Positions 1 to 64,000 of a stretch of DNA of 64,000 nucleotides are shown here, piece by piece; position 1 is the first letter of the stretch, and each line of letters starts with the position of its first letter. Made by a program: the position numbers and the translations under genes. A model generated the notes under the pieces. It made no database searches, was not told the origin of the DNA, and saw only the letters and a list, made by a program, of their open reading frames with translations. This DNA is from Thermoplasmata archaeon. GTDB lineage: Archaea; Thermoplasmatota; Thermoplasmata; Lutacidiplasmatales; SKW197. Location of the stretch: positions 22,977 to 86,976 of the forward strand of contig JAVZCK010000009.1 in NCBI GenBank assembly GCA_038874435.1. Reading direction: 5' to 3'.

Positions 1-3000
1 TAACTGCCAATGCTGAAGCTCTGGTAGAGTCCATCATCTGAGGTCTTGGTCACCGTAACCATCTGGGTCCAACCACTACTCCCTACCTCTCCTTCTCCTG
101 TTGGGGAATAATAGAACACAAAATTGTCATTCTCTGAATTTGAGGTTTTATACGCCTTAACATAGAAAGTAAGTGTCCTTGTTGAAACTCCACCAGTGTT
201 CAATGAGAAATTCCACTTGTGCTCCAATCTGCTTCCCGGCTTCAAAGAAAGGCTCGGTGCAAGCATAAATGCTTCTGTGGGGTTCGAATACTGACTTAAT
301 GATGTGCTGTGGGTCTTTCTCCAGGTCCATGCCGAACCATCCCATGTCCAGGTGTTCAGGTACCAATCTGTTTCGCATTCTGCATAAAATATGAGTCCGT
401 TTGCATCACACCTGAGTTGCGACCAAAATGTGTCACCTGCAGGCAAGTTTGGAAGGTTTACAGGTGAACTCCAGCTTGTTCCGTCCCAGTGCTTGTAAAC
501 CGTGTTGGTACTATCCCCATATACCAATATTATATGGCCAGCATGTCCTGACTGCGTCTCAAACACTGCGTCTGCACACCTCCCAGCATTGGTTTCTACA
601 CTGGCATCATGTTCTGTGTCCAGTGTCCAGCTACTCCCACTCCACCGCACCGTGTTCAAATCAGTCAAACCATCCACGCTCACAACCACCAATCTGTTGC
701 TCAACGGGTCTGCCTTTATGGAAAACCAGTTGCATGTGCCCCCGACATTCACAGCTGTTAAAGGCGCCTCCCAGGAACCATTCAACCATCTTCTCGAATT
801 CATGTTTGTGCCCACGCCCCAAACAAACATGGCGTATCCTGAAATTGATTCATAGACCACATCATGGCATTGCTCAGTCGCTATTGAAAGTGTTTGTGTG
901 AGTAACTGCTCACTCCAGAAATTCGTGCCATTCCAGATTATTCCTGCTGCATCACTGTTTGAGTCCGCAACCAGAAGAGCAATCTCATCAGTGTAAGGGT
1001 CTGAGGCAGCTTCTATCCAGTAAATATTCCCGGTAATTGTGGATAATGTATAAGAGTTTGGTTCACTCCAGGCAGTGCCATTCCATATCTGGTAGTAAAT
1101 TGTTGGTCCTGGCCCGCCAGAGTAGAAAATAATTGCATCCCCACTCAGGGTTTCAAACGCTATATCGTGTTGTCTGTAGGCAGGTACGTAATAAGCATAG
1201 TCAGTTACTATTCTTGGAGTGTACCATGTGTTCGTGGTTCCGTTCCAGACATTCACCCAGATTTCAGATGGTGCTGTGTTGTCTCCAGCCACTGCACTCA
1301 CCACAATTTCGTTCCTCGCCGGGTTTGATTTTGCACGCACATTTTCTATTGTGGCTGCAAATGTGCCATCCGGTGTTTCAGAACCCCAACCACTGCCATC
1401 CCATACAGAATAGTCAAGAGGAGTATATGTGTATTCCCCATATGTGATAAGAGTATCAGTGATTCCTGAGTTTATCTGAAGTTCTGTTAACTGCTCGTAG
1501 GTATTGTCTGAGGAAAAAGTGGCGGCATAGTCGTTCGTTCTAACACCTGTTTTTGTTTTTTCACTGCTTGCGAAAAATGTTTTCGTGCCTGCCTCGGTCA
1601 CATTCCAGCCCACACCATCAACTACCTGCGTGTCAAGATAACTGCCTGAAGTTGTGATTTCATCAACTACATCCACACTCCCATTAACACTGGCTAACCC
1701 AATATGGGTGTGTGTCCCGTGTCCCACATCTGCAAGTATTACATCACCATCGCTTGAGTCAATGGTTGTGACATTCACATTATACTTGAACTGAGCGTTG
1801 AAATCCACCACAGTAGTGTGATTGTAACTCCCTGTCTGTGGGTCCCTGATGCCAGGGTCGCCGTTATACACATAGGCCTTGTTCCTTCCAGGTGCACCGA
1901 CAACAAAGTCGTTCCAGGCATCGCCATTCGTATTCCCTATTCCTGCTACAGAATATCCAAACAACTCATTCGCCTTGATTTCGCCCTTCAGTGTGAGGTT
2001 TGCATTGGTTGCTGAGATTGGCACTGTTGGAGACCAGATGGAAACGCCATCGCCGAGAAACACATAGGCCTTGCCTGCATTTGCTGCGTAGCCGACAGTA
2101 GCATTTGGTGCACCAACCACAAAATCACCGTAGTTTCCTGTGCCATTCACATCCCCACAGCCAGCCACACTCCAGCCAAATTTATCTCCCGGGCTCTCGC
2201 CAACAAATGTGCCGTTGCTGTCCCTCCAGGCCTCATAAAAGTGCTGGGCTGTTGAGTTTCTGTCCCAGGTTGTGTTTCCAAAGAAAACATAGACACTTCC
2301 TTTGCTTGAAGAATTATCTGGAGCACCAACTATGAGGTCATAGACCCCATCACCGTTCAAATCGCTCCCGTTTGCCACACTCCAGCCAAAGTGGTCGCCT
2401 GCAGTTGCTCCCCAGATTGTAACTGTGGCATTCACCGTGTCATTCCACACATCAAAGTATGGCTTGCCAAGGAAGATGAAAACTGCACCGCATCCGGGCT
2501 TACTTCCATCACTGGAATTGTTGTAAGGTGCCCCTATCACCACATCATCGTAGCCATCGTTGTTCAAATCCACGACTGCAACACTGAAACCTGCCTGACT
2601 GCTTGAAGTGCCATTAATCTTTGCACTACCCACATCTCCACTGAAATTCAAAATCCCATGCTGAAGCCCCCGAGTGTCAGGTACTGCCCCAAACAAACCC
2701 TCGAGTTCAAGCCTTGGCTCAAGGTAAAGCCTTGTATAGATGTTGTCCACATAGCGTGACTGATTCAGCGGAGGATACATTTCCCAGGTCTTATTTGCTC
2801 CTGCCTTTATGCTCTCATAGTAAGTTGCGGGCTTATCTCCAATCGTGTCATTTACAATGAGCCGTGGGCTTTCTGTGGTGTTGTCATGCAGGAACATTGT
2901 TCTTGGAGTTTCTGCCTTCGTTACATTTGTCTTGTAATCCATGGGAGCACTTGCATATTGCTTTCCCTGGCTCTCAAAGTAAATGTAGGAAACGGGAAGA

Positions 3001-3038
3001 AGCAGAAGCACGAGCAAAAAAGCAATAATTTTCCTCAT
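1..3038 (-). CDS. Secreted FG-GAP (integrin-alpha-like) repeat protein with C-terminal Trp-rich propeller-like repeats; C-terminus lies beyond window start (at least 1012 codons)
   Basis: Absent from ORF track because it has no stop in the window. My minus-strand translation from ATG 3038..3036 stays open to position 1. Signal-like N-terminus MRKIIAFLLVLLLLPV. About five FG-GAP units (FGWSVA..GD(L/V)NGDG..D(L/F)(I/V)VGAP; FGYSVAGIGNTNGDAWNDFVVGAP), then about 8 repeats built on (V/I)W(N/D)G(T/S)xW. Confidence 0.8.
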   Translation of the reverse strand, partial: MRKIIAFLLVLLLLPVSYIYFESQGKQYASAPMDYKTNVTKAETPRTMFLHDNTTESPRLIVNDTIGDKPATYYESIKAGANKTWEMYPPLNQSRYVDNIYTRLYLEPRLELEGLFGAVPDTRGLQHGILNFSGDVGSAKINGTSSSQAGFSVAVVDLNNDGYDDVVIGAPYNNSSDGSKPGCGAVFIFLGKPYFDVWNDTVNATVTIWGATAGDHFGWSVANGSDLNGDGVYDLIVGAPDNSSSKGSVYVFFGNTTWDRNSTAQHFYEAWRDSNGTFVGESPGDKFGWSVAGCGDVNGTGNYGDFVVGAPNATVGYAANAGKAYVFLGDGVSIWSPTVPISATNANLTLKGEIKANELFGYSVAGIGNTNGDAWNDFVVGAPGRNKAYVYNGDPGIRDPQTGSYNHTTVVDFNAQFKYNVNVTTIDSSDGDVILADVGHGTHTHIGLASVNGSVDVVDEITTSGSYLDTQVVDGVGWNVTEAGTKTFFASSEKTKTGVRTNDYAATFSSDNTYEQLTELQINSGITDTLITYGEYTYTPLDYSVWDGSGWGSETPDGTFAATIENVRAKSNPARNEIVVSAVAGDNTAPSEIWVNVWNGTTNTWYTPRIVTDYAYYVPAYRQHDIAFETLSGDAIIFYSGGPGPTIYYQIWNGTAWSEPNSYTLSTITGNIYWIEAASDPYTDEIALLVADSNSDAAGIIWNGTNFWSEQLLTQTLSIATEQCHDVVYESISGYAMFVWGVGTNMNSRRWLNGSWEAPLTAVNVGGTCNWFSIKADPLSNRLVVVSVDGLTDLNTVRWSGSSWTLDTEHDASVETNAGRCADAVFETQSGHAGHIILVYGDSTNTVYKHWDGTSWSSPVNLPNLPAGDTFWSQLRCDANGLIFYAECETDWYLNTWTWDGSAWTWRKTHSTSLSQYSNPTEAFMLAPSLSLKPGSRLEHKWNFSLNTGGVSTRTLTFYVKAYKTSNSENDNFVFYYSPTGEGEVGSSGWTQMVTVTKTSDDGLYQSFSIGS

Positions 3039-3796
3039 GTCTCACTCTCCGTGAAGAACTTAATTGTGCCAGTGTAGTCCTTTGTCTCCACGCCAGTGGG
3101 CACAATCAAAACAATCTCAATCCAGACAAAGTTTGCATAGCCCCAGGTTGCAGTGTCATTTATCATGTGTTGTGAGCTTGAATTGAACACCCAGAGCTTG
3201 TTGTTGTCATCCCAGGTAGCATTGTTGTATGGCCATTTGCCACCAGCATAGGAAGTGTTGTTATCGTAGCCAAGATAACTTCCCACATAGCCAGTCCCAT
3301 TCGCTAATTTCCAGTAACTCTGCCCCCCAGTTCTTCCACCACCATCTCCATTATAAAGCAGTGAGAAGTTCTGGTTCTGCTCGCAAATAATATCTGGTGG
3401 AAGCACGGAACTGTCAACGGGAATTGTGGGGTTCGCATGGGCATAGATTCTCAGCCAGTTTGCTGCCTCCCCAGAAACCTCTGCAGAAGTCACTCTAATC
3501 GGATATGGCTCCACATTCACAATTGCAAACGCAGTAACCCATGTCCTCTTTGTACCGCCCATCCAGTTTCCGAGATGCAGTGTGTAAGTGCCTGAGGAAT
3601 TGTTTAGCACATACTGAGTTGTAGAATAATCAAATTCGTCTATGTCTCTTGCAATAAACTGAATCATGGAATCCTTTGTTGAGATTGTCGTATTTGTATT
3701 TGCACCAGGTGATTTTCCATACTGAATGCTCATAACTCCTGCGGTGAGCGAGAGCATCAATAACACCACAAGCACCGTCTTGATCTTCCACTTCAT
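3035..3796 (-). CDS. Secreted or membrane-anchored hypothetical protein rich in N-glycosylation sequons
   Basis: ORF track, 253 aa. Signal-like N-terminus MKWKIKTVLVVLLMLSLTAGVMS and many NxS/T sites. Its TGA (3037..3035) overlaps the ATG (3038..3036) of the FG-GAP gene as ATGA. No family recognised. Confidence 0.6.
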   Translation of the reverse strand: MKWKIKTVLVVLLMLSLTAGVMSIQYGKSPGANTNTTISTKDSMIQFIARDIDEFDYSTTQYVLNNSSGTYTLHLGNWMGGTKRTWVTAFAIVNVEPYPIRVTSAEVSGEAANWLRIYAHANPTIPVDSSVLPPDIICEQNQNFSLLYNGDGGGRTGGQSYWKLANGTGYVGSYLGYDNNTSYAGGKWPYNNATWDDNNKLWVFNSSSQHMINDTATWGYANFVWIEIVLIVPTGVETKDYTGTIKFFTESET

Positions 3797-3849
3797 TTCT
3801 ACATATAATGGGAGTTTGGGTATATATGGCTTTCCCCTTCGCCAAAAAG

Positions 3850-3958
3850 TGTCGGGGACGGGATTTGAACCCGTGACCCCCGGATTTCTCCGGGAGTTTT
3901 TTATCTGAAAGAAACTACCCTATGAGTCCGATGCTCCACCAGGCTGAGCCACCCCGAC
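3850..3958 (-). tRNA. Intron-containing tRNA with anticodon CAU (elongator Met, or Ile2 if C34 is modified)
   Basis: Hand-folded cloverleaf. Acceptor GTCGGGG/CCCCGAC, D stem GCTC/GAGC, anticodon stem TCGGA/TCCGG with loop CTCATA|A, T arm ACGGG-TTCAAAT-CCCGT, discriminator A. A 35-nt insert (GGGTAG...GGAGAA) sits at the canonical 37/38 position. No encoded CCA. Not initiator-like. Confidence 0.85.
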
Positions 3959-3961
3959 ACT

Positions 3962-4642
3962 TTACTCTTTCTTCTCTTCAACTATCTCTTCCTCTATCGG
4001 TTCCTTCTTTTCTGGCTCGGCTGGAGGAAGAGCAGATTTCTTTAACACAACGCTTTTCCTTATCTCAATTTTCTTGAGTGGGTAAACTGTTTTGCAGGAT
4101 TTAGCCAAAATATTGCTCAATTCACCGGAAACTATATCTTTCACAACTTCACTCAGCGTTTTCTCGCTCACAACCTTCTTCAGCGTTTCTTCAATTTTAT
4201 GTCTTATGGTTGCCTCCTGTCTTGACTGCAGATGCTTCTCTGCAATACTTACTGGTTTGATTGCTATCAACACATTATCTTTGGTAGTTAGACGATAGGA
4301 ACCCTCAATTTTGGTTCTTCTTCGTCTCGTGAGTCTTCTGATGTAGTCAGAAGTCATGTCATGGCCCACAAACTCAGTATGGGCATCAAACCCCTTTACT
4401 TCATTAACTTTGAAAAACAGCTTGATATGCGATTTCGCAATGTTTCCAGTCAGGTCTTGAGCAGAGACCTCCTGTGTTCTGCCTATCATTTTGGCCGGCT
4501 CATCCGCGACACTTCTACCAATTTCGATTCCTCCGAACATTTCTGGTGCAAGGATTCTGTATTCTTGCTTCGCTTTCCATTTATCCTTTACCTTTTTAGG
4601 AACTGATTTCTTTGCCTGCGTCTGCGTTTCTTCTTTAGGCAT
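3962..4642 (-). CDS. rps3ae: 30S ribosomal protein S3Ae (eS1)
   Basis: ORF 3962..4678 starts at a TTG. An ATG at 4642..4640 is preceded by GGAGG (4653..4649). The product MPKEETQTQAKK...EYRILAPEMFGG...TSDYIRRLTRRRRTKIEG...YPLKKIEIRKS matches the eS1 family pattern. Confidence 0.9.
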   Translation of the reverse strand: MPKEETQTQAKKSVPKKVKDKWKAKQEYRILAPEMFGGIEIGRSVADEPAKMIGRTQEVSAQDLTGNIAKSHIKLFFKVNEVKGFDAHTEFVGHDMTSDYIRRLTRRRRTKIEGSYRLTTKDNVLIAIKPVSIAEKHLQSRQEATIRHKIEETLKKVVSEKTLSEVVKDIVSGELSNILAKSCKTVYPLKKIEIRKSVVLKKSALPPAEPEKKEPIEEEIVEEKKE

Positions 4643-4763
4643 GGTAATCCTCCATCCTGTGTCACAAAAATCAGCCAATATTTAAAGTTTCTTGGTAGCA
4701 GTTCTTGCGATTCCCGACAGCAAAGAATATATCTCAGGAGGACTTTAGAGAACTGGTGATATA
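4643..4763. promoter_or_regulatory. Divergent promoter region (rps3ae on minus, surface protein gene on plus)
   Basis: TATA-like TTTAAATATT on the minus strand at about 4677..4686, roughly 35-44 nt upstream of ATG 4642. TATA-like AAGAATATATC at 4723..4733, about 30-40 nt upstream of ATG 4764, with GGTGAT just before that ATG. Motif inspection only. Confidence 0.35.
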
Positions 4764-5822
4764 ATGAAACATGTGAACAGAAGCATCTACCAGGGAAAAG
4801 GTTTTGTGAATGGACACAAAGCCGTGCTCCATGCAGAAAAACCTCAGGGAATAGACATTGTCACGCTGGTCACACTGGGGGCTATTTTACTTCTAATCGT
4901 AGCAATGTTTACTTATACTTTGCTTAATGGAGGTTCTTTCTCAGGCAGCCACCAGTCACAGTCAACCACCAAGGGCACTACTTCCAACTCACAGAACATT
5001 CTGGCTTCCGGTGCTGTTGATGTGCATCCAGTTTACGCAGCTCTCGACGAAAACATACCCTTTGCAATAAGGTTCACATTCACGGGCAACGCCTCCACCA
5101 CCTACAGAGTGGGAGCATGGATATATGGAGGCGTCACGAATGTCAACTACTCTCAAGTGTGGACTAACGGCAACTTTTCAAACACAAGTGCTCCCTGGGG
5201 CTGGCACAACCAGAGTTATTACACATACTTTGTCACAAATGAAACAGGTAAATTCAGCCACTGGCTTGTAATGCGTTCTACGGGCATGGTACCTCTCTCC
5301 ACCTATGACTATGTCCTCCGTGTGCGATTCTACGAGTGGAATGGCACAAACTGGAATACTCTCAACACCGTTGAATACAAAAACTCAACTGGTACATTCA
5401 AACTTGTGAATGTCACACAGGCGGGAAGTGGTTCCATTGAAACGGGCGGCTGGATTTGGGGCTATGTGAACTCAAGTACAAAAGCCCCACTTGACAACAG
5501 AGTTGTCGTAGTTAAGGACACCAGCGGGACCGTGCTTGGCACCACATTTACAGAAATTAATGGCGTGGACGAGGGTTACGATGGTTTCGGAAGCGGATAT
5601 TACAAGGTTGCAGTGAAGGAAGGAAGCAACTACAATGTTGAGGTCTGGTATGATACGGAATTGCGTGGCTCAATAAGCGGTGTGTCTGTGAGCGGGACTC
5701 AAGGTACCCATGTTGACATTATTGCTGATGCAACACCAGAAGGTGTCTCAGCAATCGCAGTATTCGCTGGGCTGATGTCGGTGGCTCTCCTCTCAGCCAT
5801 ACGAACAACGAAAAAATTCTAA
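4764..5822 (+). CDS. Surface protein with N-terminal TM helix, glycosylation-sequon-rich ectodomain and C-terminal TM anchor
   Basis: ORF track, 352 aa. TM LVTLGAILLLIVAMFTYTLL and many NxS/T sites. Carboxypeptidase-regulatory-like beta-sandwich segment (VVVVKDTSGTVLG...GYYKVAVKEGSNYNVEVWY). C-terminus PEGVSAIAVFAGLMSVALLSAIRTTKKF. Confidence 0.7.
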   Translation: MKHVNRSIYQGKGFVNGHKAVLHAEKPQGIDIVTLVTLGAILLLIVAMFTYTLLNGGSFSGSHQSQSTTKGTTSNSQNILASGAVDVHPVYAALDENIPFAIRFTFTGNASTTYRVGAWIYGGVTNVNYSQVWTNGNFSNTSAPWGWHNQSYYTYFVTNETGKFSHWLVMRSTGMVPLSTYDYVLRVRFYEWNGTNWNTLNTVEYKNSTGTFKLVNVTQAGSGSIETGGWIWGYVNSSTKAPLDNRVVVVKDTSGTVLGTTFTEINGVDEGYDGFGSGYYKVAVKEGSNYNVEVWYDTELRGSISGVSVSGTQGTHVDIIADATPEGVSAIAVFAGLMSVALLSAIRTTKKF

Positions 5823-5829
5823 ACCTTTT

Positions 5830-6945
5830 TTATTTCATATTCAGCATTTCATAAATGCTTTTGATGTGGCTAATTGTAGCATTCGTTCTAAACCCATTTG
5901 GGGAAATGTGGGTTCGCACAGTTCTGTAGCCGAGCATTCTAAGTGCTGAAATCAGTTTCTCAAGAGGTGGTGGTGAAAGATGAAAAATTTTGCCAAGTTC
6001 GTTAGTATCATAGAAAAATGGCTCTGCCGCGCATTCTTCACTCCAGATTTCCAGCATTCTATTGAATCGTCTCGAGGTGTTAAAATTTTCTCTGACAACC
6101 ATTTTTCTCAGGGCATCATTATCAAACAAGTTTCCAAGCCAGAGTGGTCCGAGTGCCTCCCGTTCAGGTGATAGCAAAGTTCTTACCTCGCCTGTTTTTT
6201 CATTAACAGAGAGGTAGCCCATATTCGCAAGACACGCATCAGCTCTCCCAGCACCATTTTCCACTTGAACAAAGGTACGGAAGTAATGGTCTGCATAGAA
6301 GCACACAAGCGGTTTAATTGCTCTGTCGAATTTTGCAGCTGTTCTTGCCACATAACCCAGAAAAATTCTGAGACCGATTTCATGGCACATGTAATTATTT
6401 CTGCTCTTAGCCATATATCTTCTCACGCACACTTTCGGGGCTGTGCCGCAGAGCACAGAAGTATCTGTTGTAGAAACGCCAATAATTCCACGCCTCTTTA
6501 TGCTCTGAAAGGCAAGGTCAAGGTATTCCACTGGACTACCAAAAGGGTCCACATCAATATAATCATAAGCACTGGTTGCAAGAATTTCGTTTAGATTTTT
6601 ATTTTCAACCTCGGCCTCCAATTTATTCAGCTCCAAATTCTTTTTTATCAATTTAACTGCAAGCGGATTTATGTCGTTGAGTGTCACCTCAAAGCGCTTT
6701 GAAACCTCGTTTTTTATTCTTATCCCTCTAATTCCCGTAGCAGCCATTCCATCGAGAACTTTTAGCTTCCTTCTTTTGTCCAGCAATCCGGAAAGCAAAC
6801 TAATGGTCACATCCCTCGCAAATTCCATGTTGGGATTGTAGAACACTGGCATCTTTGAACTTCCAGGACCTTTCACTCTCTGGTATGCAGGGACAAGGCA
6901 TACAGTGTTTCCTTCAGTAATTTCTTCAAGATAGAGTCCTCTCAC
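5830..6945 (-). CDS. trm1: tRNA (guanine(26)-N2)-dimethyltransferase Trm1
   Basis: ORF track, 371 aa, GTG start. FYNPNMEFARDVTISLL, LDGMAATGIRGIRI, IDVDPFGSP and the overall length fit the Trm1 family. Confidence 0.85.
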   Translation of the reverse strand: MRGLYLEEITEGNTVCLVPAYQRVKGPGSSKMPVFYNPNMEFARDVTISLLSGLLDKRRKLKVLDGMAATGIRGIRIKNEVSKRFEVTLNDINPLAVKLIKKNLELNKLEAEVENKNLNEILATSAYDYIDVDPFGSPVEYLDLAFQSIKRRGIIGVSTTDTSVLCGTAPKVCVRRYMAKSRNNYMCHEIGLRIFLGYVARTAAKFDRAIKPLVCFYADHYFRTFVQVENGAGRADACLANMGYLSVNEKTGEVRTLLSPEREALGPLWLGNLFDNDALRKMVVRENFNTSRRFNRMLEIWSEECAAEPFFYDTNELGKIFHLSPPPLEKLISALRMLGYRTVRTHISPNGFRTNATISHIKSIYEMLNMK

Positions 6946-7487
6946 AATGTCTCTCCCTTCAATAACTTCATTATTCTGAATGGTAGAAAATTTTTGTTGA
7001 TTGGCGTAACCTCCAGAATCCTTATATCGTCTCTCCTTCGTATATCCTGAAGTAAGGGATTTCTAGATTTTTTGTGTAATGTAATTATCACTGGCTTTTC
7101 AGAATCCAAAATCTCTTTCACAATATCAATAAACTCCTTGCTGCTCTCGACCTCCATTTTTCCAATCTCATCAATTACAATCACATCTGCCTTTTCCAAC
7201 GCCATTTTAAGGGACTCAACACCGAGTGTCTGAAGCACGGTGATGTCCACACCATACCTTCCCACTTTTATCTTGGACTCTTTTTTTATGTGAGCAAAAA
7301 TTTGACGCTCTTTGGTAAGCCAATTCACGATGTAAAATCCGATTCTTTTATTTTTCTCGAGGATTGGTTCAGTAATCATACCCCCAACAACCAATCCCTC
7401 ATTTTCAAGGCTCTCAATCAACTTCAGAAGAGTGGATGTCTTACCAGCGCCTGGGAGCCCTGTAATTCCAATCTTTAGATTCTGCAT
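6942..7487 (-). CDS. P-loop nucleoside-triphosphatase, THEP1 family
   Basis: ORF track, 181 aa. Walker A GLPGAGKTS, Walker B-like VIVIDEIGKMEVES. Its stop overlaps the trm1 GTG start (GTGA at 6945..6942). Confidence 0.75.
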   Translation of the reverse strand: MQNLKIGITGLPGAGKTSTLLKLIESLENEGLVVGGMITEPILEKNKRIGFYIVNWLTKERQIFAHIKKESKIKVGRYGVDITVLQTLGVESLKMALEKADVIVIDEIGKMEVESSKEFIDIVKEILDSEKPVIITLHKKSRNPLLQDIRRRDDIRILEVTPINKNFLPFRIMKLLKGETL

Positions 7488-7579
7488 AGTCCTCTTGGGA
7501 GGGTATACTATCGTAGAATATCTATTTTACGGCATTTTTAGAGTGAACCTATATATACCTCACTGCATTTTTCCTGTTG

Positions 7580-9391
7580 ATGTTCCGAGGAAGTTTGAAA
7601 AAACCTAGTGTCGGCGGGCTGATACTATTTGTACTACTGCTACCGCTTCTTAACTCTCAGGGAGCAATGGCGGAGGAAGGAGCAATAACTGTGTCTGCGG
7701 ATTTTGAAGTCCTGCAGTATGCTGAAGGAGGCGGGCACATCACATGGCGACTGGAGGGCGATGCAGCCACTGAATACAGACATGCCCTTCTGGTGCATCT
7801 CTATGGAGAAAATGCCACAACTGCAAGCATTTCAGCAAGAGACCTATTCAACAGATACTTTGTTGGCTATGGAAGTGTGGAAAATTGCCTGGAAGGAGTT
7901 CAGGGCTACAAAAAAATCAGGGTATGGGGTGTGGAAATTCGTCGCTCTGAGCCATTGAGCAAAGGGGACTATGGCTCAGGTGAAGCAGCGCTTGAGGTAG
8001 ACACCACAGGGCTTCTTGGCACAACATGGAACTCCCAGGAAAGCATTGAAATCAAATACCTGCTTGGGTGCAGAATGTATGAAGAAACAGAAAAATCTAA
8101 CCCAGTGCTGGCACATTTTGCTCTTGTGAAAGTGCTGTACGCGCCATTCTACTATGCAATTAACAACACCACAAAGCTTGAAGATATCCATGTAGGAATA
8201 GATGTGGTTAACCAAAGCGGCAACTGGTCCCTTGCACCATCTGCCTCTGATAAATACCCAGTAACATTCCACACTGTGGCGTATACAGTAGGTGCACTCT
8301 CATGCTCAGAATTTTCAGGAGTGAATCCTCTTGTGATAAGGACACCTGCGGGCTACATAATTAAACTGGATGCTACATACGACACTTGGCAACCTGCATC
8401 TTTCACATTTTCCACACTTGACCCGATAGAATCACCAGCGATACTTTTCGTAGTTTTGGTTATCTTCATTGTGCTTCTCCGATATTTTCCAAATACATTT
8501 TTCATGAGATATAGGCAGAAATTACCCAGGGAATTGAGAGCGAATGTCAAGAAAATTAGATGGTGGCATTACACAGTGCTTCTGCTCTGCATTCTCTACA
8601 TTCTGGTTTATTTCTTTGCAGCGGTCTACTTCGGTGGTATTGCAATGATTGTAATGGGTGTCCTGCTTGTTGTACCAGATGCTCTCGCCTCCTACTACCT
8701 CTACAAGAAAAAATTTGAAAAGATAAAGGTGATGCCAATAAAGAGAGAAGCGCCTCCTATGCCAATGCCCCAGCCACCTGTGGTCGCAGGCATTGACAAA
8801 ACAATTCAATGCAGCCAATGTGGCACCAGTTTTACAATTAAGTATGCTGGTGCACCTATGGAGGTGGAATGCCCCAAATGCCATGCAAGGGGAGTATTCA
8901 AAGGTGAAGAGAAAAAAACAATGAAGATAGAGCATGGGATGAACAATCTCTTGATAACAAGCGACATTGCTGGCTTTTACAAGCAGATAAACGAAATTTC
9001 AAAGCAACACCCTGTACTCTGCCTCTCTACCCAGTATCCAGATAAGCTTAAACAGGTTTATGGACTTGAAAATGCAAAATTTGAATGGATTTCCTCAATG
9101 AGCACGAAGGAGGGCACAAAACCCCTTGACCCCAAACGCCTTGAATTTGAAATTATGCTCACAATAAGCTCGTTCATGCGGAACAATCAGAAGGCAGTAG
9201 TGGTGATTGATGGACTGGAGATGCTCATCGTGGAAAATGGCTTTGATAAGGTGCTCAAGTTTGTGAAGAAGGTAGTTGATATTGCCAACACAACCCAATC
9301 AATGATTTATGTGCCCTTGAGTCCCGGGACACTAACTCCAGACCAGGAGGCAATGTTGAGTAAGGCATTTGATAAAGTGTGGAAGGACTGA
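7580..9391 (+). CDS. Sensor-like membrane protein: signal peptide + ectodomain, TM helices, cytoplasmic zinc ribbon, C-terminal DUF835 (KaiC-derived) domain
   Basis: ORF 7577 begins with TTG; an ATG follows at 7580. Signal LILFVLLLPLLNSQGAMA. TM segments (ILFVVLVIFIVLL; HYTVLLLCILYILVYFFAAVYFGGIAMIVMGVLLVV). CSQCG..x..CPKCH ribbon. The C-terminal ~150 aa (YPDKLKQVYGLENAKFEWIS...VVVIDGLEMLIVENGFDKVLKF) is clearly homologous to the C-terminus of the IleRS-like ORF. Confidence 0.75.
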   Translation: MFRGSLKKPSVGGLILFVLLLPLLNSQGAMAEEGAITVSADFEVLQYAEGGGHITWRLEGDAATEYRHALLVHLYGENATTASISARDLFNRYFVGYGSVENCLEGVQGYKKIRVWGVEIRRSEPLSKGDYGSGEAALEVDTTGLLGTTWNSQESIEIKYLLGCRMYEETEKSNPVLAHFALVKVLYAPFYYAINNTTKLEDIHVGIDVVNQSGNWSLAPSASDKYPVTFHTVAYTVGALSCSEFSGVNPLVIRTPAGYIIKLDATYDTWQPASFTFSTLDPIESPAILFVVLVIFIVLLRYFPNTFFMRYRQKLPRELRANVKKIRWWHYTVLLLCILYILVYFFAAVYFGGIAMIVMGVLLVVPDALASYYLYKKKFEKIKVMPIKREAPPMPMPQPPVVAGIDKTIQCSQCGTSFTIKYAGAPMEVECPKCHARGVFKGEEKKTMKIEHGMNNLLITSDIAGFYKQINEISKQHPVLCLSTQYPDKLKQVYGLENAKFEWISSMSTKEGTKPLDPKRLEFEIMLTISSFMRNNQKAVVVIDGLEMLIVENGFDKVLKFVKKVVDIANTTQSMIYVPLSPGTLTPDQEAMLSKAFDKVWKD

Positions 9392-9428
9392 TGTGAGCAT
9401 TAGTAAGCATTAAGGAGTTTGGCAATCC

Positions 9429-12005
9429 ATGGCAGAGTGGTTTATTGACAGAGAGGTAGAAATCGCAGAACTTTCTGATGCACTGAAGATTGTGGATGAA
9501 CGCGGCGCCATGTACTTTATCACAGGGCCAACAGGAATGGGCAAGACCGCTCTCTGCACCCATCTGAGCAGGATTGCAGAAGAAAAAGGTTTTATGGTTT
9601 TGATTGGGAGATGTATCTATGAAAACACAGTACCATATTTCCCAATTTATGAGATGTTTAGTCGTATTGCAAACACCGAGAAGAAGGAAATATACATTCC
9701 ACTTGGTTTAAGCCTGCCCGAGAGTGAGGAAAAAACTCCAAGGAGTGGTTGGAAAAACCCTAACCAGGAAAAATTGATGGTGCTTGAGAATCTTATCCGA
9801 AAGTTCAATACAATTGCGAAAGAGAAGCCGGTGCTTCTGATACTTGAAGACATTCAATGGGCAGATTCAGGCACTCTAGCCCTTATACATTATCTTTCAA
9901 GAACGATTCAAAATATGCGAATGGTTGCCCTTGTAACCTACAATTCCGAAGGTCTAGCTACCAGAAAAAATGAAATTTTTGCAGAGACAGTTAAAAATAT
10001 CAACATAGAGAGAGGTTGTAAAACCCTTGAGCTTAAGGCATTCAATACAGACCAAACGGTGCACCTCCTCACAAAGATTCTCGGCACATGGAAGATGCCA
10101 GAAGAGCTTATTTCAAAAATATACACCCTTTCCGAAGGTAATCCCTTCTTTGTGGAGGAATTGGGTAGAACAATACTGGAAGAAAAAATTTTTGACAGGG
10201 CAAGTCGCAAATTAAACGCCAGCATGAGTGAGATAGACCTGCCCCAGAGCATCAGGAGTGTTGTCCAGCATAGAATCGCCAGATTGAGCGAGATTGAAAG
10301 AAAGGTATTGCTGATAGCAGCAGTTATTGGAAGAAGATTTGAGTACCCAGTACTTAGAGGTCTCGCAGACATGAAGGAAGATGAGTTGCTGAATGTCATT
10401 GATAGGTTGAGGGAGTTAGGAATAATTCAAGAGATTCAAGAGGGTGAGGAATGCTATGAATTCAGCTCAAACTTGGTCTGGGAGGCCGTCTATAAATCCA
10501 TTACTGGCCAACGAAAAAAATTGCTTCACAGAAACGCAGCAATAGAAATTGAGAAGCATCACCAGAACGAAAGCAGATATTGGGGGGAGATAGGGAGGCA
10601 TTACCTCCTTGGTGGAAACTTTGAAAATGGTGTAAAGTACCTGATTCTTGCAGCAAAACATGCAGCTGCCAGTTATGGAATTGAAGAGTGTTTCCGCAAC
10701 ATCTGTGAGGCAGAGAAGGGCTTGAAACAAATTCAGGAGGTAGAGGTAAGAGGGCAGTATGCAAATGAGGTCTACAGATTGCTTGGAGATTGTTATATCG
10801 TAAAAGGAGATTACTCTCGGGCAATAGAAAGTTATAATGCTGCACTGCAGCACTGTATGGACACACTGCAAAGGGTAAAAGTGTTAATAAAATTGACAGA
10901 ACCATACCTTAGAAAAGGAGACCTCACCAATGCTCTTGGTGTGCTGGAGAAGGCATTAGCAGAAGTGAAAAAAGAGGATTATCTCACCACCACAGAGATT
11001 TTCAGAAACATGGGCTGGGTGCATGAAAAGATGGGAAATTACAGGCGGGCTGTGGAATATTATGAAAAAAGTGTGGAACTCTGCAAAAAACATGGGGATG
11101 AAATTGAACTGGGTGAGTGCTGTCATCGGCTGGGAACTGGCTTGTTTTACCTCGGAGATTTTAAAAGAGCGAAGGAATGTTTAGAGAAAGGACTGGAAAT
11201 AAGAGTAAAGTATGGAATGAAAAAGGAGATTGCGATTTCTTACAATAACCTTGGAATTGTGCTGAACAACATGGGAGAACATGAATTAGCCCTTGATTAT
11301 TTTATGAGGGCAAAGAAAATCTGGGAGGACATGGGCGACTTGCTGGGTGTGGCTGCAGTCACAAACAACATTGCATTGATTTACGGTTTGAAGGGAGAAC
11401 GGCTTGAGGAGATTGAGTTTTACAAAAAAGTAGTTGAAATTGTAAGGCGAATCGGTGAGAAGGAGACAGAAATGATTGTGCTGACAAATATTGGACTTGC
11501 ATATGAGGACATTGGAGATTACAAAACAGCAATAGAGTGTTATCTTGCATCTATAGAACTTTCAAGGGAAATGGGTGAGAAGCGAATGCAGTCAAATACA
11601 ATGGGAAGCATGGCAACTGCTTATGCATACCTCGGACGGATTGAGGAGGCAATAGAGTATGCCCATTACGCAATTGGACTGGCTGAGGAAACTGGGAGCA
11701 TGGAATTTATTGGAAGTGCAAATGCAAGCATGGGCGAAGTCCTGCGAGTTGCGAAAAGATTTGAGATGGCAGAGGAGTATTTTATGAAAGCGTATGAAAT
11801 TTACAAAAAAATTGGCCTGGATGATGGTGTCAACACAATAAAATTTTATCTGGCAAAATTGTACATTGAGACTGGAAGATTAGAGGAAGCAAAGAAAAAT
11901 TTGGCTGAGGTGATGGCGTTTTACACCAGAACTGGAAACAAATCTATGTTGAGGAAGATTCAGAACGAGCTTGAAAAAGTGCACTCAAACATCGAAACAA
12001 CCTGA
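9429..12005 (+). CDS. STAND-class P-loop NTPase (AAA_16-like) with C-terminal TPR array, paralog 1
   Basis: ORF track, 858 aa. FIDREVEIAEL lead-in, Walker A GPTGMGKT, Walker B LLILEDIQWADSGT. The C-terminal half holds repeated 34-40-aa TPR-like units (YNNLGIVLNNMGEHELALDYF etc.). Confidence 0.8.
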   Translation: MAEWFIDREVEIAELSDALKIVDERGAMYFITGPTGMGKTALCTHLSRIAEEKGFMVLIGRCIYENTVPYFPIYEMFSRIANTEKKEIYIPLGLSLPESEEKTPRSGWKNPNQEKLMVLENLIRKFNTIAKEKPVLLILEDIQWADSGTLALIHYLSRTIQNMRMVALVTYNSEGLATRKNEIFAETVKNINIERGCKTLELKAFNTDQTVHLLTKILGTWKMPEELISKIYTLSEGNPFFVEELGRTILEEKIFDRASRKLNASMSEIDLPQSIRSVVQHRIARLSEIERKVLLIAAVIGRRFEYPVLRGLADMKEDELLNVIDRLRELGIIQEIQEGEECYEFSSNLVWEAVYKSITGQRKKLLHRNAAIEIEKHHQNESRYWGEIGRHYLLGGNFENGVKYLILAAKHAAASYGIEECFRNICEAEKGLKQIQEVEVRGQYANEVYRLLGDCYIVKGDYSRAIESYNAALQHCMDTLQRVKVLIKLTEPYLRKGDLTNALGVLEKALAEVKKEDYLTTTEIFRNMGWVHEKMGNYRRAVEYYEKSVELCKKHGDEIELGECCHRLGTGLFYLGDFKRAKECLEKGLEIRVKYGMKKEIAISYNNLGIVLNNMGEHELALDYFMRAKKIWEDMGDLLGVAAVTNNIALIYGLKGERLEEIEFYKKVVEIVRRIGEKETEMIVLTNIGLAYEDIGDYKTAIECYLASIELSREMGEKRMQSNTMGSMATAYAYLGRIEEAIEYAHYAIGLAEETGSMEFIGSANASMGEVLRVAKRFEMAEEYFMKAYEIYKKIGLDDGVNTIKFYLAKLYIETGRLEEAKKNLAEVMAFYTRTGNKSMLRKIQNELEKVHSNIETT

Positions 12006-12052
12006 TGTCTTTCTCCGATAAAATTAAGATTGGCTATGCCTTTGCCTGTTGC

Positions 12053-13192
12053 ATGAAAGTGACAATGATGGCATTGGAGTATCCTCCAAACATTTATGGG
12101 GGCGTTGGCATCCATCTGAAGTATCTAACAAGAGCCCTGCTGAAATTCATGGATGTGGAGGTGCGAACGATTGGAAATGAAAAGCCAAAGAATATGGATA
12201 GAGTTGCTGTGAAATATTTTGTTCCTTGGAAGGAGATGAGCGAAATAAAGGAGAGACATGGAAAAGTGCTGGAAACCCTCTCACTTTGCCTTTCCTTTGT
12301 GGCTGAGCCCATCGATGGAGATATTGTTCATACACACACCTGGTACACGAATCTTGCTGGCTTTTACGCAAAAAAGCTTTATGGAAAAAAAGTTTTAGCG
12401 ACTGTGCATTCACTTGAACCATTGCGACCATGGAAGGCAGAGCAGCTCGGCAGTGGTTACAATTTGAGTGTATGGATGGAGAAGACAGGGCTGGAGGAGT
12501 GCGACAGAATAATTGCTGTTTCTGGAGAAATGAAAAAAGACATCCAGAAGGTCTATGGGATTCCTGAAAACAGAATAGTTGTGATTCACAACGGAATTGA
12601 CATTGAAAAATACAGGAAAAGAGAGAATGAGGCGCTGCTTTCAAATTTAGGTGTAAAGAAACCCTACATTCTTTTTGTGGGGCGGCTTACAAGACAGAAA
12701 GGGATTTTCGAGCTTGTGGAAGCAATGAAGAAAGTCAAAGATACACTGGTGCTGGTTACAGGAAAGCCAGATACTGCTGAAATAGAGGCGGAACTTGCTG
12801 CAAAACTCAAGGGAATGGAGAACATTATTTGGCTTAACCGAATGCTTTCTGAAGAAGAAATAATTGCTCTTTATTCCAGTGCCCAACTTTTCGTCTGTCC
12901 TTCAATTTACGAGCCATTTGGCATCATCAATCTTGAGGCAATGGCCTGCGGTGCCCCAGTTGTGGCCTCAGCAGTAGGTGGAATAAAAGAGGTTATTCAG
13001 GAGGGAAAGAACGGTGTGCTTGTCGAGCCAGGAAATGTAGAATCACTGGTAGAGGGAATTGAGAAGGTTTTGAGAGATGATGAATTCAGGGCAAGATTGG
13101 TTGCCGAGGGAAGAAAACGGGCAGAGGAATTTGCCTGGGAGCGTATTGCAGAGAAAACTTTTTCGCTATACAGGGAGGTTGTAGGAGAATGA
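12053..13192 (+). CDS. GT4 glycosyltransferase, GlgM-like (alpha-maltose-1-phosphate synthase / glycogen synthase-like)
   Basis: ORF 12005..13192. I prefer ATG 12053 (MKVTMMALEYPPNIYGGVGIHLKYL) because it resembles the N-terminus of mycobacterial GlgM (REYPPxVYGGAGVH). C-terminal EPFGIINLEAMACGAPVVASAVGGIKEV is the GT4 signature. Confidence 0.7.
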   Translation: MKVTMMALEYPPNIYGGVGIHLKYLTRALLKFMDVEVRTIGNEKPKNMDRVAVKYFVPWKEMSEIKERHGKVLETLSLCLSFVAEPIDGDIVHTHTWYTNLAGFYAKKLYGKKVLATVHSLEPLRPWKAEQLGSGYNLSVWMEKTGLEECDRIIAVSGEMKKDIQKVYGIPENRIVVIHNGIDIEKYRKRENEALLSNLGVKKPYILFVGRLTRQKGIFELVEAMKKVKDTLVLVTGKPDTAEIEAELAAKLKGMENIIWLNRMLSEEEIIALYSSAQLFVCPSIYEPFGIINLEAMACGAPVVASAVGGIKEVIQEGKNGVLVEPGNVESLVEGIEKVLRDDEFRARLVAEGRKRAEEFAWERIAEKTFSLYREVVGE

Positions 13193-14727
13193 TTTCAAAT
13201 AAGGAACTTGAAATTTTTATAAATGGGGAGTTACGAAAGCAAAGATGGTTTGGACAGAAACTTGAAAAAATTAGTGTGGGGATTGAGGACAGAATCCCTG
13301 CCTATACCACAGAAAATCTAGGAGTTGAATTTTTTATTTTAAAAACGAAGCCGGGCAATAAAAGATATTTTGTGCCAATTGCATTTGCAAAAAGTGCCTT
13401 CCAGATTTTTGAGGCAGGGGCATCTGTGCATACATTGAAAAAAGGCAATGGAAACATTCATGTGTTTGAGGCAGAATATCTGGATGTTTTTCCCTCAATC
13501 ATTTACAGAATGTTTGAAGATGGAGAAAGATTTGCGGGTAAAAAATCGGAAATCAGTTTTGTGCTGAGACAGAACATAAGGGGATTGAAGGTGCGAAAAG
13601 GAGAGGTGATTGGCGGAGATACTACAAACTTCAACTTGAAGCTTCTAACATCAGAAAGAACCATGGTGCTTAAAACCTATAGGACCTTTGATGCTGATAA
13701 CCCTGAGGTAGAAATGCTGCTCCAGCTTTCTAACTTTAAAAATGTGCCCCATGTTCTTGGTTATGCCGAGGTTTCAATCGGTGGTAAAGTTGCAAATGGC
13801 TTCCTGCTGATGGAATTTTTAGAATGTGCAGGCGATGGAATAAAAGCATTCATGAAGGATTTGAATTTCCTCCTTAATAGCGATAGGCCAGAAGGGAAAA
13901 ACGCAGTGATGCAACATTCTGAGGGGCTTGCAGCTAAACTTGGAAAAACCACTGCGGAGATGCATGTTCATTTAATTGGAGAGGATGAGAAGTTTCAGCC
14001 AGAAATCATAACGGAAGAGGACATTGAGCGATGGAAAAGCAGAATTCTCTCAAATCTGAACTACTGCCTTGAAAAAATTCAGAAGTTACCTGCAGCTCAC
14101 AGCCATAGCACTGCAATCCAGAAAATGGCAGAAGAAATTGAGAAGGAGATGGTTGCAAAGCACCTTGAAGAGGCAGGCGAATTTGCGGGCTTGCAAAAGA
14201 TAAGAACCCATCAGGACTACCATCTGGGGCAGGTGCTATATGGAAAGGAGGAAAACTTTTATGTCCTGGATTTTGAGGGGGAGCCGGGAAGAAAGGGTGC
14301 TGAGCGGAGAGAGAAACTGCCACCGTTGCGGGATGTGGCGACAATGCTCCGTTCCTTTGCCTATCTCAAACACCTTGCTTTCAGAAACTATCTTGAAGAA
14401 CGGCTTTCCATAACTGGCGAAAGAGAAAAACTCTGCTGGGCACCCCTTGTTCTTACGGGGATAGATGTTGATTTGTGGATAGATGAAAAAGTGGCAGAAA
14501 TGCTGAATTTGTATGAAGAAAAAACTGGAAATGCCTTTGTAAAAAACTACATACAGAAAATGCGAGAACTTAATTCCTCACTTGTGCCTGAGATTGAACT
14601 AAGCAAAAAAATGCTGAAATTCTGGAAAATCGAAAAAGCGATTTATGAGCTAAAATATGAACTTGAATACAGAGTGGAGTATGCAGGAATACCAATTGCA
14701 GGGATTCTGGAAGAGCTAAGAGATTAA
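13189..14727 (+). CDS. mak: Maltokinase-like (Mak/Pep2 family) kinase
   Basis: ORF track, 512 aa, ATGA overlap with the upstream gene. Catalytic loop THQDYHLGQVLY, VLDFEGEPGRKGAERREKLPPLRDVATMLRSFAY and C-terminal KAIYELKYELEYRVEYAGIPI match conserved maltokinase motifs. Confidence 0.75.
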   Translation: MISNKELEIFINGELRKQRWFGQKLEKISVGIEDRIPAYTTENLGVEFFILKTKPGNKRYFVPIAFAKSAFQIFEAGASVHTLKKGNGNIHVFEAEYLDVFPSIIYRMFEDGERFAGKKSEISFVLRQNIRGLKVRKGEVIGGDTTNFNLKLLTSERTMVLKTYRTFDADNPEVEMLLQLSNFKNVPHVLGYAEVSIGGKVANGFLLMEFLECAGDGIKAFMKDLNFLLNSDRPEGKNAVMQHSEGLAAKLGKTTAEMHVHLIGEDEKFQPEIITEEDIERWKSRILSNLNYCLEKIQKLPAAHSHSTAIQKMAEEIEKEMVAKHLEEAGEFAGLQKIRTHQDYHLGQVLYGKEENFYVLDFEGEPGRKGAERREKLPPLRDVATMLRSFAYLKHLAFRNYLEERLSITGEREKLCWAPLVLTGIDVDLWIDEKVAEMLNLYEEKTGNAFVKNYIQKMRELNSSLVPEIELSKKMLKFWKIEKAIYELKYELEYRVEYAGIPIAGILEELRD

Positions 14728-14754
14728 CTTTTACTTTAGCTTTTCTGATGTAAT

Positions 14755-15087
14755 TTACTGCACAAACTTTATCTCTGTCTTTTCGTATTCTGGCTTTGTG
14801 TAATCTGGAAGAATGTCAATCACTTTCTTTGGGCAAACTTCCACGCACATTGCACACTGGATACACCTGAAGGGTTCAAGCGTGTTTGTCTTGCTTGCCT
14901 TATCCACCTTGATTGCATTTGCCGGGCAGTTTCGCATGCACAGACCACAAAAAACGCAGTCCTTCATCCTTGCAAACACAATATGGCCCCTTGCTGTGGG
15001 AAATGGTGCCCTTTTCTCAAACGGGTATTTCCTGGTTACTGGCTTTGAAAGCAGGTTTCTCAAAATGAGTGAAATCATGCCTGGCAT
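14755..15087 (-). CDS. echF: Ech hydrogenase 2x[4Fe-4S] ferredoxin subunit (EchF / NuoI-like)
   Basis: ORF 14755..15201 overlaps echE. The internal ATG 15087..15085 is preceded by GAGGTG (15098..15093). Two CxxCxxCxxxCP motifs (CVFCGLCMRNCP, CIQCAMCVEVCP). Confidence 0.8.
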   Translation of the reverse strand: MPGMISLILRNLLSKPVTRKYPFEKRAPFPTARGHIVFARMKDCVFCGLCMRNCPANAIKVDKASKTNTLEPFRCIQCAMCVEVCPKKVIDILPDYTKPEYEKTEIKFVQ

Positions 15088-15091
15088 TTTT

Positions 15092-16168
15092 TCACCTCTC
15101 TGTGCAGGAAATGCACGGGTCAATTGAAAGCACAACCACCGGCACATTTGCAAACTCACAGCCCTTGCTGAGCATTGTGATTGTGGGCCAGATATTTGCA
15201 AATGTGGGCGTTCGCACCTTCACCCGCTCCAGATTCTTTGTTCCGTTGCCCTTGAGATAGTAGAAAAGCTCGCCTCTGGGCGGCTCAACACGAATAACGC
15301 ATTCCCCCTTTGGCAACGCTGTGGACTTGGTAATTATATCCCCTGGCGGCATCTTAGATAGCGATTCTCTTATTAACTCAATTGACTGGAACATTTCCTT
15401 CCATCTCACAACTGCCCTGCCATAGCTGTCACAGGTGTCTACAACAACTGGCTTAAAATCAAGATCGCCATAGGCATCGTAGCCAAGCATCCTCATGTCA
15501 TATGGCACATTAGATGCTCTTGCGGTGGGTCCCACAGCCCCATCCCGTTTTGCCTCCTTTTCTGTAAGCACACCTACACCTTTAGTGCGTTTCACGAGTG
15601 TGTAGTCCTTGAGCACATCCGCCACACTCTTCAGTGCTTCCTCCAGAAAGTCCATTACTTTGTTTACCTCTTTTGCCTGCTCTTCACTAATGTCTCTTCG
15701 CACGCCCCCAATCGCATTCATAGAATAAGTCACCCGATTCCCTGTTATTTTCTCCAGCACATCCATCAGCTTTTCCCTGTAGTTCCAGACCTGCATGAAG
15801 TAACTCTCAAATCCAATCGCATCTCCAAGCAATCCAAACCAGAGCATATGGGAATGCAACCTGTTCATTTCATTGATAATCACTCTGATGTATCTTGCCC
15901 TCGCTGGTGCCTCAATTCCCATCAATCGCTCCACGCCTAGTACATACGCAGTGCTGTGCGGGGACTGGCAAATACCACAAATTCTTTCAGCCAAAAAAAT
16001 GTTTTTCTTAAGTTCGTTCAGCTCAAATGCCTTCTCAATACCTCTGTGAACATACCCAATCACAGGTTCTGCACCCACTACAAATTCATCCTCAACTTTG
16101 AGTTTGAACTGGATTGGTTCTGGAAAAACCACATGTTGAGGCCCGAATGTGAGCACTGTCTTTGCCAT
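15092..16168 (-). CDS. echE: Group 4 [NiFe]-hydrogenase large subunit (EchE / NuoD-like)
   Basis: ORF track, 358 aa. N-terminal Ni-binding motif RICGICQSPH and C-terminal DPCISCTER. Size is typical of EchE. Confidence 0.85.
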   Translation of the reverse strand: MAKTVLTFGPQHVVFPEPIQFKLKVEDEFVVGAEPVIGYVHRGIEKAFELNELKKNIFLAERICGICQSPHSTAYVLGVERLMGIEAPARARYIRVIINEMNRLHSHMLWFGLLGDAIGFESYFMQVWNYREKLMDVLEKITGNRVTYSMNAIGGVRRDISEEQAKEVNKVMDFLEEALKSVADVLKDYTLVKRTKGVGVLTEKEAKRDGAVGPTARASNVPYDMRMLGYDAYGDLDFKPVVVDTCDSYGRAVVRWKEMFQSIELIRESLSKMPPGDIITKSTALPKGECVIRVEPPRGELFYYLKGNGTKNLERVKVRTPTFANIWPTITMLSKGCEFANVPVVVLSIDPCISCTER

Positions 16169-16531
16169 CTATTTCACCCCCTTCTTTTCCTCTTTCTTCT
16201 TTCGCAATGGCGCCTTCGGAGAATCAGGTGCCAGCAGCATTCCATGTGGAATCCCCTTAATTTTTGCCTCAAACATATCAACAATTTCGCATTCTATAAG
16301 GGTAGCGCAGGGATAAATACTGCTTATAGAAGGAATCTCCTCATCTGGAGAGAACTGCAGCCTCAGATTTACCAGATTTGGCTTTTCCCCGAGTGTGTCA
16401 AAATGATAAATTATTTCCAGTTTTTCCCCCAAGTCCACACAGGTAGCAATTACAAATCTGGCATCATTTTCTGCAAGTTTCTTTACCTCATCCAGCAAAT
16501 TTTCCTTTGTAACAACAGTATCATTTTCCAT
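16169..16531 (-). CDS. echD: Ech hydrogenase small soluble subunit (EchD-like)
   Basis: ORF track, 120 aa. Lies between the small- and large-subunit genes, exactly as echD does in echABCDEF. Lys/Glu-rich C-terminal tail. The call rests on position and size. Confidence 0.55.
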   Translation of the reverse strand: MENDTVVTKENLLDEVKKLAENDARFVIATCVDLGEKLEIIYHFDTLGEKPNLVNLRLQFSPDEEIPSISSIYPCATLIECEIVDMFEAKIKGIPHGMLLAPDSPKAPLRKKKEEKKGVK

Positions 16532-16533
16532 AA

Positions 16534-17058
16534 TTATTCCTCCTCCTTCTTTTCCTCTTTTTCTTTCTTCTTTTCTTCTTTGCCTTTCTTCTTCTCAACC
16601 CACTTACCCTCCTGAATTGCCTTCAGTTTCTCAAGTGCCTTCACCACACCATCAATTATTGCTTCTGGTTTAGGGGGACACCCCGGCACATAGACATCCA
16701 CTGGTATCACCTTATCAACACCGCCCAGCACATTGTAGCAGTTGTGGAAGACGCCACCTGTTGAACCGCATGCACCTACAACAATCACAACCTTGGGTGG
16801 TGGAATCTGGTCATAGAGATTCTTCAAAACCACCTTGTTTCTGTGGTTCACGCTGCCAGTTACCATCAGAACATCTGCATGCTTTGGATTTCCCTTGTTC
16901 AAAATCCCAAAACGCTCAATATCGTAATAGGGAGTCAAGCATGCCAGAATTTCAATATCACAGCCATTGCAACTTGAACAGTCATAGTGCAGAATCCATG
17001 GCGATTTCAACCTTGAAAGCTTTGTGAGGGCTCCATCCTCATCAGGCATTTTATGCAC
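16534..17058 (-). CDS. echC: Group 4 [NiFe]-hydrogenase small subunit (EchC / NuoB-like)
   Basis: ORF track, 174 aa. CNGCDIE, GACGSTGG and VPGCPPKPEAI motifs of NuoB-type [4Fe-4S] subunits. Unusual KE-rich tail KKKGKEEKKKEKEEKKEEE. Confidence 0.85.
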   Translation of the reverse strand: MHKMPDEDGALTKLSRLKSPWILHYDCSSCNGCDIEILACLTPYYDIERFGILNKGNPKHADVLMVTGSVNHRNKVVLKNLYDQIPPPKVVIVVGACGSTGGVFHNCYNVLGGVDKVIPVDVYVPGCPPKPEAIIDGVVKALEKLKAIQEGKWVEKKKGKEEKKKEKEEKKEEE

Positions 17059-17929
17059 CTCCTGCTGTCACTGCTACATATATCATGTTGATTATTATTA
17101 AACCTATTCCAATCGGCAATGCCACCTTTGGTAACGAATCCCATGTCAATCTCGTGGTGATGTTGTCAATTATCATCACTACCAGGTAAACAACTGCAAT
17201 TAGCAAAACCATAGCCACAATTGAAAGCAGGAAATTGCCAGGCACAATCACGAAAAGCCCAAGCACACCAAGAATTACAAAGAGTTCATACCAGTGCGTG
17301 AGCTTTAGAATTCCAAGGTAGGTGCCAGAATATTCTACCATTGTGCCTGAAATTATTTCTGTGTGCGCTGTAGAAATGTCAAAAGGCGATTTCTGCATCT
17401 TTATCATCAACACAATCACCATTGCCACCAGTGCAAGTGGAAGCTTGAGAATAAGAGGCTCGTAAATTGCTGTAATCTCAAAGCTCTTCACCGTGTAGCC
17501 AATCCCGAATATCACGAGCAGGAAAATTGGCTCATATGCGAGCATCTGGACTAACTCTCGGTTTGCACCAATCGCACTGAAGGCGGAGCGTGTGCTATAA
17601 GCACCAAGTACCATGAAAACTGCACCCGCATTCAGTAGGAAGAAGACCACGAGCAAATCGCTTCGAAGGCAGAAGAAGACTGTAGCTAGCATGACCATTC
17701 CAAAGAATGCAATCGCAAAAATTACCTGGGCTTTGTTCACTATTCTATCCTCCTTCCCGAAGAGTTTCACAACATCGTAGAGGGGCTGGAGCACAGGAGG
17801 ACCTATTCTATTCTGCATTCTTGCAGTAATCTTTCTGTCAAGCCCAATCACGAGCATCCCAATGAAAGGTGCCAGCAGGAAAAACACGATTCCAAGAATT
17901 GTTGTGTAGTCAACCATTACTTCCACCAT
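17051..17929 (-). CDS. echB: Ech hydrogenase integral membrane subunit (EchB / NuoH-like)
   Basis: ORF track, 292 aa, polytopic. Includes QNRIGPP and PFD(I/L) motifs typical of NuoH/HycD-like subunits. Confidence 0.8.
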   Translation of the reverse strand: MVEVMVDYTTILGIVFFLLAPFIGMLVIGLDRKITARMQNRIGPPVLQPLYDVVKLFGKEDRIVNKAQVIFAIAFFGMVMLATVFFCLRSDLLVVFFLLNAGAVFMVLGAYSTRSAFSAIGANRELVQMLAYEPIFLLVIFGIGYTVKSFEITAIYEPLILKLPLALVAMVIVLMIKMQKSPFDISTAHTEIISGTMVEYSGTYLGILKLTHWYELFVILGVLGLFVIVPGNFLLSIVAMVLLIAVVYLVVMIIDNITTRLTWDSLPKVALPIGIGLIIINMIYVAVTAGGA

Positions 17930-19879
17930 CTACCACACCCCCGTTATTGTGATTGCCAGAATTCCAAGTGCAAGCAGTGTTATCATCAATCCAATGCCCA
18001 AGCTGTTTACATACAGGTTCATCTTTTCCTCTCCAATCTGTTTTTCAAAGTATGTGCCACCAAGCACAGTTGGATATTCCACACCGCAAGAGTAAACCTT
18101 TGTGAGGTCTTTCTTCTCAACCCTGCTTAATGCAGGTACGAGCAGAACCACCGCAAGGAAAATTGCGATGAACACTGGAGAGAAATAACCCCAGGGAGTT
18201 GTGAGAGTTGTAGCATAGGTCACTGCATGAAGCGGTACTTGAGTGTTCAGCAGAACCTTAACTGCTGGATTTATGAAGCTTTCAACAATGGGAGAAATCA
18301 TCACTGAAAGAATCACTGCTAAGCTAAGCATAATTACTAACGGAGCGGAGAAAAGCACACTCATTCTTTCTGGTGTGATTTCTTCCTCTGTCTCCATGTT
18401 TATCATTCTTCCAATCCACTTCAGATAATAAACCACTGTAGCTGCACTCCCTACAGCCAGGAAAAATACGATAATCGGCATCTCAAGACCTGCTTGAACA
18501 GCAAAGTATTTGCCAAGGAACATACCAAAAGGTGGAATTATCATTGTTAGAATGCCCATCAACAGCACCGTAGTTATGAACGGCTTGCGAACAATTAACC
18601 CATCCATCTTCTCGATTTCCTTTGAGTGTGTCTCATGCTGGACTACACCAACACCCAGGAACAGGAGGGCTTTAGAAATCGCATGGAACACCGTAAGCAC
18701 GATTGCAGCAGCCACCGCAAATGGAGAGTGCAACGCTGCAAGCATTATTATCAATCCGAGGTTACCAATGGTTGAGTAGGCAAGCACTTTTTTCGCATTG
18801 TTCTGAGAAATTGCAAGAATTGCAGTTATCATAAAGGAGAAGCCACCAATAATCGCAATCAGGTAGCCAAGTGACTGAATGTGGGCGAAAACCGGAGAAA
18901 GACGCACAAAGAGATAGACACCGAGCTTGACCATCGTGCTTGAATGCAGAAGTGCTGAAACAGGTGTTGGAGCGACCATTGCACCCAGCAGCCAGCTCTG
19001 GAACGGCACCTGTGCAGATTTGGTTAAGCCGGCAAGTGCCACAAATGCGAGTGAGAAAATGAGAAGCCCTGGGATTGCTCCTGCACTGTCACTTGCTTTG
19101 CTTATAATTTCAGAGAAAGTGGTGATTGCAGGCGACATCGTGCCAAGGATTACAATTCCAAAAGCCATTGCTGTGCCTCCACCCAGGGTAACCTCCAGTG
19201 CCCATGTTGCGTTTTTCAGGGCTTCCTCTGTCTCCTCATGCTTGATGAGCATGTAGCAAGCAAGTGTTGTCACCTCCCAGAAGAAGAAGAACCAGAGAAG
19301 GTTATCTGCAAACACAGCCGCATTCATTGCACCTAAGAACCCAATCACATAGGCAAAAAATCTGTTCTGGTTTTTCTGACCCTCCATGTATTTTACAGCA
19401 TAAATTGCAATCAACGAACCGATAATTGAGATTATCAGACACATTATGCCTGACCAATAATCTATTCTTATTGGGGCCAGATGTTCGGTTTCGTGTAGAG
19501 GCATATAATAGAATTCATACCAGGCAAGAGGAATTAGCTGGAGAAATGCAAAGAGCCCTGCCCAGAAACTCTTTCGTTCCAGGGCAATTATGAGAAAGCC
19601 AATAAGAAGGGCGAAATCCAATGCTGCAATTAACTCAAAAAGCGAGATGCTCTTTCCCAGCAAACTTATTCTATCTATCTCCAGGGTTATTTCACCATTG
19701 ACTCCAGTTAGATAGAGGAAGAGCCATATGCTTCCTATAATTGCGCTCAATGTTCCTATGCCTACAATCAAATTTCTCACATGTTTGTTCGGAAGCAAAT
19801 AGCAGAGCACGCCCAGCAGCAGAGGAATCGCTGTGGTCAGAGCAAGAGGATAAATTACTATGTCTATTTCTCCAGACAT
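17930..19879 (-). CDS. echA: Ech hydrogenase antiporter-like membrane subunit (EchA / NuoL-MrpD-like)
   Basis: ORF 17930..20164 is over-extended into adk. ATG 19879..19877 ([16 protein letters not shown]...) gives about 650 aa, polytopic, with antiporter-like motifs ([28 protein letters not shown]). Confidence 0.8.
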
Positions 19880-19945
19880 AATTATCGGCAAGGAATATGC
19901 CTCTTTGATATAAAGGTTTTTAAAGGATTTGTGTATTGCAGAACC
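19880..19945. promoter_or_regulatory. Divergent promoter region between echA and adk
   Basis: 66-bp spacer with GATATAAAGG (19907..19916) and TTTTTAAAGG (19917..19926), each 20-35 nt from one of the two start codons. This implies short or absent leaders. Motif inspection only. Confidence 0.35.
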
Positions 19946-20578
19946 ATGAACCTCATAATGCTTGGTGCACCAGGTGCAGGTAAAGGAACGCAAGCCCAGA
20001 AACTTGCTACTAAGTTGGGAATACCACAAATCTCTACTGGAGACATGCTTAGACAAGCAGTGGCTGAAAAAACGGGACTTGGGATGGAAGCTAAGAAATA
20101 CATGGATGCAGGAAAGCTTGTGCCTGATGAGATTGTTGTTGGAATTGTGAAGGAACGCCTTCAAAAGTCAGACTGTAAAAGCGGGTTTATTTTGGATGGG
20201 TTTCCAAGAACACTTGAGCAGGCAAAAGCCCTTGATAAAATTGCGGTGATTGACTATGTGGTAAACATTGATGTGCCAGAGGAAATTCTGGTGGAACGGA
20301 TTACTGGGAGACGGTCCTGCAAAAAGTGTGGTGCTGTTTACCATGTCAAATACAATCCCCCTAAGGTTCTGAATAAATGCGACAGTTGTGGAGAACCTCT
20401 TTACCAGAGAGATGACGACAAAGAGGAGACAGTTCGGAAGAGGCTAGAGACCTATCGAAGCCAAACGAAAGTGCTTATAGATTATTATGCTGGCCAAAAC
20501 AAACTTGTAAACATTGATGGTCACAGAGAAATTGAAGCAATATTCAGAGATATTCTAACAAAACTCGGAGTGGAGTGA
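19946..20578 (+). CDS. adk: Adenylate kinase, long bacterial type with Cys4 zinc lid
   Basis: ORF 19781.. is over-extended; ATG 19946 gives [16 protein letters not shown]. Lid CKKCG...CDSCG, followed by [11 protein letters not shown]. Confidence 0.9.
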
Positions 20579-20581
20579 AAA

Positions 20582-21256
20582 ATGGGTATCCAAGCGGTTC
20601 TCTTCGATTGCGATGGAACAATCTTAGACAGTAGGAACACTATCAGGCGTTGCGTGAATGCCACTGTGAAAGCATTTGGATTCCCAGAATTCTCAGATGA
20701 TGAATTTAAAACATTCTATGGGTGCACATTGCATGAGATTTTGAGAAAACGGACAGAGAAGATAGATGAGATGGTTGAACACTACAGAAACCTGATGCTT
20801 TCTACCTTTGCACAGGACACGCGGGTTTTTCCCCAAATCCTCCCAGTGCTCAACTACCTGAAAGGTGCAGGTGTTCCAATGGGCGTCCTTACGATGCGCA
20901 GCTCAGAAATCACAGAAAAAATTCTCTCCCACTTTGGACTCCTGCTCTACTTTCAGGCGGTTTATGGCTGTGATAACACAAAAAATCCAAAACCATCTCC
21001 TGATGCAGTTGTGGAGTTTGCAAGCCAGGTTAATGTGCCGGTCTGGCAGGTCGGAATTGTTGGCGATACCAAGTTCGACATTCTCACAGCCAAAAATGCA
21101 GGTGCAATAGGAATTGGAGTGCTGTGGGGCTCTGGGAGTATGGCGGACCTTTTGGCTGCGGGTGCAGATTATCTGGTACCTGATGGCAATGCCCTGATTG
21201 AGGTCATAAAGACGGAGATTGGTAGGAAGAGCGATACTCTGCCTTCTATCGTATAA
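20582..21256 (+). CDS. HAD-superfamily hydrolase (phosphoglycolate phosphatase / PpaX-like, subfamily IA)
   Basis: ORF track, 224 aa. Motif I LFDCDGTILDS, motif II LTMRS, motif IV VGDTKFDI. Confidence 0.75.
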   Translation: MGIQAVLFDCDGTILDSRNTIRRCVNATVKAFGFPEFSDDEFKTFYGCTLHEILRKRTEKIDEMVEHYRNLMLSTFAQDTRVFPQILPVLNYLKGAGVPMGVLTMRSSEITEKILSHFGLLLYFQAVYGCDNTKNPKPSPDAVVEFASQVNVPVWQVGIVGDTKFDILTAKNAGAIGIGVLWGSGSMADLLAAGADYLVPDGNALIEVIKTEIGRKSDTLPSIV

Positions 21257-21267
21257 AATATAAAAAC

Positions 21268-21768
21268 AGTATCTCCGAAAGATACTGGCTAAAATTCAAA
21301 AATTGATGCCAGTATGCAAAGCTCCTGATACATCTTTCTTATAAATTTTCAAACGGGTCTTTCAAAATTCCACCGAGGCATAGAAAGTGTTAAATATTTA
21401 AGATATCTTATAGATATCTCATGAAACGAATACCTATAACACCCGCAACTGAACTGACTATCAGGAACATACGGGGATTCTATATTCGTAAGGTGACGCC
21501 TTTCGGCACCAGCGCCAAGTGGGCAGATCTATATAGAGAAGGAGGTGAGATTCAAGGAATTTCTTCTCGCTCTCTATGAAGTAAGAGAGTGAAATGAAAA
21601 TACACTAGGAAAGGGTTGATGGCCACTTCTATGGCACAGGAGCCATAGGGGTGTAGGCCGGGAAAAAATCAGTAGGTTTCCCGGTAGTATGTCCACATCA
21701 ATTCCCTTTCTAATGGTTTTTTGGGTAGTAGTGAGTATCTAGCTTTTCCAACTTCTTCGGAGATACTG
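21268..21768 (+). repeat. Copy A of a hairpin-ended non-coding repeat element (501 bp; carries a 107-bp internal insertion relative to copy B)
   Basis: Aligns by eye end to end with 43906..44314. Left end AGTATCT-CCGAA-AGATACT hairpin; right end AGTATCT-(20 nt)-AGATACT. No ORF of 60 aa or more on either strand. Confidence 0.85.
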
Positions 21769-21812
21769 AAAAAGAAGAAAAATTAATTAAGAAGGGTTGC
21801 AATCAGTTTCCC

Positions 21813-24800
21813 ATGGTTGAAAAAGTGAGGTGCCCATACTGTAACCTTCAGGTTGAACCAGGCATCGCAAAATGTCCCAGTTGTGGATATACTCTAAGTG
21901 TTGTGGAGAAAAAAGAGGAAAAAAGAGAGGAGGAAAAAAAGGAAATTAGAGACCCGTGGAAGGAAGTGGAGGAACTTTATAAAAAGTATGGGAAAAAAGA
22001 AAAGAAGATTGACCCGGAAACAAAAAAGGCATGGGAAGCTCTGGAGGAAATTGCAAGGCAGAAAGCACTTGAGAAAGCTGCAAAATCGGAAAGCCAGAAA
22101 CCAGTTGTTACTGAACAACCGGCACAACCAAGAAGATGGGAAACACTGGAAAAGGAAATTAAAAAAGCACCACCAGAGCATCAAAAAATTCCTGAACGAC
22201 AAGAGAGACACCAAGCACCTCGTCCAATGATGAGAGAAAAAATGAAAACGAATGGGCTCACAACCAGAAGTTACGATGGAAAAAAGCGGCGTCAGATTGT
22301 CAAGAAACTCCAGAAAAAGCTGTTTTTTGTTCCAATTCTCTTTTCTGCCATTCTCATTCTTTCAACAATTTTCTTTCTCTATAACATTCTTACTGAAAAA
22401 AAGGTGAGAATGCTCGTGGATGGGGACTTTGATGACTGGGATAGCATTGGTAAATTCAGCTTCTATGAGCAAGCAGGCACTGTGAATCCAAACATCAACA
22501 TTACTTCTGCAGCAATTTGCGAGGATAAAAACACAGTATTTGTTTACATAAAGGTGGAAGGTAACGCTCTATATGGCAACAACATTAACCGTACCGACGA
22601 ATTCTTCCTGTTCTTTGATACTGACAGAACTACAACCACTGGCTATTTAGTAAATGGCATCGGTGCAGATTTTATGATTAGGGTCACTGGTATCTCCAAT
22701 AAAGTGCTTTCAACAGGACTCTATTCTTACAATGGATCAACATTTGGACTACAGCACAACTGGAACGCCTGGCAGTGTGTTGGGAGTTGTGTTGCCGCAG
22801 TTCACGGCTCTGAAATTGAGGTGGGTGTGAGCAAGGCCAAGATTGGCTATGCAAATGCTCCTGTGCAGATTGTTGCAAACAGTTTTACTGGTGACACTGA
22901 CGAAATTCCATATCCCCTTGTTTCTGGAAATGCAGTACTTGTGACTGAGGTCTATGAACTCCCTGCAGTAATTTCTCAAAGCGAGGTAAAGGTGGAGACA
23001 GCATTTCTGAAGGTGATTGGAAAACCTGAGGTCGGAAGCATCTTCGTAAACGCCTCGTCTTCTCTCATAACAGCCAGTATAGAATACAATGGGAATAGAC
23101 ACATCATGCTTAGGGCTGAGAACAATCTGCTTCATGCAACTATTGGCACCACATTTGCAGATGGGGACCGTTTTTCAATTTACGCAACAACTTCTCTCAA
23201 AACTGGAGATGTCTTTGGATTAACACTTCATTCCATTGAAGTTAACAATGGCTATTTCTGGAAAAAAAGCACAGGGACTAACAACAAGAGCTATGTTCAG
23301 AGTCCGCCTTCAAGCGTTCAAATTGATGGGGCATTTGGAGAATGGATGCCAGCAACCTTCACTTATGACTATGATGACACTAAAAACCCGAGCATCGATT
23401 TGAGGCAGATTGGAAAAAATGTCAGTGGAAATGAGCTATTTTTCTATATCCAGATGGCAGGAACCGCATTTGCTGGTAGAGCTGTACCCGAGCAAACACC
23501 TGATTATTCAAGTATTGCGATGGAAACCGACTCTGACAGAGATACAATTCCAGACTCCATGGACCCTCTGCCATTTGATTTCAACAACGATGGTAACCCA
23601 GATGCAAATACAAACAATGATGTAGATGGCGATGGTATCAGAGATTATCCCTATGGAAACGATTATTATTTGAACACCACAATCCCAGACGAACCAAGAT
23701 TTCCATCAGAATTCAGGGGAAAATTTATATCGGTGTATATAGGGCCCATAAGCCAGACCGGTGAAATGCTTGCTGGCCTGGACTATTTGAGGGTTTATGT
23801 AGATGCAGATGGTAATTCCAGTACTGGTTTTGGTGTTAGTGTAGGAACTGGAGCAGAAATGCTGCTGGAAATCAGTGGGAGAGAGGGAAAGATCACTGAT
23901 GCAAGTTTTTATGAATGGCATGGGAAATGGGATAAAACAGGGAATTTTGCGGCAGAACAATTCGGAAAACAGATTGAATTTGGCGGAGTGAAACTACCAA
24001 ATCCTGGCATCGCAAGGTATTACATAATTTCTACAGACTGGCTCGGGGAAACTGACGCTACAGAATTGAGAACCTGGATGAGAGCGGGTGAAGATGTGAA
24101 AGAAAGGGTGTTCGATGCTAACACTCGTGTGAATACAAACACAAATGGCTGGCAAATTTGGCCAGACATGGCATACAGCAACGATGGGACAATCTATGCC
24201 ATCTGGCAGAGCAACGAAACTGGATATTATGCAATCTATCTCTCAAAGTCCTACGATGGGGGGCTTACCTGGACAAACGCCGTAAAAATTCCTTACTCAG
24301 ATAACGGCTCAGACCCAGCAATTGCTGTGCACGGCAGCGGTGGGAGTGCAATAATACATGTGGCGTTTGTCGGTAGTGCCCTGGGTGGCGGTGGCTCCTA
24401 TCCAGACCTATATTATGCAAGAAGTACAGATGGTGGAGAAACCTTCACCACCATGGTGCTGGATGATAGTTATTACTCTGAAAAACCAGACATTTGCGTT
24501 GACTCAGAAGGGTATGTGTACATTGTTTACACCAATTGGTTCCTTGGATTTGATGCAGATGTCAAGCTAAGGGTTTCAACAAACATGGGGCAGTCATTTG
24601 GAAGTGCTGTGTCTATAGCAAGTACGGGCTATAACGAATACTTGCCTGCTGTAGCAGTTCAGGGTTCTGGTGCATCCTCAATTCTTCATGTGGAATACAC
24701 CTATGAGCATTACAATGAAAATGGAAACCAGAGATATGATTTAGATGTGATTTATAAAAAAGTAACAAATGCCGGGATTTCTCCATCTGTTGGAAATGCA

Positions 24801-25943
24801 GTTACTGTGGGAGGTGTAGCAAACTACTCGGAATACTCGCTCCCAAATTCAATTATGGTTGATTCCACAGCAAACATCCATCTTGTCTATACCTACAACT
24901 ACACATATTATAACTACGATGTTTACTACGCGAGAAGTACAGATGGAGGAAACTCTTTCACGATAACAAATTTAGTGGGCTACAGTCCTTACGATGAGTA
25001 CCAGCCACGAATTGCATTGGACGATTTGAACAATCCCCATATTGTCTGGCAGGATAACAGGAGTGGAAACTATGACATTTGGTACACAAATTCAAGCAAC
25101 AACGGCCAAACCTTTTTGCCATACAACAACCACATAAAGGTGAACAAAGACGCAACAACCCAGAGCCAGGCATGTGCAACAATTCTCTTCGTAAACGCAC
25201 CAAACGCCAGAAAAGAACTTTGTGTTGCCTGGGCTGACAAGAGAAGTGGGGACTATGACATTTACTTTGCCAATGGTACCAACCGCGTCTATCTAAGTGT
25301 GAACTCCCAGTATGGAACACCTTCTGGCATCGGATGGTACAATGCAGGAAGTACTGCATCTGCTTCTGTCCAGGGAATAGTTTATGATTCTGCTACTGCA
25401 AGACATGTGTGTACTGGCTTCACAGGTACAGGCTCCGCACCTTCCAGCGGTGCAACTAACTTCACAAGCTTTACAATTTACAAACCCTCAAGCATTACCT
25501 TTACCTGGAGAAACCAGTATTATTGCCAGATAACCTTCACGGGCACAGATGCTCAGCACACTGTGAATGGCTCCTATGTGGAAAATGGCACGCTTCGTAA
25601 CATTGCAGGCCTTACTGGAAACTGGGCAGGCTGGTGCGATGAGAACACCTTACTTTACTTCCATGATGTCACTTCACCCCAACAAAACTACACAACAGAC
25701 ACACACTCCTGGGTGGTAACTGGGCCAATAACTGCGGTGATACACTATAGCTCCCCAGCTGACGAAATTTCTGCTATCCCGATGCTTACGGCTCTCGTTG
25801 CCATTCTGTTATTCTTTGCCTTCTCAAAACAGCCCCAACCCAGCCGCAACATCTCCGCCTATGCCAGACATGTTAAGCCAGATAGGAACAAGAATCACGG
25901 CAAGGCAACTCATCCTTCTGGAATGGAAAAGCACTGGAATTAA
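21813..25943 (+). CDS. Giant membrane-anchored surface protein: Zn ribbon, KE-rich linker, TM, two DGxFxxW beta-sandwich domains, TSP3-like Ca-binding repeats, BNR/Asp-box propeller, C-terminal TM
   Basis: ORF track, 1376 aa. CPYCN..CPSCG; TM FFVPILFSAILILSTIFFLYNIL; VDGDFDDW and IDGAFGEW segments; DSDRDTIPDSMDP..NNDGNPD..DVDGDGIRD. Asp-boxes SYDGGLTW, STDGGETF, STNMGQSF, STDGGNSF, SNNGQTF. C-terminal TM IPMLTALVAILLFFAF. Confidence 0.8.
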   Translation: MVEKVRCPYCNLQVEPGIAKCPSCGYTLSVVEKKEEKREEEKKEIRDPWKEVEELYKKYGKKEKKIDPETKKAWEALEEIARQKALEKAAKSESQKPVVTEQPAQPRRWETLEKEIKKAPPEHQKIPERQERHQAPRPMMREKMKTNGLTTRSYDGKKRRQIVKKLQKKLFFVPILFSAILILSTIFFLYNILTEKKVRMLVDGDFDDWDSIGKFSFYEQAGTVNPNINITSAAICEDKNTVFVYIKVEGNALYGNNINRTDEFFLFFDTDRTTTTGYLVNGIGADFMIRVTGISNKVLSTGLYSYNGSTFGLQHNWNAWQCVGSCVAAVHGSEIEVGVSKAKIGYANAPVQIVANSFTGDTDEIPYPLVSGNAVLVTEVYELPAVISQSEVKVETAFLKVIGKPEVGSIFVNASSSLITASIEYNGNRHIMLRAENNLLHATIGTTFADGDRFSIYATTSLKTGDVFGLTLHSIEVNNGYFWKKSTGTNNKSYVQSPPSSVQIDGAFGEWMPATFTYDYDDTKNPSIDLRQIGKNVSGNELFFYIQMAGTAFAGRAVPEQTPDYSSIAMETDSDRDTIPDSMDPLPFDFNNDGNPDANTNNDVDGDGIRDYPYGNDYYLNTTIPDEPRFPSEFRGKFISVYIGPISQTGEMLAGLDYLRVYVDADGNSSTGFGVSVGTGAEMLLEISGREGKITDASFYEWHGKWDKTGNFAAEQFGKQIEFGGVKLPNPGIARYYIISTDWLGETDATELRTWMRAGEDVKERVFDANTRVNTNTNGWQIWPDMAYSNDGTIYAIWQSNETGYYAIYLSKSYDGGLTWTNAVKIPYSDNGSDPAIAVHGSGGSAIIHVAFVGSALGGGGSYPDLYYARSTDGGETFTTMVLDDSYYSEKPDICVDSEGYVYIVYTNWFLGFDADVKLRVSTNMGQSFGSAVSIASTGYNEYLPAVAVQGSGASSILHVEYTYEHYNENGNQRYDLDVIYKKVTNAGISPSVGNAVTVGGVANYSEYSLPNSIMVDSTANIHLVYTYNYTYYNYDVYYARSTDGGNSFTITNLVGYSPYDEYQPRIALDDLNNPHIVWQDNRSGNYDIWYTNSSNNGQTFLPYNNHIKVNKDATTQSQACATILFVNAPNARKELCVAWADKRSGDYDIYFANGTNRVYLSVNSQYGTPSGIGWYNAGSTASASVQGIVYDSATARHVCTGFTGTGSAPSSGATNFTSFTIYKPSSITFTWRNQYYCQITFTGTDAQHTVNGSYVENGTLRNIAGLTGNWAGWCDENTLLYFHDVTSPQQNYTTDTHSWVVTGPITAVIHYSSPADEISAIPMLTALVAILLFFAFSKQPQPSRNISAYARHVKPDRNKNHGKATHPSGMEKHWN

Positions 25944-27155
25944 GCCAATCCCTGTTGAAACCAGATAGATTATAAGTCCCTGCCAGCTTAACATGAAGAA
26001 CACAATGAGGGTCACACAAATCAGGGCAATGAGGGAGAGGGTTTGATACCGTACTTTCTGAATGAGTTTCAAAACGCCTCTGGACATCAAAAGGATAAGC
26101 ACGAGAGCAAACGCAGCACAGAATGCAATTCCTCCAAGCACGAGGAAAAGCTCTGCTTGTGTTTCTGGTGTGTAGAAAAGATTCATTCCAATTGTGAGGG
26201 CACCTTTACGCATTCCTATGGCAGTGAAGAAGAGCACGATGGCACCTACAAAATAAAGCACTCTGTTTGAGCCCTGAGAAATGATGAAGGTTCGCTCTCC
26301 TTTGGCTGCTGTAGCATGACCTGCAAGCAGCGCACCGACACCTGCAGTGACTGCTGGGATGAAGGCAGCAAAGAGTCCACCAAGTGTTCCACCAACACCG
26401 CCTCTGAATATTTCCTCTTTCTTTACCTCAACACTTTTTGAAACTGTTTGCTTTGGAATCTCCTTATCTGCGAAAATTGCTACCAGGAGGCTGGAGGCAG
26501 CAAACATCCCAATGAAGACAGCACCAAGTGTCTGAAATGCTCTGTCTACTGGCACAATTGTTTTGTTAAAAATAATGATGCCGAGAATGCTAGAAAGCAA
26601 GAAGGTAAGATAGCCAGCAAGAATTGTGCTCCAACCAACCCAGAGTTTTTTGAGCCTTGATGTGCCTCTGTCAAAATCCTTTGGAAATTCCGAAAGCAAG
26701 ATGAACATCACAACCGCACCTACAATCCAGAACATGTGGGGTTTAACTATTTCCCGCAAAAGTTTGAGTTGCTGCATGAACAGAGGGATTGCAATCAACA
26801 TTATGAGGACGCCCACAATTGCACCCAATGTAGTAAGAAGCACGGCCTCGTGCCCTCTGCCCTGCATCAGGTATTTCTGGCTTGGATACATTATCCATAC
26901 AGTAGAGTCATCTGGAGCACTAAGATAGATTGTGGGAATCGTGAATAGGATTGAATAGCCAACAACCAGACCCACAAGAAACATGATAAAATACATGTGG
27001 TCATGAATGTCGTTGAGAAATGCAAAGTAAATCAGGAAGGCAAAACCCATCACATTGTAAACATGAAGACCTGGGACAAGGCAGAGAACTGCGGAGACCA
27101 AAACACCCAGAAGTGCAAATCCAATGTAAAACAGTGCAATGCCAATGTCAATCAA
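25824..27155 (-). CDS. Polytopic membrane protein, TctA/DUF112-like permease
   Basis: ORF track, 443 aa, TTG start overlapping the upstream stop (TTGA). Two-fold internal pattern with LVPGLHVYNVMG / IPAVTAGVGALLAG and ...MQGRGHEAVLLTTLGAIVG resembles the TctA (DUF112) family. Confidence 0.55.
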   Translation of the reverse strand: MIDIGIALFYIGFALLGVLVSAVLCLVPGLHVYNVMGFAFLIYFAFLNDIHDHMYFIMFLVGLVVGYSILFTIPTIYLSAPDDSTVWIMYPSQKYLMQGRGHEAVLLTTLGAIVGVLIMLIAIPLFMQQLKLLREIVKPHMFWIVGAVVMFILLSEFPKDFDRGTSRLKKLWVGWSTILAGYLTFLLSSILGIIIFNKTIVPVDRAFQTLGAVFIGMFAASSLLVAIFADKEIPKQTVSKSVEVKKEEIFRGGVGGTLGGLFAAFIPAVTAGVGALLAGHATAAKGERTFIISQGSNRVLYFVGAIVLFFTAIGMRKGALTIGMNLFYTPETQAELFLVLGGIAFCAAFALVLILLMSRGVLKLIQKVRYQTLSLIALICVTLIVFFMLSWQGLIIYLVSTGIGLIPVLFHSRRMSCLAVILVPIWLNMSGIGGDVAAGLGLF

Positions 27156-28183
27156 GCAATCACCTCCATTATGTAATCACTGAAATTGTCGCCCACCTTA
27201 AGTTCATAAATGCTCCCATACTGGACGAACTTACCCTGCACCACAACAATCGCACCCTCTTTGATATCTCCCCAGTAACTAATTGAGGTTGTGGAATATA
27301 CCATCAAAGAATAATTTCCATCGCTCACAGTAAGATTGTACTGGCCAACAGAAACCACTGTCACATTCTCAAGGCGGAAAAGTTTGTTGAGGTTACTTGT
27401 GGGATTGGAGAGAAGGTCGGAGATTGCCGTGGAATTATATTTCTCCACTGCAGTATTTAAAATCTTTATGTCGAGCCAGGTTGTTGGCAGCAACTCCCAG
27501 TAATTCCTCTGTGCATACCATTTCAATGCCCCTTTTACCGTAAGATTTGCACCCTTCAGTTCGTAAAAATTCTGGGGAAACACCATTGCAAAGGTCTTCT
27601 GGAAGAACACATTTACCTCTCCATTGCCATCTGTTACATTGAAACTGTAGGCGAAACCAAGATTGGAAAAGGATTTTACTTTTCCAGTCACCTTCACTAA
27701 CTTGCCTTCAGAAGCCACGCTATTGAGTAATGAGAGGTCCGTAAGTTCTTCGTAATCCTCCTCCTTTGTCAAGATTTTCAGAAACTGAGGGTTTATTACT
27801 GTCAGCGATTTGGAATACTCAGATACACTAAGCTTGCCTTCCACCTCTACCGTCTGTCCATAACCAGGCACATTCCCAGTTTTAAGTAGCACATCAGTAA
27901 CAGTATCAGCAAGTTTCACAGAAATTGTGCCAGTACCATCATTCAGTGGAAATCTTATTGTGGAGCGTAGTTCATACTTGTCTGTGGTGTAAGAAGGGAA
28001 ATCGCTCACTTTTCCAACTATTTTGATGTGAGAAAAGCTCATGTCCTCTGTAATCTCTCCGACTTTTGTTACTGGTGTTTCCGAGGAGTAGGCCAGCCCA
28101 ATGAAAATGCCGCCGATGAGCAAAAGCACAGCACAAACAATCAGAATATGAGTTTCAGACGCTCTTGGTAAATTCCCGTTCAT
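27152..28183 (-). CDS. Membrane-anchored protein with three OB-fold-like (YhcR/tRNA_anti-like) modules
   Basis: ORF 27152..28234. I prefer ATG 28183..28181, which forms ATGA with the upstream stop. TM ILIVCAVLLLIGGIFIGLAY. Three modules of the type HIKIVGKV...FPLNDGTGTISVKL...GQTVEVEGKL. Confidence 0.65.
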   Translation of the reverse strand: MNGNLPRASETHILIVCAVLLLIGGIFIGLAYSSETPVTKVGEITEDMSFSHIKIVGKVSDFPSYTTDKYELRSTIRFPLNDGTGTISVKLADTVTDVLLKTGNVPGYGQTVEVEGKLSVSEYSKSLTVINPQFLKILTKEEDYEELTDLSLLNSVASEGKLVKVTGKVKSFSNLGFAYSFNVTDGNGEVNVFFQKTFAMVFPQNFYELKGANLTVKGALKWYAQRNYWELLPTTWLDIKILNTAVEKYNSTAISDLLSNPTSNLNKLFRLENVTVVSVGQYNLTVSDGNYSLMVYSTTSISYWGDIKEGAIVVVQGKFVQYGSIYELKVGDNFSDYIMEVIA

Positions 28184-29016
28184 GCCAGCACCTCTATTTC
28201 CCATGATGCAGATGGAATTATTTCCCATTTCCATGTATTTCCCGATTTATAGTATTTAAGTGCACCTGCCACCCGAATCTCATTCTTTTCCTTTATTTCC
28301 GGCAATGCCCCCGTGAGATTGCCAAGGGATTTTGGTACAAACACATCTATTTTGTAGCCCTGAAAATCCTGGATAACATAATCATAGGCAAAGGAATACT
28401 CTCTGATACTTGTTACATTGCCTCTTACCATCACCCTTGTACCCTCATTTTCCTGTGTGTAAGAAAGAATTTCTTTTATAGTAACTTCCGCAGGTTCTCC
28501 GCGGGTTATCTTTATCTGGTTCACATGATTCACAATCAAATAAAAATCGTTGCTGCGATACTGCAAACTGCCTGAAATCTCCACACGGTCACCAAATGCT
28601 GGGATCAGGGGTTTTCCTCTAGAGTTGAGCGCAAGCATGTCTCGCACTACATCGTCATAGACCTTTATCGGCATAATTCCAGTGCCGTCATCAACTGAGA
28701 AATAAAATGCTTTGCCTGTGGGGTTATCATAGAAAGAAGGGGTATCTGGAACAATACCCTTCACCTTTATCACAGCGTTGTTATAGCCGGGATAGATATC
28801 CTTTACCTTTATTAGCGGTGTTTCAAGCGATGCTGCCCAGGGTATGAGAAGAAGTGTGCCGACTACAGCAATTGCAAGGGCAGAATATTTGAGATAAATT
28901 GTACTCTTCTTTTTGGGAACATCGGCACCGCAGAATGGACATTCTTCAAGTGGACCTACAAATCTCTTGCACTTCGGACAATGAGTGAAGTCAATTCCGT
29001 CTTTACTTCCTTCCAT
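28180..29016 (-). CDS. Zn-ribbon / TM / two OB-fold-like modules protein
   Basis: ORF 28180..29034; ATG 29016 is preceded by GGAGGT. HCPKCK..CPFCG ribbon, TM ALAIAVVGTLLLIPW. Modules VIKVKGIV...FYFSVDDGTGIMPIKVY...GDRVEISGSL and RVMVRGNV... Confidence 0.65.
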   Translation of the reverse strand: MEGSKDGIDFTHCPKCKRFVGPLEECPFCGADVPKKKSTIYLKYSALAIAVVGTLLLIPWAASLETPLIKVKDIYPGYNNAVIKVKGIVPDTPSFYDNPTGKAFYFSVDDGTGIMPIKVYDDVVRDMLALNSRGKPLIPAFGDRVEISGSLQYRSNDFYLIVNHVNQIKITRGEPAEVTIKEILSYTQENEGTRVMVRGNVTSIREYSFAYDYVIQDFQGYKIDVFVPKSLGNLTGALPEIKEKNEIRVAGALKYYKSGNTWKWEIIPSASWEIEVLA

Positions 29017-32000
29017 GTTATACCTCCAGAACATTCAATTTCGTTTAGCGTTATCAAAATAACTGCATCTGTAGAATAATTTCTCACCTGAATTTCATAT
29101 GTGGAATTATAGAGTTTGAAAACTCCTTTTATTTTCACAGCCTGCCCGACTGAGAGCGTTGCTGGAGAAGTGGCATTCTTCTGCACATAAATTGTGAGTT
29201 TCTGACTCGTAGAATTGTCAGTTACATTAAAGAGATAGTAGTTCGCTGTAATCTCTGTAATTACTGCATAATCTAGCGTCACATTCTGGGAGAGATAGAT
29301 TGATGGATTTGAAAGAAGCGCGGAAATTGTTACTGCCTGATATGCAAAAACCGCAATTACCATATCATCTGTGTAGTTTCGTATGTAGATTTCCCAGTAA
29401 CCGCCAGTTGCATACCACTCGAACACACCATAAACATCAACATAATAGCCAGTGTAGATTGATTGAGCTTTAGCATTTTTTGAAACATAGATAGTCAGAT
29501 TAGTAAGGTCGCTAGGAGAGTCCCTTATATTGAAGTTGTATGTGGTTTTTGCCCAGTCAACATAGGCATTCTTTATACACACCTCAGTATTGTTGTACTG
29601 GTTTGGATTTGCAAGCAGAGTGGCAACTGACACCTGGGTGTAGGGAGATTGGCTGCCCACTTCCACACTATCAGTGGTTGCATTTCTGATTACAATCTCC
29701 CAGTAAGCACCGGTGGAATACCATGTAAACCAGCCAGAGACATTTACGCTCATTCCCGCACTTACCGAGGGAATGTTTGCACCGTATTCGCCATACACCG
29801 TTATGTTCGTGCTTGTGCTTGTATCCCTTATTGTGAACCTGTATGATGCATACACATAATCTACAACCATGTTCTCAAGCCGCACAAACGAATTGTTGGC
29901 TGTTGTTGTAGAACCAAGCAGAGTATTGATATCTGAATAGCTCTGGTAATTGTTGTTTCCACCTGTGCCTGTTTTGTCAATCAAGTCAGGTGTTGTGGAC
30001 TTGCCAACATAAATTTCATACGCATTGTTGTAAAGCTCAAATTTGCCCTTGATGTGCAGCAAATCACCATAATACACAACGGAAGGTCTTGTCGCATCAT
30101 ATGTAGCGTACACATTTACCCCTCTTATTCCAGAATTGTCAATAGCATAGAAACTGACATAATCGCTGATATTACTGGCATTCCAATGGACCTTATAAGC
30201 ATAGACCACATTGTTTAACTCCACATTCTTATTCAGGTAATTGTTTGGATTTGCAAGCAATTCATTCACTGTAACCGTTGTGTAGTTCTGGGACTGGCCG
30301 TAAACTTCTACACTATCAGTGGTTGCATTTCTGATTACAATCTCCCAGTAAGCACCGGTGGAATACCATGTAAACCAGCCAGAGACATTTACGCTCATTC
30401 CCGCACTTACCGAGGGAATGTTTGCACCGTATTCGCCATACACCGTTATGTTCGTGCTTGTGCTTGTATCCCTTATTGTGAATCTGTATGATGCATACAC
30501 ATAATCTACAACCATGTTCTCAAGCCGCACAAACGAATTGTTGGCTGTTGTTGTAGAACCAAGCAGAGTATTGATATCTGAATAGCTCTGGTAATTGTTG
30601 TTTCCACCTGTGCCTGTTTTGTCAATCAAGTCAGGTGTTGTGGACTTGCCAACATAAATTTCATACGCATTGTTGTAAAGCTCAAATTTGCCCTTGATGT
30701 GCAGCAAATCACCATAATACACAACGGAAGGTCTTGTCGCATCATATGTAGCGTACACATTTACCCCTCTTATTCCAGAATTGTCAATAGCATAGAAACT
30801 GACATAATCGCTGATATTACTGGCATTCCAATGGACCTTATAAGCATAGACCACATTGTTTAACTCCACATTCTTATTCAGGTAATTGTTTGGATTTGCA
30901 AGCAATTCATTCACTGTGACCGCTGTGTAGTTCTGGGACTGGCCGTAAACTTCTACACTATCAGTGGTTGCATTTCTGATTACAATCTCCCAGTAAGCAC
31001 CGGTGGAATACCAGGTAAACCAGCCAGAGACATTTACGCTCATTCCCGCACTTACCGAGGGAATGTTAGCTCCGTATTCGCCATACACCGTTATGTTCGT
31101 GCTTGTGCTTGTATCCCTTATTGTGAATCTGTATGATGCATACACATAATCTACAACCATGTTCTCAAGCCGCACAAACGAATTGTTGGCTGTTGTTGTA
31201 GAACCAAGCAGTGTATTGATGTCCGAGTAACTCTGGTAATTGTTGCTTCCACCTGTGCCTGTCTTGTCAATCAAGTCAGGTGTTGTGGACTTGCCAACAT
31301 AAATTTCATACGCATTGTTGTAAAGCTCAAATTTGCCCTTGATGTGCAGCAAATCACCATAATACACAACGGAAGGTCTTGTCGCATCGTATGTAGCGTA
31401 CACATTTACCCCTCTTATTCCAGAATTGTCAATAGCATAGAAACTGACATAATCGCTGATATTACTGGCATTCCAATGGACCTTATAAGCATAGACCACA
31501 TTGTTTAACTCCACATTCTTATTCAGGTAATTGTTTGGATTTGCAAGCAATTCATTCACTGTGACCGCTGTGTAGTTCTGGGACTGGCCGTAAACTTCTA
31601 CACTATCAGTGGTTGCATTTCTGATTACAATCTCCCAGTAAGCACCGGTGGAATACCAGGTAAACCAGCCAGAGACATTAACAGTCATTCCCGCACTTAC
31701 CGATGGAATGTTAGCTCCGTATTCGCCATACACCGTTATGTTCGTGCTTGTGCTTGTATCCCTTATTGTGAATCTGTATGATGCATACACATAATCTACA
31801 ACCATGTTCTCAAGCCGCACAAACGAATTGTTGGCTGTTGTTGTAGAACCAAGCAGAGTATTGATGTCCGAGTAACTCTGGTAATTGTTGTTTCCACCTG
31901 TGCCTGTCTTGTCAATCAAGTCAGGTGTTGTGGACTTGCTAACATAAATTTCATACGCATTGTTGTAAAGCTCAAATTTGCCCTTGATGTGCAGCAAATC

Positions 32001-33257
32001 ACCATAATGCACAACGGAAGGTCTTGTCGCATTGTAGGTGCCGAAAACATTCACGCCCCTTATTCCAGTATTGTCAACAACATAGAAACTCACATAATCA
32101 CTGACATTGCTGGCATTCCAGTGCACCTTGTAGGCATAGACCACATTGCTCAATTCCACACTCTTGTTCAGGTAACTGGCAGGGTTTGCGAGTAACTCAT
32201 TCACGGTAACTGAAATGTATGTAACTCCCTGAAGTTCAACCTTATCATCTGTTCCGTTTCTTATTGTGATTTCCCAGACCCCTTCCTTAGAATAGTACTT
32301 AAACCAGCCCTGCACAGAAACATTTGCACCTGCAGAAACACTTGGATTATTGGAACCAAATTCGCAGTAAACAGTAATGTTTTCACTGGTGCCTTCATCT
32401 CGAATTGTGTACTTGTAGGATTTATTGACCCAGTCCACAATTGCATTTTCTATTTTTACAAATGAGTAGTTTGCAGCGGGTGCATTTGCAAGCAGCGAAG
32501 CCACAGTATAGGTCGAATAAGCATTGTTTCCAAAAGTTCCAGTTGTCTCTACGGCGTCTGGTGTGCCAGCACTCACCTTGAGTTCGAATGCCTCCTTGTA
32601 TGTGGTGAATGTGCCTTTGATAACCAGCTTTTCATTGTAACTTATTGAGACAGGCCTTGTAGCATTTGCTTCTGTGTAAATGTTTAACCCTCTTGTGCCA
32701 CCATCATCTACCACATAAAATGTTGTACTGTTTGTAAGATTTGAGGAATAGTAGCCCTTATCCGCAACAATACAACCATTCAAACGCACTTTCTTCTCAA
32801 GGTAATTCTGGCTGTTGGTAAGAAGTTCGTTTACAGTCACATTCTGATATTCATCAAAGACCTCCTGTGTGACACTCAATGTCTTGCTAACGCTGTTCTG
32901 TGCACCCTTCTCGTCTTCTACCGTAAGTGTTACTGTGTAAACACCTGGCTGAGAATAGGCATGCACTGTATTCCGTAAATTTCCTGTCTTGTTGGAACCA
33001 TCCCCAAATTCCCAGAGATGTTTCACTATGGTTTCGTTGCCATCTGGATCATAGGATGTAGAAGTGAATGTTACTGGCTCATTGATTTTTGCACTTGTTT
33101 TGTCCATTGTAAAATTTGCCACTGGCGGACGATTTTCTTCAGGTTTTGGTTTGGACATCATCAAAACAATCGCGACAGCACTTATCAGCACCACAACGAT
33201 AAGCACGGCAGCTATTATCTGTATCTTCTTAAGCGCCAATTCTACCACCGAAGGCAT
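28956..33257 (-). CDS. Giant membrane-anchored surface protein: TM, PKD domain, about 12 OB-fold-like modules including four near-identical 215-aa double-module units
   Basis: ORF track, 1433 aa. TM IIAAVLIVVVLISAVAIVLMM. PKD (VTFTSTSYDPDGN...WEFGDGS...GVYTVTLTVEDEKG). Repeated ~107-aa modules (TVNELLANPNNYLNKNVELNNVVY...FYAIDNSGIRGVNVY...GDLLHIKGKFELYNNAYEIYV). Confidence 0.8.
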   Translation of the reverse strand: MPSVVELALKKIQIIAAVLIVVVLISAVAIVLMMSKPKPEENRPPVANFTMDKTSAKINEPVTFTSTSYDPDGNETIVKHLWEFGDGSNKTGNLRNTVHAYSQPGVYTVTLTVEDEKGAQNSVSKTLSVTQEVFDEYQNVTVNELLTNSQNYLEKKVRLNGCIVADKGYYSSNLTNSTTFYVVDDGGTRGLNIYTEANATRPVSISYNEKLVIKGTFTTYKEAFELKVSAGTPDAVETTGTFGNNAYSTYTVASLLANAPAANYSFVKIENAIVDWVNKSYKYTIRDEGTSENITVYCEFGSNNPSVSAGANVSVQGWFKYYSKEGVWEITIRNGTDDKVELQGVTYISVTVNELLANPASYLNKSVELSNVVYAYKVHWNASNVSDYVSFYVVDNTGIRGVNVFGTYNATRPSVVHYGDLLHIKGKFELYNNAYEIYVSKSTTPDLIDKTGTGGNNNYQSYSDINTLLGSTTTANNSFVRLENMVVDYVYASYRFTIRDTSTSTNITVYGEYGANIPSVSAGMTVNVSGWFTWYSTGAYWEIVIRNATTDSVEVYGQSQNYTAVTVNELLANPNNYLNKNVELNNVVYAYKVHWNASNISDYVSFYAIDNSGIRGVNVYATYDATRPSVVYYGDLLHIKGKFELYNNAYEIYVGKSTTPDLIDKTGTGGSNNYQSYSDINTLLGSTTTANNSFVRLENMVVDYVYASYRFTIRDTSTSTNITVYGEYGANIPSVSAGMSVNVSGWFTWYSTGAYWEIVIRNATTDSVEVYGQSQNYTAVTVNELLANPNNYLNKNVELNNVVYAYKVHWNASNISDYVSFYAIDNSGIRGVNVYATYDATRPSVVYYGDLLHIKGKFELYNNAYEIYVGKSTTPDLIDKTGTGGNNNYQSYSDINTLLGSTTTANNSFVRLENMVVDYVYASYRFTIRDTSTSTNITVYGEYGANIPSVSAGMSVNVSGWFTWYSTGAYWEIVIRNATTDSVEVYGQSQNYTTVTVNELLANPNNYLNKNVELNNVVYAYKVHWNASNISDYVSFYAIDNSGIRGVNVYATYDATRPSVVYYGDLLHIKGKFELYNNAYEIYVGKSTTPDLIDKTGTGGNNNYQSYSDINTLLGSTTTANNSFVRLENMVVDYVYASYRFTIRDTSTSTNITVYGEYGANIPSVSAGMSVNVSGWFTWYSTGAYWEIVIRNATTDSVEVGSQSPYTQVSVATLLANPNQYNNTEVCIKNAYVDWAKTTYNFNIRDSPSDLTNLTIYVSKNAKAQSIYTGYYVDVYGVFEWYATGGYWEIYIRNYTDDMVIAVFAYQAVTISALLSNPSIYLSQNVTLDYAVITEITANYYLFNVTDNSTSQKLTIYVQKNATSPATLSVGQAVKIKGVFKLYNSTYEIQVRNYSTDAVILITLNEIECSGGITWKEVKTELTSLIVRSARDL
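29660..32240 (-). repeat. Tandem coding repeat, four units of 645 bp (215 aa), near-identical over most of the length
   Basis: The anchor string ATCAGTGGTTGCATTTCTGATTACAATCTCCCAG recurs at 29670, 30315, 30960 and 31605, an exact 645-bp period. Only scattered single-base differences are seen between units. The last ~250 bp (31990-32240) are more diverged, and a further diverged unit follows to about 32885. Confidence 0.9.
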
Positions 33258-33287
33258 AATTCACTCGGGATTAATATAGGTTTCTAA

Positions 33288-34112
33288 TCAGCGGTGCTGA
33301 GTTTCGCCCTTTAGATCCCGCGAAATCTGGAGTCCACCATTCTCACGCACCATCTTTCTGTATCCCCATACCACAATTATAATTGAAACCACAACTATGT
33401 TCAGGATGACAGAGAAAAGACCGCCCCAGGTGGTTGCCATTGCTGGGATTATAAAATGCGAAAGGTTTCCCATCGTGTGGAAAAACAGTGCCGCAAGAAT
33501 ACTCCCTCCCGTATTGTTGTAAATCCATGTAAACAGAATTGAGAGAAACACAGTGCCGAGAATGAAACCCCATATTGGAACATTCCTGTATATATCCTGA
33601 TTCTCCATGAAGAACAACGGAAGGTGCCATACTCCCCAAATCAGTCCAATAATTATACCGGAAACAAGAGCATTGAAGCGGCTCTGTAATCTGTCCAATG
33701 CATAACCTCGCCAACCAAATTCCTCACACAGTGGCCCACCCAGGAAAAAGATGTAAAAGAAGGCAATCGGAATTATCCATGGCTGGGCTAAAACAGTGAA
33801 TTCTGGCACTTGGTCTCCTGCTAACACCGCAAGAACAAGGGAAAGCCCGATAATGCAGGGCATAAGGAAGAAGATTGGGATTAGCCAGATTTTCTTGAAT
33901 TTGAGGTCAACTCCTCTCTTGAGCAATTTTTTTGCACCTGCACTCCCCTCATTCACCAGTGTAAGCACAAATGCAGCGATTGTTGGGCCAAAGGGAGCAA
34001 GAAATAACGACACTTTCATGAAAATTTCAACTGCCCAGAGCGACCAGGAAATCACAAAGGTTATCACAAAAAACAGTAACAAATTTATTCTCTCATCTTT
34101 AATTTGGCTCAT
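33288..34112 (-). CDS. CPBP-family intramembrane glutamic endopeptidase (CAAX protease/Abi-like)
   Basis: ORF track, 274 aa, polytopic. Motifs CEEFGWRGYAL, GVWHLP and FFHTMGNL fit the CPBP family. Confidence 0.8.
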   Translation of the reverse strand: MSQIKDERINLLLFFVITFVISWSLWAVEIFMKVSLFLAPFGPTIAAFVLTLVNEGSAGAKKLLKRGVDLKFKKIWLIPIFFLMPCIIGLSLVLAVLAGDQVPEFTVLAQPWIIPIAFFYIFFLGGPLCEEFGWRGYALDRLQSRFNALVSGIIIGLIWGVWHLPLFFMENQDIYRNVPIWGFILGTVFLSILFTWIYNNTGGSILAALFFHTMGNLSHFIIPAMATTWGGLFSVILNIVVVSIIIVVWGYRKMVRENGGLQISRDLKGETQHR

Positions 34113-34374
34113 AATACTTCACATTTTCCTTGGGTAAAATCGCATTTGAACAACAAGCTGAAATACCCAATTCATAATCTTGCTAACCAAAAAAGATATA
34201 TATACTTATCGCATGACTTTGGTGAATCTGGAATTCGAATAATTACGAAATGCTGGATGGGGAAACTCTGAAAACAGACAAGAGAGACATAGTATATTTT
34301 GGATAGTGCTTACGGCAATTATATAATTATAAATATGTAAGATAGAAAAGTTATTTATTTACTATAAAAATTTA

Positions 34375-35184
34375 CTAAAAGTTAAAATATTCAACTGAAC
34401 CTATCTTTCTCAAATTCCCATATATTTCATTTTCTACTGCAATGTTTCTGAACCTTTTTTCAATCTTTTTTCGCAGAGTCCTTTTCACTCTTTCAGTTAC
34501 AATAAAATCAAAGTCATAGCGGACATCCATGAGAATAAGATAATCTGGAGGTGCTAGTGGAAAGTCAATGGTCGTTTTCCCTTCCAGTGCATCCACAATC
34601 TGGGTCGTTCTAACCCTGCCATGGAACACTTCTCCCACTGCCCCAATAATCTTTCTCACCATCCCCCAGAGAAAACTAGAGCCGTAAATATCCACCGCCC
34701 AGAAATATCCTGCATCTCTAACCTCTATCTTGAAAATCTTCCGAACTGTTTTCCGCTCAGATGGTCTCGCAAAATTCCGAAAATCGTGAACCCCTGTAAA
34801 AGTAGAAAGAAATTGTTCCAGCTTTTTCTTTTCCACAAATTCTTCTTTTGAAAGAAAATACCGATACCATCGCTCCTTTGCATGTCTTGGATTAAATTTC
34901 TCCGAGACAATAGCATAGCCATAGAACCAGATTCCATCAGAAATTGTATTCAGCATTCCTAGAATTTTCTCTGGATTTTCAGGTGTGTTAAATGCCACTA
35001 CATTTCCGAGGGCAGAAACACCAGCATCAGTTCTTGAGGCACTTGCAAATCTGGGATTAGCTGAGAGAAGGTTTTTATCCACCAAAAAGCTCAGAATTCT
35101 CCCTTCCACCGTCTCTGCATTTTTCTGTCGCTGATACCCATGAAACAAAGTGCCATCGTATCCAAACTTAACAGCAATTCGCAT
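34375..35184 (-). CDS. truA: tRNA pseudouridine synthase A (TruA/Pus1 family)
   Basis: ORF 34375..35274 overlaps the pgk end. ATG 35184 gives MRIAVKFGYDGTLFHGYQRQ; catalytic RTDAGVSALGNV. Confidence 0.85.
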   Translation of the reverse strand: MRIAVKFGYDGTLFHGYQRQKNAETVEGRILSFLVDKNLLSANPRFASASRTDAGVSALGNVVAFNTPENPEKILGMLNTISDGIWFYGYAIVSEKFNPRHAKERWYRYFLSKEEFVEKKKLEQFLSTFTGVHDFRNFARPSERKTVRKIFKIEVRDAGYFWAVDIYGSSFLWGMVRKIIGAVGEVFHGRVRTTQIVDALEGKTTIDFPLAPPDYLILMDVRYDFDFIVTERVKRTLRKKIEKRFRNIAVENEIYGNLRKIGSVEYFNF

Positions 35185-35203
35185 AAAAAAGAGAAAAGAG
35201 AGT

Positions 35204-36394
35204 TTATTTGTTCTGGAGCACTGCAATTCCAGGAAGTTCTTTTCCCTCCAGGAATTCCAGGCTTGCACCGCCACCAGTGGAGATATGGGTCACTTTGTCT
35301 GCATAGCCGAGTTTTTGAATCGCAGAGGCACTGTCTCCACCACCTACAATGGTTGTGCCCCTCACCTTTGAGAGGGCTTCTGCAATCGCTCTCGTACCTT
35401 CCCTGAATTTCTTTGCTTCGAACACACCCATTGGGCCATTCCAGATTACTGTTTTTGCACCCTCAATCACTCCACTGAAAACCTTTGCTGTCTCTGGCCC
35501 TATGTCAACACCCATAAGGTCCGCAGGCATCTCTCCCACTTTTACGGTCTTAACCACTGTTGCTGTATCATCTGGCTTATCTGCAACCACCACATCAACT
35601 GGCAGATAGAGTTTCACACCCTTTTCTTCAGCTTTTTTCATTATTTCTGTCGCCACTCCCAATTTGTCCTCTTCAACTAGGGACTTGCCAACTGTGTAGC
35701 CCCTTGCCTTCAGGAATGTGAATGCCATCGCACCACCAATCAATATTGCATTCACCTTAGGAAGCAGGTTCTCTATAACACCAATCTTATCTGAAACCTT
35801 TGCACCACCAAGCACTGCAATAAACGGCTTCTCAGGATTTGAGAGCGCTTTTCCCATCACTGCCACTTCTTTCTCAATCAAGAAACCAGCAACTGCAGGT
35901 AGGAACTGAGCAACCCCTGCTGTTGATGAATGTGCCCTGTGGGCAGTGCCAAAAGCATCGTTCACATAGAGGTCTGCAAGCTCTGCTAACTTTTTTGAAA
36001 ACTCTGGATCATTTTTCTCTTCCTCAGAATAAAATCTCACATTCTCAAGCAGACAAACATCACCTTCCTTCATTTTGACAATGGCCTCTTTGACTGAATC
36101 GCCAACTGTGTCATCAAGTTTCATGACTGGTTTTCCAAGCAACTCTTCCAGCTTCTTCGCCACATTGTCCATTTTGAGATTTTGGTCTTTTCCTTTAGGC
36201 CTGCCAAGGTGAGAAACCAAAATTGTCTTTGCACCATGCTCAACCAAATACTTTATCGTGGGCAATGCTTCCCTTATCCTCGTGTCATCTTTCACAGCCA
36301 GAGTGTTCTTATCAATCGGTACATTGAAATCCACACGCACCAGCACACGCTTTCCTCTTACATCAACGTCCCTTATTGTCTTTTTATGCATCAT
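35204..36394 (-). CDS. pgk: Phosphoglycerate kinase
   Basis: ORF 35204..36499. ATG 36394 is preceded by [33 protein letters not shown] and GGGDS motifs. Confidence 0.92.
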
Positions 36395-36470
36395 GGTTTT
36401 TCCTCCTTGACTTTCGGAAAAAGAAAGAGAGATATAAAGGATTGCCAACTCGCAATAAATAACCGCTTCT

Positions 36471-38348
36471 CTACACTTTTCTTTCACAAAACCCTGCAAT
36501 CTGACAATGCTCGCATCTCGGCTTTACTGGCCTGCACACACTCTTTCCGTGCTCTACAAACAGGTAGTTAATCTTTTTCCACAATGGTTTCGGAATCACC
36601 CGCTTCAGTGCATTCTCTGTCTCCTCTGGCGTCTTCGTGCTCACTACACCCATTCTATTCGAGATTCTGTGGACATGGGTATCTACTGGCAGGGCATCCT
36701 TTCCAAACCCAAACACAAGCACGCAGTTCGCTGTCTTCCTTCCTACACCTGGAAGTTTTAATAACTCTTCAATTTTCTCGGGCACCTTTCCGCTATACTT
36801 TTCCTCGATAATTCTTGCCACCTCTACAATTTTCTTAGCCTTCAAATTGTAAAACCCGACTGGTTTGATAATTTCTGCAATCTCCTCTGGATTTGCTCTT
36901 ACAAGTGTCGAGACATCTGGATACCGTGAGAACAGAGCGTCTGCTCTCGGATATGTAACCTCATCTTTCGTGCGTTGTGAAAGAATGGTTGCAATCAGCA
37001 CTCTGAATGGGTCGTCATAATGGCCAGCATTCCCGTAGATACTCTCAAGCGTCTCAACAAGCTTATACCAGTCGATGCCAGCGTTCTCTGATACTCTCTC
37101 TAACTTCCGTTTTTCAAAGAATGCAAGGGCATCGCCAGCAAGATAGACGGAACCGCAAATGCACCAAATCCCAGGGCGAGAAAGGACTGCAGAAAAAGCT
37201 TCTTCACGCTTCATCACAACCGCCTTCCTGAAATATCTTGCCGCAATTTTTTTCACTCGCTCCGCATTCTCAGCTCTCGGAGAATCTGGCTCTGTAATAA
37301 TTATCTCATCTCCAACCCTGGAAAGTGTACGCAAAATCTCCCCTTTCTTCTTGTCTTTGAAAACGCCGAAGACAAAATTAACCTTATCGTAATTCTCTGC
37401 CAGTGATTCTACAAGTGCCTCTGCACTTCTGGGCGTGTGGGCACAATCCACAATAACATCAGGTTTCTCATGCACCTTCTCAAATCTCCCATGCCAGACA
37501 GCAGTTCTCAAACCCTCTCGAATCCACCTCTCCTCCAATCCAAGCACTTTTGCACAGAGCACAGCAAGAGCAGCATTTTCAAACTGGAATCTACCTGGCA
37601 ATGAAATTTCAAGGTCTTCAAGAGACCATGTTCCGTAATTTATTGAAAATTTCCTTTTATCCTTTACTTCAATCATGTCGTTCGTAAGCACAATAAGCTC
37701 AGATTTGTTCTGCTTTGCAATCTCCTCAATAACTTTGAGTGCCTTCCCAGTAGCGCCTGTCACGACAGGCACACCCTCCTTTATTATCCCTGCTTTCTCT
37801 CTTGCGATTTTTTCAATGCTCCTTCCTAGTACGTTTGTATGCTCATGCTCAACATTCGTGATGACACAGCATTCTGGCGAGACTACATTTGTTGCATCCA
37901 GGCGTCCTCCGAGACCAACCTCTACAACTGCATAATCCACTTCTACATCTGCAAAATACTTGAATGCCATTGCTGTGGTAAACTCAAAGAATGTTACTTG
38001 CTTTGTTCTGTCTACTGCTATCATCCCATCAACAATATCCTTAATTTTATTATAATACTCCACCACTTTCTCCTTCGGTATTTTCTCTCCGTTCACCACT
38101 ATCCTTTCATTGAACTCAATTAGATGCGGTGAGGTATAAAGACCTGTTTTATACCCTGCAGATTTTAAAATCGAATGAAGGAAGGCACACACAGACCCCT
38201 TTCCTTTACTGCCTGTGACATGCACCACTTTGAAGTGTGTTTCGGGATGGCCTAGATGTTCAAGCAATCCTCTGATGTTATCAAGGTTAAGCTTAGTTCC
38301 AAATCTGGTTAAGGCATAGAGGTGCTGGAGTATTTCCTCATAACTCAT
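36471..38348 (-). CDS. Fusion protein: FolC-like Mur-ligase (folylpolyglutamate/dihydrofolate synthase family) + endonuclease III (Nth, HhH-GPD with 4Fe-4S)
   Basis: ORF track, 625 aa, one continuous frame. N-terminal ~415 aa carries [10 protein letters not shown] and a Mur-ligase layout. C-terminal ~200 aa carries [32 protein letters not shown] and CxxxxxxCxxCxxxxxC ([17 protein letters not shown]). Confidence 0.8.
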
Positions 38349-38352
38349 TCTT

Positions 38353-39231
38353 TCACTTTTTTATTTCAAGCAACAGTGTTCTCAGTGACTCTATTGTTGT
38401 TTTGAGTTCTCCCACGCTCTTCTCAATCGCCTCTACCCTCCTCACAATCTCAATCTGGCTCTTGTTTAAGCTTTCAATTCTGTTATGGGTCTCAATTGAG
38501 GTTACATCAATATGTTTGTTCACGCTTTTCAGCATTGTGTCAATCTTTTCCTCAAATCCCTTCAACTCCTTCATCTCTGCTTCTAGTTTTTCGATCAAAG
38601 GCTTAAGTTCCGTCGCAACATTTGAGCTTTCGCCAGCAGGAACAGAAGAACTACCCGCTCCAGACCTCTCCAGTGCCTCTGAAATTTCGTTCAGCTTTCG
38701 CATGTTCTCGCTTATCAGCAACCTCACCTGGGTGGCAACTTTGAATGTATCTGCTACGTCTCTTGAAAGTGCCTGCGTTAAGTTTTTCGTCTCGACGGCT
38801 TGAGAATTTATTGCTTCCGCAGTCCTTCCTATGCTTTCATTGATCGTTTTTCCAAGACCTTCATTCACCCTCTTGAAACTCTCCTCAATCATTGCAACAA
38901 GTTTCTCGTAGGTTTTTGCCTCAACTTCACTTATTTCTGCCTTAATTTTGGGTATGGAATTATCTATTGCCTTATTTACATCCTCAATTTTAGCACTCAA
39001 GTCCTTGTAAACCGTATTGGTTGTTGTAAGTAAATAGTTCATTCCAGTTTCCGTATATTCCTGCTGAGCTTCCAGTGCCTTCAGAAGAAGGTGCAAAATC
39101 CAGTGTTCTCTCCCTTTTGTGTGTGACAATATACCTTTGTCAATTCTCTCTCTTGCCTCCTTATCGTTTACCAGGTCAGTAATCGCACGCACCACTTCGG
39201 TTCTTATTGTGCTTTTCTTTCCTTCTGCCAT
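38353..39231 (-). CDS. Coiled-coil protein of unknown function
   Basis: ORF track, 292 aa, heptad-rich and Glu/Lys/Ile-rich, with no TM helix and no recognisable catalytic motif. Wedged between the IleRS-like and FolC-Nth genes with 12-nt and 4-nt gaps. Confidence 0.6.
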   Translation of the reverse strand: MAEGKKSTIRTEVVRAITDLVNDKEARERIDKGILSHTKGREHWILHLLLKALEAQQEYTETGMNYLLTTTNTVYKDLSAKIEDVNKAIDNSIPKIKAEISEVEAKTYEKLVAMIEESFKRVNEGLGKTINESIGRTAEAINSQAVETKNLTQALSRDVADTFKVATQVRLLISENMRKLNEISEALERSGAGSSSVPAGESSNVATELKPLIEKLEAEMKELKGFEEKIDTMLKSVNKHIDVTSIETHNRIESLNKSQIEIVRRVEAIEKSVGELKTTIESLRTLLLEIKK

Positions 39232-39243
39232 AACTATTCACCA

Positions 39244-42200
39244 TCAGATTACATCGTCCACTTCCCGCTCAATCAGATTGAATTGGGATGCCTCCATTGT
39301 TGCAGGATTTATTGGAATAAGAAGCATTGCATTATTAATTGCAATCTGGTCCTTTAGTGATTGAATTAGACGAAGCACTGTGATAAAATTATTGTTAGTA
39401 ATCAGATACTCAATTCCATCCAGGAAGATAACTGAATCCCTGTTCTTTGATAGGAACTGTTCCAGTATCAAACTTAACTTTTCCAGGTCTTTGGGTCGCA
39501 CTGCATTCTCCTTTCCCACATTTGAGAGCCAGATTATTGGCACATCCTCCAGTTCGTATTTCTGCTTTATCTTCTCAGGATAGTCCCTGGTGACACAGAT
39601 TACCTTCGGGTTTGCCTTTGCCATGTATTCTTTAAGGTATTTGTAGGCCCTATCCGCCCGCTCACATTTGATTATGTAGGAATACCCCTGTCTGAACTCC
39701 ACCGGTTTTTCCTCCATCTCTCCACCACCGATTTTCTCTGGTGTTTTATCACCTTCGTTAGCCACAGCTTGCTCAACCCTAGGTCCACTAACAAGTGGCT
39801 CAGATTGTGTCTGGACTGGCTTGACCCCGAATTCTGCTAGATATCCTAGAATTCGCTTTGCAAGATTTTCTCCAATGGTGGGCATCCTCGCCAGGTCTTC
39901 AATCCTTGCACTTGCAAGCATCTCAACCGTTCTATAACCTGCATCATAAAGGGCTCTTGCTTTTGAGGGGCCAAGCCCTGGAATTGTGTACTTTGTCATC
40001 ATCAACCGCACAAAATTTTCTCGTTCCTTCTCACTTGGCTCTGGTACTTCTGGTTGTAAGGGAGCTTGTTTTTCTGGGATTGGAGTTTCAACTGCCTCTT
40101 TGTGTAATTCCTTCTTAACAGGAACTACCTTCGGCTCTTCTGCTGCCTCCACCTTCCCCTCGGCAACTTCAGGCCTCTGCGTGGAAAAATAACTGACAAT
40201 TTTTTTTGCAAATGTCTTTCCAATTCCTGGAATCTTCTGAAGCTCTTCAGCATTTGCCGTCCTAAGTTTTTCTATTGATACATAGCCAGCATTGAATAGG
40301 GCTTTTCCGCGTTCTGGAGTCATTCCTGGGATTCCCATGAATTTTTCAAGGGTTGACTTGAAGTAGAGTGGAGTGATTCCAAGAACTAATGATGTCTCCC
40401 TGAGGTTCCACTCTACTACATACTCTCCAGGTATCTCTCCAGAAACAAATTCTATGTTTCTCGCATTAACATTGGCCTTTATATTTTCTACAGAGGAAAG
40501 AAGAATATTCTGCAATTGTTCATCTGTAGCAATGTAAAGGTCAATTATATCGTCGATATCCAGGCGCATCTCCTTTCGCATCTCCATGACTATGCGGATA
40601 AAGTTTCTTATGTTGGACTCCAGAATGTCTTCCTCGGTCAGATTCAGGTCTATATACAAATTTCCGTTTGTGATGGGTGCCGACTGCACATTATCTGGCA
40701 GTTTTGATTTGAAGGATACCATGTTGGGAAGAATTCTAACCAATTGCCCTTCAATACCCAGCATGTACTCTCCGCGCTCAATTCCTTCCTTAATTTTCTT
40801 CGCTGATTGAAGTTTCAGCAAATGTCCAATTTTGCTTGCCCATTGTCTGTAAACAAGACCTATCGCAGAGGGATTCGGGACCACTTCTAGGATGAGTTCA
40901 TCCCAGTCCTTACCAAGAGGTAAAATCTCAATTTTTTTTGCATTCACAAACTGAGCAATAATTTTTTCGAAGTCCTTAACACTTTCAAATGTCTCTTCCT
41001 TCTCGGATTTCACAATCACTCTTCTAAGGGGGACTCGTAAAGGAATTCCTACCTTTGATCTTATCTTGTTAATCTCTTTAATAACTTCCATTGCAATTCT
41101 CATCTTTCTCTCGAGTTTATCATCTATGATAAGTTTATTTGCTGTAGGATAGTGCTCAAAGAAAACACTTTCATGCTTGCCATCGTAGGTGAGATAAATC
41201 TCCTCAGCAACATGCGGCGCAAGCGGTGCCAGCATTTTTGCGATGCTGCTCAATGTCTCTACCAAGGCATAGTAGGCAGCCATTTTTTCATGAGATAGCC
41301 CTTTTGTTCTTACCCTCTGTCTTATGGCCTTAATATAGATTCTAGATACCTCTTCTTTGATAAACCTCTCTATATGTCTCCATACTTTGTGATAGGCCAT
41401 TTTATCCATTGCGTCGCTTGCTAGAAGTTTCAGATTTTCAAGGCGTGAGAGAAGCCATTTATCCTCCAGTAATAAATGCTCGCGCACATTTTCGTATGTG
41501 AGGTCTCTGAGCTCGACCTTGTCGTTTCTCATGTATATGTTGGCGAAAACTGCAACATTCCATAATATAGAAAGAGAACGATATATTCCCTTTATTCGTT
41601 CCTCATTGTAAACTAAATCCTGCCATGGTTCTTTGGAGAGAAGATACACCCTTAAAGCATCATAGCCATATCTCCCAGCAAGATTTCTAGGTGTGTCCAC
41701 ATTTGGAGACACGTTGGTAACCAGCTGGTGCTTCTCATCCACTACATGTCCATGAGCAAAAACACTTTGGTAGGGCAGCTTGTCAAAGGCAATATAGCTG
41801 AGCACCATCTGTGAGAAGAACCAATTTTTCGTTTGTGTGTGTGCTTCAACAATAATGTCGACAGGCCAAATGCTGGCAAATTCCTCCTTTTTGGATGGAT
41901 AGCCAATAGAAGCCCATGAAGCTACACCTGAATCTATATACACATCAACTGTATCCTCCACGCGACGCATGTCCTTTCCGCACTTTTCACAAGTAAACAC
42001 AACATTGTTGATCCAAGGAATATGAAGGTACTGGCCTTCCAAAAACCCTTTTCCAGCTTTCAACTCTTGAATTGAAGACACGACCTTTGTGTTACCGCAA
42101 GAGCATTTCCAGATTGGCATAGGAATGCCCCAGTACCTTTGCCTTGAAACACACCAGTCTCCAAGGTTTGAAAGGAAATCATACATCCTACCCGAGCCAA

Positions 42201-43521
42201 CCCATGGGGGAATCCATTTCACTCCCTCAGAGGCCTCCAGCAACCTATCCCGCATTCCTTTTGTCCTGATAAACCATTGCTTAGTCGGAAGATGTAGAAG
42301 TTGAGAGCCACACCGCCAGCAATGCCCAACCCTTATCACTTCCTCCGCTTCTGCGTAGAGTACCTCTCCATCTCTCAAGTCCCTTATGATCAAAGAGTTC
42401 GCATCGTCATACTTAAATCTTGCATATTTGTTTATTATTTTAGAGGTAAAGGTACCATCAATCTCAAACGGATTGAATACTGGTAGGTTGTATTCTTGTC
42501 CTATTTCAAACTCTACAGTACCCATACCCGGTGAAATGAAGAAAGCACCTGTATGAACAGGCTGAACTCTTTTGCTCGTGACAATCTTGTGCACCCATTC
42601 CCCTTTTACCTCCTGATGGTAGGGTACCTCTATCAGTAACGGAGGAATGTACTCAGTGCCTTTCAAGCTCTCTCCCTTAATCGTTTCTATAATCTCGGTA
42701 CTCACATGATTTCTAAGAGCGAGAATTTTTTCTGCATTCTGTTTACACGTGATTAGGATCTGCTCCTCTTCCCCTGTTTTCACCTTCACCTTTACATACT
42801 CTTCATCTGGATTTACTGCAATCGCAAGAGCACCTGTAACTATCCATGGATAAGGTGTCCATACAAGTATAAACTCGTCAGTGCGTCCCTTCAAAGGCAC
42901 GATCACATAAACTCCATGAACCTTTGCCTCCTTGTATTCAACCTCATTGTCTGAAATCGCGGTTTCACATCTTGGGCAGACAGGAACTACTCTTTCCAGC
43001 TCAACAAGGAAGCCACGCTCATAAGCCCTCGCAATGCTCCACCACACAGAGGAAATGTACTCATCTGAAAGAGTGATGTAAGCTCGGTCCCAATCAAACC
43101 AGATGCCTAGCATTTTGTATTCTTCAATCATTTTGTTCTTATTTTCAAATGTAAAACTCCTGCATTTTTCAATGAATTTGTCAAGTCCATACCTTTCAAT
43201 TTCTCTCTTCCCTTTTAGCATCAAGCTCTGCTCGAGCATGATTTCGATTGAAACGCCATGCATATCAAAGCCAGGTATCGCTATCACGTTTTTTCCATTC
43301 ATCAAATTATATCTGATCAATACGTCCTTCAGTACCTTATTTCTAGCATGCCCCATGTGCACAATTCCTGTTGCAAAAGGGGGACCATCCAGAATGAAAA
43401 ACTTTTCGGATTTCTCCCTTGCTTTTTTCACCTTCTGATAAGCTTTCTGTTCCTCCCAGTACTTGAATATCTTTGTTTCCAATGCCTGAAGATTGAACTC
43501 CTTCTGAATATCCCTAATCAT
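39244..43521 (-). CDS. ileS: Isoleucyl-tRNA synthetase-like protein with C-terminal 2x(HhH)2 + DUF835 extension and degenerate KMSKS/editing motifs
   Basis: ORF track, 1425 aa. PPFATGIVHMGHARNKVLKD (HIGH region), WCVSRQRYWGIPMPIW and Zn knuckles CPRCE, CWRCG, CEKCG support IleRS. LVTNV sits where KMSKS is expected. About 375 extra C-terminal residues follow. Confidence 0.8.
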   Translation of the reverse strand: MIRDIQKEFNLQALETKIFKYWEEQKAYQKVKKAREKSEKFFILDGPPFATGIVHMGHARNKVLKDVLIRYNLMNGKNVIAIPGFDMHGVSIEIMLEQSLMLKGKREIERYGLDKFIEKCRSFTFENKNKMIEEYKMLGIWFDWDRAYITLSDEYISSVWWSIARAYERGFLVELERVVPVCPRCETAISDNEVEYKEAKVHGVYVIVPLKGRTDEFILVWTPYPWIVTGALAIAVNPDEEYVKVKVKTGEEEQILITCKQNAEKILALRNHVSTEIIETIKGESLKGTEYIPPLLIEVPYHQEVKGEWVHKIVTSKRVQPVHTGAFFISPGMGTVEFEIGQEYNLPVFNPFEIDGTFTSKIINKYARFKYDDANSLIIRDLRDGEVLYAEAEEVIRVGHCWRCGSQLLHLPTKQWFIRTKGMRDRLLEASEGVKWIPPWVGSGRMYDFLSNLGDWCVSRQRYWGIPMPIWKCSCGNTKVVSSIQELKAGKGFLEGQYLHIPWINNVVFTCEKCGKDMRRVEDTVDVYIDSGVASWASIGYPSKKEEFASIWPVDIIVEAHTQTKNWFFSQMVLSYIAFDKLPYQSVFAHGHVVDEKHQLVTNVSPNVDTPRNLAGRYGYDALRVYLLSKEPWQDLVYNEERIKGIYRSLSILWNVAVFANIYMRNDKVELRDLTYENVREHLLLEDKWLLSRLENLKLLASDAMDKMAYHKVWRHIERFIKEEVSRIYIKAIRQRVRTKGLSHEKMAAYYALVETLSSIAKMLAPLAPHVAEEIYLTYDGKHESVFFEHYPTANKLIIDDKLERKMRIAMEVIKEINKIRSKVGIPLRVPLRRVIVKSEKEETFESVKDFEKIIAQFVNAKKIEILPLGKDWDELILEVVPNPSAIGLVYRQWASKIGHLLKLQSAKKIKEGIERGEYMLGIEGQLVRILPNMVSFKSKLPDNVQSAPITNGNLYIDLNLTEEDILESNIRNFIRIVMEMRKEMRLDIDDIIDLYIATDEQLQNILLSSVENIKANVNARNIEFVSGEIPGEYVVEWNLRETSLVLGITPLYFKSTLEKFMGIPGMTPERGKALFNAGYVSIEKLRTANAEELQKIPGIGKTFAKKIVSYFSTQRPEVAEGKVEAAEEPKVVPVKKELHKEAVETPIPEKQAPLQPEVPEPSEKERENFVRLMMTKYTIPGLGPSKARALYDAGYRTVEMLASARIEDLARMPTIGENLAKRILGYLAEFGVKPVQTQSEPLVSGPRVEQAVANEGDKTPEKIGGGEMEEKPVEFRQGYSYIIKCERADRAYKYLKEYMAKANPKVICVTRDYPEKIKQKYELEDVPIIWLSNVGKENAVRPKDLEKLSLILEQFLSKNRDSVIFLDGIEYLITNNNFITVLRLIQSLKDQIAINNAMLLIPINPATMEASQFNLIEREVDDVI

Positions 43522-43595
43522 TTCTCTCTACCTTCATCAGATCGGGTGCGATGGATGCTCATTTCATATTTTACCATGCATTTTTCTGATACCTA

Positions 43596-43745
43596 TTACT
43601 GTTTCGCACCCCTTTCCTTTGATTTAGGTCTTAATCCTGAGTAGCCACACTTTCTGCATCTTGTAGCTCTTAAAGGATTTCTTGCACTGCATCGCATGCA
43701 AATTTTCTTATTCAGTAAGCGGTCAACTGCCTCTGGGAACGCCAT
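43596..43745 (-). CDS. rpl40e: 50S ribosomal protein L40e (eL40)
   Basis: Below the ORF-track size cutoff; translated by hand as [49 protein letters not shown] (49 aa). This is the classic eL40 CxxC...CxxC zinc ribbon with the [10 protein letters not shown] motif. Confidence 0.88.
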
Positions 43746-43905
43746 CGTAACACCGAATGCGGTATATTTTCCACACTATTTAACTCTTTCTTAAACCACA
43801 TTTCATCTGTGCTTAGCAGTGCTCCCACAGATATTGGTTAAGAATTTACCATGTCTCAAAATTATTCCTACATCTTACACCAAATAAGTTCTTCTACAAA
43901 AATCT

Positions 43906-44314
43906 AGTATCTCCGAAAGATACTGGCTAAAATTCAAAAATTGATGCCAGTATGTAAACCTCCTGATGCATGTTTCTTATAAATTTTTAAAATGGGCTTT
44001 CAAAATTCCACCGATGCACCGAAAGTGACGCTTTTCGGCACCAGCGCCAAGTGGTTAGTGTTATATATAGTGTTATATAAAGATGAGGTGAGATTCAAGG
44101 AATTTCTTCTCGGTCTCTATGAAATATGTAGAGAGCGAAATGAAAATACACTATGAAAGGGTTGATGGCCACTTCTATGGTACAGGAGCCATAGGGGTGT
44201 AGGCCGGGAAAAAATCAGTAGGTTTGCTGGCAGTATGTCCACATCAATTCCCTTTCTAATGGCTTTTAGGGTAGTAATGAGTATCTGGCTTTTCCAACTT
44301 CTTCGGAGATACTG
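43906..44314 (+). repeat. Copy B of the hairpin-ended non-coding repeat element (409 bp)
   Basis: Collinear with 21268..21768 apart from the 107-bp indel. Same terminal hairpins (AGTATCT-CCGAA-AGATACT; AGTATCT-(20 nt)-AGATACT). Confidence 0.85.
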
Positions 44315-44357
44315 CAAATACAGTTAAGCATATATTCCTCCTTTCCATGCACCACAC

Positions 44358-45695
44358 ATGCTCCAACCATTGAGGGGTTTCAGAGATTTCTATCCGGAAA
44401 CAATGGCTGCAAGAAGAAAGATGTTTGAGGCAATGATATCGGCAGTTAGAAAATACGGGTTTAGGGAGATAGACACACCAAGTGTGGAGGGGCTGGAGCT
44501 ATTCAAACTCAAGAGCGGTCCAGGCATTGTTGAGGAAACATTTTCATTCGTTGATAAAGGTGGTAGAGAGGTCACTCTTATCCCTGAGCTTACGCCCTCT
44601 GTGGCAAGAATGATTTCTGCTAGACGCAAGGTACTTACGTTTCCGCAAAAGTGGTATTCTCTAGGAAAAATGTGGAGATATGAAGAACCGCAATCAGGAA
44701 GATTACGAGAATTTTACCAGTTGAATGTAGACATCTTCGGCGCAGATAACATTGAGTCAGATGCGGAGATAATTGCAGTGGGAATAGAAATAATGAAGGC
44801 CTTGGGAATTGAGAACGAGATTGTAGTTAAAATTTCGCATCGGCAGCTTGTGCAAGGGATTTTAGAATGTATGGGTGTCCAGAATGTGGAAGAGGCAATG
44901 CATGTGATTGACAAGAGAGATAAGATGCATACTGAGGAGTTCAGACAGGAGCTCAGCAGGATGGGAGTTCGAGATGAGCAAATGGATAAGCTGTTGGAGA
45001 TTCTTTCATTTAAAAAGGAGTTTACAAAAGAAACTATTAGTGAAGTGAAAGCGGCAATAGAAAATCTCCTTCCATTCAGTTCAAAGAGGGTGGATGTGCA
45101 GGAAATGACACCTGGCTTCTCAATGGCTCTTCATGCTGCAGAAAAACTTGAGAAATTATCTAGCTATCTGAAACTCTATGAGGCAGATAAATACTGTATG
45201 CTCGACCTTGGCCTTGTGCGTGGGCTGAGTTATTACACAGGTGTGGTGTTTGAATGTTTTGACAAGCAAGGTAGTTTCCGTGCGATTTTTGGAGGCGGTA
45301 GATACGATAATTTAATTGAGCTATTTGGGGATATGAAGATTCCAGCAGTTGGTTTTGCTATAGGGGATGCTGTACTGGAACAGGTACTGAGGAAAGCAGG
45401 TAAATGGTATCCGGAGAAACTTGAAACCGACTTTTTTGTCGCATTCACAAACCAGGATTTCTATCCTCTTGCAGTGAGAATTGCGAAGATGCTCAGAAAC
45501 CAGGGATTTTCAGTTGAGATAGACCTACTTAAAAGAAATCTCGAGAAACAATTCAAATATGCAGATAGGGTGGGTGCTAGAAGAGTAATAATTATAGGGG
45601 AGGAGGAATTGAAAGAGGGGAAGGTGAGGGTTAAAAACATGGAGACAGGGGAGCAGGAGAACATTGAGTTGAAAAACCTCCTGCCTGAGGAGTAA
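44358..45695 (+). CDS. hisS: Histidyl-tRNA synthetase
   Basis: ORF track, 445 aa. [34 protein letters not shown] and GGGRYD class II HisRS motifs. Confidence 0.92.
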
Positions 45696-45708
45696 GACAG
45701 TGATAGAC

Positions 45709-46815
45709 ATGAAAGTATGTATCTTTCATGATTATATAGGGGCAATTGGTGGTGCCGAGAAGCTTATTTTCACCTTGGCAAGGGAATTAAAGGCAGATAT
45801 AATAACTACTGACCTTGATAGAAACGCTGTGAATCTAGCTGGGTTTTCAGATCTGAATGTGTTTTCAATAGGTGATGTTTTCAGGATTCCACCGCTTAAA
45901 CAGATAGACACCTCAATCCAATTCTTTCTTTCAAATTTCAGGAAGGACTACGACTTTTTTATTCTCTCAGGTAACTGGGCGCATTATGCAGCAGTTCATC
46001 ATTCGCCAAATCTATACTACTGCCACACACCAACAAGGGCTTTTTTTGAACTCAGGAAAAGAGTGGTAAATTCACAGGAAACCCTTTTCAGAAAAATGAT
46101 TGCATATGCCTGGACAGGAACGCACAGGGTTTTTGAACGGTATTGCATTAATCACTATGTAGATACAATTGTTGCGAACAGTGAAAATGTGAGAGCAAGA
46201 ATCCAAAGGGACTACGGAAGAGATGCAGAAGTGGTCTACACTGCACTGCCAGTATCAAAATACAAGTTCAAGGAAATTGGTGACTTCTGGCTTTCTGTAA
46301 ACCGAATTTACCCAGAAAAACGGATTGACTTGCAGCTCGAAATTTTCCGTGAATTGCCAGATGAAAAATTAAAAATTGTCGGTGGGTTTTCAAAGGGTGA
46401 CTGGGCAGAGAAGAACTTCAGAAAACTTCAGAAAATTAAACCGGAGAATGTAGAGTTTCTTGGGGAGGTAAGTGAGGAAGAATTGCTTGAACTCTATGCA
46501 ACCTGCAAGGGATTTATTACCACAGCTCTAGACGAAGATCTGGGTCTCACACCAATAGAGGCAATGGCCTCTGGCAAAATTGTGCTGGCTGTAAATGAAG
46601 GTGGTTACAGAGAAACGGTGCTTCATGGGAAAACTGGATATCTGCTTCCTCCCGAAAAGGATGCATTCCTTGATAAGATAAGGAAGCTAAAACCAGAAGA
46701 AATGATGGCGATGCGAGATAATTGTTATCAACAAGCCAAAAAATTTGATGTGCCTATATTTGTTGAAAAAATTCGGCGAAAAATCAGGGAAACGATGGAG
46801 AGAAAAGGGTTCTGA
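45709..46815 (+). CDS. Glycosyltransferase, GT4 / group 1 family
   Basis: ORF 45700 starts at GTG; ATG 45709 gives [18 protein letters not shown]. The C-terminal [28 protein letters not shown] motif is typical of group-1 glycosyltransferases. Confidence 0.75.
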
Positions 46816-46918
46816 AAAGGCAGGATATTAGTGATTTTTACCTCTTATTTTCAGTTTTGATAATTTGCACTTGGGGGTATTTAAACAATGAAAACAATTT
46901 TTTATCGGGGTGATAAAG

Positions 46919-47758
46919 ATGCCCGCAGACCTCGACTACATCACGCTCATCAATCCGGTTTTCACGGATGTAGCATTTCACATACTTATCTCATTCGTTC
47001 TCGCCCTCATAATAAATGTGAAACTCAAACACAAGTACTGGCTATATATTACTGCGACTATCGGAATAAACGGCCTCATTGATTCAGACCACTTTATTTC
47101 CGCACTGTTGGGAGATGTGAACATTTTCCACAACATATTCGTGTTTGTGGTAATTCCGCTGGGTTTTTATGCACTTGCGTTCTTTTATGGGCAGAAGAAG
47201 GGAAAAGGTGTTTATCCAGCAATAGCTCTGATGGTGTTTGCAATAACTCTTTCCCACATGTATCTAGATGTGGCTGCAGGCACCCCAATCTTTCTTCAAT
47301 ACCCTATTTCTACGACAAAATTCATATTTAATCCCTCCCTGACAGTGAATTCTGGTTTTGTTGTCTTAAGAACTCAGGAAACAGCGCTGTTAATCCTCGG
47401 TCTCCTTGCCCTCGCCTTCAACAGAGTTGCAGCATATCACATGGGACACACTTTTGCGGAGGAGTCGAACCAGAGCAGTCAGAGGTTCAATGTATATACA
47501 CTGAGAAAGGTTGTGGATAGAAAGATGGTGCAAATTCTCTATCTGCTCACGATAAAGGTCCTGGCACCACACGAGATTACAGCAATCACAGGGATTCCGC
47601 TTACAGAGGTTTATAGGCGGATTCACATTCTGGTGCACCTGGGAATTGTGGAAGTAAAAGGAATCCGCTACATTAGGGGTAGGAGAATACAGTTCTTCAG
47701 TGTGGTGCCTGGAAGAGTTTATGTTCGAAATGGGGAGATTTATCTTCTCACCCCCTAA
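46919..47758 (+). CDS. Membrane protein (YdjM/DUF457-like metal-dependent hydrolase fold?) with C-terminal winged-helix domain
   Basis: ORF 46910 starts at GTG; ATG 46919 is preceded by GGGGTGAT. About 5 TM helices with a DSDHF motif. The C-terminal segment VQILYLLTIKVLAPHEITAITGIPLTEVYRRIHILVHLGIVEV looks like an ArsR-type wHTH. Confidence 0.5.
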   Translation: MPADLDYITLINPVFTDVAFHILISFVLALIINVKLKHKYWLYITATIGINGLIDSDHFISALLGDVNIFHNIFVFVVIPLGFYALAFFYGQKKGKGVYPAIALMVFAITLSHMYLDVAAGTPIFLQYPISTTKFIFNPSLTVNSGFVVLRTQETALLILGLLALAFNRVAAYHMGHTFAEESNQSSQRFNVYTLRKVVDRKMVQILYLLTIKVLAPHEITAITGIPLTEVYRRIHILVHLGIVEVKGIRYIRGRRIQFFSVVPGRVYVRNGEIYLLTP

Positions 47759-47768
47759 ATTTTTTTAT
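47759..47768 (+). terminator. Oligo-T tract immediately after the stop codon (archaeal-type terminator candidate)
   Basis: TAA at 47756..47758 is followed by A then TTTTTTT (47760..47766). Confidence 0.3.
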
Positions 47769-47882
47769 ACGAATAGAGCGTTGGCAAAAATCCCCTATAA
47801 GTTTTGCGAGGCGGTTGGTGTAAAGAATAAATACCAAAAGTGATATTCCCTTAATTAGGTAGAAACATATACTCAACCCAAT

Positions 47883-47970
47883 GCAGGGGTAGTCAAGCTT
47901 GGTCAAAGGCGCCAGAATGAGGGTCTGGTCCCATAGGGGTCCGTGAGTTCAAATCTCACCCCCTGCACCA
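47883..47970 (+). tRNA. tRNA-Leu (anticodon GAG) with encoded 3' CCA
   Basis: Hand fold. Acceptor GCAGGGG/CCCCTGC, anticodon stem CCAGA/TCTGG with loop ATGAGGG, long variable arm TCCCATAGGGGTC, T arm GTGAG-TTCAAAT-CTCAC, discriminator A, then CCA at 47968..47970. Confidence 0.88.
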
Positions 47971-48017
47971 GTATGTTTCTCATTTTAATACTTTATTAGT
48001 GTGCTGTTATACTGAAA

Positions 48018-48590
48018 CTATTTCACCAGCAGAAAATAAAGATATTTTACGAACTGGTTGAGGAGAAGCCCATGGTCCCAGTACATCACCCTGTTGCCAG
48101 AAGTGGTTCTCTCAATCTTTGGAATTTTGTTGTAGAGGTATCTATTCCGTCCCTCAGTGAAGTTCAATCCGTCTAGTGTAAAAATCATCCATGGGTCTCC
48201 GTCTATGTTTTCGTCTTTCAAGCGATAAGCGTAAAGGGGAATTAGGTTTGAGTTTCTGCACATTCTTTCCATTTCCTCTGCTTGCTCTCTTGCTCTTCCT
48301 GATTGGGCAGTGAAAAGAAAGGTTTTCTGGCTTGAGGACTTTACCTCAACTGGAAAGGAGAATTCACCCCGCACAGCCACCAAATCTATTCCAAAAGAGC
48401 CAGCAGCTCGCAGCACCACAAACGGAATTTTTTTCAGAAGGAGATAATTTGCTCTAGTTTCGTATCCACATCTCTTTGAAATTTTTTCCATCTCCTTTTC
48501 ATCTGCTTCGAAAATTCGCTTTAGTTCCCGCTCGTATATACTGCCCCGCACAGACATACAGAAGCCACTTGTGTAGATATGTCTTTCCAT
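48018..48590 (-). CDS. Hjc-family Holliday-junction-resolvase-like nuclease with internal insert and C-terminal extension
   Basis: ORF 48018..48629 starts at TTG; ATG candidates are 48590 and 48557. GSIYERELK ... VVLRAAGSFGIDLVAVRG..FPVEVKSSS reproduces the Hjc E / SxGS-xDLVA / ExK catalytic pattern. About 60 extra C-terminal residues. Confidence 0.6.
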   Translation of the reverse strand: MERHIYTSGFCMSVRGSIYERELKRIFEADEKEMEKISKRCGYETRANYLLLKKIPFVVLRAAGSFGIDLVAVRGEFSFPVEVKSSSQKTFLFTAQSGRAREQAEEMERMCRNSNLIPLYAYRLKDENIDGDPWMIFTLDGLNFTEGRNRYLYNKIPKIERTTSGNRVMYWDHGLLLNQFVKYLYFLLVK

Positions 48591-48658
48591 GCACTTTATA
48601 GTATCGTATTGTTCCTTGCATCTAAACAATTATATATTCTGTAGGAGTTATAAGAAGT

Positions 48659-49306
48659 GTGACGGTATATGCGACAATGTTGCCATTAGTTACAGCCCTT
48701 TTCGGGCTTGCATGTGGATTATTTATATGGATGAGTAAAAAAGTGGCAATAAGAAAACACCTACTTCTGTGGCTCTCTATCATACTCATATCACTATATG
48801 CATTTGGAGTTTTTATGGGGATGGCCGTAGGAAATATAACCTTATGGCAGGCAAGTATCGCATTTCTTTCTACAGCTCTTCTAACCGGAATGTTTTTCAC
48901 AATCCAGATTACGAGAGATATAAGAGAAGCTGACAGTGTATTTCTTTTCCTCTTTCTAATCTCAACGACAGGTGGGACGCTTTCAATAGAGAGTGCCATT
49001 GAGATATATGGTGTCTATCTACCAGTGGTTTCACCCATCCTGTTCGGAATTTTTCTAGTTTATGTAATCATTGCCTGGAGCGAGGTACTATACAATTTGA
49101 TAATCGTAAGAATTGCAAGTAGGAAAATGGAGTTGAAAAAGTATCGTTTGAAGTTGAATTATCTATTTGTTGGCTTAAACCTAAACTTTGTGTTACTCAG
49201 CATAGACGCTGTTTTTGTTTATGCAGATGTATTAATTGTGCCAGTTATGGCTGTCTTGGGAACTCTTCCGATTCTATTCCTATCATTTTTCGTGTTTGAA
49301 CGCTGA
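48659..49306 (+). CDS. Polytopic membrane protein, unknown function
   Basis: ORF track, 215 aa (GTG start; ATG at 48677). 6-7 hydrophobic helices. The overlapping minus ORF 48622..48999 is judged spurious. Confidence 0.55.
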   Translation: MTVYATMLPLVTALFGLACGLFIWMSKKVAIRKHLLLWLSIILISLYAFGVFMGMAVGNITLWQASIAFLSTALLTGMFFTIQITRDIREADSVFLFLFLISTTGGTLSIESAIEIYGVYLPVVSPILFGIFLVYVIIAWSEVLYNLIIVRIASRKMELKKYRLKLNYLFVGLNLNFVLLSIDAVFVYADVLIVPVMAVLGTLPILFLSFFVFER

Positions 49307-49364
49307 AAATGATTAAGCGGAAAAATGGAATGATTTTTATTAACCAATGCATTTCACCTTATAA

Positions 49365-52352
49365 ATGGCGGAGTTTCCTCTCGTGGATAGGCACAAAGAG
49401 CTTACGTTTCTGACAGAGCGGCTGAAGAGGGTAGAAGATGGCGATGGCTGTGCAGTTCTTTTGAAAGGAGATACAGGGACTGGTAAAACTAGATTATGCC
49501 AGGAACTTCTTATGCTTGCATATGACAAGGGTTTCAGTACATTATCTGGTTGGTGCATATCACAGAGCGTCCAGCCCCTAATTGCTTTTGAAGATGCACT
49601 AAAAGGAGTTGGTCTTCAGCATCTAATTGAGGAAGGAAAGCCTCCGAAAATTGAAGGTATTTATTTTTTTAACGCAAATAATTTGATCTGGAGCATTGAG
49701 CGGGAGCGTATCAAGGCAGAGGAAGTGAGCTATGAGAAAGTTAGGAGTTTTGTTTTCAGGGAGGCGGAGAAGCCAGTTGATGGTGAAGAAGGGTCTGTTA
49801 GAATAACAAGATATGGAAATTATGAGGCAATACACATGAACCACGGAGATCTAAACCTGTGTGTTATCACATATGGAAGGGTGAGGGAGACCCTCGTTCG
49901 TGACCTTCAAGGAATTTTAATAAGGAATCAGGTAGGGGAGCATGAAGCAATTAAATCTGAATGTGGAAACTTGATGAGGTCAGGAAAATATGATGGAATT
50001 GACTGGGCTCAAGGCATACATGACGCAAAAAAGCTGAATCTATTTGAGAATCTGTTACTCGGGCTAAAGAGATATGCGGAAAAACAGCCAGTCGTATTGT
50101 TTATAGATGACCTTCATCTTGCAGATACAGCTACAATTGAACTTTTCCTTTACATTGCTAGAAACATCAAAAAAGCAAAAATATTGCTCTTGGGAACTCT
50201 AAATACTGAGAGCGGTGTAATCCCTGAGAACTGGAAAGAGATTCTCCATCAGATTGAGTTGGAGCAAATTATAGAGACACTTGTTTTGAAGAATCTTTCT
50301 CCAGAAGAAGTAGGAGAGATTTTTTGCATGGTGACAGGCATAAAGTTATCGTATGAGCTTGAGCGTCTAATTTACGAAGTTACGGGTGGGAACCCATTGT
50401 TTGTCGCAGAATATCTTCAGCATCTCAAGCGTAGTTATACTTTCAGAACTGAGCAGGACATGATAAAAATTCTGAAATCTGGGAAACTCCCAGAAACCCT
50501 TTCTAACCTCGTGCTTACAAAATTTGAGAAGCTGCCAAAAATTGAACGGGATGTTTGCATCACCATTTCAGTTCTGAGGTTTGCAGAACCACAGCTTTTG
50601 TCAAGTATCTGTGGCATTCCAGCAAAAGATGTTTCTCATGTGCTTTGTAATCTCCAGGAGCGAGGGATTCTAGCAATGCAGGGCACCTTCTGGAAGTTTG
50701 TAAACTCAACGTTTTCAGAGGCAATCTATACAATGCTCAGTAACACGAGAAGGGTTTACCTCCATCGGAAAGCCCTAGCAAATTTGTTAGCTGACTACAG
50801 CACTGATGAAAGATTTTTTGGAGAAATTCTGAGGCACGGCTTGATTTTGAATAACAAAGAAGTGGTTCAGGAGTATGGAATGAAAGCTGGTGATGCAGCA
50901 ATGTCAAGGTACTCCGTAAATGAGGCCATAGAAAATTACATGGCGGCGATAAATGCGGCGGATGAAGAAAAAAGAAAGAAGTTTCTCCCAAAAGTGCTGA
51001 AAGCTCTTGAAATCGTGTCAAGACATGATGAATGCATAGGACTGATAGATAAAGCATTGAAGAGTGCCAAAGAGCCAAAAGAGAGAGCCGAGTTGTTTCG
51101 CAGAAAGGCGGAGGTTTTGATAAAGAAGGGAGAGTACACCGAGGGAATGGCATGTGCGAGGGAAGCGTTGCAAATCCTTCAGGCCGGAAAAGAACAATGT
51201 GAGGATGAAGACCTAGCAAAAGTTTATAGTGTGATTGGCGTTCTTTACGAGAGAAAGGGGGGATATACAGACGCAATGCGATGGGAAGGCAAAGCTCTTC
51301 AGATTCTTGAAAAACTGGAGGGCACGGAAAGCACCCTCTCTTTTGTTTACAATAGAATGGGCGTAGTGTGTTGGCATATAGGTGACTACAAAACAAGTGA
51401 ACTCTACTATAAAAAAAGCTTGGAAATTGCTCAGAAGAAAAATGATCTAGTAGCTATATCAAGATGTTATAACAATCTGGGCGTGCTTTACCGAAACAAA
51501 GGTGAGTTGGGGAGAGCCCTTGAATTTTATCTCAAAAGTTTGGAAATTGACGAAAAAATTGGAGATAGATGGGGAATTGCAGGCACATGCAATAACATTG
51601 GAGTAGTGTATCATGAGATGGGAAATATTCCCGAATCATTGGAATACTACAATCGTGCCCTTGAAATAGAGAGAGAGGTGGGAGACCTCTGGGGCATTGC
51701 CCTCCTCAATAATAATCTTGGCATTGGATACTTTGAAATGGGAATTTTGGACAAATCTTTAGAGCATTACAAAACTGCATTGACCATTTATGAGAGAGTT
51801 GGTGATTCCAAAGGCACTGCCATTGTTTACAACAACATTGGTGATGTCTACAGCATGTATGGCGACTATGAAACTGCTAGAGAATACTACAACAAAAGTG
51901 TGGAGATGTGCAGAAGAATTGGGGCGATAGATTATCTATTTAACCCAATTCATGGCCTTGTAGAAATCTCACTTTCTCCTTCTGCTATGCCGTATTGTGA
52001 AGAAAAGCTGAGGGAGTTGCAGGAGATTGCTGAAAAGTTATCAGATAGGAAAAAAATTACAATGGTAAAAGCGATGAAAGCCAGAGTGGAGACAGTGAAG
52101 GGCAATATACATGAGGCAAAAAGGTTGTTTCAAGATGCAGAGAGAAATTTTGAGGAGTGTGGAGAACTCATAGACCTGGCAAAGGTGCGGTATTACTATG
52201 GGATTTTTGAAATAAAAGTTGGAGAAAAAGAGGAAGCAAGAAAATTGCTTCGGGCTGCTGAAAAAATGTTCTCAAAATTTAATATGGCTGGCTGGAGGCA
52301 ACGCGCAGAGTTAGCTTTGGGAGCGATCGATGGTGAATCCCTCAGGGATTAG
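49365..52352 (+). CDS. STAND-class P-loop NTPase (AAA_16-like) with TPR array, paralog 2 (carries a ~110-aa insert between Walker A and B)
   Basis: ORF track, 995 aa. LVDRHKELTFL, Walker A GDTGTGKT, Walker B VLFIDDLHLADTAT. Canonical TPR units (YNNLGVLYRNKGELGRALEFYLKSLEI, etc.). Confidence 0.8.
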   Translation: MAEFPLVDRHKELTFLTERLKRVEDGDGCAVLLKGDTGTGKTRLCQELLMLAYDKGFSTLSGWCISQSVQPLIAFEDALKGVGLQHLIEEGKPPKIEGIYFFNANNLIWSIERERIKAEEVSYEKVRSFVFREAEKPVDGEEGSVRITRYGNYEAIHMNHGDLNLCVITYGRVRETLVRDLQGILIRNQVGEHEAIKSECGNLMRSGKYDGIDWAQGIHDAKKLNLFENLLLGLKRYAEKQPVVLFIDDLHLADTATIELFLYIARNIKKAKILLLGTLNTESGVIPENWKEILHQIELEQIIETLVLKNLSPEEVGEIFCMVTGIKLSYELERLIYEVTGGNPLFVAEYLQHLKRSYTFRTEQDMIKILKSGKLPETLSNLVLTKFEKLPKIERDVCITISVLRFAEPQLLSSICGIPAKDVSHVLCNLQERGILAMQGTFWKFVNSTFSEAIYTMLSNTRRVYLHRKALANLLADYSTDERFFGEILRHGLILNNKEVVQEYGMKAGDAAMSRYSVNEAIENYMAAINAADEEKRKKFLPKVLKALEIVSRHDECIGLIDKALKSAKEPKERAELFRRKAEVLIKKGEYTEGMACAREALQILQAGKEQCEDEDLAKVYSVIGVLYERKGGYTDAMRWEGKALQILEKLEGTESTLSFVYNRMGVVCWHIGDYKTSELYYKKSLEIAQKKNDLVAISRCYNNLGVLYRNKGELGRALEFYLKSLEIDEKIGDRWGIAGTCNNIGVVYHEMGNIPESLEYYNRALEIEREVGDLWGIALLNNNLGIGYFEMGILDKSLEHYKTALTIYERVGDSKGTAIVYNNIGDVYSMYGDYETAREYYNKSVEMCRRIGAIDYLFNPIHGLVEISLSPSAMPYCEEKLRELQEIAEKLSDRKKITMVKAMKARVETVKGNIHEAKRLFQDAERNFEECGELIDLAKVRYYYGIFEIKVGEKEEARKLLRAAEKMFSKFNMAGWRQRAELALGAIDGESLRD

Positions 52353-52715
52353 TTCCGAGATTTTTTTCACAACTACCTTTCTGTTCTTTAAATATATCAC
52401 ATCAATGTCTGGGCCAAACTCATAGATGAATTGTCTGCAGGCGCCACATGGAGTAACTTCTACATTTCCAACAACTGCGATTGCCACGAATTTCCTTTTA
52501 CCTTCGCTCACGGCTTTAGTAATCGCCACTCTCTCTGCACAGATAGTCAATCCATAGGAAGCGTTTTCCACATTTGCACCAGTATAAATCATTCCATCAG
52601 CAGTGAGGAGTGCAGCACCCACCGGGAATTTAGAGTAGGGCGCATAGGTATTTGCCATTGCATCTTTCGCAAAATCCAGCAGTCGCATGTAATCCTTTCG
52701 CATCTTTTTTAACAA
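52311..52715 (-). CDS. cdd: Cytidine deaminase (homotetrameric Cdd type)
   Basis: ORF track, 134 aa. YAPYSKFPVGAALL, CAERVAI and PCGACRQ zinc-ligand motifs. The true start may be an internal Met (MRLLDFAKDA). Confidence 0.85.
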   Translation of the reverse strand: MLKKMRKDYMRLLDFAKDAMANTYAPYSKFPVGAALLTADGMIYTGANVENASYGLTICAERVAITKAVSEGKRKFVAIAVVGNVEVTPCGACRQFIYEFGPDIDVIYLKNRKVVVKKISELIPEGFTIDRSQS

Positions 52716-52737
52716 TGCAAGCGCATAGATAAAGGTT

Positions 52738-55266
52738 TCAGATGCTCTGAAGCAACTCCTTTATCTTGTTCTTCCAGACCTCAGAACCAATTTTCTCACT
52801 AACTGCCAGAGCTCGCTCGAGACATTCGCGTGCCTTCTCCATCTCTCCAGCTCTAATGTACATCTTTCCCAAAGAGGTAAGGGCACTCGCAAGATCTCCT
52901 AGTTTTTCTTGTGTCTCAAAGTAATCAATCACATCAAGGAAGAATTCTTCTGCAATCGAATAATTTTTAGCATAAGTGAGAATCCTTGCCTTCATCATTT
53001 TTATCACAGCTAAATCATCGCTATTTTGGCTATGAATGAATTTTCGCAATACCCTATCAATCTCCTCTTCAGCTTCTTTCACATCTCCTAACGCTGCTAA
53101 CATGCATGCTTTACCAGCTGCAGCACATCCCGCCATACTCAGTTCTCCAATCTCTGCAAATACTGCTTCCGCCCGTGTGTAATAGTCCAGTGCTTTCTGG
53201 TTTTCACCCATTTCGTCGTAAATTGTGCCAATGTTGTAGAGTCCATAGCCAGTGCCGCTTCTATCCCCTATTTTTGTGGTGTATTCTACCTCCTTTTTGA
53301 AATATTCAATTGCCTGATTGTACTCCCCTCTTGCCCAGTGTACAATGCCAATGTTGTTAATCACAATAGAAAGTCCATACACGTCTCCGATTTTGTGGTA
53401 AATTTTCTCCGCAGAAAGCAGGTACGGTAGGCCTTTCTCAGGGTGTCCTGTGTTTAGGTAGAAGAGTCCAAGTCCATTACATGAACTTGCAATCTCTCGC
53501 ACATTTTTGAGTTCTTCCCGAAGCTTATAAGCTTCCAGAAGATTTTTCTCCGCTTCTTTGTAGTTCCCCATCTGCTGCAATAAGACCCCAGTGGAGTTCA
53601 GAATATCGGCTCTCAACTTTTTGTTATCTAAACCTTTCACAATTTCGCTTGCCTTGGAATATTTTTCCAGTGCTTGCTCAAGCTTTCCCCACTTAAAATA
53701 CACACTTCCTTCCACAAACAACGCTTCTGCTTTAACATCTAGATTCTCCAATGCAGATGATGGGATTTTTTTCAAAAGAGATAGTGCATCTTCATACCTC
53801 GCCATCTTCACATAGTCGTTGGCAAGATGGAAAATTATCTCAGCAACATCCTTATCATCAAATGTGAGTGCGAGTGCTTTTTCATAATATTCAATTCCTT
53901 TCTGGAAGTCAGAAATTACCGAAAATGCATAACCAAGAGTTTTGTATATCTTGGCCTTTAGTCCATCAGCTACCCCTAATTTCTCTCCATATTCAAGTGC
54001 ATACTGGGCATTTCTAAGACAGTCCTCAATTGTAAAATTTCTAAGATAGTACACTGCACTTTTCAAGTAATATTCAGCGCACTCAGGTAACCCTGCAATG
54101 CTTAGATGTCTTCCAATCTCTTCGAAAAACTCTTCCCTATTTTTGGTTTTAATTAAATATTCCGCCATTCTTTTGTGGACTTCAGAGGCTTTGGTTTTTG
54201 GAACCATTGAGTAGAGTGTCTCGTATACTGGATTGTTAAGAAACAGGTATCGTTCCTCCGTACCCACTTTCTCTACGAGGAATCCCATCGCAATCATCTT
54301 TTCAATGCACTCGAGAATAACCTCTTCCTCCAGACCGATTACTGCACAAGCGTCTTCGTATGCGAATTCTCTGCCGAGAATTGAAAGGAGACACATCGTC
54401 TCTCTCATATCTTTATCTAGGGCTTTTATTCTCTTCTGGTACGCGGCACTGAGGGACAGAGGGATTGTGACTCGCTCTAGCATTTCAATTTTGGCGGCCT
54501 TCTCCTTGAGTGTTTCCATAATCTCCAAAATAAAAAGGGGATTACCAGAGGTCTTTTCATGTATTTTTCTCAGAATCTTGTCGGATAAATCCATGTTCAA
54601 TGTTCCCTTTATCAGAAGGACTGTATCTTGTGCAGAGAGGGGCTTCAAACTCAGAATTTTCAAAACTTTCTCCACATTCATTGTTTTCACTGTGTTATCA
54701 AGGAACTCGTTTGTTTCTTCTACTTCAGATGCAGTTGCCACAAACATGATTCTTGTTTTTCCGATGTTCCTTGCAAGGTAATGGAAGAAGGAAATTGTGC
54801 CACTGTCTGCCCATTGTAAGTCATCAACTAGCACGCAAATGGGAGAGGACCTCGAGAGTTCTACTAGATTACTATAGAGTTGCTCAAACACTCTATACTG
54901 TTCGGAAACAATTCTTTCCCGCTCCACTTTCTCTGCAGTTTCAAATGCAAGTCCTAGGGGGAGCAAGCCACCAGTATCCGAATTAGCAAGGAGTGTGTCA
55001 TATCCTTTCATCACCAATGACTTCACAGTCCCAAAAGGCATTTTATTTTCAGGCGTGCATTTTTCTTGAATGACACTGATACCCTGCTCTGTGGCAATTC
55101 TGCCTGCTTCTTCTAGCAATCGTGTTTTTCCAATACCTGGTTCACCTGTGATAAGAATGGCAAATCCTTCGTTTCTTTCCTTTAGGTTTTTTACTGCGCT
55201 ATTTATCTCCGCAATTTCTTTTTTTCTGTTAACGAATAATGCCTGCACGATTGCACATATGCACAT
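52738..55266 (-). CDS. STAND-class P-loop NTPase (AAA_16-like) with TPR array, paralog 3
   Basis: ORF track, 842 aa. FVNRKKEIAEI, Walker A GEPGIGKT, Walker B CVLVDDLQWADSGT, C-terminal TPR units. Confidence 0.8.
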   Translation of the reverse strand: MCICAIVQALFVNRKKEIAEINSAVKNLKERNEGFAILITGEPGIGKTRLLEEAGRIATEQGISVIQEKCTPENKMPFGTVKSLVMKGYDTLLANSDTGGLLPLGLAFETAEKVERERIVSEQYRVFEQLYSNLVELSRSSPICVLVDDLQWADSGTISFFHYLARNIGKTRIMFVATASEVEETNEFLDNTVKTMNVEKVLKILSLKPLSAQDTVLLIKGTLNMDLSDKILRKIHEKTSGNPLFILEIMETLKEKAAKIEMLERVTIPLSLSAAYQKRIKALDKDMRETMCLLSILGREFAYEDACAVIGLEEEVILECIEKMIAMGFLVEKVGTEERYLFLNNPVYETLYSMVPKTKASEVHKRMAEYLIKTKNREEFFEEIGRHLSIAGLPECAEYYLKSAVYYLRNFTIEDCLRNAQYALEYGEKLGVADGLKAKIYKTLGYAFSVISDFQKGIEYYEKALALTFDDKDVAEIIFHLANDYVKMARYEDALSLLKKIPSSALENLDVKAEALFVEGSVYFKWGKLEQALEKYSKASEIVKGLDNKKLRADILNSTGVLLQQMGNYKEAEKNLLEAYKLREELKNVREIASSCNGLGLFYLNTGHPEKGLPYLLSAEKIYHKIGDVYGLSIVINNIGIVHWARGEYNQAIEYFKKEVEYTTKIGDRSGTGYGLYNIGTIYDEMGENQKALDYYTRAEAVFAEIGELSMAGCAAAGKACMLAALGDVKEAEEEIDRVLRKFIHSQNSDDLAVIKMMKARILTYAKNYSIAEEFFLDVIDYFETQEKLGDLASALTSLGKMYIRAGEMEKARECLERALAVSEKIGSEVWKNKIKELLQSI

Positions 55267-55338
55267 GGTTAAATAAGGTTATGGTTCCACAAACAAATCT
55301 TATGAAAAACATTTATACCTTCATCGTAATCCCCTCAT

Positions 55339-55689
55339 GTGCAGGGATTAAAGCCACCCGCGAGTTGCAGTGAGGTGCTCCGCTATATATTCAAATTAAG
55401 CTCGCTGGAATACGAGGTGTTGAAGCAACTTGTGAGGGCAGAGGCCAGAGGAATGACTGTTGAAGAACTTGCAAATGTGCTAGGCAAGCATCAGGCAACA
55501 GTCCACAGAGCACTAAGTCAGCTAATGGCAAAGGGGCTCTGCAAGAGAAAAACAGAGTATCTTCCAAAAGGGGGTTACTATTACAGATACTATGTACTCC
55601 CACCAGAACAGTTGAAAGCAATGATTGTTATGTGCATTGAAAAATGGTATAACGCTGCCAAAGAACAGGTAAACAAATTTGAGATTTAG
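55339..55689 (+). CDS. Winged-helix transcriptional regulator (TrmB/MarR-like)
   Basis: ORF track, 116 aa, GTG start. LEYEVLKQLVRAEARGMTVEELANVLGKHQATVHRALSQLMAKGL is an HTH pattern. Confidence 0.6.
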   Translation: MQGLKPPASCSEVLRYIFKLSSLEYEVLKQLVRAEARGMTVEELANVLGKHQATVHRALSQLMAKGLCKRKTEYLPKGGYYYRYYVLPPEQLKAMIVMCIEKWYNAAKEQVNKFEI

Positions 55690-55991
55690 TACTCACGCCA
55701 TTTATGTCCACATTTTGTGCATTGATATATCTTTGTTTCTGGCTCATCAGCAGCCCTTGTCTGTCTCAGAACCCAATATGCCTCCTTATTACCGCACTTC
55801 GGACACTCTGTGTCCGTGGTCTTTGGAAGCGTATCCAAGGGCTGGTCTATGATTGTGAGCTCTTTTGATTTTGAACGTGTTTCGAAGGTCTGGCTTTGTG
55901 AGGAATCAATAGGAACCTCGTTTTTGCATCGCCTGCACACCCATTTACCTGATGCTGGCACCATCAAGCTGCCGCATTTTGGACAGAACAT
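55686..55991 (-). CDS. tfs: Transcription factor S (TFS; RpoM/TFIIS-like cleavage factor)
   Basis: ORF 55686..56000 starts at GTG; ATG 55991 gives MFCPKCGSLM. C-terminal ribbon CPKCG...RQTRAADEPETKIYQCTKCGHKW with the acidic DE hairpin. Confidence 0.88.
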   Translation of the reverse strand: MFCPKCGSLMVPASGKWVCRRCKNEVPIDSSQSQTFETRSKSKELTIIDQPLDTLPKTTDTECPKCGNKEAYWVLRQTRAADEPETKIYQCTKCGHKWREY

Positions 55992-56065
55992 ATTAACCAC
56001 GCCTACCTCACAAAATCAGATAGTATATAAAGGTAGTTGTAGGTGTTGGGAGAACTAGAAATTGA

Positions 56066-56518
56066 ATGCAGGATATGGGAATTTGCTCTGATGCCTTTAT
56101 ATATCCCCTCTTCATCTCCCAAACCATGGTGAGAAATAAAGTAGCGATGGGTGTAGGAATTGCAGGAGGAGTATGCCTACTACTGGCAGGTGTTGGTGGA
56201 GTGGCTTATCTTGGCACAGTAAGAGACATTATACTGCAGGTGATAAACAACGAAATGATTGCTCTGGTATTTTCCATTCTGATTGCAATAGCTGCACTGG
56301 GTGGAATTGCAGTGATAATCGGTGCAGTGCTGATTGGGATTGAGCATCCGAAAATAGGAAAACTGTTTGTCTGGCTTGGCACAGGACTCGGAATAATCGC
56401 ACTTGTGTTCGGAATAATTTCGATTGCTGGCCAGCAGAGTGCAGTTACAATCGGTCCAACTACTCTTGCAATTGTCGGCACAGTTCTGGCAATGGTCTGC
56501 AAGTTTCTGGCAAAATAA
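56066..56518 (+). CDS. Small membrane protein, Gly/Ala/Ile-rich TM helices, unknown function
   Basis: ORF track, 150 aa, with 4 hydrophobic helices. The start may be the internal Met at 56126. Confidence 0.5.
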   Translation: MQDMGICSDAFIYPLFISQTMVRNKVAMGVGIAGGVCLLLAGVGGVAYLGTVRDIILQVINNEMIALVFSILIAIAALGGIAVIIGAVLIGIEHPKIGKLFVWLGTGLGIIALVFGIISIAGQQSAVTIGPTTLAIVGTVLAMVCKFLAK

Positions 56519-56519
56519 C

Positions 56520-58238
56520 TTATTTCTTCTTTTTCTTTTCCTTCCTACTCTTCTTTTGCTTTATCCCCATTGCAAGGTCAGCATATTTCAACGCTAAATC
56601 GTATTTCTCCTGTTTTAGATAGAGATAGGAACGGTTTGCAAGGGCTTCCTTGAAGCCTGGCTTGAGCTTTGTCGCTCGAGAGTAACAGCGTTCCGCTTCT
56701 GCGAATTTGCGCCCTATTAAATATAGATTCCCTAGGTTATTCCAGAGTTCAGGCATTGAGGGTTGCACCCTCACGCCATTCGCATAACACTTGATTGCAT
56801 GTTCATCCTCTCCCTTTGCATGCAGAATATTTCCGTAGAGCAGCCAGGCAATTGCGTTGTTTGGATCGACATCCAACGCATGATAAACTTCAAACTCTGC
56901 ATCCTCGTATCTCTCCATCTTGTAAAACGCATACGCCTTCAGCAGTTTCAGTTCGCCAAAATTCGAAAATGTAGTTTTTGCCAGCCGAATCATTTTTGGT
57001 TCGTTAACACTTTCGCCCTTCTCCTCAAGCATCTTTCTTATGTAATCCATCGCATTTTTTTCAGCACGGAGACAATATCTCATTGCCAGCACATAGTTTA
57101 GATGCACGCAACTTTCATAAGCATTTTTTATGTCAAACTCAATCCAATTTTCTACCTGATCTCGTTTTCCTAAGATTTTCTTGTAATCTAAGAGCAGATT
57201 TCCCCCAACGACACCAAGCAGATAAAAATCTATTAGCCCAAAGTGGAGATAACCGCTGTAGGTCATTATTGCAGGTGGAGGTGCACCTCCACCCATTGTG
57301 ATGAGCAAATGCTTGAATGTAATTCCACCGCCCACTATAGCTGCAAAGAGGAAAAGAGTAGAAAGAAAATTCATTTTGTAGTTTTCAACCTTCGGTAATT
57401 TTTTGAGTGAATAGGCCAGAAGGGAGATACCGGCAATTGCGAAAACTATGTAAACCACGAGTCGAAATAGCCAGTCTCGAATTATTATGATGTAGAAATT
57501 TTCACATAGTGGAATAAAGTAAAGCAGAAAAACGCCGACAGCAGTTATGAGTAGAAAGCGATTTTCATTTTTTTCCAGTCCTTTTATCTCTCTTCTAGCG
57601 GCAAATATTGCAGATGCAAAAATCACCCCGAGAAACAGAGAGTAAACCAACGCAAAGCTGTCTATGTTGAGGAGGAAAAAGTTGTTCGGTGTGTACAGGA
57701 TATACAGAAAGCCAAGAAAGTAGCCCAGAAGGAAGATTAGGAAGGAATATGCAGCAAGGTTCACAAGAAAATCTGTTTCAAGGGAGATGAACTTTTTCTT
57801 GTATCTTTCTCTGAAGGGCTTTCTTGAAAACAGTTTGTCCACAATTGTAGGAACAGTGTTGATTGCTGTGTCGTCAAACTCCATTTTCCTGATGAAGTTT
57901 CGTTGCTGTTCGCTCAACGCCTTTTGTTCTGCAAGCACCTCAGGCAATGGAAGTTCTTCCAGTCTAAACTCTGGCTTTTTCACCTCTTTTTGTGGTTCTA
58001 ACTGCGGTTGCTCCACCAGCGTTTCAGAAACCGCCTTCTCAGTAAGCTGTTCTTGGTTTTCCTTGTCCTCCCGCACCTGTTCAACCTGTTCTGCACCTGC
58101 ACTGTTTTCCTGGATGTATGGCTCAACAGGTAGGTTTTCCTCCTCCTCTGGAATTATCACACCGCAATTAGGGCATTCGTTTCCTTTCAGCTTTGTTCCG
58201 CAAATCGGACATTCTTTTTTAGCCATTTTCTCCTCCAT
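56520..58238 (-). CDS. Zn-ribbon / multi-TM / C-terminal TPR membrane protein
   Basis: ORF track, 572 aa. CPICG..CPNCG ribbon, acidic linker, about 7 TM helices, C-terminal TPR units (AIAWLLYGNILHAKGEDEHAIKCYANGVRV, ELWNNLGNLY...), poly-Lys tail. Confidence 0.7.
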   Translation of the reverse strand: MEEKMAKKECPICGTKLKGNECPNCGVIIPEEEENLPVEPYIQENSAGAEQVEQVREDKENQEQLTEKAVSETLVEQPQLEPQKEVKKPEFRLEELPLPEVLAEQKALSEQQRNFIRKMEFDDTAINTVPTIVDKLFSRKPFRERYKKKFISLETDFLVNLAAYSFLIFLLGYFLGFLYILYTPNNFFLLNIDSFALVYSLFLGVIFASAIFAARREIKGLEKNENRFLLITAVGVFLLYFIPLCENFYIIIIRDWLFRLVVYIVFAIAGISLLAYSLKKLPKVENYKMNFLSTLFLFAAIVGGGITFKHLLITMGGGAPPPAIMTYSGYLHFGLIDFYLLGVVGGNLLLDYKKILGKRDQVENWIEFDIKNAYESCVHLNYVLAMRYCLRAEKNAMDYIRKMLEEKGESVNEPKMIRLAKTTFSNFGELKLLKAYAFYKMERYEDAEFEVYHALDVDPNNAIAWLLYGNILHAKGEDEHAIKCYANGVRVQPSMPELWNNLGNLYLIGRKFAEAERCYSRATKLKPGFKEALANRSYLYLKQEKYDLALKYADLAMGIKQKKSRKEKKKKK

Positions 58239-61200
58239 AATATAGGTATTAAGATTAAACCGGCAAAAATGAGAATGTTTTGCGAATGTTCTGGCACATT
58301 AGCACCCTTTTCTGTAGCAATGTCCGTCCATCCATACCATGAACTGCTATCTGGATAGCGGATGTAGGAAACACCTGATTGGGAAGATGGAATTGTAACA
58401 CTGTCTATCGTGGTTGTACTAAATCTCAACGCAACGATTGAATCTGTTGTCACCTCTATGCTCACAACATAATGTGTCGCAGTAGTGTGCTCTGTAATGT
58501 GCACAACCGCATATGTCTCATTAGGATATAAAACAACAACTCTATAATTGTGTAGATCAATACCAGATGGGTTATAAATTTCGACCCATTCATTGGAAAT
58601 TTCATTCAGGTATGGTCCCGGATTTCTTGTTCCCAAAAATGCCCCGTTCTCGTTGAGCATTGTATCGGAAAAATCAAATTCCTTCTTCCAGTTGGTCATG
58701 TAGAAGAGTACATTCACCTCCTTTGGAAGATTTGTTGAAGCCATAATTTCAATTCTGTAGGCATCAGGCACCGCAAGAATGGTTGCGTTTAGTTCATGCC
58801 AGAGCCATTGCTCACCTCTCGCAATTCCCTGGAATCCATAGAGTTTTGCACTTTTAACTTTTCCAGCAGTGCCAAGAACCTCAATTTTGTATTCGGCACC
58901 AATTGGTCCGACCATGTAACCAGAGCCAGGATATTTGTCAGCATCAATGTAAACGATGCACGCATCCTCTGAGTTAGGAATTGTGGTGTTTATCTCATGG
59001 ACATCAACAACATTTCCTGGCTGTAAATAACTCTCATTTCTCCTCTCAAAATCATGGAGCACAACAGCACCACCCAGCATTCTTCCATAGCTACTTAGAT
59101 AGAAAAATGCCCTGTTTTCTTCTGTGTGCATCCCAAACCCAGCAATGTCCACATTTCTGGATGTGCCTTCCTTTTCGTTTTCACGACCTGGTGTTGGCAT
59201 ACCTACACCTGCACGTACATCATTTTCTCTGTCTCCATATTTTGGAATCCCTTCCCAATCAGCAAAGCCCCCATCAATCGTAAGATTCTGCTCTGCCTCA
59301 AAAATGTAAGAGAAGAAAGGAGCGACAGGGTAGACAGTAACTTCGCTTTCCTCCACCTCCACAGAAGCAATCTCAAGACAGAGAGTGGCTCTGCTGTCAT
59401 TCAGTGGCTCAACCATCAGAGTAAAGTTTCTTGCAGTTTCTTGTTCAAGCGAGAGATTGAGAGGAAAAAGAATACTCTGGTAATCTATAACACCACTTAC
59501 ATTTGTCCCATCAAACGAGAGCCAGTAATTACAATCATCCAGTTTTGCAGTGCTTCCGTTTACGAGATTGAAACAGAGATTTTTGAGCATCGTTGGCTTT
59601 CCCGTCTGCCAAACTGTAAGTTGCATGAAATCCGATTTGTCAGCGAGCACATCGGGAGCAACAATTCTCTGATAAACTTCAGTTGCGCCCTTTGGATTCA
59701 CAAATCTGGGTGATGCTTCCTCTGAAATTGCATCCGTGAAGACAAACTGGAGGGCTGCACTTGCACTTAGTGCTTTGGATGCCACAAAAACTCCTTCAAC
59801 TGCCTTCCCGTCCTTTCCCAGAGCGCATTTAAGGTCATAAGGACCAAATCTCTGGTTGCCAGCGATTATGTAGTAAACAGAGGAGGTAATAAATCCACCC
59901 CATCCAGTCAATTCTATCTCATAGCCAGTGCCTGCGGCAATCACATTGCCGCTCTCAAATCTTGCTCCTGTCTCTGGAATCCCATCTTCATCCACAAATC
60001 CAACAACACACTCTGCTCTCTCGCCAAAGAAAGTGGTTCTTGTGAAGCCGATTGTAAAGTATAGCTTGCCGTCAAAGAAGTAAGAGGAGGCAGTTGTTAT
60101 GTTCTTTCCATTCCATTTTCCATATAGGGTAACTTGCTGTGCGGCAATGAGATTCTGCCAGTCACTGAAATCTCCATCAATTACCACTGGTGGTTTGGGA
60201 AGCAGGAAAAATCCTAGGAGGGGGAGAAGGAAGAGAAGCAAGGCAATCAGTGCAGCCATTCTTTTTCGCAATGCCCTTCCAATCTCTTTCTGTTTCTCAC
60301 GCTTCAGCTTTTCGCCATAAGCCAATGCCCTTCCGTTTATCAATCCCCTTCCATTTATCAAACCCTTGCCGTTTATTAGCCCCGTCTTTAAAAGAAGTTT
60401 TTTGCCATTCACAAGTCCCTGGCTCAGGATTGCCTCGCTTGGAGTTTTGATTTTTCCATTCACCTTACCATTAACAAGTCCTTTTCCATTTATCAAGGGC
60501 TGACCAAGGAATTTCTTACCATTCACAAGGCCATACTTCATGCCTGCTTTGTCCACAACATCAATACCAGGTGTCTCCCTTCCTCTCTCACCTTTTCCGA
60601 GGACTTCCAAACCAATCTCAGGAACAAAAAACTCACCACTGTATCGCTCGATCTTGACTTTTAAGTTAGTACCTACGACTTCCGCAGAGAATAGCCCATC
60701 TGATAGATTTTCTATGTCTGGGAAAAGTTTTGTGCAAGTATGGATAGCAAGAGCCCGTGCATTTGAAATTTTTATGCAGGTAGTAGTAAAGAATTTGATA
60801 GCTGTATCAGTATCATATCTAAGTAGGCTTTCGTCTAGGAAATCAAACACTGCAAGAACTTTTGGAAAATCTGCCACTGTCTCCAGGCCTTTAGTTATGC
60901 CCATCCCGAAGTTTGCAATATCTCCATCACACACGATTTTTCCATCTTTTTCCTCGACACCAACCACTTTCTTGGTTTTGTGGGTGCACCAGTCAACAAG
61001 TATGATACTCTTTCCAATTCTTTTTTCAACATCTGGAATTCCAAGTTTGAGAAAGTCGAGCCACTTCTGAGCGGAAATGCGCGTGCATGTGAGCACAAGT
61101 GCACCCTCGCTCTTCAGGAAGACAGAGAAGAGGTCTAAATAGAGCGGAAGAAGGATTTCAGTGTCAGATGCAACTACTAAAAAGTTTGTTCCTCTGTCTA

Positions 61201-61873
61201 CCTCTTTCAGCATCTCACTGAGCTTACCAGGGATTTCAATCGTGTCACTGAAGGCACCGAAATAGATGTCGTTTAGCACAACTTTGTATTCCGATTTTTC
61301 CCTGTATCGTTCGTAAATCTCTTCGCAAATTTTGCGTGTGATTTTTCTTGCTTCTGGCTCTGCAAAACTGAAAATTTTAAAAAACCTGGAAAAAGCATCA
61401 GCTAAAATTTTTATGGCATTCTCTCTGTTGATTTTGTCTGTGTTTATTATTACTTTTCCCACCTTTGCTTCTGCATGGAAACCAGGATTCTTTTCCATGA
61501 ATTCTCTGAAAATCTCGTTCAGTTCCTCGCTGAGTTTCCAGTTATTTGTTTCTAAAATTTCTGTAAAAATTAGTGTATATATTTCAGAGACAGGTTCTAC
61601 TGGGAACTTCTCCTCTTTGACTAAAAGTGATTCTGGCACATACTTTTTGAATTCATCATCCAACTCATTGATGCGAGTGATAAACTTTTTTCTTGCGGTT
61701 TCTCCATGAACTGTGGTAATAACTTCCACAACGACAGGAAAAATTTCACCTAGTGCCTTCAACGCTTCCTCGCTATCCTCAACAGGAAATCTTATCACCA
61801 GGTCCTTTGTGACCACGAGGTTAGAGAGGATGGGATGCTTTTTTGCTACCTTCCTTATCCCAACTCTAAGCAT
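58187..61873 (-). CDS. Large bitopic signalling-like protein: cytoplasmic P-loop-less KaiC-like domain, GL(V/I)NG(K/R) repeats, TM, two DGxFxDW beta-sandwich domains, lamin-tail-like domain, C-terminal TM
   Basis: ORF track, 1228 aa. KaiC-like region GTNFLVVASDTEILLPLYLDLF...IILVDWCTH lacks GxxGxGKT. TM MAALIALLLFLLPLLGFFLL. IDGDFSDW and IDGGFADW segments. NEWVEIYNPSGIDLHNYRVVV. C-terminus PEHSQNILIFAGLILIPILWRRK. Confidence 0.7.
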   Translation of the reverse strand: MLRVGIRKVAKKHPILSNLVVTKDLVIRFPVEDSEEALKALGEIFPVVVEVITTVHGETARKKFITRINELDDEFKKYVPESLLVKEEKFPVEPVSEIYTLIFTEILETNNWKLSEELNEIFREFMEKNPGFHAEAKVGKVIINTDKINRENAIKILADAFSRFFKIFSFAEPEARKITRKICEEIYERYREKSEYKVVLNDIYFGAFSDTIEIPGKLSEMLKEVDRGTNFLVVASDTEILLPLYLDLFSVFLKSEGALVLTCTRISAQKWLDFLKLGIPDVEKRIGKSIILVDWCTHKTKKVVGVEEKDGKIVCDGDIANFGMGITKGLETVADFPKVLAVFDFLDESLLRYDTDTAIKFFTTTCIKISNARALAIHTCTKLFPDIENLSDGLFSAEVVGTNLKVKIERYSGEFFVPEIGLEVLGKGERGRETPGIDVVDKAGMKYGLVNGKKFLGQPLINGKGLVNGKVNGKIKTPSEAILSQGLVNGKKLLLKTGLINGKGLINGRGLINGRALAYGEKLKREKQKEIGRALRKRMAALIALLLFLLPLLGFFLLPKPPVVIDGDFSDWQNLIAAQQVTLYGKWNGKNITTASSYFFDGKLYFTIGFTRTTFFGERAECVVGFVDEDGIPETGARFESGNVIAAGTGYEIELTGWGGFITSSVYYIIAGNQRFGPYDLKCALGKDGKAVEGVFVASKALSASAALQFVFTDAISEEASPRFVNPKGATEVYQRIVAPDVLADKSDFMQLTVWQTGKPTMLKNLCFNLVNGSTAKLDDCNYWLSFDGTNVSGVIDYQSILFPLNLSLEQETARNFTLMVEPLNDSRATLCLEIASVEVEESEVTVYPVAPFFSYIFEAEQNLTIDGGFADWEGIPKYGDRENDVRAGVGMPTPGRENEKEGTSRNVDIAGFGMHTEENRAFFYLSSYGRMLGGAVVLHDFERRNESYLQPGNVVDVHEINTTIPNSEDACIVYIDADKYPGSGYMVGPIGAEYKIEVLGTAGKVKSAKLYGFQGIARGEQWLWHELNATILAVPDAYRIEIMASTNLPKEVNVLFYMTNWKKEFDFSDTMLNENGAFLGTRNPGPYLNEISNEWVEIYNPSGIDLHNYRVVVLYPNETYAVVHITEHTTATHYVVSIEVTTDSIVALRFSTTTIDSVTIPSSQSGVSYIRYPDSSSWYGWTDIATEKGANVPEHSQNILIFAGLILIPILWRRKWLKKNVRFAEQS

Positions 61874-61941
61874 ATCTAGATGGATAAGGTTCCTGTGTTC
61901 TCGAAGAAGTTCTTGAACTGTTCTTCTAAACTCCTCCAGCG

Positions 61942-62631
61942 TCAGACCACCTTCTCACTTGCACCTATCTCCAGTCCTCTATCTCCGATTATAAAGGGGT
62001 GTTTTGCAGTATCATGCTTTGTAAAACGCATCTTTCTTATCAATATTGTCCTTCTCAAAGTGCCTTTTATCTCTTCAAGCCCAAGGACGATGAATGCATC
62101 GCAAACAAACTGCTCAACTCCAAACCGCGTGTAGGGTCCGTTTTCAATGCTTTCAGTTGTGAGCACTGCAGTAACCCTCTTTTTCTTTAAAAATCTGGTA
62201 AAACCAAACAAATGCTCCCTGAATTCTTCTACGGTTCGGTAATGGAGCCCAATAGCTGTGATGGAATCAATTACAAGTCGCTTGATTGCTTGCCTTTCTA
62301 GAAAATCCTCGATAAATTGCTGGAGTGTAGGGAAATCAAGCTGAATTTCCTCTCCACATATCTCACCAAGGTCTATGAGCCAGAACTTGTCTGTATCTTC
62401 GGGATTCATTCCGAATCCGGAAATTGCCTGAAGATAGTCCTCCTTAGGGGCTTCTATTGTAATCACCGCACTGGGTTCGTTGAGGAAACGAGCACCGAAG
62501 AAAGCATACTGTGCACTGAAAAGGGTTTTACCACTTCCAGCCACTCCAGAAACAAGGTTGACAGTGCCTTCAACAAAGCCACCATCGGTAAGCACATCAA
62601 AGCCGGGAATTCCTGATTTTACTCTCTGCAT
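61942..62631 (-). CDS. Single-domain KaiC/RadA-like (RecA-superfamily) ATPase
   Basis: ORF track, 229 aa. GIPGFDVLTDGGF, Walker A GVAGSGKT, Walker B RLVIDSIT. Size and motifs match archaeal KaiC-like signalling ATPases (COG0467). Confidence 0.8.
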   Translation of the reverse strand: MQRVKSGIPGFDVLTDGGFVEGTVNLVSGVAGSGKTLFSAQYAFFGARFLNEPSAVITIEAPKEDYLQAISGFGMNPEDTDKFWLIDLGEICGEEIQLDFPTLQQFIEDFLERQAIKRLVIDSITAIGLHYRTVEEFREHLFGFTRFLKKKRVTAVLTTESIENGPYTRFGVEQFVCDAFIVLGLEEIKGTLRRTILIRKMRFTKHDTAKHPFIIGDRGLEIGASEKVV

Positions 62632-63167
62632 TTAATCATCTCCTCAAGTCGCTTTATCACTTCTTTATTTGTGAGATATTCCAGCACCTCTCGGGATAAG
62701 TTCTTTACACTATGGTTGAGCACAACCTCTGCAGCTGTGCTTCCTACTCTGGTTTTTATCAAAGAGAGCACCTCGTACGGGTTTTTTGTGTTCGTGTTCA
62801 GGTGCTGGCTGAAAAGTGATGCATAGGATTGAAGCAGGGAATTTGCCAGGATATCAAGCTTACCCTCATCCAGCGAGAGTACCTCCAGATTGAGGAGAAG
62901 CACTACCTGTTTTTTTGCTAATGAATAAACCTCGGTTTTCCTTATGTGTTTCCGCTTTATCTCTTCCTGGACAATACCCTTCTCTGCAAGCTTTTTCAGA
63001 TATTTTTTCGCAGTGGCAATGTGAATTTTGAGGGCTTTGGCTACATCCGTCGCGGTTCCCTCTCCGTTAAGGTATAGATGTTCTAGAATTTTCACTGTTA
63101 CAGGTTCACTGAAGAGCTTTGCCATTTCCACAAATTCTCTGAACTTTTCCGACATAACTTCACACAT
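62619..63167 (-). CDS. Winged-helix (ArsR-like) transcriptional regulator with C-terminal helical domain
   Basis: ORF track, 182 aa (alternative ATG at 63155). VTVKILEHLYLNGEGTATDVAKALKIHIATAKKYLKKLAEKGIV. Overlaps the KaiC-like gene by 13 nt. Confidence 0.65.
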   Translation of the reverse strand: MCEVMSEKFREFVEMAKLFSEPVTVKILEHLYLNGEGTATDVAKALKIHIATAKKYLKKLAEKGIVQEEIKRKHIRKTEVYSLAKKQVVLLLNLEVLSLDEGKLDILANSLLQSYASLFSQHLNTNTKNPYEVLSLIKTRVGSTAAEVVLNHSVKNLSREVLEYLTNKEVIKRLEEMIKCRE

Positions 63168-63365
63168 CGTGAAATTTACTAAGAGTATGTGCGAAACTTG
63201 CGTAAGCTAATTTGTTTTTATACATATACTTTTTCAATTAAGTTTAAACTTCATAAAGTTATGCCTCATGGGCAGAAATATTGGATAACCAGATAATACA
63301 ATACTGCTCTAGATACCACATTATGACTAAAAACCATAATATACCCAGAAATCTTCATCGGTTTG

Positions 63366-64000
63366 ATGAGAAAGGCAAAGGTGTCCATTGCTGAGGAACT
63401 TGCGAAGAAGCAAAAAGAAATTTCCGTGGCTGAATTTTTTGAGAAGAATCGCCAGATTTTAGGTTTTGACAATCCAAATCGTGCATTACTCACTGCAGTA
63501 AAAGAAGCTGTGGACAATTCGCTGGATGCCTGTGAGGAAGCAAACATTCTGCCAGAAATAACTGTGAAAATCACGAAAAAGAGCGAAGAGGTGTACTCTC
63601 TTACAGTAGATGATAATGGTCCTGGGATTGTTAAAAAGCAGATTCCGAATGTGTTTGCTCGCCTACTCTATGGTTCAAGATTTCACGCTGTGCGACAGAG
63701 TCGAGGCCAGCAGGGAATTGGCATCTCTGCAGCTGTGCTCTATGGTCAGCTAACTACGGGAAAGCCAGCAAAGGTGATTTCAAAGATTGCAGAGGAGGAT
63801 GCTGCGCATCTCATGGAGCTGAAGATTGACACAAAGCAGAATCTACCAGAAATTGTGAGCAGGGACATGATAATCTGGGACAGGAAACACGGGACAAGTG
63901 TCGAAATTGAACTTAAGGGCAGGTACTTTCGGGGAAGGCAGTCAGTAATGGAGTATCTGAGGAACACTGCAATTGTGAACCCACATGCAAAAATCACGCT
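63366..64000 (+). CDS. top6B: DNA topoisomerase VI subunit B (5' part; continues beyond window end)
   Basis: Not in ORF track (no stop in window). My translation from ATG 63366 reads [37 protein letters not shown]...[11 protein letters not shown]...DNGPGI...[15 protein letters not shown], i.e. the GHKL/Bergerat motifs of Top6B. Confidence 0.88.

Follow-up and report, generated by a model that had tools for sequence, protein, structure and literature searches.

ComEC, the bacterial DNA-uptake channel, combines a DUF4131 OB domain, a Competence domain and a metallo-beta-lactamase nuclease domain. To our knowledge archaea have no ComEC, and which protein carries DNA into naturally competent archaea is therefore unsettled; the sole candidate that we are aware of so far, a TctA-like protein with an OB-fold neighbour, comes from one transposon screen. 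The TctA relatives characterised to date are, as far as we know, carriers of small carboxylates, and we know of no documented natural competence in Thermoplasmata. [quoted passage not shown] 2023, PMC10133366). Deletion of the TctA-like gene likewise ends natural transformation in M. thermophilus, and the TctA-like protein was the sole membrane transporter recovered in the M. maripaludis screen (PMC10133366).

We analysed a 64-kb window (the whole stretch of DNA under study) from a Thermoplasmata archaeon that carries four adjoining genes, g1-g4, and read this locus as probably a new and enlarged form of a known kind of system. The sequence-only reading had found no name for such a system, which is contradicted by the 2023 OB/TctA-like precedent for transformation (PMC10133366). 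The likeness to the M. maripaludis pair is one of family and layout together with primer-encoded fragments. Both loci have the same two Pfam families in the same order and on the same strand, abutting or overlapping stop and start codons (TAA-ATG at the MMJJ_13020/MMJJ_13030 junction) and no TctB or TctC; in both, an OB protein has one TM segment (here g2 and g3, each with PF01336 and one N-terminal TM), and the TctA-like protein has about 11 (11-13 hydrophobic segments in g4). Of the M. maripaludis fragments, FSGILGI resembles LSSILGI, a near-invariant motif of g4, and SDLNEGD resembles the lead-in to GDxVxVxG in the OB modules. Whereas M. maripaludis has one OB protein, however, the Thermoplasmata locus has three with 17 modules, and adds a PKD domain, a zinc ribbon predicted to be cytoplasmic and an arm of 1433 aa enlarged by repeats.

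Gene layout and boundaries

In the ORF list the four genes are co-directional and overlapping, and run on the minus strand from 33257 to 25824. Their features are as follows.

33271..33278, minus strand: TATA-like TATATTAA, within the 30 nt that separate g1 from a CPBP protease gene upstream (sequence)
28956..33257, minus strand: g1, predicted surface protein of 1433 aa; N-terminal anchor, a PKD domain and an array of 12 OB modules
33162..33218, minus strand: N-terminal transmembrane anchor of g1, aa 14-32 (hydropathy scan)
32868..33134, minus strand: PKD domain of g1, aa 42-130 (PF18911, PKD_4, 67.8 bits; PF00801, 50.8 bits)
29073..32867, minus strand: array of 12 OB-fold modules in g1, aa 131-1395, ~100-109 aa each (module HMM; PF01336)
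29676..32249, minus strand: four tandem 645-nt units in g1, modules 3-10 (repeat search, 645-nt spacing)
29022..29027, minus strand: Shine-Dalgarno-like GGAGGT upstream of the g2 ATG at 29016 (sequence)
28180..29016, minus strand: g2, 278 aa; zinc ribbon, one TM and 2 OB modules
28927..28980, minus strand: zinc-ribbon motif CPKC...CPFC of g2, ahead of the TM (translation)
28189..28194, minus strand: Shine-Dalgarno-like GAGGTG upstream of the g3 ATG (sequence)
27152..28183, minus strand: g3, 343 aa; N-terminal TM and 3 OB modules
27160..27167, minus strand: Shine-Dalgarno-like GGAGGTGA upstream of the g4 TTG start (sequence)
25824..27155, minus strand: g4, 443 aa, TTG start; PF01970 TctA-like polytopic membrane protein

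The g1 stop at 28956 lies inside g2 as counted from ATG 29016, an overlap of 61 nt, while g2 and g3 share ATGA at 28183..28180 and g3 and g4 share TTGA at 27155..27152. These stop/start overlaps and the ORF coordinates confirm the earlier claim of four minus-strand genes with overlapping boundaries. The g2 frame in its longest form spans 28180..29034 (284 aa from ATG 29034; 278 aa from ATG 29016) and that of g3 27152..28234 (360 aa; 343 aa from ATG 28183). The TATA-like stretch is a possible promoter element of the operon.

The OB-fold modules and the TctA-like protein

A self-built module HMM joins the g1-type modules with those of g2 and g3 and gives a total of 17, with 12 in g1 (each E<=1e-35), 2 in g2 and 3 in g3. 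The PF01336 OB profile matches all three proteins, with 82.9 bits (summed) on g1, 30 bits on g2 and 43 bits on g3. AF2 models module 3 of g3 with a pLDDT of about 90, and the top Foldseek PDB matches of the g3 model are all tandem OB DNA binders (Teb1, HIN-200, RPA70, Pot1 and SSB; E down to 9e-9). Neither the profile searches nor AlphaFold/Foldseek matched the modules to a carbohydrate-binding or Ig-like fold. Judged by profile scores and predicted structure, the modules fall within the nucleic-acid-binding OB superfamily. Every one of the 17 is acidic (pI 4.5-6.3), as are ~80% across the wider family, which is unusual for a DNA-binding surface, unless the cell exterior is acidic.

Profile searches of g1-g3 detected PKD and OB families alone, and no domain of a nuclease, a phosphatase or another enzyme. 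The sequence-only reading is upheld on every point of architecture: its count of about 12, 2 and 3 modules, its single PKD domain and its CxxC..CxxC zinc ribbon in g2 were all found as described, the PF01336 and Foldseek matches agree with its OB fold over the carbohydrate-binding or Ig-like alternative, and the three module proteins do lack a catalytic domain. Its association with B. subtilis YhcR (COG4085) stood in part, in that these secreted nucleases also carry extracellular PF01336-type OB modules; nothing beyond the fold is shared, the catalytic domain being missing. A YhcR-type nuclease was rejected, as profile searches of g1-g3 gave no catalytic domain, whether of the SNase, the 5'-nucleotidase or another type. 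The JGI annotation labels a g3 homologue, P0125, after YhcR.

Each of g1, g2 and g3 has a single N-terminal hydrophobic segment in the hydropathy scan, with basic residues on its N-terminal side, and we infer an N-in, C-out topology that would place all 17 OB modules outside the cell and the g2 zinc ribbon inside. The 645-nt units of g1 each encode 215 aa, i.e. two modules, and are 94-98% identical to one another at the nucleotide level. In the close relative L008 the g1 orthologue has 1006 aa with 8 modules, so that copy number differs from that of g1. The g1 protein has 50 N-X-S/T sequons. Identity to L008 is 91% for the TctA-like protein, 82% for g2, 74% for g3 and 69% for g1; divergence between the two is fast and graded by distance from the membrane.

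The membrane protein g4 matches PF01970 (TctA) over its full length with 129.7 bits, shows 11-13 hydrophobic segments and conserved motifs where helices break, and gives a confident all-helical AF2 model (pLDDT 85.6) that matched no solved structure in the structure search. It had no NCBIfam match, and tblastn against 72,556 plasmids returned two cyanobacterial matches only, at 23-24% identity; by sequence, g4 lies very far from canonical TctA. Neither TctB nor TctC was found among the ORFs scanned by profile search across the window, and this, with the PF01970 score, agrees with the earlier description of the permease as an orphan TctA-like protein. Genes for a pilus, a nuclease or an ATPase were not found in the window either.

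Conservation of the linkage and comparison with known systems

We surveyed 84 related loci, some of them from Thermoplasmata/DHVE2 and others spread over many phyla of bacteria. An iterated module HMM run on 2933 ORFs placed 141 of 142 module-bearing ORFs upstream of, and co-directional with, the TctA-like gene, and in 68 of 83 loci a module-bearing ORF ends <=400 nt from the TctA-like start. The immediate upstream neighbours (n=78) carry PF01336 in 47 cases, PF13742 in 28, DUF4131 in 12 and CcmE in 3, and zinc-ribbon families recur among these partners in profile searches. Bacterial loci have the OB protein gene followed by the TctA-like gene; on a DPANN branch further removed, two loci have no adjoining OB gene. 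The arrangement of g1-g4 is far beyond chance, since Aciduliprofundum boonei, a cultivable carrier, keeps the identical four-gene order and the 4-nt overlaps despite only 52% TctA identity and different flanking genes. The OB/TctA-like linkage is thus conserved over archaea and bacteria, and the co-conservation of module and permease genes that had been proposed as a check is indeed seen in relatives. The OB/TctA-like pair is shown here as a conserved, translationally coupled cassette whose range extends far past the methanogens and takes in bacteria, with an OB part able to grow into a very large, presumably extracellular array, which corrects the older view of archaeal TctA-like genes as stand-alone carboxylate transporters.

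A further new element is a third component that the cassette usually has, a YdjM-family membrane hydrolase, whose gene follows the TctA-like gene in 39 of 55 loci. This usual partner in the wider family had been missed by the sequence-only reading.

Like TctABC, which takes up citrate in Salmonella, the locus would pair an extracytoplasmic binding part with a large membrane subunit, and g4 is a full-length PF01970 protein. It differs in lacking TctB and TctC (PF03401): here the binding part is a membrane-tethered OB array, and relatives carry OB genes instead. Canonical plasmid-borne TctA genes lie beyond tblastn reach of g4, and the substrate is likely different. Membership of canonical TctABC was rejected on the missing TctB/TctC in the window, the missing NCBIfam match and the low identity of the plasmid matches. 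With ComEC the locus shares an extracytoplasmic OB fold near the membrane and a polytopic membrane part, and most relatives add the YdjM-like membrane metal-hydrolase, which distributes the three functions over separate proteins. DUF4131, the N-terminal OB domain of ComEC, scores 17 bits on g2 and g3, below the cut-off of 31.6, and has a best E of 2.2e-8 among the 12 upstream partners that match it. However, the polytopic protein comes from a family unrelated to that of ComEC, and no YdjM-like hydrolase gene lies in the 64-kb window. ComEC membership was rejected, as profile searches found neither PF03772 (Competence) nor Lactamase_B in g1-g4; the resemblance is an analogy.

Proposed nucleic-acid import and competing explanations

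DNA capture and uptake is the leading hypothesis because of the published genetic precedent (PMC10133366). Since the OB/TctA-like pair is needed for DNA uptake in Methanococcus, the locus is, by analogy, probably an enlarged variant of archaeal DNA-import machinery. The capture-and-uptake role suggested by the sequence-only reading agrees with the M. maripaludis genetics and is a hypothesis for the Thermoplasmata locus itself. That this is the Thermoplasmata version of a widespread OB/TctA-like cassette, in which OB arrays capture nucleic acid and the TctA-like protein imports it, we regard as an evenly balanced proposition. Points that weigh against it are the acidity of the modules, the lack of pilus, nuclease, ATPase and YdjM-like genes in the 64-kb window, the g4 model with no match among solved structures, the small carboxylates carried by characterised TctA relatives, the two DPANN loci with no adjoining OB gene and, as far as we know, the lack of documented competence in Thermoplasmata. 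The unit of such a cassette would be at least one membrane-anchored, extracellular OB-fold protein, translationally coupled just upstream of a TctA-like (PF01970) protein. By extension from M. maripaludis, the OB arrays would catch DNA, or some other nucleic acid, outside the cell at its surface and hand it to the OB modules that g2 and g3 hold close to the membrane, and the TctA-like protein would mediate or energise its passage across the membrane. The long, sequon-rich, fast-evolving and copy-number-variable g1 array is best taken as a surface-exposed capture arm that extends reach. The OB proteins would fill the role of the TctC receptor and of TctB in canonical tripartite tricarboxylate transporters, and the cassette would resemble a ComEC split into its OB domain, membrane domain and hydrolase, the last supplied in most relatives by the YdjM-like metal-hydrolase, whose gene is not at the locus in the Thermoplasmata lineage.

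It is rather unlikely, though worth serious weight, that g4 is a secondary transporter of small anions (nucleotides, short oligonucleotides, carboxylates or phosphorylated compounds), with the tethered OB proteins standing in for TctC/TctB and the M. maripaludis defect being indirect or due to import of degradation products. Full-length PF01970 homology, some 11-13 hydrophobic segments with motifs at helix breaks as in solute transporters, and an earlier comparative study that guessed the archaeal family arCOG04469 to transport carboxylates (PMC5898192) all favour it; the acidic modules speak against simple electrostatic DNA binding. However, the partner domains consistently belong to a nucleic-acid-binding OB superfamily, g4 is far from canonical TctA, and a 12-module arm is hard to account for; in M. 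maripaludis the transformation defect was complete and was complemented for both genes, and no other membrane transporter came out of the screen (PMC10133366).

The PKD domain of g1, its 50 N-glycosylation sequons and its acidic, aromatic-rich modules would also suit a cell-envelope scaffold or adhesin made of structural or glycan-binding arrays (for instance for attachment, S-layer tethering or as a virus-receptor decoy) with the TctA-like protein as anchor or assembly partner, and divergence graded by membrane distance and variable repeat number are typical of exposed surface proteins. This explanation is improbable, as the modules have no carbohydrate-binding or Ig-like match and it leaves unexplained the strict linkage to a conserved polytopic protein across very different bacterial and archaeal envelopes, the recurrent YdjM-like hydrolase and the M. 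maripaludis phenotype. That membrane-anchored OB domains pass haem or a metal cofactor to or from the permease in the manner of CcmE is highly improbable: the TM-plus-OB topology is similar, g1 gives a weak PF03100 score (44.7 bits summed, no single significant stretch), and two g3 homologues and 3 of the 78 upstream neighbours also match, but such matches are rare and far weaker than those to PF01336/PF13742, no cytochrome c maturation (ccm) genes lie nearby, and 17 tandem modules would be senseless for a chaperone.

Returning to nucleic-acid import, a wider proposal is that the OB, TctA-like and (usually) YdjM-like cassette is a ComEC-independent importer of Euryarchaeota/Thermoplasmatota and many bacterial phyla, with the TctA-like protein as conduit, the OB proteins as DNA handlers, YdjM as strand-degrading nuclease and the 17-module arm, variable in copy number, as a far-reaching means of capture in place of pili or alongside them; we put this forward as possible but doubtful. 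The locus and its 80-odd relatives provide concrete targets for the import hypothesis, and the bacterial phyla with the cassette include Chloroflexota, Myxococcota, Verrucomicrobiota, Spirochaetota and Planctomycetota.

A compact operon of OB-fold proteins and a TctA-like protein

Four minus-strand genes of the window form one compact operon, whose boundaries are as the sequence-only reading had described them.

Genes of the operon
28956..33257, minus strand: g1, 1433 aa, giant OB-fold protein with a PKD domain
28180..29034, minus strand: g2, 284 aa (278 aa if the start is the ATG at 29016), zinc-ribbon and OB-fold protein
27152..28234, minus strand: g3, 360 aa (343 aa if the start is the ATG at 28183), OB-fold protein
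25824..27155, minus strand: g4, 443 aa, start codon TTG, TctA-like protein

With the 278-aa start of g2, the g1 stop lies inside g2 and the two genes overlap by 61 nt (28956..29016); g2 meets g3 in an ATGA (28183..28180, minus strand) and g3 meets g4 in a TTGA (27155..27152, minus strand). Shine-Dalgarno-like motifs (GGAGGT, GAGGTG and GGAGGTGA) lie ahead of the proposed g2, g3 and g4 starts, respectively, and the 30-nt gap 5' of g1 holds a TATA-like TATATTAA. Several Thermoplasmata/DHVE2 relatives, though not all, also have an unusually long overlap (40-61 nt) in which the giant OB gene runs into the zinc-ribbon-coding start of the gene after it.

Long overlaps of the giant gene and the zinc-ribbon gene
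28956..29016, window
7870-7918, L002 (the Aciduliprofundum boonei locus)
5140-5200, L008 (a close relative of the window locus)

In Pfam searches, g1 carries a PKD domain (aa 42-130, 67.8 bits) and matches the OB-fold family PF01336 with 82.9 bits, the sum of many weak repeats; g2 and g3 match the same family with 30 and 43 bits. An HMM built from the g1 repeats located 17 modules (g1, 12; g2, 2; g3, 3), where about 17 had been estimated. Within g1, modules 3-10 are arranged as four tandem units of 645 nt with 94-98% nucleotide identity, an array missed by Tandem Repeats Finder, since a 645-nt period exceeds its 500-nt limit, and resolved by a separate repeat search. The membrane anchors, single g1 PKD domain and g2 CxxC..CxxC zinc ribbon noticed earlier were all found: a single N-terminal hydrophobic anchor is present on each of g1, g2 and g3, and CPKC...CPFC precedes that of g2. 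The 50 N-X-S/T sequons of g1 are consistent with an extracellular glycoprotein. All 17 window modules are acidic (pI 4.5-6.3) and aromatic-rich, a character shared by ~80% of modules family-wide. Pfam and NCBIfam scans of g1-g4 matched no nuclease, phosphatase or other enzymatic family, in agreement with the earlier claim that no catalytic domain is attached.

The modules are members of the nucleic-acid-binding OB superfamily. The AlphaFold2 model of g3 (mean pLDDT 63.9; ~90 in module 3) consists of a repeated unit of five beta strands and an inserted helix, and Foldseek returned 198 PDB matches to it at E<=1e-3, the best 50 of which are without exception OB-fold proteins that bind nucleic acid, most of them tandem DNA binders. 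Matches include Teb1 AB (E 9e-9), HIN-200 domains on dsDNA, RPA70 DBD-A/B, Pot1 and SSB. Homology links the g1-type modules to modules 2 and 3 of g3 (E 3e-6 and 2e-12) and to module 2 of g2 (E 2e-5). Therefore, a carbohydrate-binding or Ig-like fold is not indicated, and the OB fold proposed from the sequence is borne out by both PF01336 and Foldseek. PDB sequence searches with g3 and the 215-aa g1 unit returned nothing useful.

Over its full length, g4 is a PF01970 (TctA) protein (129.7 bits, Pfam), with 92% identity to a Thermoplasmata MAG protein and 52% to an A. boonei protein. Family scans of ORFs in the 64-kb window found no TctB- or TctC-like genes, so the description of g4 as an orphan TctA permease holds. 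The g4 model is confident (pLDDT 85.6), and the invariant family motifs PGLHVYNV, SAPDDST, SEWPK, PAVTxG and SRR fall at its inter-helix breaks. A likeness to solved elevator-type transporters was expected, but Foldseek of the model gave no significant PDB neighbour (best E 0.036, TM 0.15). A PDB sequence search with g4 yielded nothing useful, and hhalign of its N-terminal versus C-terminal half revealed no internal repeat.

Co-conservation across archaea and bacteria

The TctA-like protein is the conserved polytopic partner of the OB proteins. The complete genome of A. boonei (CP001941) has the same four-gene order as the window (PKD+OB giant, 1084 aa; OB protein, 268 aa; zinc-ribbon+OB protein, 443 aa; TctA-like protein, 440 aa), with 4-nt overlaps as in the window and entirely different flanking genes, and bacterial g4 homologues (~42% identity) also sit after an OB-fold gene. 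A genome scan placed g4 relatives at 489 loci, the best 80 of which cover Thermoplasmata/DHVE2, Chloroflexota, Myxococcales, Verrucomicrobiota, Spirochaetes and Planctomycetes, among others. Among 78 immediate upstream neighbours of the TctA-like gene, PF01336 was matched in 47, PF13742 in 28, zinc ribbons in about 20 and DUF4131, the ComEC N-terminal OB domain, in 12.

The OB proteins diverge too fast for sequence searching, which with g3 yielded only 6 homologues; OB partners were detected by neighbourhood instead. Using an iterated HMM seeded with the 17 window modules, we searched 2933 ORFs of >=80 aa in 84 loci and found 142 module-bearing ORFs, 141 of them co-directional with and upstream of the TctA-like gene. 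A module ORF ends <=400 nt from the TctA start in 68/83 loci and lies <=6.5 kb from the TctA-like gene in 76/83. These statistics rule out chance adjacency of the module genes and the TctA-like gene; the four-gene structure is real and non-random, and the permease/module linkage that the sequence-only reading proposed to check is kept in relatives. Loci hold 2 to 17 modules, the window having the most among complete loci. The upstream CPBP/Rce1 protease gene (33288..34112) was rejected as a cassette part, being absent from all related loci.

In 39/55 loci, archaeal and bacterial, the co-directional gene directly 3' of the TctA-like gene is a YdjM family member, and the conserved core therefore includes a YdjM-like protein, in the order OB protein(s), TctA-like, YdjM-like. 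YdjM (PF04307) is predicted to be a metal-dependent hydrolase bound to the membrane.

YdjM-like genes (~335-410 aa)
11330-12463, L002 (A. boonei)
7573-8670, L005 (a related locus)
37 further related loci

An HMM search found no YdjM-like ORF in the whole 64-kb window; there, and in its closest relatives L007 and L008, a convergent gene takes this position. The convergent gene of the window (21813..25943, plus strand, 1376 aa) overlaps the g4 3' end by 120 nt, and its product has an N-terminal zinc ribbon, a TM segment, BNR/beta-propeller repeats and a C-terminal hydrophobic anchor. The convergent arrangement and tail are kept in L007 (78% identity).

By exhaustive HMMER, the wider family comprises 1235 representative clusters at E<=1e-3 and 82 at E<=1e-30; a scan of viral contigs found zero g4 relatives. 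A large DPANN (Woesearchaeota/Nanoarchaeota) branch of ~400-aa TctA-like proteins (3349 matches at E<=1e-10) is remote, at 25-31% identity, and both DPANN loci examined (L087:5001-6224 and L088:5001-6212) lack an adjacent OB-module gene. In L088, the upstream gene, which overlaps the TctA-like gene, codes for another kind of surface protein, acidic and rich in Cys.

A candidate DNA-uptake cassette

The literature search turned up a single study of direct relevance, in which Fonseca et al. 2023 (PMC10133366) reported that natural transformation of Methanococcus maripaludis JJ is abolished by transposon hits in, and in-frame deletions of, MMJJ_13020, which encodes an OB-fold protein with one TM helix, and likewise by deletion of the adjacent MMJJ_13030, a TctA family protein with 11 TM segments; both deletions were complemented. 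Deletion of the Methanoculleus thermophilus TctA-like homologue also abolished transformation, and the authors propose that the TctA-like protein is the missing archaeal DNA transporter (PMC10133366). In their primer table, MMJJ_13020 and MMJJ_13030 abut as TAA-ATG, and two short primer-encoded fragments resemble our families: FSGILGI matches the near-invariant g4 motif LSSILGI, and SDLNEGD the lead-in of the GDxVxVxG strand of the OB module. These matches offer weak but direct support for kinship with the Methanococcus pair, and orthology would rest on shared families, gene order, topology and these motifs. The earlier guess of DNA/RNA uptake thus agrees with the sole experimental data for such gene pairs; the system is therefore not unprecedented, and the view that it could not be named falls away.

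Archaeal TctA-like genes (arCOG04469/COG1784) had been presented as mostly stand-alone by Makarova et al. 2015 (PMC5898192), who guessed at carboxylate transport; the OB linkage was therefore unrecognised at that time. Our literature search returned no paper on the broad archaeal and bacterial conservation, on a YdjM partner or on the expansion of the OB part over several genes. The comparative picture appears new, and makes the question of archaeal DNA import more testable. The locus is probably an enlarged Thermoplasmata form of this candidate DNA-uptake cassette of OB-fold and TctA-like proteins: it encodes three OB proteins that together carry 17 modules and one PKD domain, and the YdjM partner is missing.

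We infer an N-in, C-out orientation of the OB proteins from the one hydrophobic segment that each has at its N-terminus, from the basic residues beside it and from the sequons of g1; this would place the 17 modules outside and the g2 zinc ribbon inside. The OB arrays may bind extracellular nucleic acid, which the membrane-proximal modules of g2 and g3 would pass to the TctA-like protein for carriage across the membrane; in loci that encode a YdjM-like hydrolase, this enzyme may process one strand. The cassette's OB, TctA-like and YdjM-like proteins parallel ComEC with its OB, channel and nuclease domains, and its receptor-plus-permease logic parallels that of TTT and TRAP systems. Points that call for caution are the acidic modules, the g4 model with neither a significant PDB neighbour nor an internal repeat, and the two DPANN loci with no OB gene beside the TctA-like gene.

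Divergence of the OB proteins and the surrounding genes

Between the window and L008, identity is 91% for the TctA-like protein, 82% for g2, 74% for g3 and 69% for g1, dropping with distance from the membrane. The L008 giant protein (L008:2180-5200, 1006 aa) has 8 modules, exactly two 215-aa units fewer than g1. Fast divergence and repeat variation are typical of exposed surface proteins attached to a membrane core that itself evolves slowly. The copy number of the g1 repeat (29676..32249; 645 nt, two modules) differs between the window and L008.

Elsewhere in the window lie chromosomal housekeeping genes (aminoacyl-tRNA synthetases, PGK, TruA, Mbh/Nuo-like membrane complex subunits and glycosyltransferases), and family scans of ORFs found no pilus, nuclease or secretion ATPase genes in the 64 kb. 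For a 1228-aa ORF (58187..61873, minus strand), Pfam gave no match at E<=1e-4. The window also encodes three large STAND-like paralogues (AAA_16 ATPase + TPR), at 9429..12005 (plus strand), 49365..52352 (plus strand) and 52738..55266 (minus strand). A tRNA gene at 3850..3958 (minus strand) probably contains an intron, because the match covers 109 nt, against 71 positions in the model. Two genes encode fusions: a 1425-aa protein (39244..43521, minus strand) joins a class I aminoacyl-tRNA synthetase (tRNA-synt_1 + Anticodon_1) to helix-hairpin-helix repeats and a C-terminal DUF835, a domain also found in a separate protein at 7577..9391, and in a 625-aa protein (36471..38348, minus strand) a base-excision repair domain of the HhH-GPD (endonuclease III-like) type is joined to a FolC/Mur-ligase-like domain.

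Follow-up and report, generated by a model that had tools for sequence, protein, structure and literature searches.

What is an IleRS-like protein doing with two HhH modules and a DUF835 domain at its C-terminus, and is a protein assembled in this way still a synthetase? The question is raised by a gene on the minus strand of a 64-kb stretch of Thermoplasmata DNA (the window). The initial annotation read it as a single frame without a stop, in which an IleRS-like protein runs on into an extension of about 375 aa. This reading holds (39244..40370 corresponds approximately to residues 1051-1425), as do its domain calls, an IleRS-like body, two (HhH)2 modules and a KaiC-derived DUF835 domain, all of which are borne out by profiles and structure models. 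The replaced KMSKS and editing motifs of the body, the more striking point, had been missed. The features are as follows.

39244..43521, minus strand: whole gene, a single uninterrupted ORF (stop codon included) for a 1425-aa IleRS-like protein with an HhH-HhH-DUF835 tail
41614..43473, minus strand: class I synthetase catalytic (Rossmann/HUP) domain with the inserted CP1/editing domain, residues 17-636 (PF00133, tRNA-synt_1, 349 bits)
43348..43359, minus strand: HIGH motif, HMGH, residues 55-58 (motif tables)
42829..42861, minus strand: Thr-rich motif of the editing site, replaced, WTPYPWIVTGA, residues 221-231 (canonical IleRS, WTTTPWTLPxN)
42508..42552, minus strand: His/Asp motif of the editing site, replaced, TGAFFISPGMGTVEF, residues 324-338 (canonical IleRS, TGxVHxAPGHGxxDF)
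41710..41724, minus strand: KMSKS-equivalent loop, LVTNV, residues 600-604 (alignment to 8c9d, motif tables)
41020..41463, minus strand: anticodon-binding domain ARD1 (Anticodon_1), residues 687-834 (PF08264, 106 bits)
40405..40965, minus strand: C-terminal anticodon-recognition domains ARD2/ARD3 (Pfam DUF5915), residues 853-1039 (PF19302, 45 bits)
40177..40362, minus strand: (HhH)2 module 1 with the preceding helix, residues 1054-1115 (HHH_5/HHH_2/HHH matches)
40033..40176, minus strand: Pro/Glu-rich linker 1, predicted to be disordered, residues 1116-1163 (pLDDT < 50)
39832..40032, minus strand: (HhH)2 module 2 with its N-terminal helix, residues 1164-1230 (HHH_5 at 1179-1225; AF2 helices with pLDDT > 90)
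39682..39831, minus strand: linker 2, predicted to be disordered, residues 1231-1280 (pLDDT < 50)
39247..39681, minus strand: DUF835 domain, residues 1281-1425 (PF05763, 124 bits)
38353..39231, minus strand: 292-aa coiled-coil gene, a possible operon partner, 12 nt downstream of the IleRS-like gene

A fusion gene and its family

The body is 40-44% identical to ordinary archaeal IleRS and scores 710 bits against TIGR00392 (ileS, NCBIfam), for which the cutoff is 621.4. Its C-terminal anticodon-recognition domains, where the ARD2/ARD3 naming of DUF5915 is taken from a 2026 preprint on IleRS C-terminal architectures, are modeled with block-mean pLDDT values of ~81-96 (84-96 from residue 871). For the tail region, AlphaFold predicts three folded modules with two disordered linkers between them. 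HHH_5 matches two stretches (~1063-1115 and ~1179-1225; 89 bits), alongside HHH_2, HHH and HHH_3; the hairpins are of the GhG type (PGMT/PGIG and PGLG/PTIG) and the modules are predicted as helical bundles (AF2 pLDDT > 90). HhH-1 is joined to ARD3 without a flexible linker, the AF2 pLDDT remaining at or above 92 across the ARD3-HhH-1 junction. The PF05763 match spans residues 1294-1420 and profile positions 9-135 of 136 (124.3 bits; gathering threshold 33.1). Alignment and Pfam lists place a Zn-ribbon at the position of linker 2 in many relatives, which is absent from the window protein.

Could the fusion be an artefact of assembly or annotation, with a lost stop codon or a chimeric join linking ileS to a downstream HhH-DUF835 gene? 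In favor of this, frameshifts or a stop divide 10 of the 80 best related species-level loci into at least two ORFs, in three cases near the IleRS-tail junction. However, the interruptions lie at scattered positions, and six of the 10 broken loci come from long-read “contig_”-type assemblies with further frameshifts in the same gene. A further eight loci are cut by contig ends, while the remaining 62 hold a continuous IleRS-tail ORF of 1335-1538 aa. Moreover, at least six contigs from independent samples (including GCA_038872195.1, SRR30574052 and SRR27170999) encode the identical 1425-aa protein, and purifying selection is seen across the junction. A lost stop codon or other artefact is rejected on the strength of these independent assemblies and the 62 continuous orthologous ORFs, and this explanation is all but excluded. 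The window gene is one genuine gene, comprising an IleRS body, two (HhH)2 modules and a DUF835 domain. Either of two outcomes would have refuted the initial annotation, a stop or frameshift at the junction or two separate genes at orthologous loci, and neither is met: the junction is intact in independent assemblies and the orthologues are mostly single genes.

The initial annotation also proposed looking for the same fusion in related genomes, where it is indeed found. Family members were collected by an exhaustive representative search and a genome scan, and tail relatives occur in 175 GTDB species genomes, all Thermoplasmata/Methanomassiliicoccales. Among the top 14 tail-bearing representatives (≥900 aa, Pfam-scanned), 13 have an IleRS-type body, the exception being a CarboxypepD_reg/PKD protein (P0366); one further representative (P0305) has DUF835 only. 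None of the top tail-bearing representatives scanned has the tail fused to another type of synthetase. The listing of homologous proteins contains no full-length fusion and no close relative of the window body. The fusion is not confined to the window's genome: it forms a large family in public databases, where members carry names such as “DUF835 domain-containing protein,” “isoleucyl-tRNA synthetase” and “class I tRNA ligase family protein.” No description of an aminoacyl-tRNA synthetase fused to HhH or to DUF835/KaiC was found in the literature searched, and a 2026 survey of ~96,000 IleRS C-terminal architectures makes no mention of an HhH-DUF835 fusion. The earlier statement that no such synthetase is known therefore holds for the literature searched, with the family itself visible in databases.

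The tail and its likeness to KaiC and RadA

The DUF835 domain is modeled as a five-stranded α/β fold of the RecA/KaiC type without a P-loop. Searched alone with Foldseek, it matches FlaH (4yds, rmsd 3.9 Å over 164 columns), PH0250 (2ekd) and KaiC-CI (4tlb/5jwr), with rmsd values of 3.8-4.9 Å and a probability of 1.00. At the level of sequence, phmmer of DUF835 against solved structures returns nothing below E = 0.5, and hhalign of the tail against the window's own KaiC gives a probability of 0.5%, so that homology is not detectable; the link to KaiC/RecA structures is supported by fold comparison only. Residues 1281-1425 contain no Walker A motif (GxxxxGK[ST]), there being just three residues (ERA) between strand 1 (YIIKC) and helix 1. 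Because the Walker A P-loop is missing, the domain is not filed as an ATPase. It belongs to a subfamily marked by the motifs WLSN, RPKDLEKL and GxEYLITNNNF. More broadly, DUF835 has been listed as an inactivated-KaiC (iKaiC) output domain of archaeal response regulators (PMC5847659). This last domain of the tail was said to align residue for residue with the C-terminus of a membrane protein at 7577-9391 in the window. The likeness is real but modest, and the wording overstated: both match PF05763, and in tblastn the two are 27.7% identical over 159 aa (E = 4e-16).

The HhH modules were described as DNA-binding, which is only an assumption. That they bind nucleic acid at all is inferred from sequence alone, through the family to which they belong, and the ligand could be DNA or tRNA. 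The rigid attachment of HhH-1 to the anticodon-recognition domain makes tRNA no less probable a ligand than DNA.

Is the tail instead a module resembling RadA/Rad51 paralogues, which binds DNA or RadA filaments and lets the protein moonlight in recombination, repair or transcriptional control at DNA? RadA/Rad51 has the same order of N-terminal (HhH)2, linker and RecA-fold core, and the best structural matches over HhH plus core are RAD51/RadA chains, which Foldseek aligns with HhH and DUF835 over 270-310 columns (E = 1.7e-6 to 2e-4). HHH_5 corresponds to the type of domain at the N-terminus of RadA, and residues 1180-1225 match TIGR02236 (recomb_radA). In addition, an Hjc resolvase gene lies ~4.5 kb from the IleRS-like gene in the window (~4 kb in the related locus L004), and a FolC-HhH-GPD glycosylase fusion is encoded two genes downstream. 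However, the rmsd of the RAD51 matches is ~19 Å, so that what matches is the order of the domains rather than a rigid structure in common. With ~145 aa, the core is trimmed relative to that of RadA/Rad51 (~230 aa); without Walker A it is not a recombinase ATPase, and linker 2 shows no clear FxxA polymerization motif. The recombinase set of Walker A/B ATPase site, L1/L2 DNA-binding loops and FxxA is thus lacking. Across the family, no gene for recombination keeps a consistent place next to the IleRS-like gene, and the tail sits specifically behind IleRS-type bodies, pointing to tRNA or translation. A RadA-like role is therefore unlikely.

Altered catalytic and editing motifs

Compared with 46 canonical IleRS (45 archaeal, one bacterial), the window clade departs at the Thr-rich, His/Asp, DVWFD, DQTRGWF and KMSKS motifs. 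HIGH is kept as HMGH, with His as its fourth residue where the 45 archaeal IleRS have 44 Thr and one Gln. The idea that relatives with HxGT are also degenerate was rejected, as HxGT is the archaeal norm (25 of the 26 unfused IleRS compared, that is, all the archaeal ones). At the KMSKS position both lysines are gone, and the near-invariant M, K, S and G are all replaced. All three species-level sequences of the clade share the replacement, xVTNxSP, and the metagenomic representative of the clade (P0241) has the close variant PITNVSPG. The canonical CP1 post-transfer editing site is lacking, both its WTTTPWTLPxN and its TGxVHxAPGHGxxDF element. Several residues of the adenylate and amino-acid pocket are replaced, and the new sequences are themselves conserved. 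The pocket Trp (DVWFD) and the Asp of DQxRGWF, invariant or nearly so (≥95%) in the canonical set, are lost; within the clade there is Y/S at the Trp, T/G/N at the Asp and Q/H at the Gln that follows. Near-invariant positions are kept at 84% in the Rossmann domain, 58% in the editing domain (canonical minimum, 94%), 94% in the anticodon-binding domain and 86% in the C-terminal anticodon-recognition domains.

Pseudogene decay of the body can be rejected, as synonymous sites are saturated (pS ~0.77) while the catalytic and editing regions have a pN of 0.07. With pN/pS far below 1, purifying selection on the window protein is strong, and its rate of evolution does not exceed that of neighboring housekeeping genes. 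DUF835 is the most conserved part (pN 0.012; 91-98% identity within the clade) and linker 1 the fastest-evolving segment (pN 0.29-0.50). In neighbor-joining trees the window clade and L039 occupy long basal branches; this placement is probably due to long-branch attraction, and no conclusion on an origin by duplication can be drawn from it.

These replacements of KMSKS, the editing motifs and pocket residues are those of the small clade of the window. Most family members, for example those of Methanomassiliicoccaceae, are canonical archaeal IleRS and presumably serve as the housekeeping enzyme. Among Methanomassiliicoccales and related Thermoplasmata, IleRS-HhH-(Zn ribbon)-DUF835 fusions (e.g., L044, L047 and L073), undescribed in the literature searched, share the domain order and the DUF835 subfamily of the window protein. 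They differ from it in keeping every catalytic and editing motif (949 bits against TIGR00392), and most have the Zn-ribbon that it lacks. At the other extreme, L039, P0246, P0249, P0252-P0255, P0261, P0262, P0269 and P0288 are without HIGH, KMSKS and editing motifs but keep Anticodon_1, DUF5915 and DUF835. TIGR00392 scores form a graded series, from the 949 bits of a canonical fusion through the 710 of the window protein, about 240 bits lower, to 307 and 255 in decayed relatives, and for P0246 the PGAP annotation goes no further than “class I tRNA ligase family protein.” Several lineages, that of the window among them, have altered or discarded the catalytic machinery while keeping the tRNA-recognition domains and the tail almost perfectly. 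This indicates that the tail has a function independent of charging, and since many members without catalytic motifs keep it, its selected function is not tied to catalysis. There is also a consequence for annotation: proteins of the window type, although they lack KMSKS and the editing site, score above the IleRS equivalog threshold and would receive the name “isoleucine--tRNA ligase.”

Possible roles: a tRNA-binding scaffold or a rewired enzyme

What, then, does the window protein do? While its architecture, the conservation of that architecture, the motif changes and the pattern of selection are shown, its function is not. Our main reading, to which we give a probability of roughly 0.5, is that it is a tRNA(Ile)-binding scaffold coupled to a signaling output domain, probably a specialized paralogue or a reprogrammed copy; tRNA(Ile) binding, signaling and the existence of a second canonical IleRS are all inferred. 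The IleRS-like body would still recognize tRNA(Ile), and the HIGH motif that it keeps might let it recognize ATP as well, while the HhH modules would add sequence-independent contacts to the nucleic-acid backbone. DUF835 would serve as a protein-protein output that couples tRNA(Ile) or isoleucine status to KaiC-type or other DUF835 partners. A specialized paralogue or reprogrammed enzyme would, on this reading, be more likely than a standard proofreading IleRS.

Archaeal-type IleRS (IleRS2/IleRS-A; TIGR00392; 8c9d, 1ile) have the same body of Rossmann/HUP domain with HIGH, CP1, Anticodon_1 and ARD2/ARD3, but not LVTNV for KMSKS, the replaced editing motifs or the loss of the pocket Trp and Asp; the 375-aa HhH-HhH-DUF835 tail is likewise absent from ordinary IleRS. 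DUF835 signaling proteins (REC-DUF835 regulators and membrane DUF835 proteins; PMC5847659), of which the membrane protein at 7577-9391 is an example, carry the domain in the same C-terminal, presumed output position. In those proteins, however, the input is a REC, PAS or transmembrane sensor rather than a 1040-aa synthetase body with HhH modules, and the DUF835 of the window tail belongs to a distinct and much more conserved subfamily.

The surroundings of the gene offer possible partners. These are a KaiC-family ATPase at 61942-62631 and the membrane DUF835 protein, an orthologue of which adjoins the IleRS-like gene in L008. The coiled-coil gene is also found downstream in L001-L003, L007 (84% identity) and L008 (67%) but not in other lineages, and its 292-aa product matches no Pfam family above threshold. 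No conserved neighboring partner gene is seen across the family loci examined. A promoter and terminator scan was uninformative, with counts equal to those in shuffled sequence and a bacterial consensus used.

Several observations weigh against the main reading. A search of the 64-kb window and of the L007/L008 flanks turned up no second canonical IleRS, so it remains possible that the window protein is the only IleRS of its genome. Five canonical IleRS considered as the second ileS of the window's genome (P0125, P0123, P0146, P0121 and P0388) all map to unrelated assemblies. Furthermore, the IleRS equivalog cutoff is passed, HIGH is kept with a more canonical fourth His, most near-invariant Rossmann positions (84%) are retained, and the gene does not evolve faster than its housekeeping neighbors. 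Class I signature motifs that have changed in nature need not cost any activity (PMC10485003). Also on this side are the lack of a partner gene conserved beside it across the family and the undetectable sequence homology between the tail and the window's own KaiC.

Alternatively, then, the window protein may be the sole IleRS and still be active, its active site rewired and its editing lost. The tail would then only increase tRNA affinity through HhH or tether the enzyme, by DUF835 oligomerization, to an assembly of several synthetases or one associated with ribosomes. Such a tail would have an analogue in the C-terminal extension of eukaryotic cytosolic IleRS. Besides the TIGR00392 score and the absence of a second IleRS, this reading is favored by the retention of 84% of the invariant Rossmann positions and of HIGH as HxGH, and the T-to-H gain, beside a new Arg, could offset the lost KMSKS lysine. 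The whole body is under strong purifying selection and the replacement motifs are conserved in the clade, HhH-1 is rigidly joined to the anticodon-recognition domain, and the gene lies a short way downstream of that for ribosomal protein L40e, with HisRS nearby. An IleRS whose signature motifs have changed can still be active (PMC10485003), and editing-deficient synthetases occur in some organisms. Against it, the whole KMSKS loop, the pocket Trp and the Asp are replaced, the Trp and Asp positions vary even within the clade, and many family members without any catalytic motif keep the tail. On balance a sole, active IleRS is the less likely of the two readings.

How does the scaffold-and-output reading compare with known systems? 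IleRS with an extra domain are seen elsewhere, as in eukaryotic cytosolic IleRS (e.g., 9w01_B, 1263 aa) and NF040702 (ileS_w_GNAT), but there the added domains are unrelated, being neither HhH nor KaiC-like. The HisRS-like domain of GCN2 and HisZ are pseudo-synthetase sensors or regulators. The likeness lies in an altered synthetase body under selection that is joined to, or works with, a regulatory module, and strongly decayed relatives such as L039 and P0246 fit this pattern closely. The differences are a class I IleRS body, an inactivated KaiC/RecA-fold output in place of a kinase and, for the window copy, only partial degeneration; there is no evidence of tRNA sensing.

In a bolder reading, which is possible but without binding, signaling or interaction data, the IleRS-HhH-DUF835 family would be the archaeal counterpart of GCN2-type sensing. 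The body would read the charging or availability of tRNA(Ile)/isoleucine, and DUF835, aided by HhH, would relay this to DNA or to the signaling network centered on KaiC. In canonical members charging and sensing would go together, while the window clade and the decayed relatives would be sensors without standard catalysis.

Eukaryotes tie translation to signaling through synthetases with appended domains and through pseudo-enzymes, and essentially no comparable links are, to our knowledge, known in archaea. Here a whole order-level group of archaea has joined IleRS to a domain known elsewhere as an output of archaeal response regulators. The family offers a concrete candidate for a link between tRNA or amino-acid status and archaeal signaling, one that is genetically tractable, for example in cultured Methanomassiliicoccus. 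If the bolder reading is true, it would provide a molecular entry point to how amino-acid starvation is detected in archaea that lack RelA/(p)ppGpp and GCN2.

An unbroken IleRS-HhH-DUF835 reading frame

The IleRS-like gene (39244..43521, minus strand) is a single unbroken ORF of 1425 aa, and its product scores 710 bits against the NCBIfam IleRS equivalog TIGR00392 (cutoff 621). The initial annotation had described a C-terminal extension of about 375 aa with two (HhH)2 modules and a DUF835 domain; its coordinates correspond to residues ~1051-1425 (the tail), which follow the IleRS-like body.

Domains of the 1425-aa protein (residues, assignment, source)
17-636, tRNA-synt_1, Pfam 349 bits
687-834, Anticodon_1, Pfam 106 bits
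853-1039, DUF5915, Pfam 45 bits
1054-1115, short helix and (HhH)2 module 1, AlphaFold2
~1063-1115 and ~1179-1225, HHH_5 in two stretches, Pfam 89 bits
~1118-1159, linker 1, disordered and Pro/Glu-rich, AlphaFold2
1164-1230, helix and (HhH)2 module 2, AlphaFold2
~1238-1270, linker 2, disordered, AlphaFold2
1281-1425, five-stranded alpha/beta domain, AlphaFold2
1294-1420, DUF835, Pfam 124 bits (cutoff 33)

Could the junction be an artefact? A stop or frameshift separating ileS from an HhH-DUF835 gene would refute the fusion, as would orthologous loci that always encode two genes. Both possibilities were checked and both fail, because the identical 1425-aa product is present on at least six contigs from independent samples (GCA_038872195.1, SRR30574052, SRR27170999) and most orthologous loci are continuous. 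A scan of GTDB species-representative genomes with the tail alignment (pattern and tblastn) found 175 stretches encoding a tail relative. Locus-level counts cover the 80 loci kept, all from Thermoplasmata/Methanomassiliicoccales MAGs. The tail and a full IleRS body share one continuous ORF of 1335-1538 aa in 62 of these 80, and a contig end truncates the gene in eight. Frameshifts or a stop break the remaining ten at scattered positions, only three of them near the junction; six of the ten are long-read 'contig_' assemblies, and in several of the ten the gene is frameshifted more than once. An artefactual origin of the fusion is all but excluded.

An exhaustive search of 1.84 billion representative proteins gave 2859 tail matches at E <= 1e-3 and 83 at E <= 1e-30. 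The 14 top representatives no shorter than 900 aa were scanned with Pfam: 13 carry an IleRS-type body (tRNA-synt_1, Anticodon_1, DUF5915) followed by DUF835, the exception being a CarboxypepD_reg/PKD protein (P0366); in another representative, P0305, DUF835 alone was detected. Between body and DUF835 there may be one or two HhH modules, an extra TPR or Zn-ribbon, or nothing (P0341), and the longest scanned tail-bearing representative reaches 2329 aa in total. No other synthetase type was found joined to the tail among the Pfam-scanned top representatives. The fused DUF835 domains form a tightly conserved subfamily with invariant WLSN, RPKDLEKL and GxEYLITNNNF in the tail alignment. The window protein was absent from the results of a word-indexed protein search, as were its close relatives and all full-length fusions above 1100 aa. 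Relying on that search alone would have given the wrong impression that the tail occurs mostly in proteins no longer than 655 aa; full-length fusions and close relatives did turn up in the genome scan and in the exhaustive search.

Fold of the tail and other DUF835 and KaiC genes

AlphaFold2 models were obtained for residues 1041-1425 (pLDDT 82.6) and 851-1425 (pLDDT 85.1). Confidence is undiminished from the last anticodon-recognition domain (ARD3) into HhH module 1, pLDDT never falling below 92 across the junction. The top Foldseek matches of the tail model in the PDB are RAD51/RadA chains (270-310 columns, E down to 1.7e-6), aligned across HhH domain and core alike, with high rmsd because domain orientations differ. 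Alone, the alpha/beta domain matches FlaH/ArlH (4yds), PH0250 (2ekd) and KaiC-CI (4tlb/5jwr) at 3.8-4.9 A. Its sequence contains no Walker A motif (GxxxxGK[ST]), and strand 1 leads into helix 1 after only three residues. The missing Walker A fits the published account in which archaeal response regulators use DUF835, an inactivated KaiC-like domain, for output (PMC5847659). Sequence-only comparison of the DUF835 domain detected no relationship either to solved structures or to the KaiC encoded in the window. The RadA likeness brings in one rival explanation, a role of the protein with DNA or in recombination, which is very unlikely. The fusion itself is real, conserved and specific to IleRS, and joins the body to a RadA-like HhH and P-loop-less KaiC-fold module.

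The window holds a second DUF835 protein, a KaiC-family ATPase and several STAND-like proteins:

7577..9391 (+), membrane protein with Zn-ribbon and C-terminal DUF835 (Pfam 76 bits), directly upstream of the next gene
9429..12005 (+), AAA_16 ATPase with TPR (MalT/STAND-like)
49365..52352 (+) and 52738..55266 (-), two further large AAA_16-TPR proteins, making three in 64 kb
56520..58238, TPR-only protein
58187..61873 (-), 1228-aa protein without Pfam match
61942..62631 (-), stand-alone single-domain KaiC-family ATPase (PF06745, 187 bits), with the 1228-aa protein on one side and the next ORF on the other
62619..63167 (-), 182-aa ORF overlapping the KaiC-family gene

The initial annotation had the tail matching the membrane protein 'residue for residue'. 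The homology held; the wording was overstated, identity being 27.7 % over 159 aa.

Departure from canonical synthetase motifs

Motifs were compared between 24 proteins that carry the fusion and 26 IleRS that lack it (25 archaeal, one bacterial). All canonical archaeal IleRS compared share six motifs, and fusions of the Methanomassiliicoccales type have the same six. HxGT, common to all of them, is thus what archaeal IleRS normally have and no defect. The window protein and its two closest species-level relatives (L007 and L008, with metagenomic representative P0241 the window clade) depart from the canonical state at all six sites; LVTNV lies opposite KMSKS in an alignment to the Priestia IleRS2 structure 8c9d.

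Motif states (canonical; window clade)
HxGT; HMGH / HIGH
WTTTPWTLPxN; WTPYPWIVTGA
TGxVHxAPGHGxxDF; TGAFFISPGMGTVEF
DVWFD; DVYID / DVSID
DQTRGWF; TQTKNWF / GQTKNWF / NHTKGWF
xM(S/H)KS; xVTNx

Retention of 158 columns at least 95 % conserved among 46 canonical sequences (window; canonical minimum)
Rossmann fold; 84 %; 83 %
Editing domain; 58 %; 94 %
Anticodon-binding domain; 94 %; 78 %

At the level of motifs, this genome's version of the fusion is catalytically non-canonical. Nor is the gene decaying: synonymous sites are saturated among the window, L007 and L008 (pS ~0.77), against L007 the catalytic and editing regions have pN 0.07 and the HhH modules 0.05-0.08, and the replacement motifs (e.g., VTNxSP) are conserved inside the clade. 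Linker 1 reaches pN 0.29-0.50 and DUF835 only 0.012; DUF835 identity is 98 % (L007) and 91 % (L008) between species whose bodies are 84 % and 73 % identical.

The main rival holds that the protein is the only IleRS, still active, rewired and editing-deficient. In its favor, no second ileS was found in the window or in the L007/L008 flanks (five candidates mapped elsewhere), the equivalog cutoff is passed, and full activity is reported for IleRS2 enzymes whose HIGH motif is rearranged (PMC10485003). We hold it less likely than not.

Among 24 tail-bearing representative clusters with IleRS-body similarity, seven are canonical at every visible motif (two are N-terminally truncated, hiding the first three sites), six, including the window's clade, are intermediate, and ten have entirely lost the HIGH, KMSKS and editing motifs; in P0265 the motif region is unaligned. 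TIGR00392 scores are graded likewise, from 949 bits (L044, a canonical fusion) through 710 (window) and 695 (P0241) to 307 (P0246) and 255 (L039). L039, a GTDB locus outside the 24 clusters, is also fully decayed, with tRNA-synt_1 at only 49 bits, and retains Anticodon_1, DUF5915, HhH and DUF835 (113 bits). The decayed P0246 is identical on 15 contigs from several MAGs, and its PGAP name is no more specific than 'class I tRNA ligase family protein'. Judged by motif loss, the fully decayed relatives cannot be working IleRS. NJ trees are affected by long-branch effects, and therefore no claim is made on the number or timing of duplications.

Several loci carry further genes of interest:

L090 5486..7375 (+), also L091 and L092, archaeosine tRNA-guanine transglycosylase (TGT+PUA) on one side of the P0246 gene
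L090 12153..12401 (+), also L091 and L092, 82-aa stand-alone AsnC/Lrp-type ligand-binding domain, 13 nt downstream of the P0246 gene
L004 6001..7836 (+), 944-kb contig of GCA_041320395.1, 611-aa gene beginning mid anticodon-binding domain, then DUF5915, HhH, HhH, DUF835
L024 3..2579, L034 1..2613 and L073 3..2582 (+), coiled-coil protein of >858 aa directly upstream of a canonical fused IleRS

An acyl-CoA dehydrogenase, a small DUF3198 protein and an aminotransferase lie further downstream of P0246, a tRNA- and amino-acid-flavored neighborhood. The L004 protein is 70 % identical to residues ~767-1372 of full-length fusions; directly upstream is an unrelated EamA gene on the opposite strand, and no IleRS N-terminal part was found within 6 kb. 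It may be a truncated stand-alone copy or a rearrangement. The last ~240 aa of the coiled-coil protein are homologous to window residues ~800-1040 and represent a detached paralogue of the anticodon-recognition domain.

Genomic neighborhood and proposed role

Around the IleRS-like gene, L40e and HisRS provide a translation-related context:

27152..33257 (-), 1433-aa protein with PKD, CcmE-like and OB-fold (tRNA_anti-codon) segments, then two smaller OB-fold proteins (360 and 284 aa), together an unexplained OB-fold cluster
36471..38348 (-), 625-aa fusion of FolC/Mur-ligase-type folylpolyglutamate synthase (Mur_ligase_M, Mur_ligase_C) and HhH-GPD endonuclease-III-like DNA glycosylase with a C-terminal Cys cluster
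43596..43745 (-), ribosomal protein L40e, ~75 nt upstream on the same strand
44358..45695 (+), HisRS, divergently upstream
47883..47970, single tRNA-Leu(GAG)

The FolC-glycosylase fusion unusually puts a folate enzyme together with one of base-excision repair; it is conserved at 82 % identity in L007 and at 69 % in L008.

Synthetases with appended domains and synthetase-derived pseudo-enzymes are already known. No paper found in the literature searched describes an IleRS, or any aminoacyl-tRNA synthetase, fused to HhH or to DUF835/KaiC, and a 2026 preprint classifying C-terminal architectures of ~96,000 IleRS mentions neither HhH, DUF835, KaiC nor the extension. The combination of IleRS with HhH and DUF835, how widely it is spread among lineages, and the repeated loss of catalysis in proteins that keep the tail appear undescribed.

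What might such a protein do? The body would bind tRNA(Ile), and the HIGH motif that it keeps might also let it bind ATP; HhH-1, rigid on ARD3, would be placed to touch tRNA, with HhH-2 tethered; and DUF835 may provide the protein-protein output, directed at KaiC-type ATPases or at other DUF835 proteins. The window encodes candidates of both sorts, the KaiC-family ATPase and the membrane DUF835 protein. In L008, a 72 %-identical orthologue of the membrane DUF835 protein (720..2558, minus strand) immediately and divergently adjoins the IleRS-like gene, a hint that the two DUF835 proteins may be connected. This composite explanation is as likely to be right as wrong (~0.5), with tRNA/DNA binding, oligomerization and signaling all inferred. 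Decayed members keep the anticodon domains and the tail, and the family-wide conserved feature is therefore the tRNA-recognition half together with the tail, not catalysis.

Follow-up and report, generated by a model that had tools for sequence, protein, structure and literature searches.

Inactivated KaiC (iKaiC) domains are recognised archaeal signalling modules, listed with DUF835 and MEDS among output domains (Galperin et al. 2018, PMC5847659), and their role in archaeal signalling was already published by Makarova et al. (2017), as cited there; the principle is not new. What the locus described here has in common with such hubs, as cited in PMC5847659 and PMC10983859, is a KaiC-like ATPase of one domain that appears to be active, a second, divergent KaiC domain whose P-loop is destroyed, a winged-helix (wHTH) neighbour and a predicted role in signal transduction. 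It differs from the examples found in PMC5847659 (REC-iKaiC, REC-DUF835, HalOD1-iKaiC and MEDS fusions) in its layout: its iKaiC domain is the cytoplasmic head of a doubly anchored surface protein, and its KaiC/iKaiC gene pair is obligately adjacent across the phylum. We found no description of this architecture in the literature, of which Makarova et al. (2017), represented by its citation in PMC5847659, might list the neighbourhood.

Other known systems offer partial likenesses. The KaiC-like proteins CirA and ArlH regulate motility (PMC10983859); according to that paper and the references cited in it, ArlH-ArlI and CirA of Haloferax volcanii involve single-domain KaiC-like proteins that bind partners at the membrane in a nucleotide- or phosphorylation-dependent manner and regulate a surface structure, whereas here the partner is a dead KaiC domain rather than a secretion-type ATPase, and there are no archaellum genes. 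In cyanobacterial KaiABC with SasA/RpaA, a DNA-binding regulator reads the state of a KaiC-fold ATPase, as we infer here, and two-ring stacking is a plausible analogue of our active and dead domains; on the other hand, our KaiC has one domain, is putatively membrane-tethered and comes without KaiA, KaiB, a histidine kinase or a response regulator. Catalytically degenerate RecA-fold subunits that assemble with or like active relatives occur in Elp4/5/6 and Rad51 paralogue complexes, which serve eukaryotic tRNA modification or recombination and have no membrane or transcription link; a likeness to Elp4/5/6 appears in the PAXNEB (Elp4) matches of 15 of the 38 iKaiC family members scanned. Finally, archaeal surface proteins sorted by PEF-CTERM/archaeosortase (TIGR03024) resemble the large protein in having P-E-[FH], a hydrophobic helix and a basic cluster, but its tail reads PEH and is not matched by the TIGR03024 model, and an N-terminal cytoplasmic head and transmembrane (TM) helix replace the signal peptide.

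Organisation of the locus

The locus lies in a 64,000-nt stretch of DNA (the window) of an uncultured Thermoplasmata archaeon (SKW197), assembly GCA_038874435.1, contig JAVZCK010000009.1, positions 22,977-86,976 of the forward strand. Its four minus-strand ORFs were verified at 56520-63167 (Table 1). As the initial annotation had it, the wHTH and KaiC frames overlap by 13 nt, the wHTH stop lying over the KaiC start. The overlap between the 1228-aa ORF and the fourth gene, put there at about 40-50 nt, measures 52 nt from the first ATG of the latter or 40 nt from its Met-5 start (58226; 568 aa), which is preceded by GGAGGA and is also the NCBI choice. Two STAND-like AAA_16 + TPR genes are found near the locus.

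Table 1. Features of the KaiC/iKaiC locus (positions in the window)
Feature	Position	Strand	Basis or remark
wHTH transcription regulator, 182 aa from first ATG	62619..63167	-	Pfam
Single-domain KaiC-like RecA-superfamily ATPase, 229 aa	61942..62631	-	Pfam KaiC, E 3.2e-55
Likely 5' extension of large gene, 24 codons	61874..61945	-	annotated before as 68-nt intergenic gap
Large ORF, 1228 aa	58187..61873	-	ORF call
N-domain, residues 1-205	61259..61873	-	alignment with soluble KaiC partners
Inactivated KaiC-like (iKaiC) domain, residues ~206-420	60614..61258	-	profiles, AF2/Foldseek
Cytoplasmic juxtamembrane GL(V/I)NG(K/R) hexapeptide repeats, residues ~445-516	60326..60541	-	
TM helix, residues 537-560, N-in	60194..60265	-	hydropathy 2.86
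Ectodomain, residues 561-1195 (~635 aa)	58289..60193	-	two DGxFxDW beta-sandwich modules and intervening beta domains
C-terminal membrane anchor	58187..58288	-	PEH, hydrophobic stretch, RRKW
Zn-ribbon/6-TM/TPR membrane protein, 572 aa	56520..58238	-	Pfam, hydropathy
Convergent small 4-TM protein, 150 aa	56066..56518	+	possibly associated, membership uncertain

A TATA-like TATAAAAA lies about 55-60 nt upstream of the wHTH gene, whose product has 178 aa when begun at the ATG at 63155, the start chosen by NCBI. It matches HTH_24 (27.6 bits, E 2.1e-6) and TrmB (26.8 bits, E 4.7e-6) above the Pfam cut-offs; the wHTH domain (residues ~20-85) resembles those of Csa3 and CasR, and the helical C-terminal half that follows matched no family. 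The 229-aa KaiC is predicted to be an active ATPase from its Walker A (GVAGSGKT) and Walker B (RLVIDSIT), both intact as first read, and the catalytic Glu in ITIEAP. The corresponding motifs are conserved across 68 orthologues (GxxGS[GA]K[ST], LEE, D); most of these read GSAK, not GSGK, in Walker A, and of the two Glu of LEE the window protein has one only. It scores under every NCBIfam equivalog cut-off, with 149 and 125 bits against the circadian KaiC models (cut-offs 408 and 546) and 29 bits against ArlH (cut-off 215).

The 68 nt between the KaiC stop and the first ATG of the large ORF, previously taken as a gap, stand as a distance, but the stretch is almost certainly coding rather than intergenic. 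No in-frame ATG, GTG or TTG occurs from the upstream stop at 61957-61955 down to 61873. When the window is compared with two close relatives (L008 and L009) over the extension, differences fall mainly at third codon positions, and a third (L010) has an ATG at the codon homologous to a CTG of the window, giving an ATGA overlap with the KaiC stop; moreover, the extension encodes TLEEFRRTVQELLREHRNLIHLD, a peptide matching the helix at the N-terminus of soluble family members. This CTG (61945-61943), overlapping the KaiC stop as cTGA, is the most likely start of the large gene, and the protein probably has 1252 aa, against 1228 aa from the ATG. With the stretch coding, KaiC and the large gene would be translationally coupled.

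A dead KaiC head on a surface protein

HMMER, the family profile and AF2/Foldseek all agree with the fold proposed initially, and by these comparisons the cytoplasmic region of the large protein contains a KaiC fold that is catalytically dead. Searched exhaustively with HMMER, residues 1-433 have 39 relatives; 38 of these were scanned, and Pfam KaiC is matched in 36. The iKaiC family profile matches the KaiC PDB entry 8zn5 (E 1.7e-24) and PH0284 (E 3.6e-17) and aligns onto CI as well as CII of bona fide KaiC; hhalign pairs the domain with the neighbouring 229-aa KaiC at 80% probability. In structure comparison, its AF2 model (pLDDT 85) reaches a TMt of 0.71 against the archaeal KaiC-like PH0284 (2dr3), the best Foldseek matches being PH0284, SSO2452 and KaiC CI/CII. 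The P-loop, suspected from the start to be degenerate, reads ASDTEIL in the family alignment, and the domain has lost both the Lys/Thr of Walker A and the catalytic Glu. Among orthologues this position is variable and a VDWxT..KVVGxEE..CDGDIANFG motif is conserved; between the window and L008 and L009, dN is low, at 0.16-0.22, with dS saturated. The preceding N-domain, mainly helical with two beta-hairpins (AF2 pLDDT ~80-90), had no match in the Pfam scan and aligns over its full length with soluble family members of about 860 aa.

The juxtamembrane repeats and single TM helix of the initial annotation were both recovered, with six exact GL[VI]NG[KR] copies at residues 448-515, further degenerate ones and a strongly basic stretch, KLKREKQKEIGRALRKR, before the helix. 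The repeat region, a basic stalk, is unmatched in the Pfam scan; relatives have the repeats in the same place, with 6-24 copies always directly before the TM helix. Beyond the membrane, the two DGxFxDW motifs are DGDFSDW at residue 566 (60158-60178) and DGGFADW at residue 867 (59255-59275), and the 21813 protein indeed has the module too (BLASTP E 2e-10; motifs at 203 and 505). The ectodomain has homologues in P0001-P0006 and in relatives at the loci. Its AF2 model is all-beta (pLDDT 64) and retrieved generic beta-sandwich arrays only from Foldseek, with likenesses to integrin legs, complement MG domains and adhesins, and domain scans revealed no recognisable ligand-binding or classical sensor domain. 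Judged by sequence and model, it resembles an array of beta-sandwiches with a structural or adhesin-like character rather than a classical sensor of small ligands. The suggested lamin-tail (LTD) segment (~58334-58606) is weak in the window protein, falling below the cut-off (E 0.077, 13.8 bits vs 34.3); a significant LTD occurs in the homologues P0003 and P0004, behind the second DGxFxDW module. Relatives with the same repeats-TM-ectodomain layout have subtilase, BNR, CBM9, LTD or FG-GAP as distal modules and assorted cytoplasmic heads, for example Zn ribbons, HhH or TPR. Enzymatic or adhesive distal modules of this sort would suit structure or display as much as sensing. The C-terminal anchor is present as described, a hydrophobic tail followed by RRKW, and is PEF-CTERM-like: the orthologue in L009 has IPEF at the corresponding place, and the TIGR03024 model weakly matches the tails of L013 (E 2.3e-4) and L046 (E 3.9e-3).

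The fourth gene encodes a Zn ribbon (CPICG..CPNCG, ~58161-58211; DZR E 6.6e-4), a TM block (~57189-57773, by hydropathy) and TPR (~56559-56966; Pfam TPR_1 E 2.5e-14), and from hydropathy and the positive-inside rule, applied by hand, the protein is predicted to have its two soluble ends in the cytoplasm. Among relatives, it lies downstream of the large gene in L008-L010 only. In the sister clade the iKaiC partner itself includes TPR and Zn ribbon through fusion, and iKaiC + TPR + Zn ribbon fusions occur in L013, L026, L076 and P0023. By these comparisons the gene is lineage-specific, and the conserved unit is HTH, KaiC and iKaiC partner.

Conservation across Thermoplasmatota

Our synteny set comprised 69 informative Thermoplasmatota loci with an orthologue of the 229-aa KaiC, and at 65 of them an iKaiC-family gene follows immediately downstream, within 70 nt. 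The loci retaining this adjacency span KaiC identities of 39-93% and several orders, and the pair is tightly spaced or overlapping throughout the phylum. All four genes, initially grouped as an operon, do stand together in relatives, the complete cluster being limited among the loci examined to L008-L010; the same order is found in two NCBI MAGs.

Two types of partner follow KaiC: soluble proteins, which resemble a dead KaiC in carrying two iKaiC domains in tandem, and giant membrane proteins composed of iKaiC, GxxNG repeats, a TM helix, two DGxFxDW modules and a C-terminal anchor. The KaiC neighbour-joining tree splits by partner type, and a wHTH homologue is directly upstream of KaiC at all 25 membrane-type loci and at none of the soluble type. 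Soluble-type modules have neither membrane link nor HTH, so the core KaiC/iKaiC function would require neither. In most lineages a single gene encodes both the iKaiC domain and the ectodomain protein; in L068 and L072 they are split between two neighbouring genes. P0001, the nearest relative with the full architecture from outside this lineage, lies next to neither a KaiC nor an HTH gene. In L046, HTH and KaiC sit beside a repeats-TM-ectodomain protein with Zn ribbons and without iKaiC, which suggests that iKaiC is not the sole possible adaptor. Conserved adjacency, co-variation of KaiC with its partner and domain fusion and fission together make it very likely that the two are functionally linked. 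As this pairing recurs phylum-wide, it provides a concrete system for testing whether archaea signal through KaiC proteins.

Possible functions

We favour, with a probability of about 0.5, the reading that the locus is a membrane-linked KaiC/iKaiC module whose dead-KaiC head couples the ectodomain to KaiC and a wHTH output; the heteromer and the direction from signalling to transcription are what we infer. Weighing against this reading are P0001 and L046, the missing ligand sensor in the ectodomain, the soluble modules that do without membrane link and HTH, and the deviations in the KaiC motifs (GSAK in most orthologues, a single Glu in the window protein). The dead domain would dock on the active KaiC oligomer, either by intercalating into a mixed RecA-like ring or by stacking on the KaiC ring in the manner of the CI and CII rings of bona fide KaiC. 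Docking would tether the ATPase beneath the membrane and cluster the surface protein, and ectodomain changes (contact, ligand or envelope state) could alter the assembly, and KaiC would change its ATPase or autophosphorylation state accordingly. Depending on this state, the wHTH protein, itself translationally coupled, may be retained or set free to act on transcription. The Zn-ribbon/6-TM/TPR protein might act as a lineage-specific scaffold, supplying separately the cytoplasmic modules that sister lineages have fused.

A possible but less probable reading is that the locus serves to anchor or assemble a surface protein instead of sensing. The large protein would belong to the envelope, with a structural or adhesive role of use to a lineage often without an S-layer. 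The iKaiC-bound KaiC ring would then work inside-out, using ATP to organise, cluster, insert or remodel the large protein, and the HTH would only autoregulate the operon. The resemblance of the ectodomain to integrin legs, MG domains and adhesins, its lack of a classical sensor domain in the scans, anchoring at both ends with a PEF-CTERM-like tail, and the varied distal modules and cytoplasmic heads of same-layout relatives all speak for this. However, the strict association of the wHTH with membrane-type partners points to a membrane-linked transcriptional output, KaiC/iKaiC pairs also occur in soluble form, with no surface protein involved, and elsewhere iKaiC domains are recognised as parts of signalling systems (PMC5847659).

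It is improbable that the genes form a timer, a split two-ring KaiC in which the active KaiC would stack on a dead ring, restoring a CI/CII-like double ring whose slow ATPase/phosphorylation cycle, comparable to that of the cyanobacterial clock, is read by the HTH. The alignment of the family profile with both CI and CII, the tandem iKaiC pair of soluble partners and the tight gene coupling would fit such a device, but KaiA or KaiB homologues were not seen in the neighbourhood, the 229-aa KaiC scores far under the circadian cut-offs, and clock systems offer no parallel for fusion to a giant surface protein. That the genes are adjacent but functionally unrelated, or belong to an anti-phage defence island, is suggested by the many KaiC-like paralogues of archaea, the nearby STAND-like genes and the Csa3/CasR-like HTH, but PADLOC matched neither KaiC nor the large protein, and the adjacency kept at 65/69 loci across such divergence, the overlapping or near-touching frames and the fusion and fission variants leave this highly implausible, the synteny data effectively refuting it.

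The convergent 150-aa 4-TM gene beside the cluster had no match in family-profile scans; its position and orientation are kept in L008, L009 and L010 (E 3e-74 to 3e-51).

Organisation of the locus

ORF calling recovered the four consecutive minus-strand genes of the initial annotation where it had placed them, with the 13-nt overlap between the HTH and KaiC genes intact. The overlap between the large gene and the Zn-ribbon/TPR gene (gene 4), put at about 40-50 nt, comes to 52 nt if gene 4 begins at its first ATG and to 40 nt from Met-5, which has GGAGGA 7 nt upstream and is the start in the NCBI record. Overall, the observation made from the DNA is confirmed with two amendments, and its interpretation as a heteromeric transmembrane signalling device with a transcriptional output is partly supported. 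Contigs of two MAGs (GCA_038870955.1 and GCA_038883375.1) match the window; the large protein is identical in both and is annotated by NCBI as "hypothetical".

Coordinates of the genes of the KaiC locus and of the upstream extension of the large gene
Feature	Position	Strand	Description
HTH	62619-63167	(-)	182 aa, ORF call
KaiC	61942-62631	(-)	229 aa, ORF call
Probable 5' extension of large gene	61874-61945	(-)	24 codons, codon-like purifying selection, annotated as intergenic gap
Large ORF	58187-61873	(-)	1228 aa, ORF call
Zn-ribbon/TPR ORF (gene 4)	56520-58238	(-)	572 aa, ORF call

The HTH protein matches winged-helix families in Pfam (HTH_24, 27.6 bits against a cut-off of 21.9; TrmB, 26.8 against 25.6), and we assign it to the winged-helix regulators, with DNA binding predicted; its wHTH resembles the HTH of Csa3/CasR in PADLOC models. 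The KaiC protein matches Pfam PF06745 with 187.5 bits (cut-off 26.6, E 3.2e-55) over residues 4-225 of 229, and its Walker A (GVAGSGKT) and Walker B (RLVIDS) motifs are intact, as had been claimed. In the catalytic glutamate region, which reads ITIEAP, the first Glu is retained and the second is replaced by Ala. Judged by this score and these motifs, it is a member of the KaiC-like ATPase family, for which hydrolysis, autophosphorylation and hexamer formation are only predicted. Walker A (GxxGS[GA]K[ST]), LEE and the Walker B Asp are retained across its orthologues.

The large protein carries a dead KaiC domain

The kinship of the large protein with KaiC surfaced only through intermediate sequences and structure. 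Direct comparison gave nothing significant in BLASTP against the 229-aa KaiC, no phmmer match among PDB sequences, and only sub-threshold DUF7504 and Firmicu-CTERM in Pfam and NCBIfam. DUF7504 (PF24336, cut-off 27 bits) scored 14.2 bits with the whole protein and 17.1 bits with the domain alone, and the domain on its own did not reach Pfam KaiC. When residues 1-433 were searched exhaustively (HMMER, 1.84 billion representatives), 39 proteins were returned, one a fragment of the window's own protein and the rest at most about 30% identical (E down to 4.7e-19); 36 of these 38 relatives match Pfam KaiC and 27 match DUF7504. Many are soluble proteins of about 860 aa, aligned to residues 2 to ~404 of the large protein; their KaiC domains, one or two per protein, are degenerate and are accompanied by an N-domain and a coiled coil. 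A word-indexed protein search with the family alignment returned three proteins and added nothing.

A 15-sequence profile of this inactivated KaiC (iKaiC) family matches KaiC structures in the PDB (E 1.7e-24), the single-domain archaeal KaiC-like proteins PH0284, PH0186 and SSO2452 (E 1e-12 to 1e-17) and, in hhalign, the neighbouring 229-aa KaiC (80% probability). The evidence for sequence homology to the KaiC family is thus indirect, coming from relatives and the family profile. An AlphaFold2 model of the iKaiC-containing region built on the family alignment reached pLDDT 85 and pTM 0.71, and Foldseek placed residues ~206-420 best on PH0284 (2dr3; TMt 0.69-0.71, rmsd 3.5-5.4), then on SSO2452 and KaiC CI/CII. 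The RecA/KaiC fold proposed for the cytoplasmic region is thus found in both the model and the structural search.

Where KaiC has the P-loop GxxGxGK[ST], the family consensus is GPxxxEK and the large protein reads ASDTEIL, so its Walker A lysine is lost; in the alignment the catalytic Glu position reads LTCTRIS. With KaiC homology, the fold, and the loss of the Walker A Lys/Thr and catalytic Glu all in place, the earlier prediction of an inactive KaiC-like region is borne out, and we take residues ~206-420 to be a dead KaiC on sequence and model grounds. It is not a decaying domain. Compared with two close relatives of the locus (L008 and L009), its dN is 0.16-0.22 with saturated dS, values like those elsewhere in the protein. 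Among orthologues the former P-loop is free to vary (ASDTEIL, APDHECL, ARDIELL, TQEFDVL), and another motif, VDWxT..KVVGxEE..G..CDGDIANFGxGITK, is conserved.

A KaiC/iKaiC gene pair across Thermoplasmatota

A scan with the 229-aa KaiC, taking one genome per species, gave 70 loci at 39-93% identity, all in MAGs of Thermoplasmatota, to which the relatives of the window belong without exception. ORFs were called in these loci and searched with the window proteins and an iKaiC-family HMM; 69 loci were informative. An iKaiC-family gene starts between -38 and +68 nt from the KaiC stop in 65 of them (E 1e-22 to 1e-154), and the lack of synteny that would have refuted the annotation's reading is not observed. 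The complete four-gene order, together with a convergent 150-aa gene for four TM helices, is confined to L008, L009 and L010, the three closest relatives.

The KaiC partners fall into two classes. Soluble partners measure ~650-930 aa and comprise an N-domain plus iKaiC, the latter in one or two copies. Membrane partners range from 1220 to >3200 aa and have iKaiC at their very start; TPR repeats and a Zn ribbon often come next. After these parts there are 6-24 GxxNG repeats, a single TM helix, a pair of DGxFxDW modules and variable distal parts, and the protein ends in a tail of IPEF, a hydrophobic stretch and basic residues. KaiC itself co-varies with the partner type, since the clades of its neighbour-joining tree follow it. 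The tight HTH-KaiC-iKaiC coupling belongs to one class: an iterative search places an HTH homologue immediately before KaiC in each of the 25 membrane-type loci with upstream DNA and in none of the soluble type.

Several loci vary on this plan. In two of them, L068 (10699-16385) and L072 (5941-11938), two neighbouring genes encode iKaiC and the ectodomain protein, the split iKaiC having 335-364 aa and a few GxxNG repeats, whereas the window counterpart is fused. In L046 (8244-15345), two HTH genes and KaiC precede a protein of 1489 aa that shares the repeats-TM-ectodomain layout and has a cytoplasmic head of six Zn ribbons and a SAP domain, without iKaiC. One MAG (JBMFNP01) carries both L010, which is membrane-type with a KaiC 78% identical to that of the window, and L047, a KaiC/iKaiC pair of another clade. 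Paralogous pairs therefore coexist, and several insulated KaiC/iKaiC pairs can share one genome. The best full-architecture relative beyond the window lineage is a 1617-aa protein (P0001) with an N-domain, iKaiC, repeats, a TM helix and two DGxFxDW modules; its neighbourhood holds no KaiC and no HTH. As a separate observation, four more KaiC-like genes lie in the 9 kb preceding the HTH-KaiC-partner trio in L011, L012 and L013 (1400-8200), one of them fused to TPR in L011 and L013, and this upstream region is a KaiC-rich island.

Gene 4 scores 52.8 bits with TPR_1 (cut-off 27.8), and a CPICG-x9-CPNCG ribbon is visible in its sequence, although the DZR model stays below its cut-off (20.2 against 27.3 bits); we read it as a TPR protein with a Zn ribbon. 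Its predicted topology, from the positive-inside rule applied by hand to hydropathy, has six TM helices with the Zn ribbon and TPR both cytoplasmic. In the sister KaiC clade (L011-L014), the partner itself contains TPR and Zn-ribbon modules, placed after iKaiC and before the repeats; gene 4 therefore resembles a detached version of these cytoplasmic modules.

A coding stretch upstream of the large gene

The 68-nt gap described before the large gene proves to be coding. When the window is aligned with L008 and L009, changes between the KaiC stop and the annotated ATG fall almost all at third codon positions of the large-gene frame. In this frame the window stretch translates as L-TLEEFRRTVQELLREHRNLIHLD-M, and the homologous stretch of the more distant L010, which has an ATG start overlapping the KaiC stop (ATGA), as MTLSEFKKIIMDLLQEYRDKINID-M; the extension peptide matches the N-terminal helix of soluble iKaiC family members. 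The codon homologous to this ATG is CTG (cTGA) in the window, L008 and L009, and in the window there is no in-frame ATG, GTG or TTG between the upstream stop and 61873. Given the codon-like conservation, the ATGA of L010 and the lack of another in-frame start, the large gene most likely starts at 61945 and encodes 1252 aa. Translation would then begin at a near-cognate CUG or through termination-reinitiation linked to that of KaiC; a -1 frameshift out of the KaiC frame is less likely. RNA structure was considered as well and rejected: the 68-nt stretch has an unremarkable fold (z-score -0.34), and its conservation is codon-like instead. To our knowledge, CUG or reinitiation starts have rarely been documented in archaea, and the probable start of the large gene is for this reason a small extra point of interest.

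Repeats, membrane anchors and ectodomain

The topology of the large protein follows from hydropathy and charge. As the annotation had proposed, GL[VI]NG[KR] repeats (six exact copies, residues 448-515) lead through a very basic stretch to a TM helix at residues 537-560, two DGxFxDW motifs follow (DGDFSDW at 566 and DGGFADW at 867), and the protein ends in a hydrophobic tail and RRKW. A left-handed beta-helix (Hexapep) was considered for the repeats and rejected, as it found no Pfam match. The PEF-CTERM model TIGR03024 (cut-off 23 bits) does not match the PEH tail of the window protein; the tails of L013 and L046 give weak hits below it, of 21.3 and 17.4 bits.

The DGxFxDW module is common, as claimed, to the large protein and a second surface protein of the window (E 2e-10). 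The latter (21813-25943, (+)) has an N-terminal Zn ribbon, a charged linker, a TM helix, DGxFxDW at 203 and 505, a BNR/sialidase-like domain and a C-terminal TM helix, with neither GxxNG repeats nor iKaiC. The lamin-tail-like segment stands less firmly: at ~1090-1180 of the large protein, PF00932 gives 13.8 bits (cut-off 34.3, E 0.077) over 23 residues, and the match is significant in two homologues, P0003 and P0004 (E 2e-12 and 2.5e-10), after the second DGxFxDW module.

AlphaFold2 models residues 556-1195 as all-beta with moderate confidence only (9-sequence alignment, pLDDT 64), and Foldseek matches this model, at low TM-scores, to generic multi-sandwich arrays such as integrin legs, complement MG domains, glucodextranase and adhesins. 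No specific ectodomain function can be assigned on this basis. Relatives with the repeats-TM-ectodomain layout carry subtilase, BNR, CBM9 or FG-GAP outside and Zn ribbons, HhH or TPR inside. On this variety and the generic beta-sandwich matches, a displayed, adhesin-like array describes the ectodomain better than a recognisable ligand sensor does.

Possible mechanism and significance

A tentative reading, to which we give a probability of roughly 0.3, is that Thermoplasmatota possess an integrin-like outside-in device, in which doubly anchored giant surface proteins are clustered by a ring of dead-KaiC heads co-assembled with a dedicated active KaiC, whose nucleotide or phosphorylation state gates a dedicated wHTH regulator; the soluble pairs would be its cytoplasmic ancestors. 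In the mechanism that we consider most likely, the dead head would attach to the oligomer of active KaiC, forming a mixed or a stacked ring with it; KaiC activity would respond to the state of the surface protein, the wHTH regulator would be gated by the state of KaiC, and gene 4 would be a scaffold of the complex.

As the chief alternative, the role could be inside-out or structural: KaiC would organise or remodel the surface protein, and the HTH would do no more than autoregulate. While an adhesin-like ectodomain suits such a role, the restriction of the HTH to membrane-type partners is less well explained by it. A clock-like split KaiC is unlikely: bona fide circadian KaiC has two tandem KaiC domains (~500 aa), in contrast to the single 229-aa domain of the window, which also falls below the NCBIfam equivalog cut-offs (PRK09302 / TIGR02655: 149 bits against 408, and 125 against 546). 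An anti-phage defence system is likewise unlikely, as no PADLOC model matches KaiC or the large protein.

The proposal that KaiC-like ATPases and their inactivated copies form the main signalling hubs of archaea still rests largely on comparative genomics and a few proteins studied genetically or biochemically, such as ArlH and CirA. The locus offers a defined, widely conserved unit for testing it, with one active KaiC, one dedicated dead-KaiC partner and one dedicated wHTH, and with natural variants for comparison (soluble or membrane-spanning partners, fused or split). A mixed or stacked ring, if the pair forms one, would show how a catalytically dead RecA-fold domain can couple a cell-surface protein to an ATPase switch, and it would give a function to a large family of "hypothetical" Thermoplasmatota surface proteins. 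Should the integrin-like device exist, prokaryotes would have a third major receptor-to-gene logic in addition to two-component and Ser/Thr-kinase systems, and the KaiC signalling network proposed for archaea would have its first mechanistically defined example.

The principle is already known, because the inactivated KaiC domains iKaiC, DUF835 and MEDS are published as archaeal signalling modules (PMC5847659), KaiC-like ATPases have been proposed as hubs (Makarova et al. 2017, as cited in PMC5847659), and CirA and ArlH are experimentally studied KaiC-like regulators (PMC10983859). In the literature on DUF835, DUF7504, iKaiC and Thermoplasmata we found no description of this architecture, although Makarova et al. 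2017 may list the neighbourhood. With this proviso, three features are apparently undescribed: the obligate pairing of KaiC and iKaiC genes throughout the phylum, the membrane-spanning form of this pair with its fusion to a giant doubly anchored surface protein, and the strict association of the HTH with that form.

Other genes in the window

The 150-aa gene for four TM helices (56066-56518, (+)) has no family match, and 1 nt separates its stop from that of gene 4, on which it converges; it occupies the same position in L008-L010. A few kb downstream of the four-gene cluster, two large AAA_16 and TPR (STAND-like) proteins are encoded on either side of a cytidine deaminase gene (49365-52352, (+), and 52738-55266, (-)), and both are present in the two NCBI MAG contigs too. 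A 1425-aa ORF (39244-43521, (-)) combines a complete class I tRNA synthetase (tRNA-synt_1, Anticodon_1, DUF5915) with HhH repeats and a C-terminal DUF835 (E 3.8e-36), a domain counted among the iKaiC type (PMC5847659); it is an apparent fusion, and an unusual one, in which a housekeeping enzyme is joined to a signalling module. Finally, a 1433-aa protein (28956-33257, (-)) with an N-terminal PKD domain and many matches to OB-fold (tRNA_anti-codon-like) repeats seems to be a further large surface protein of unusual composition.
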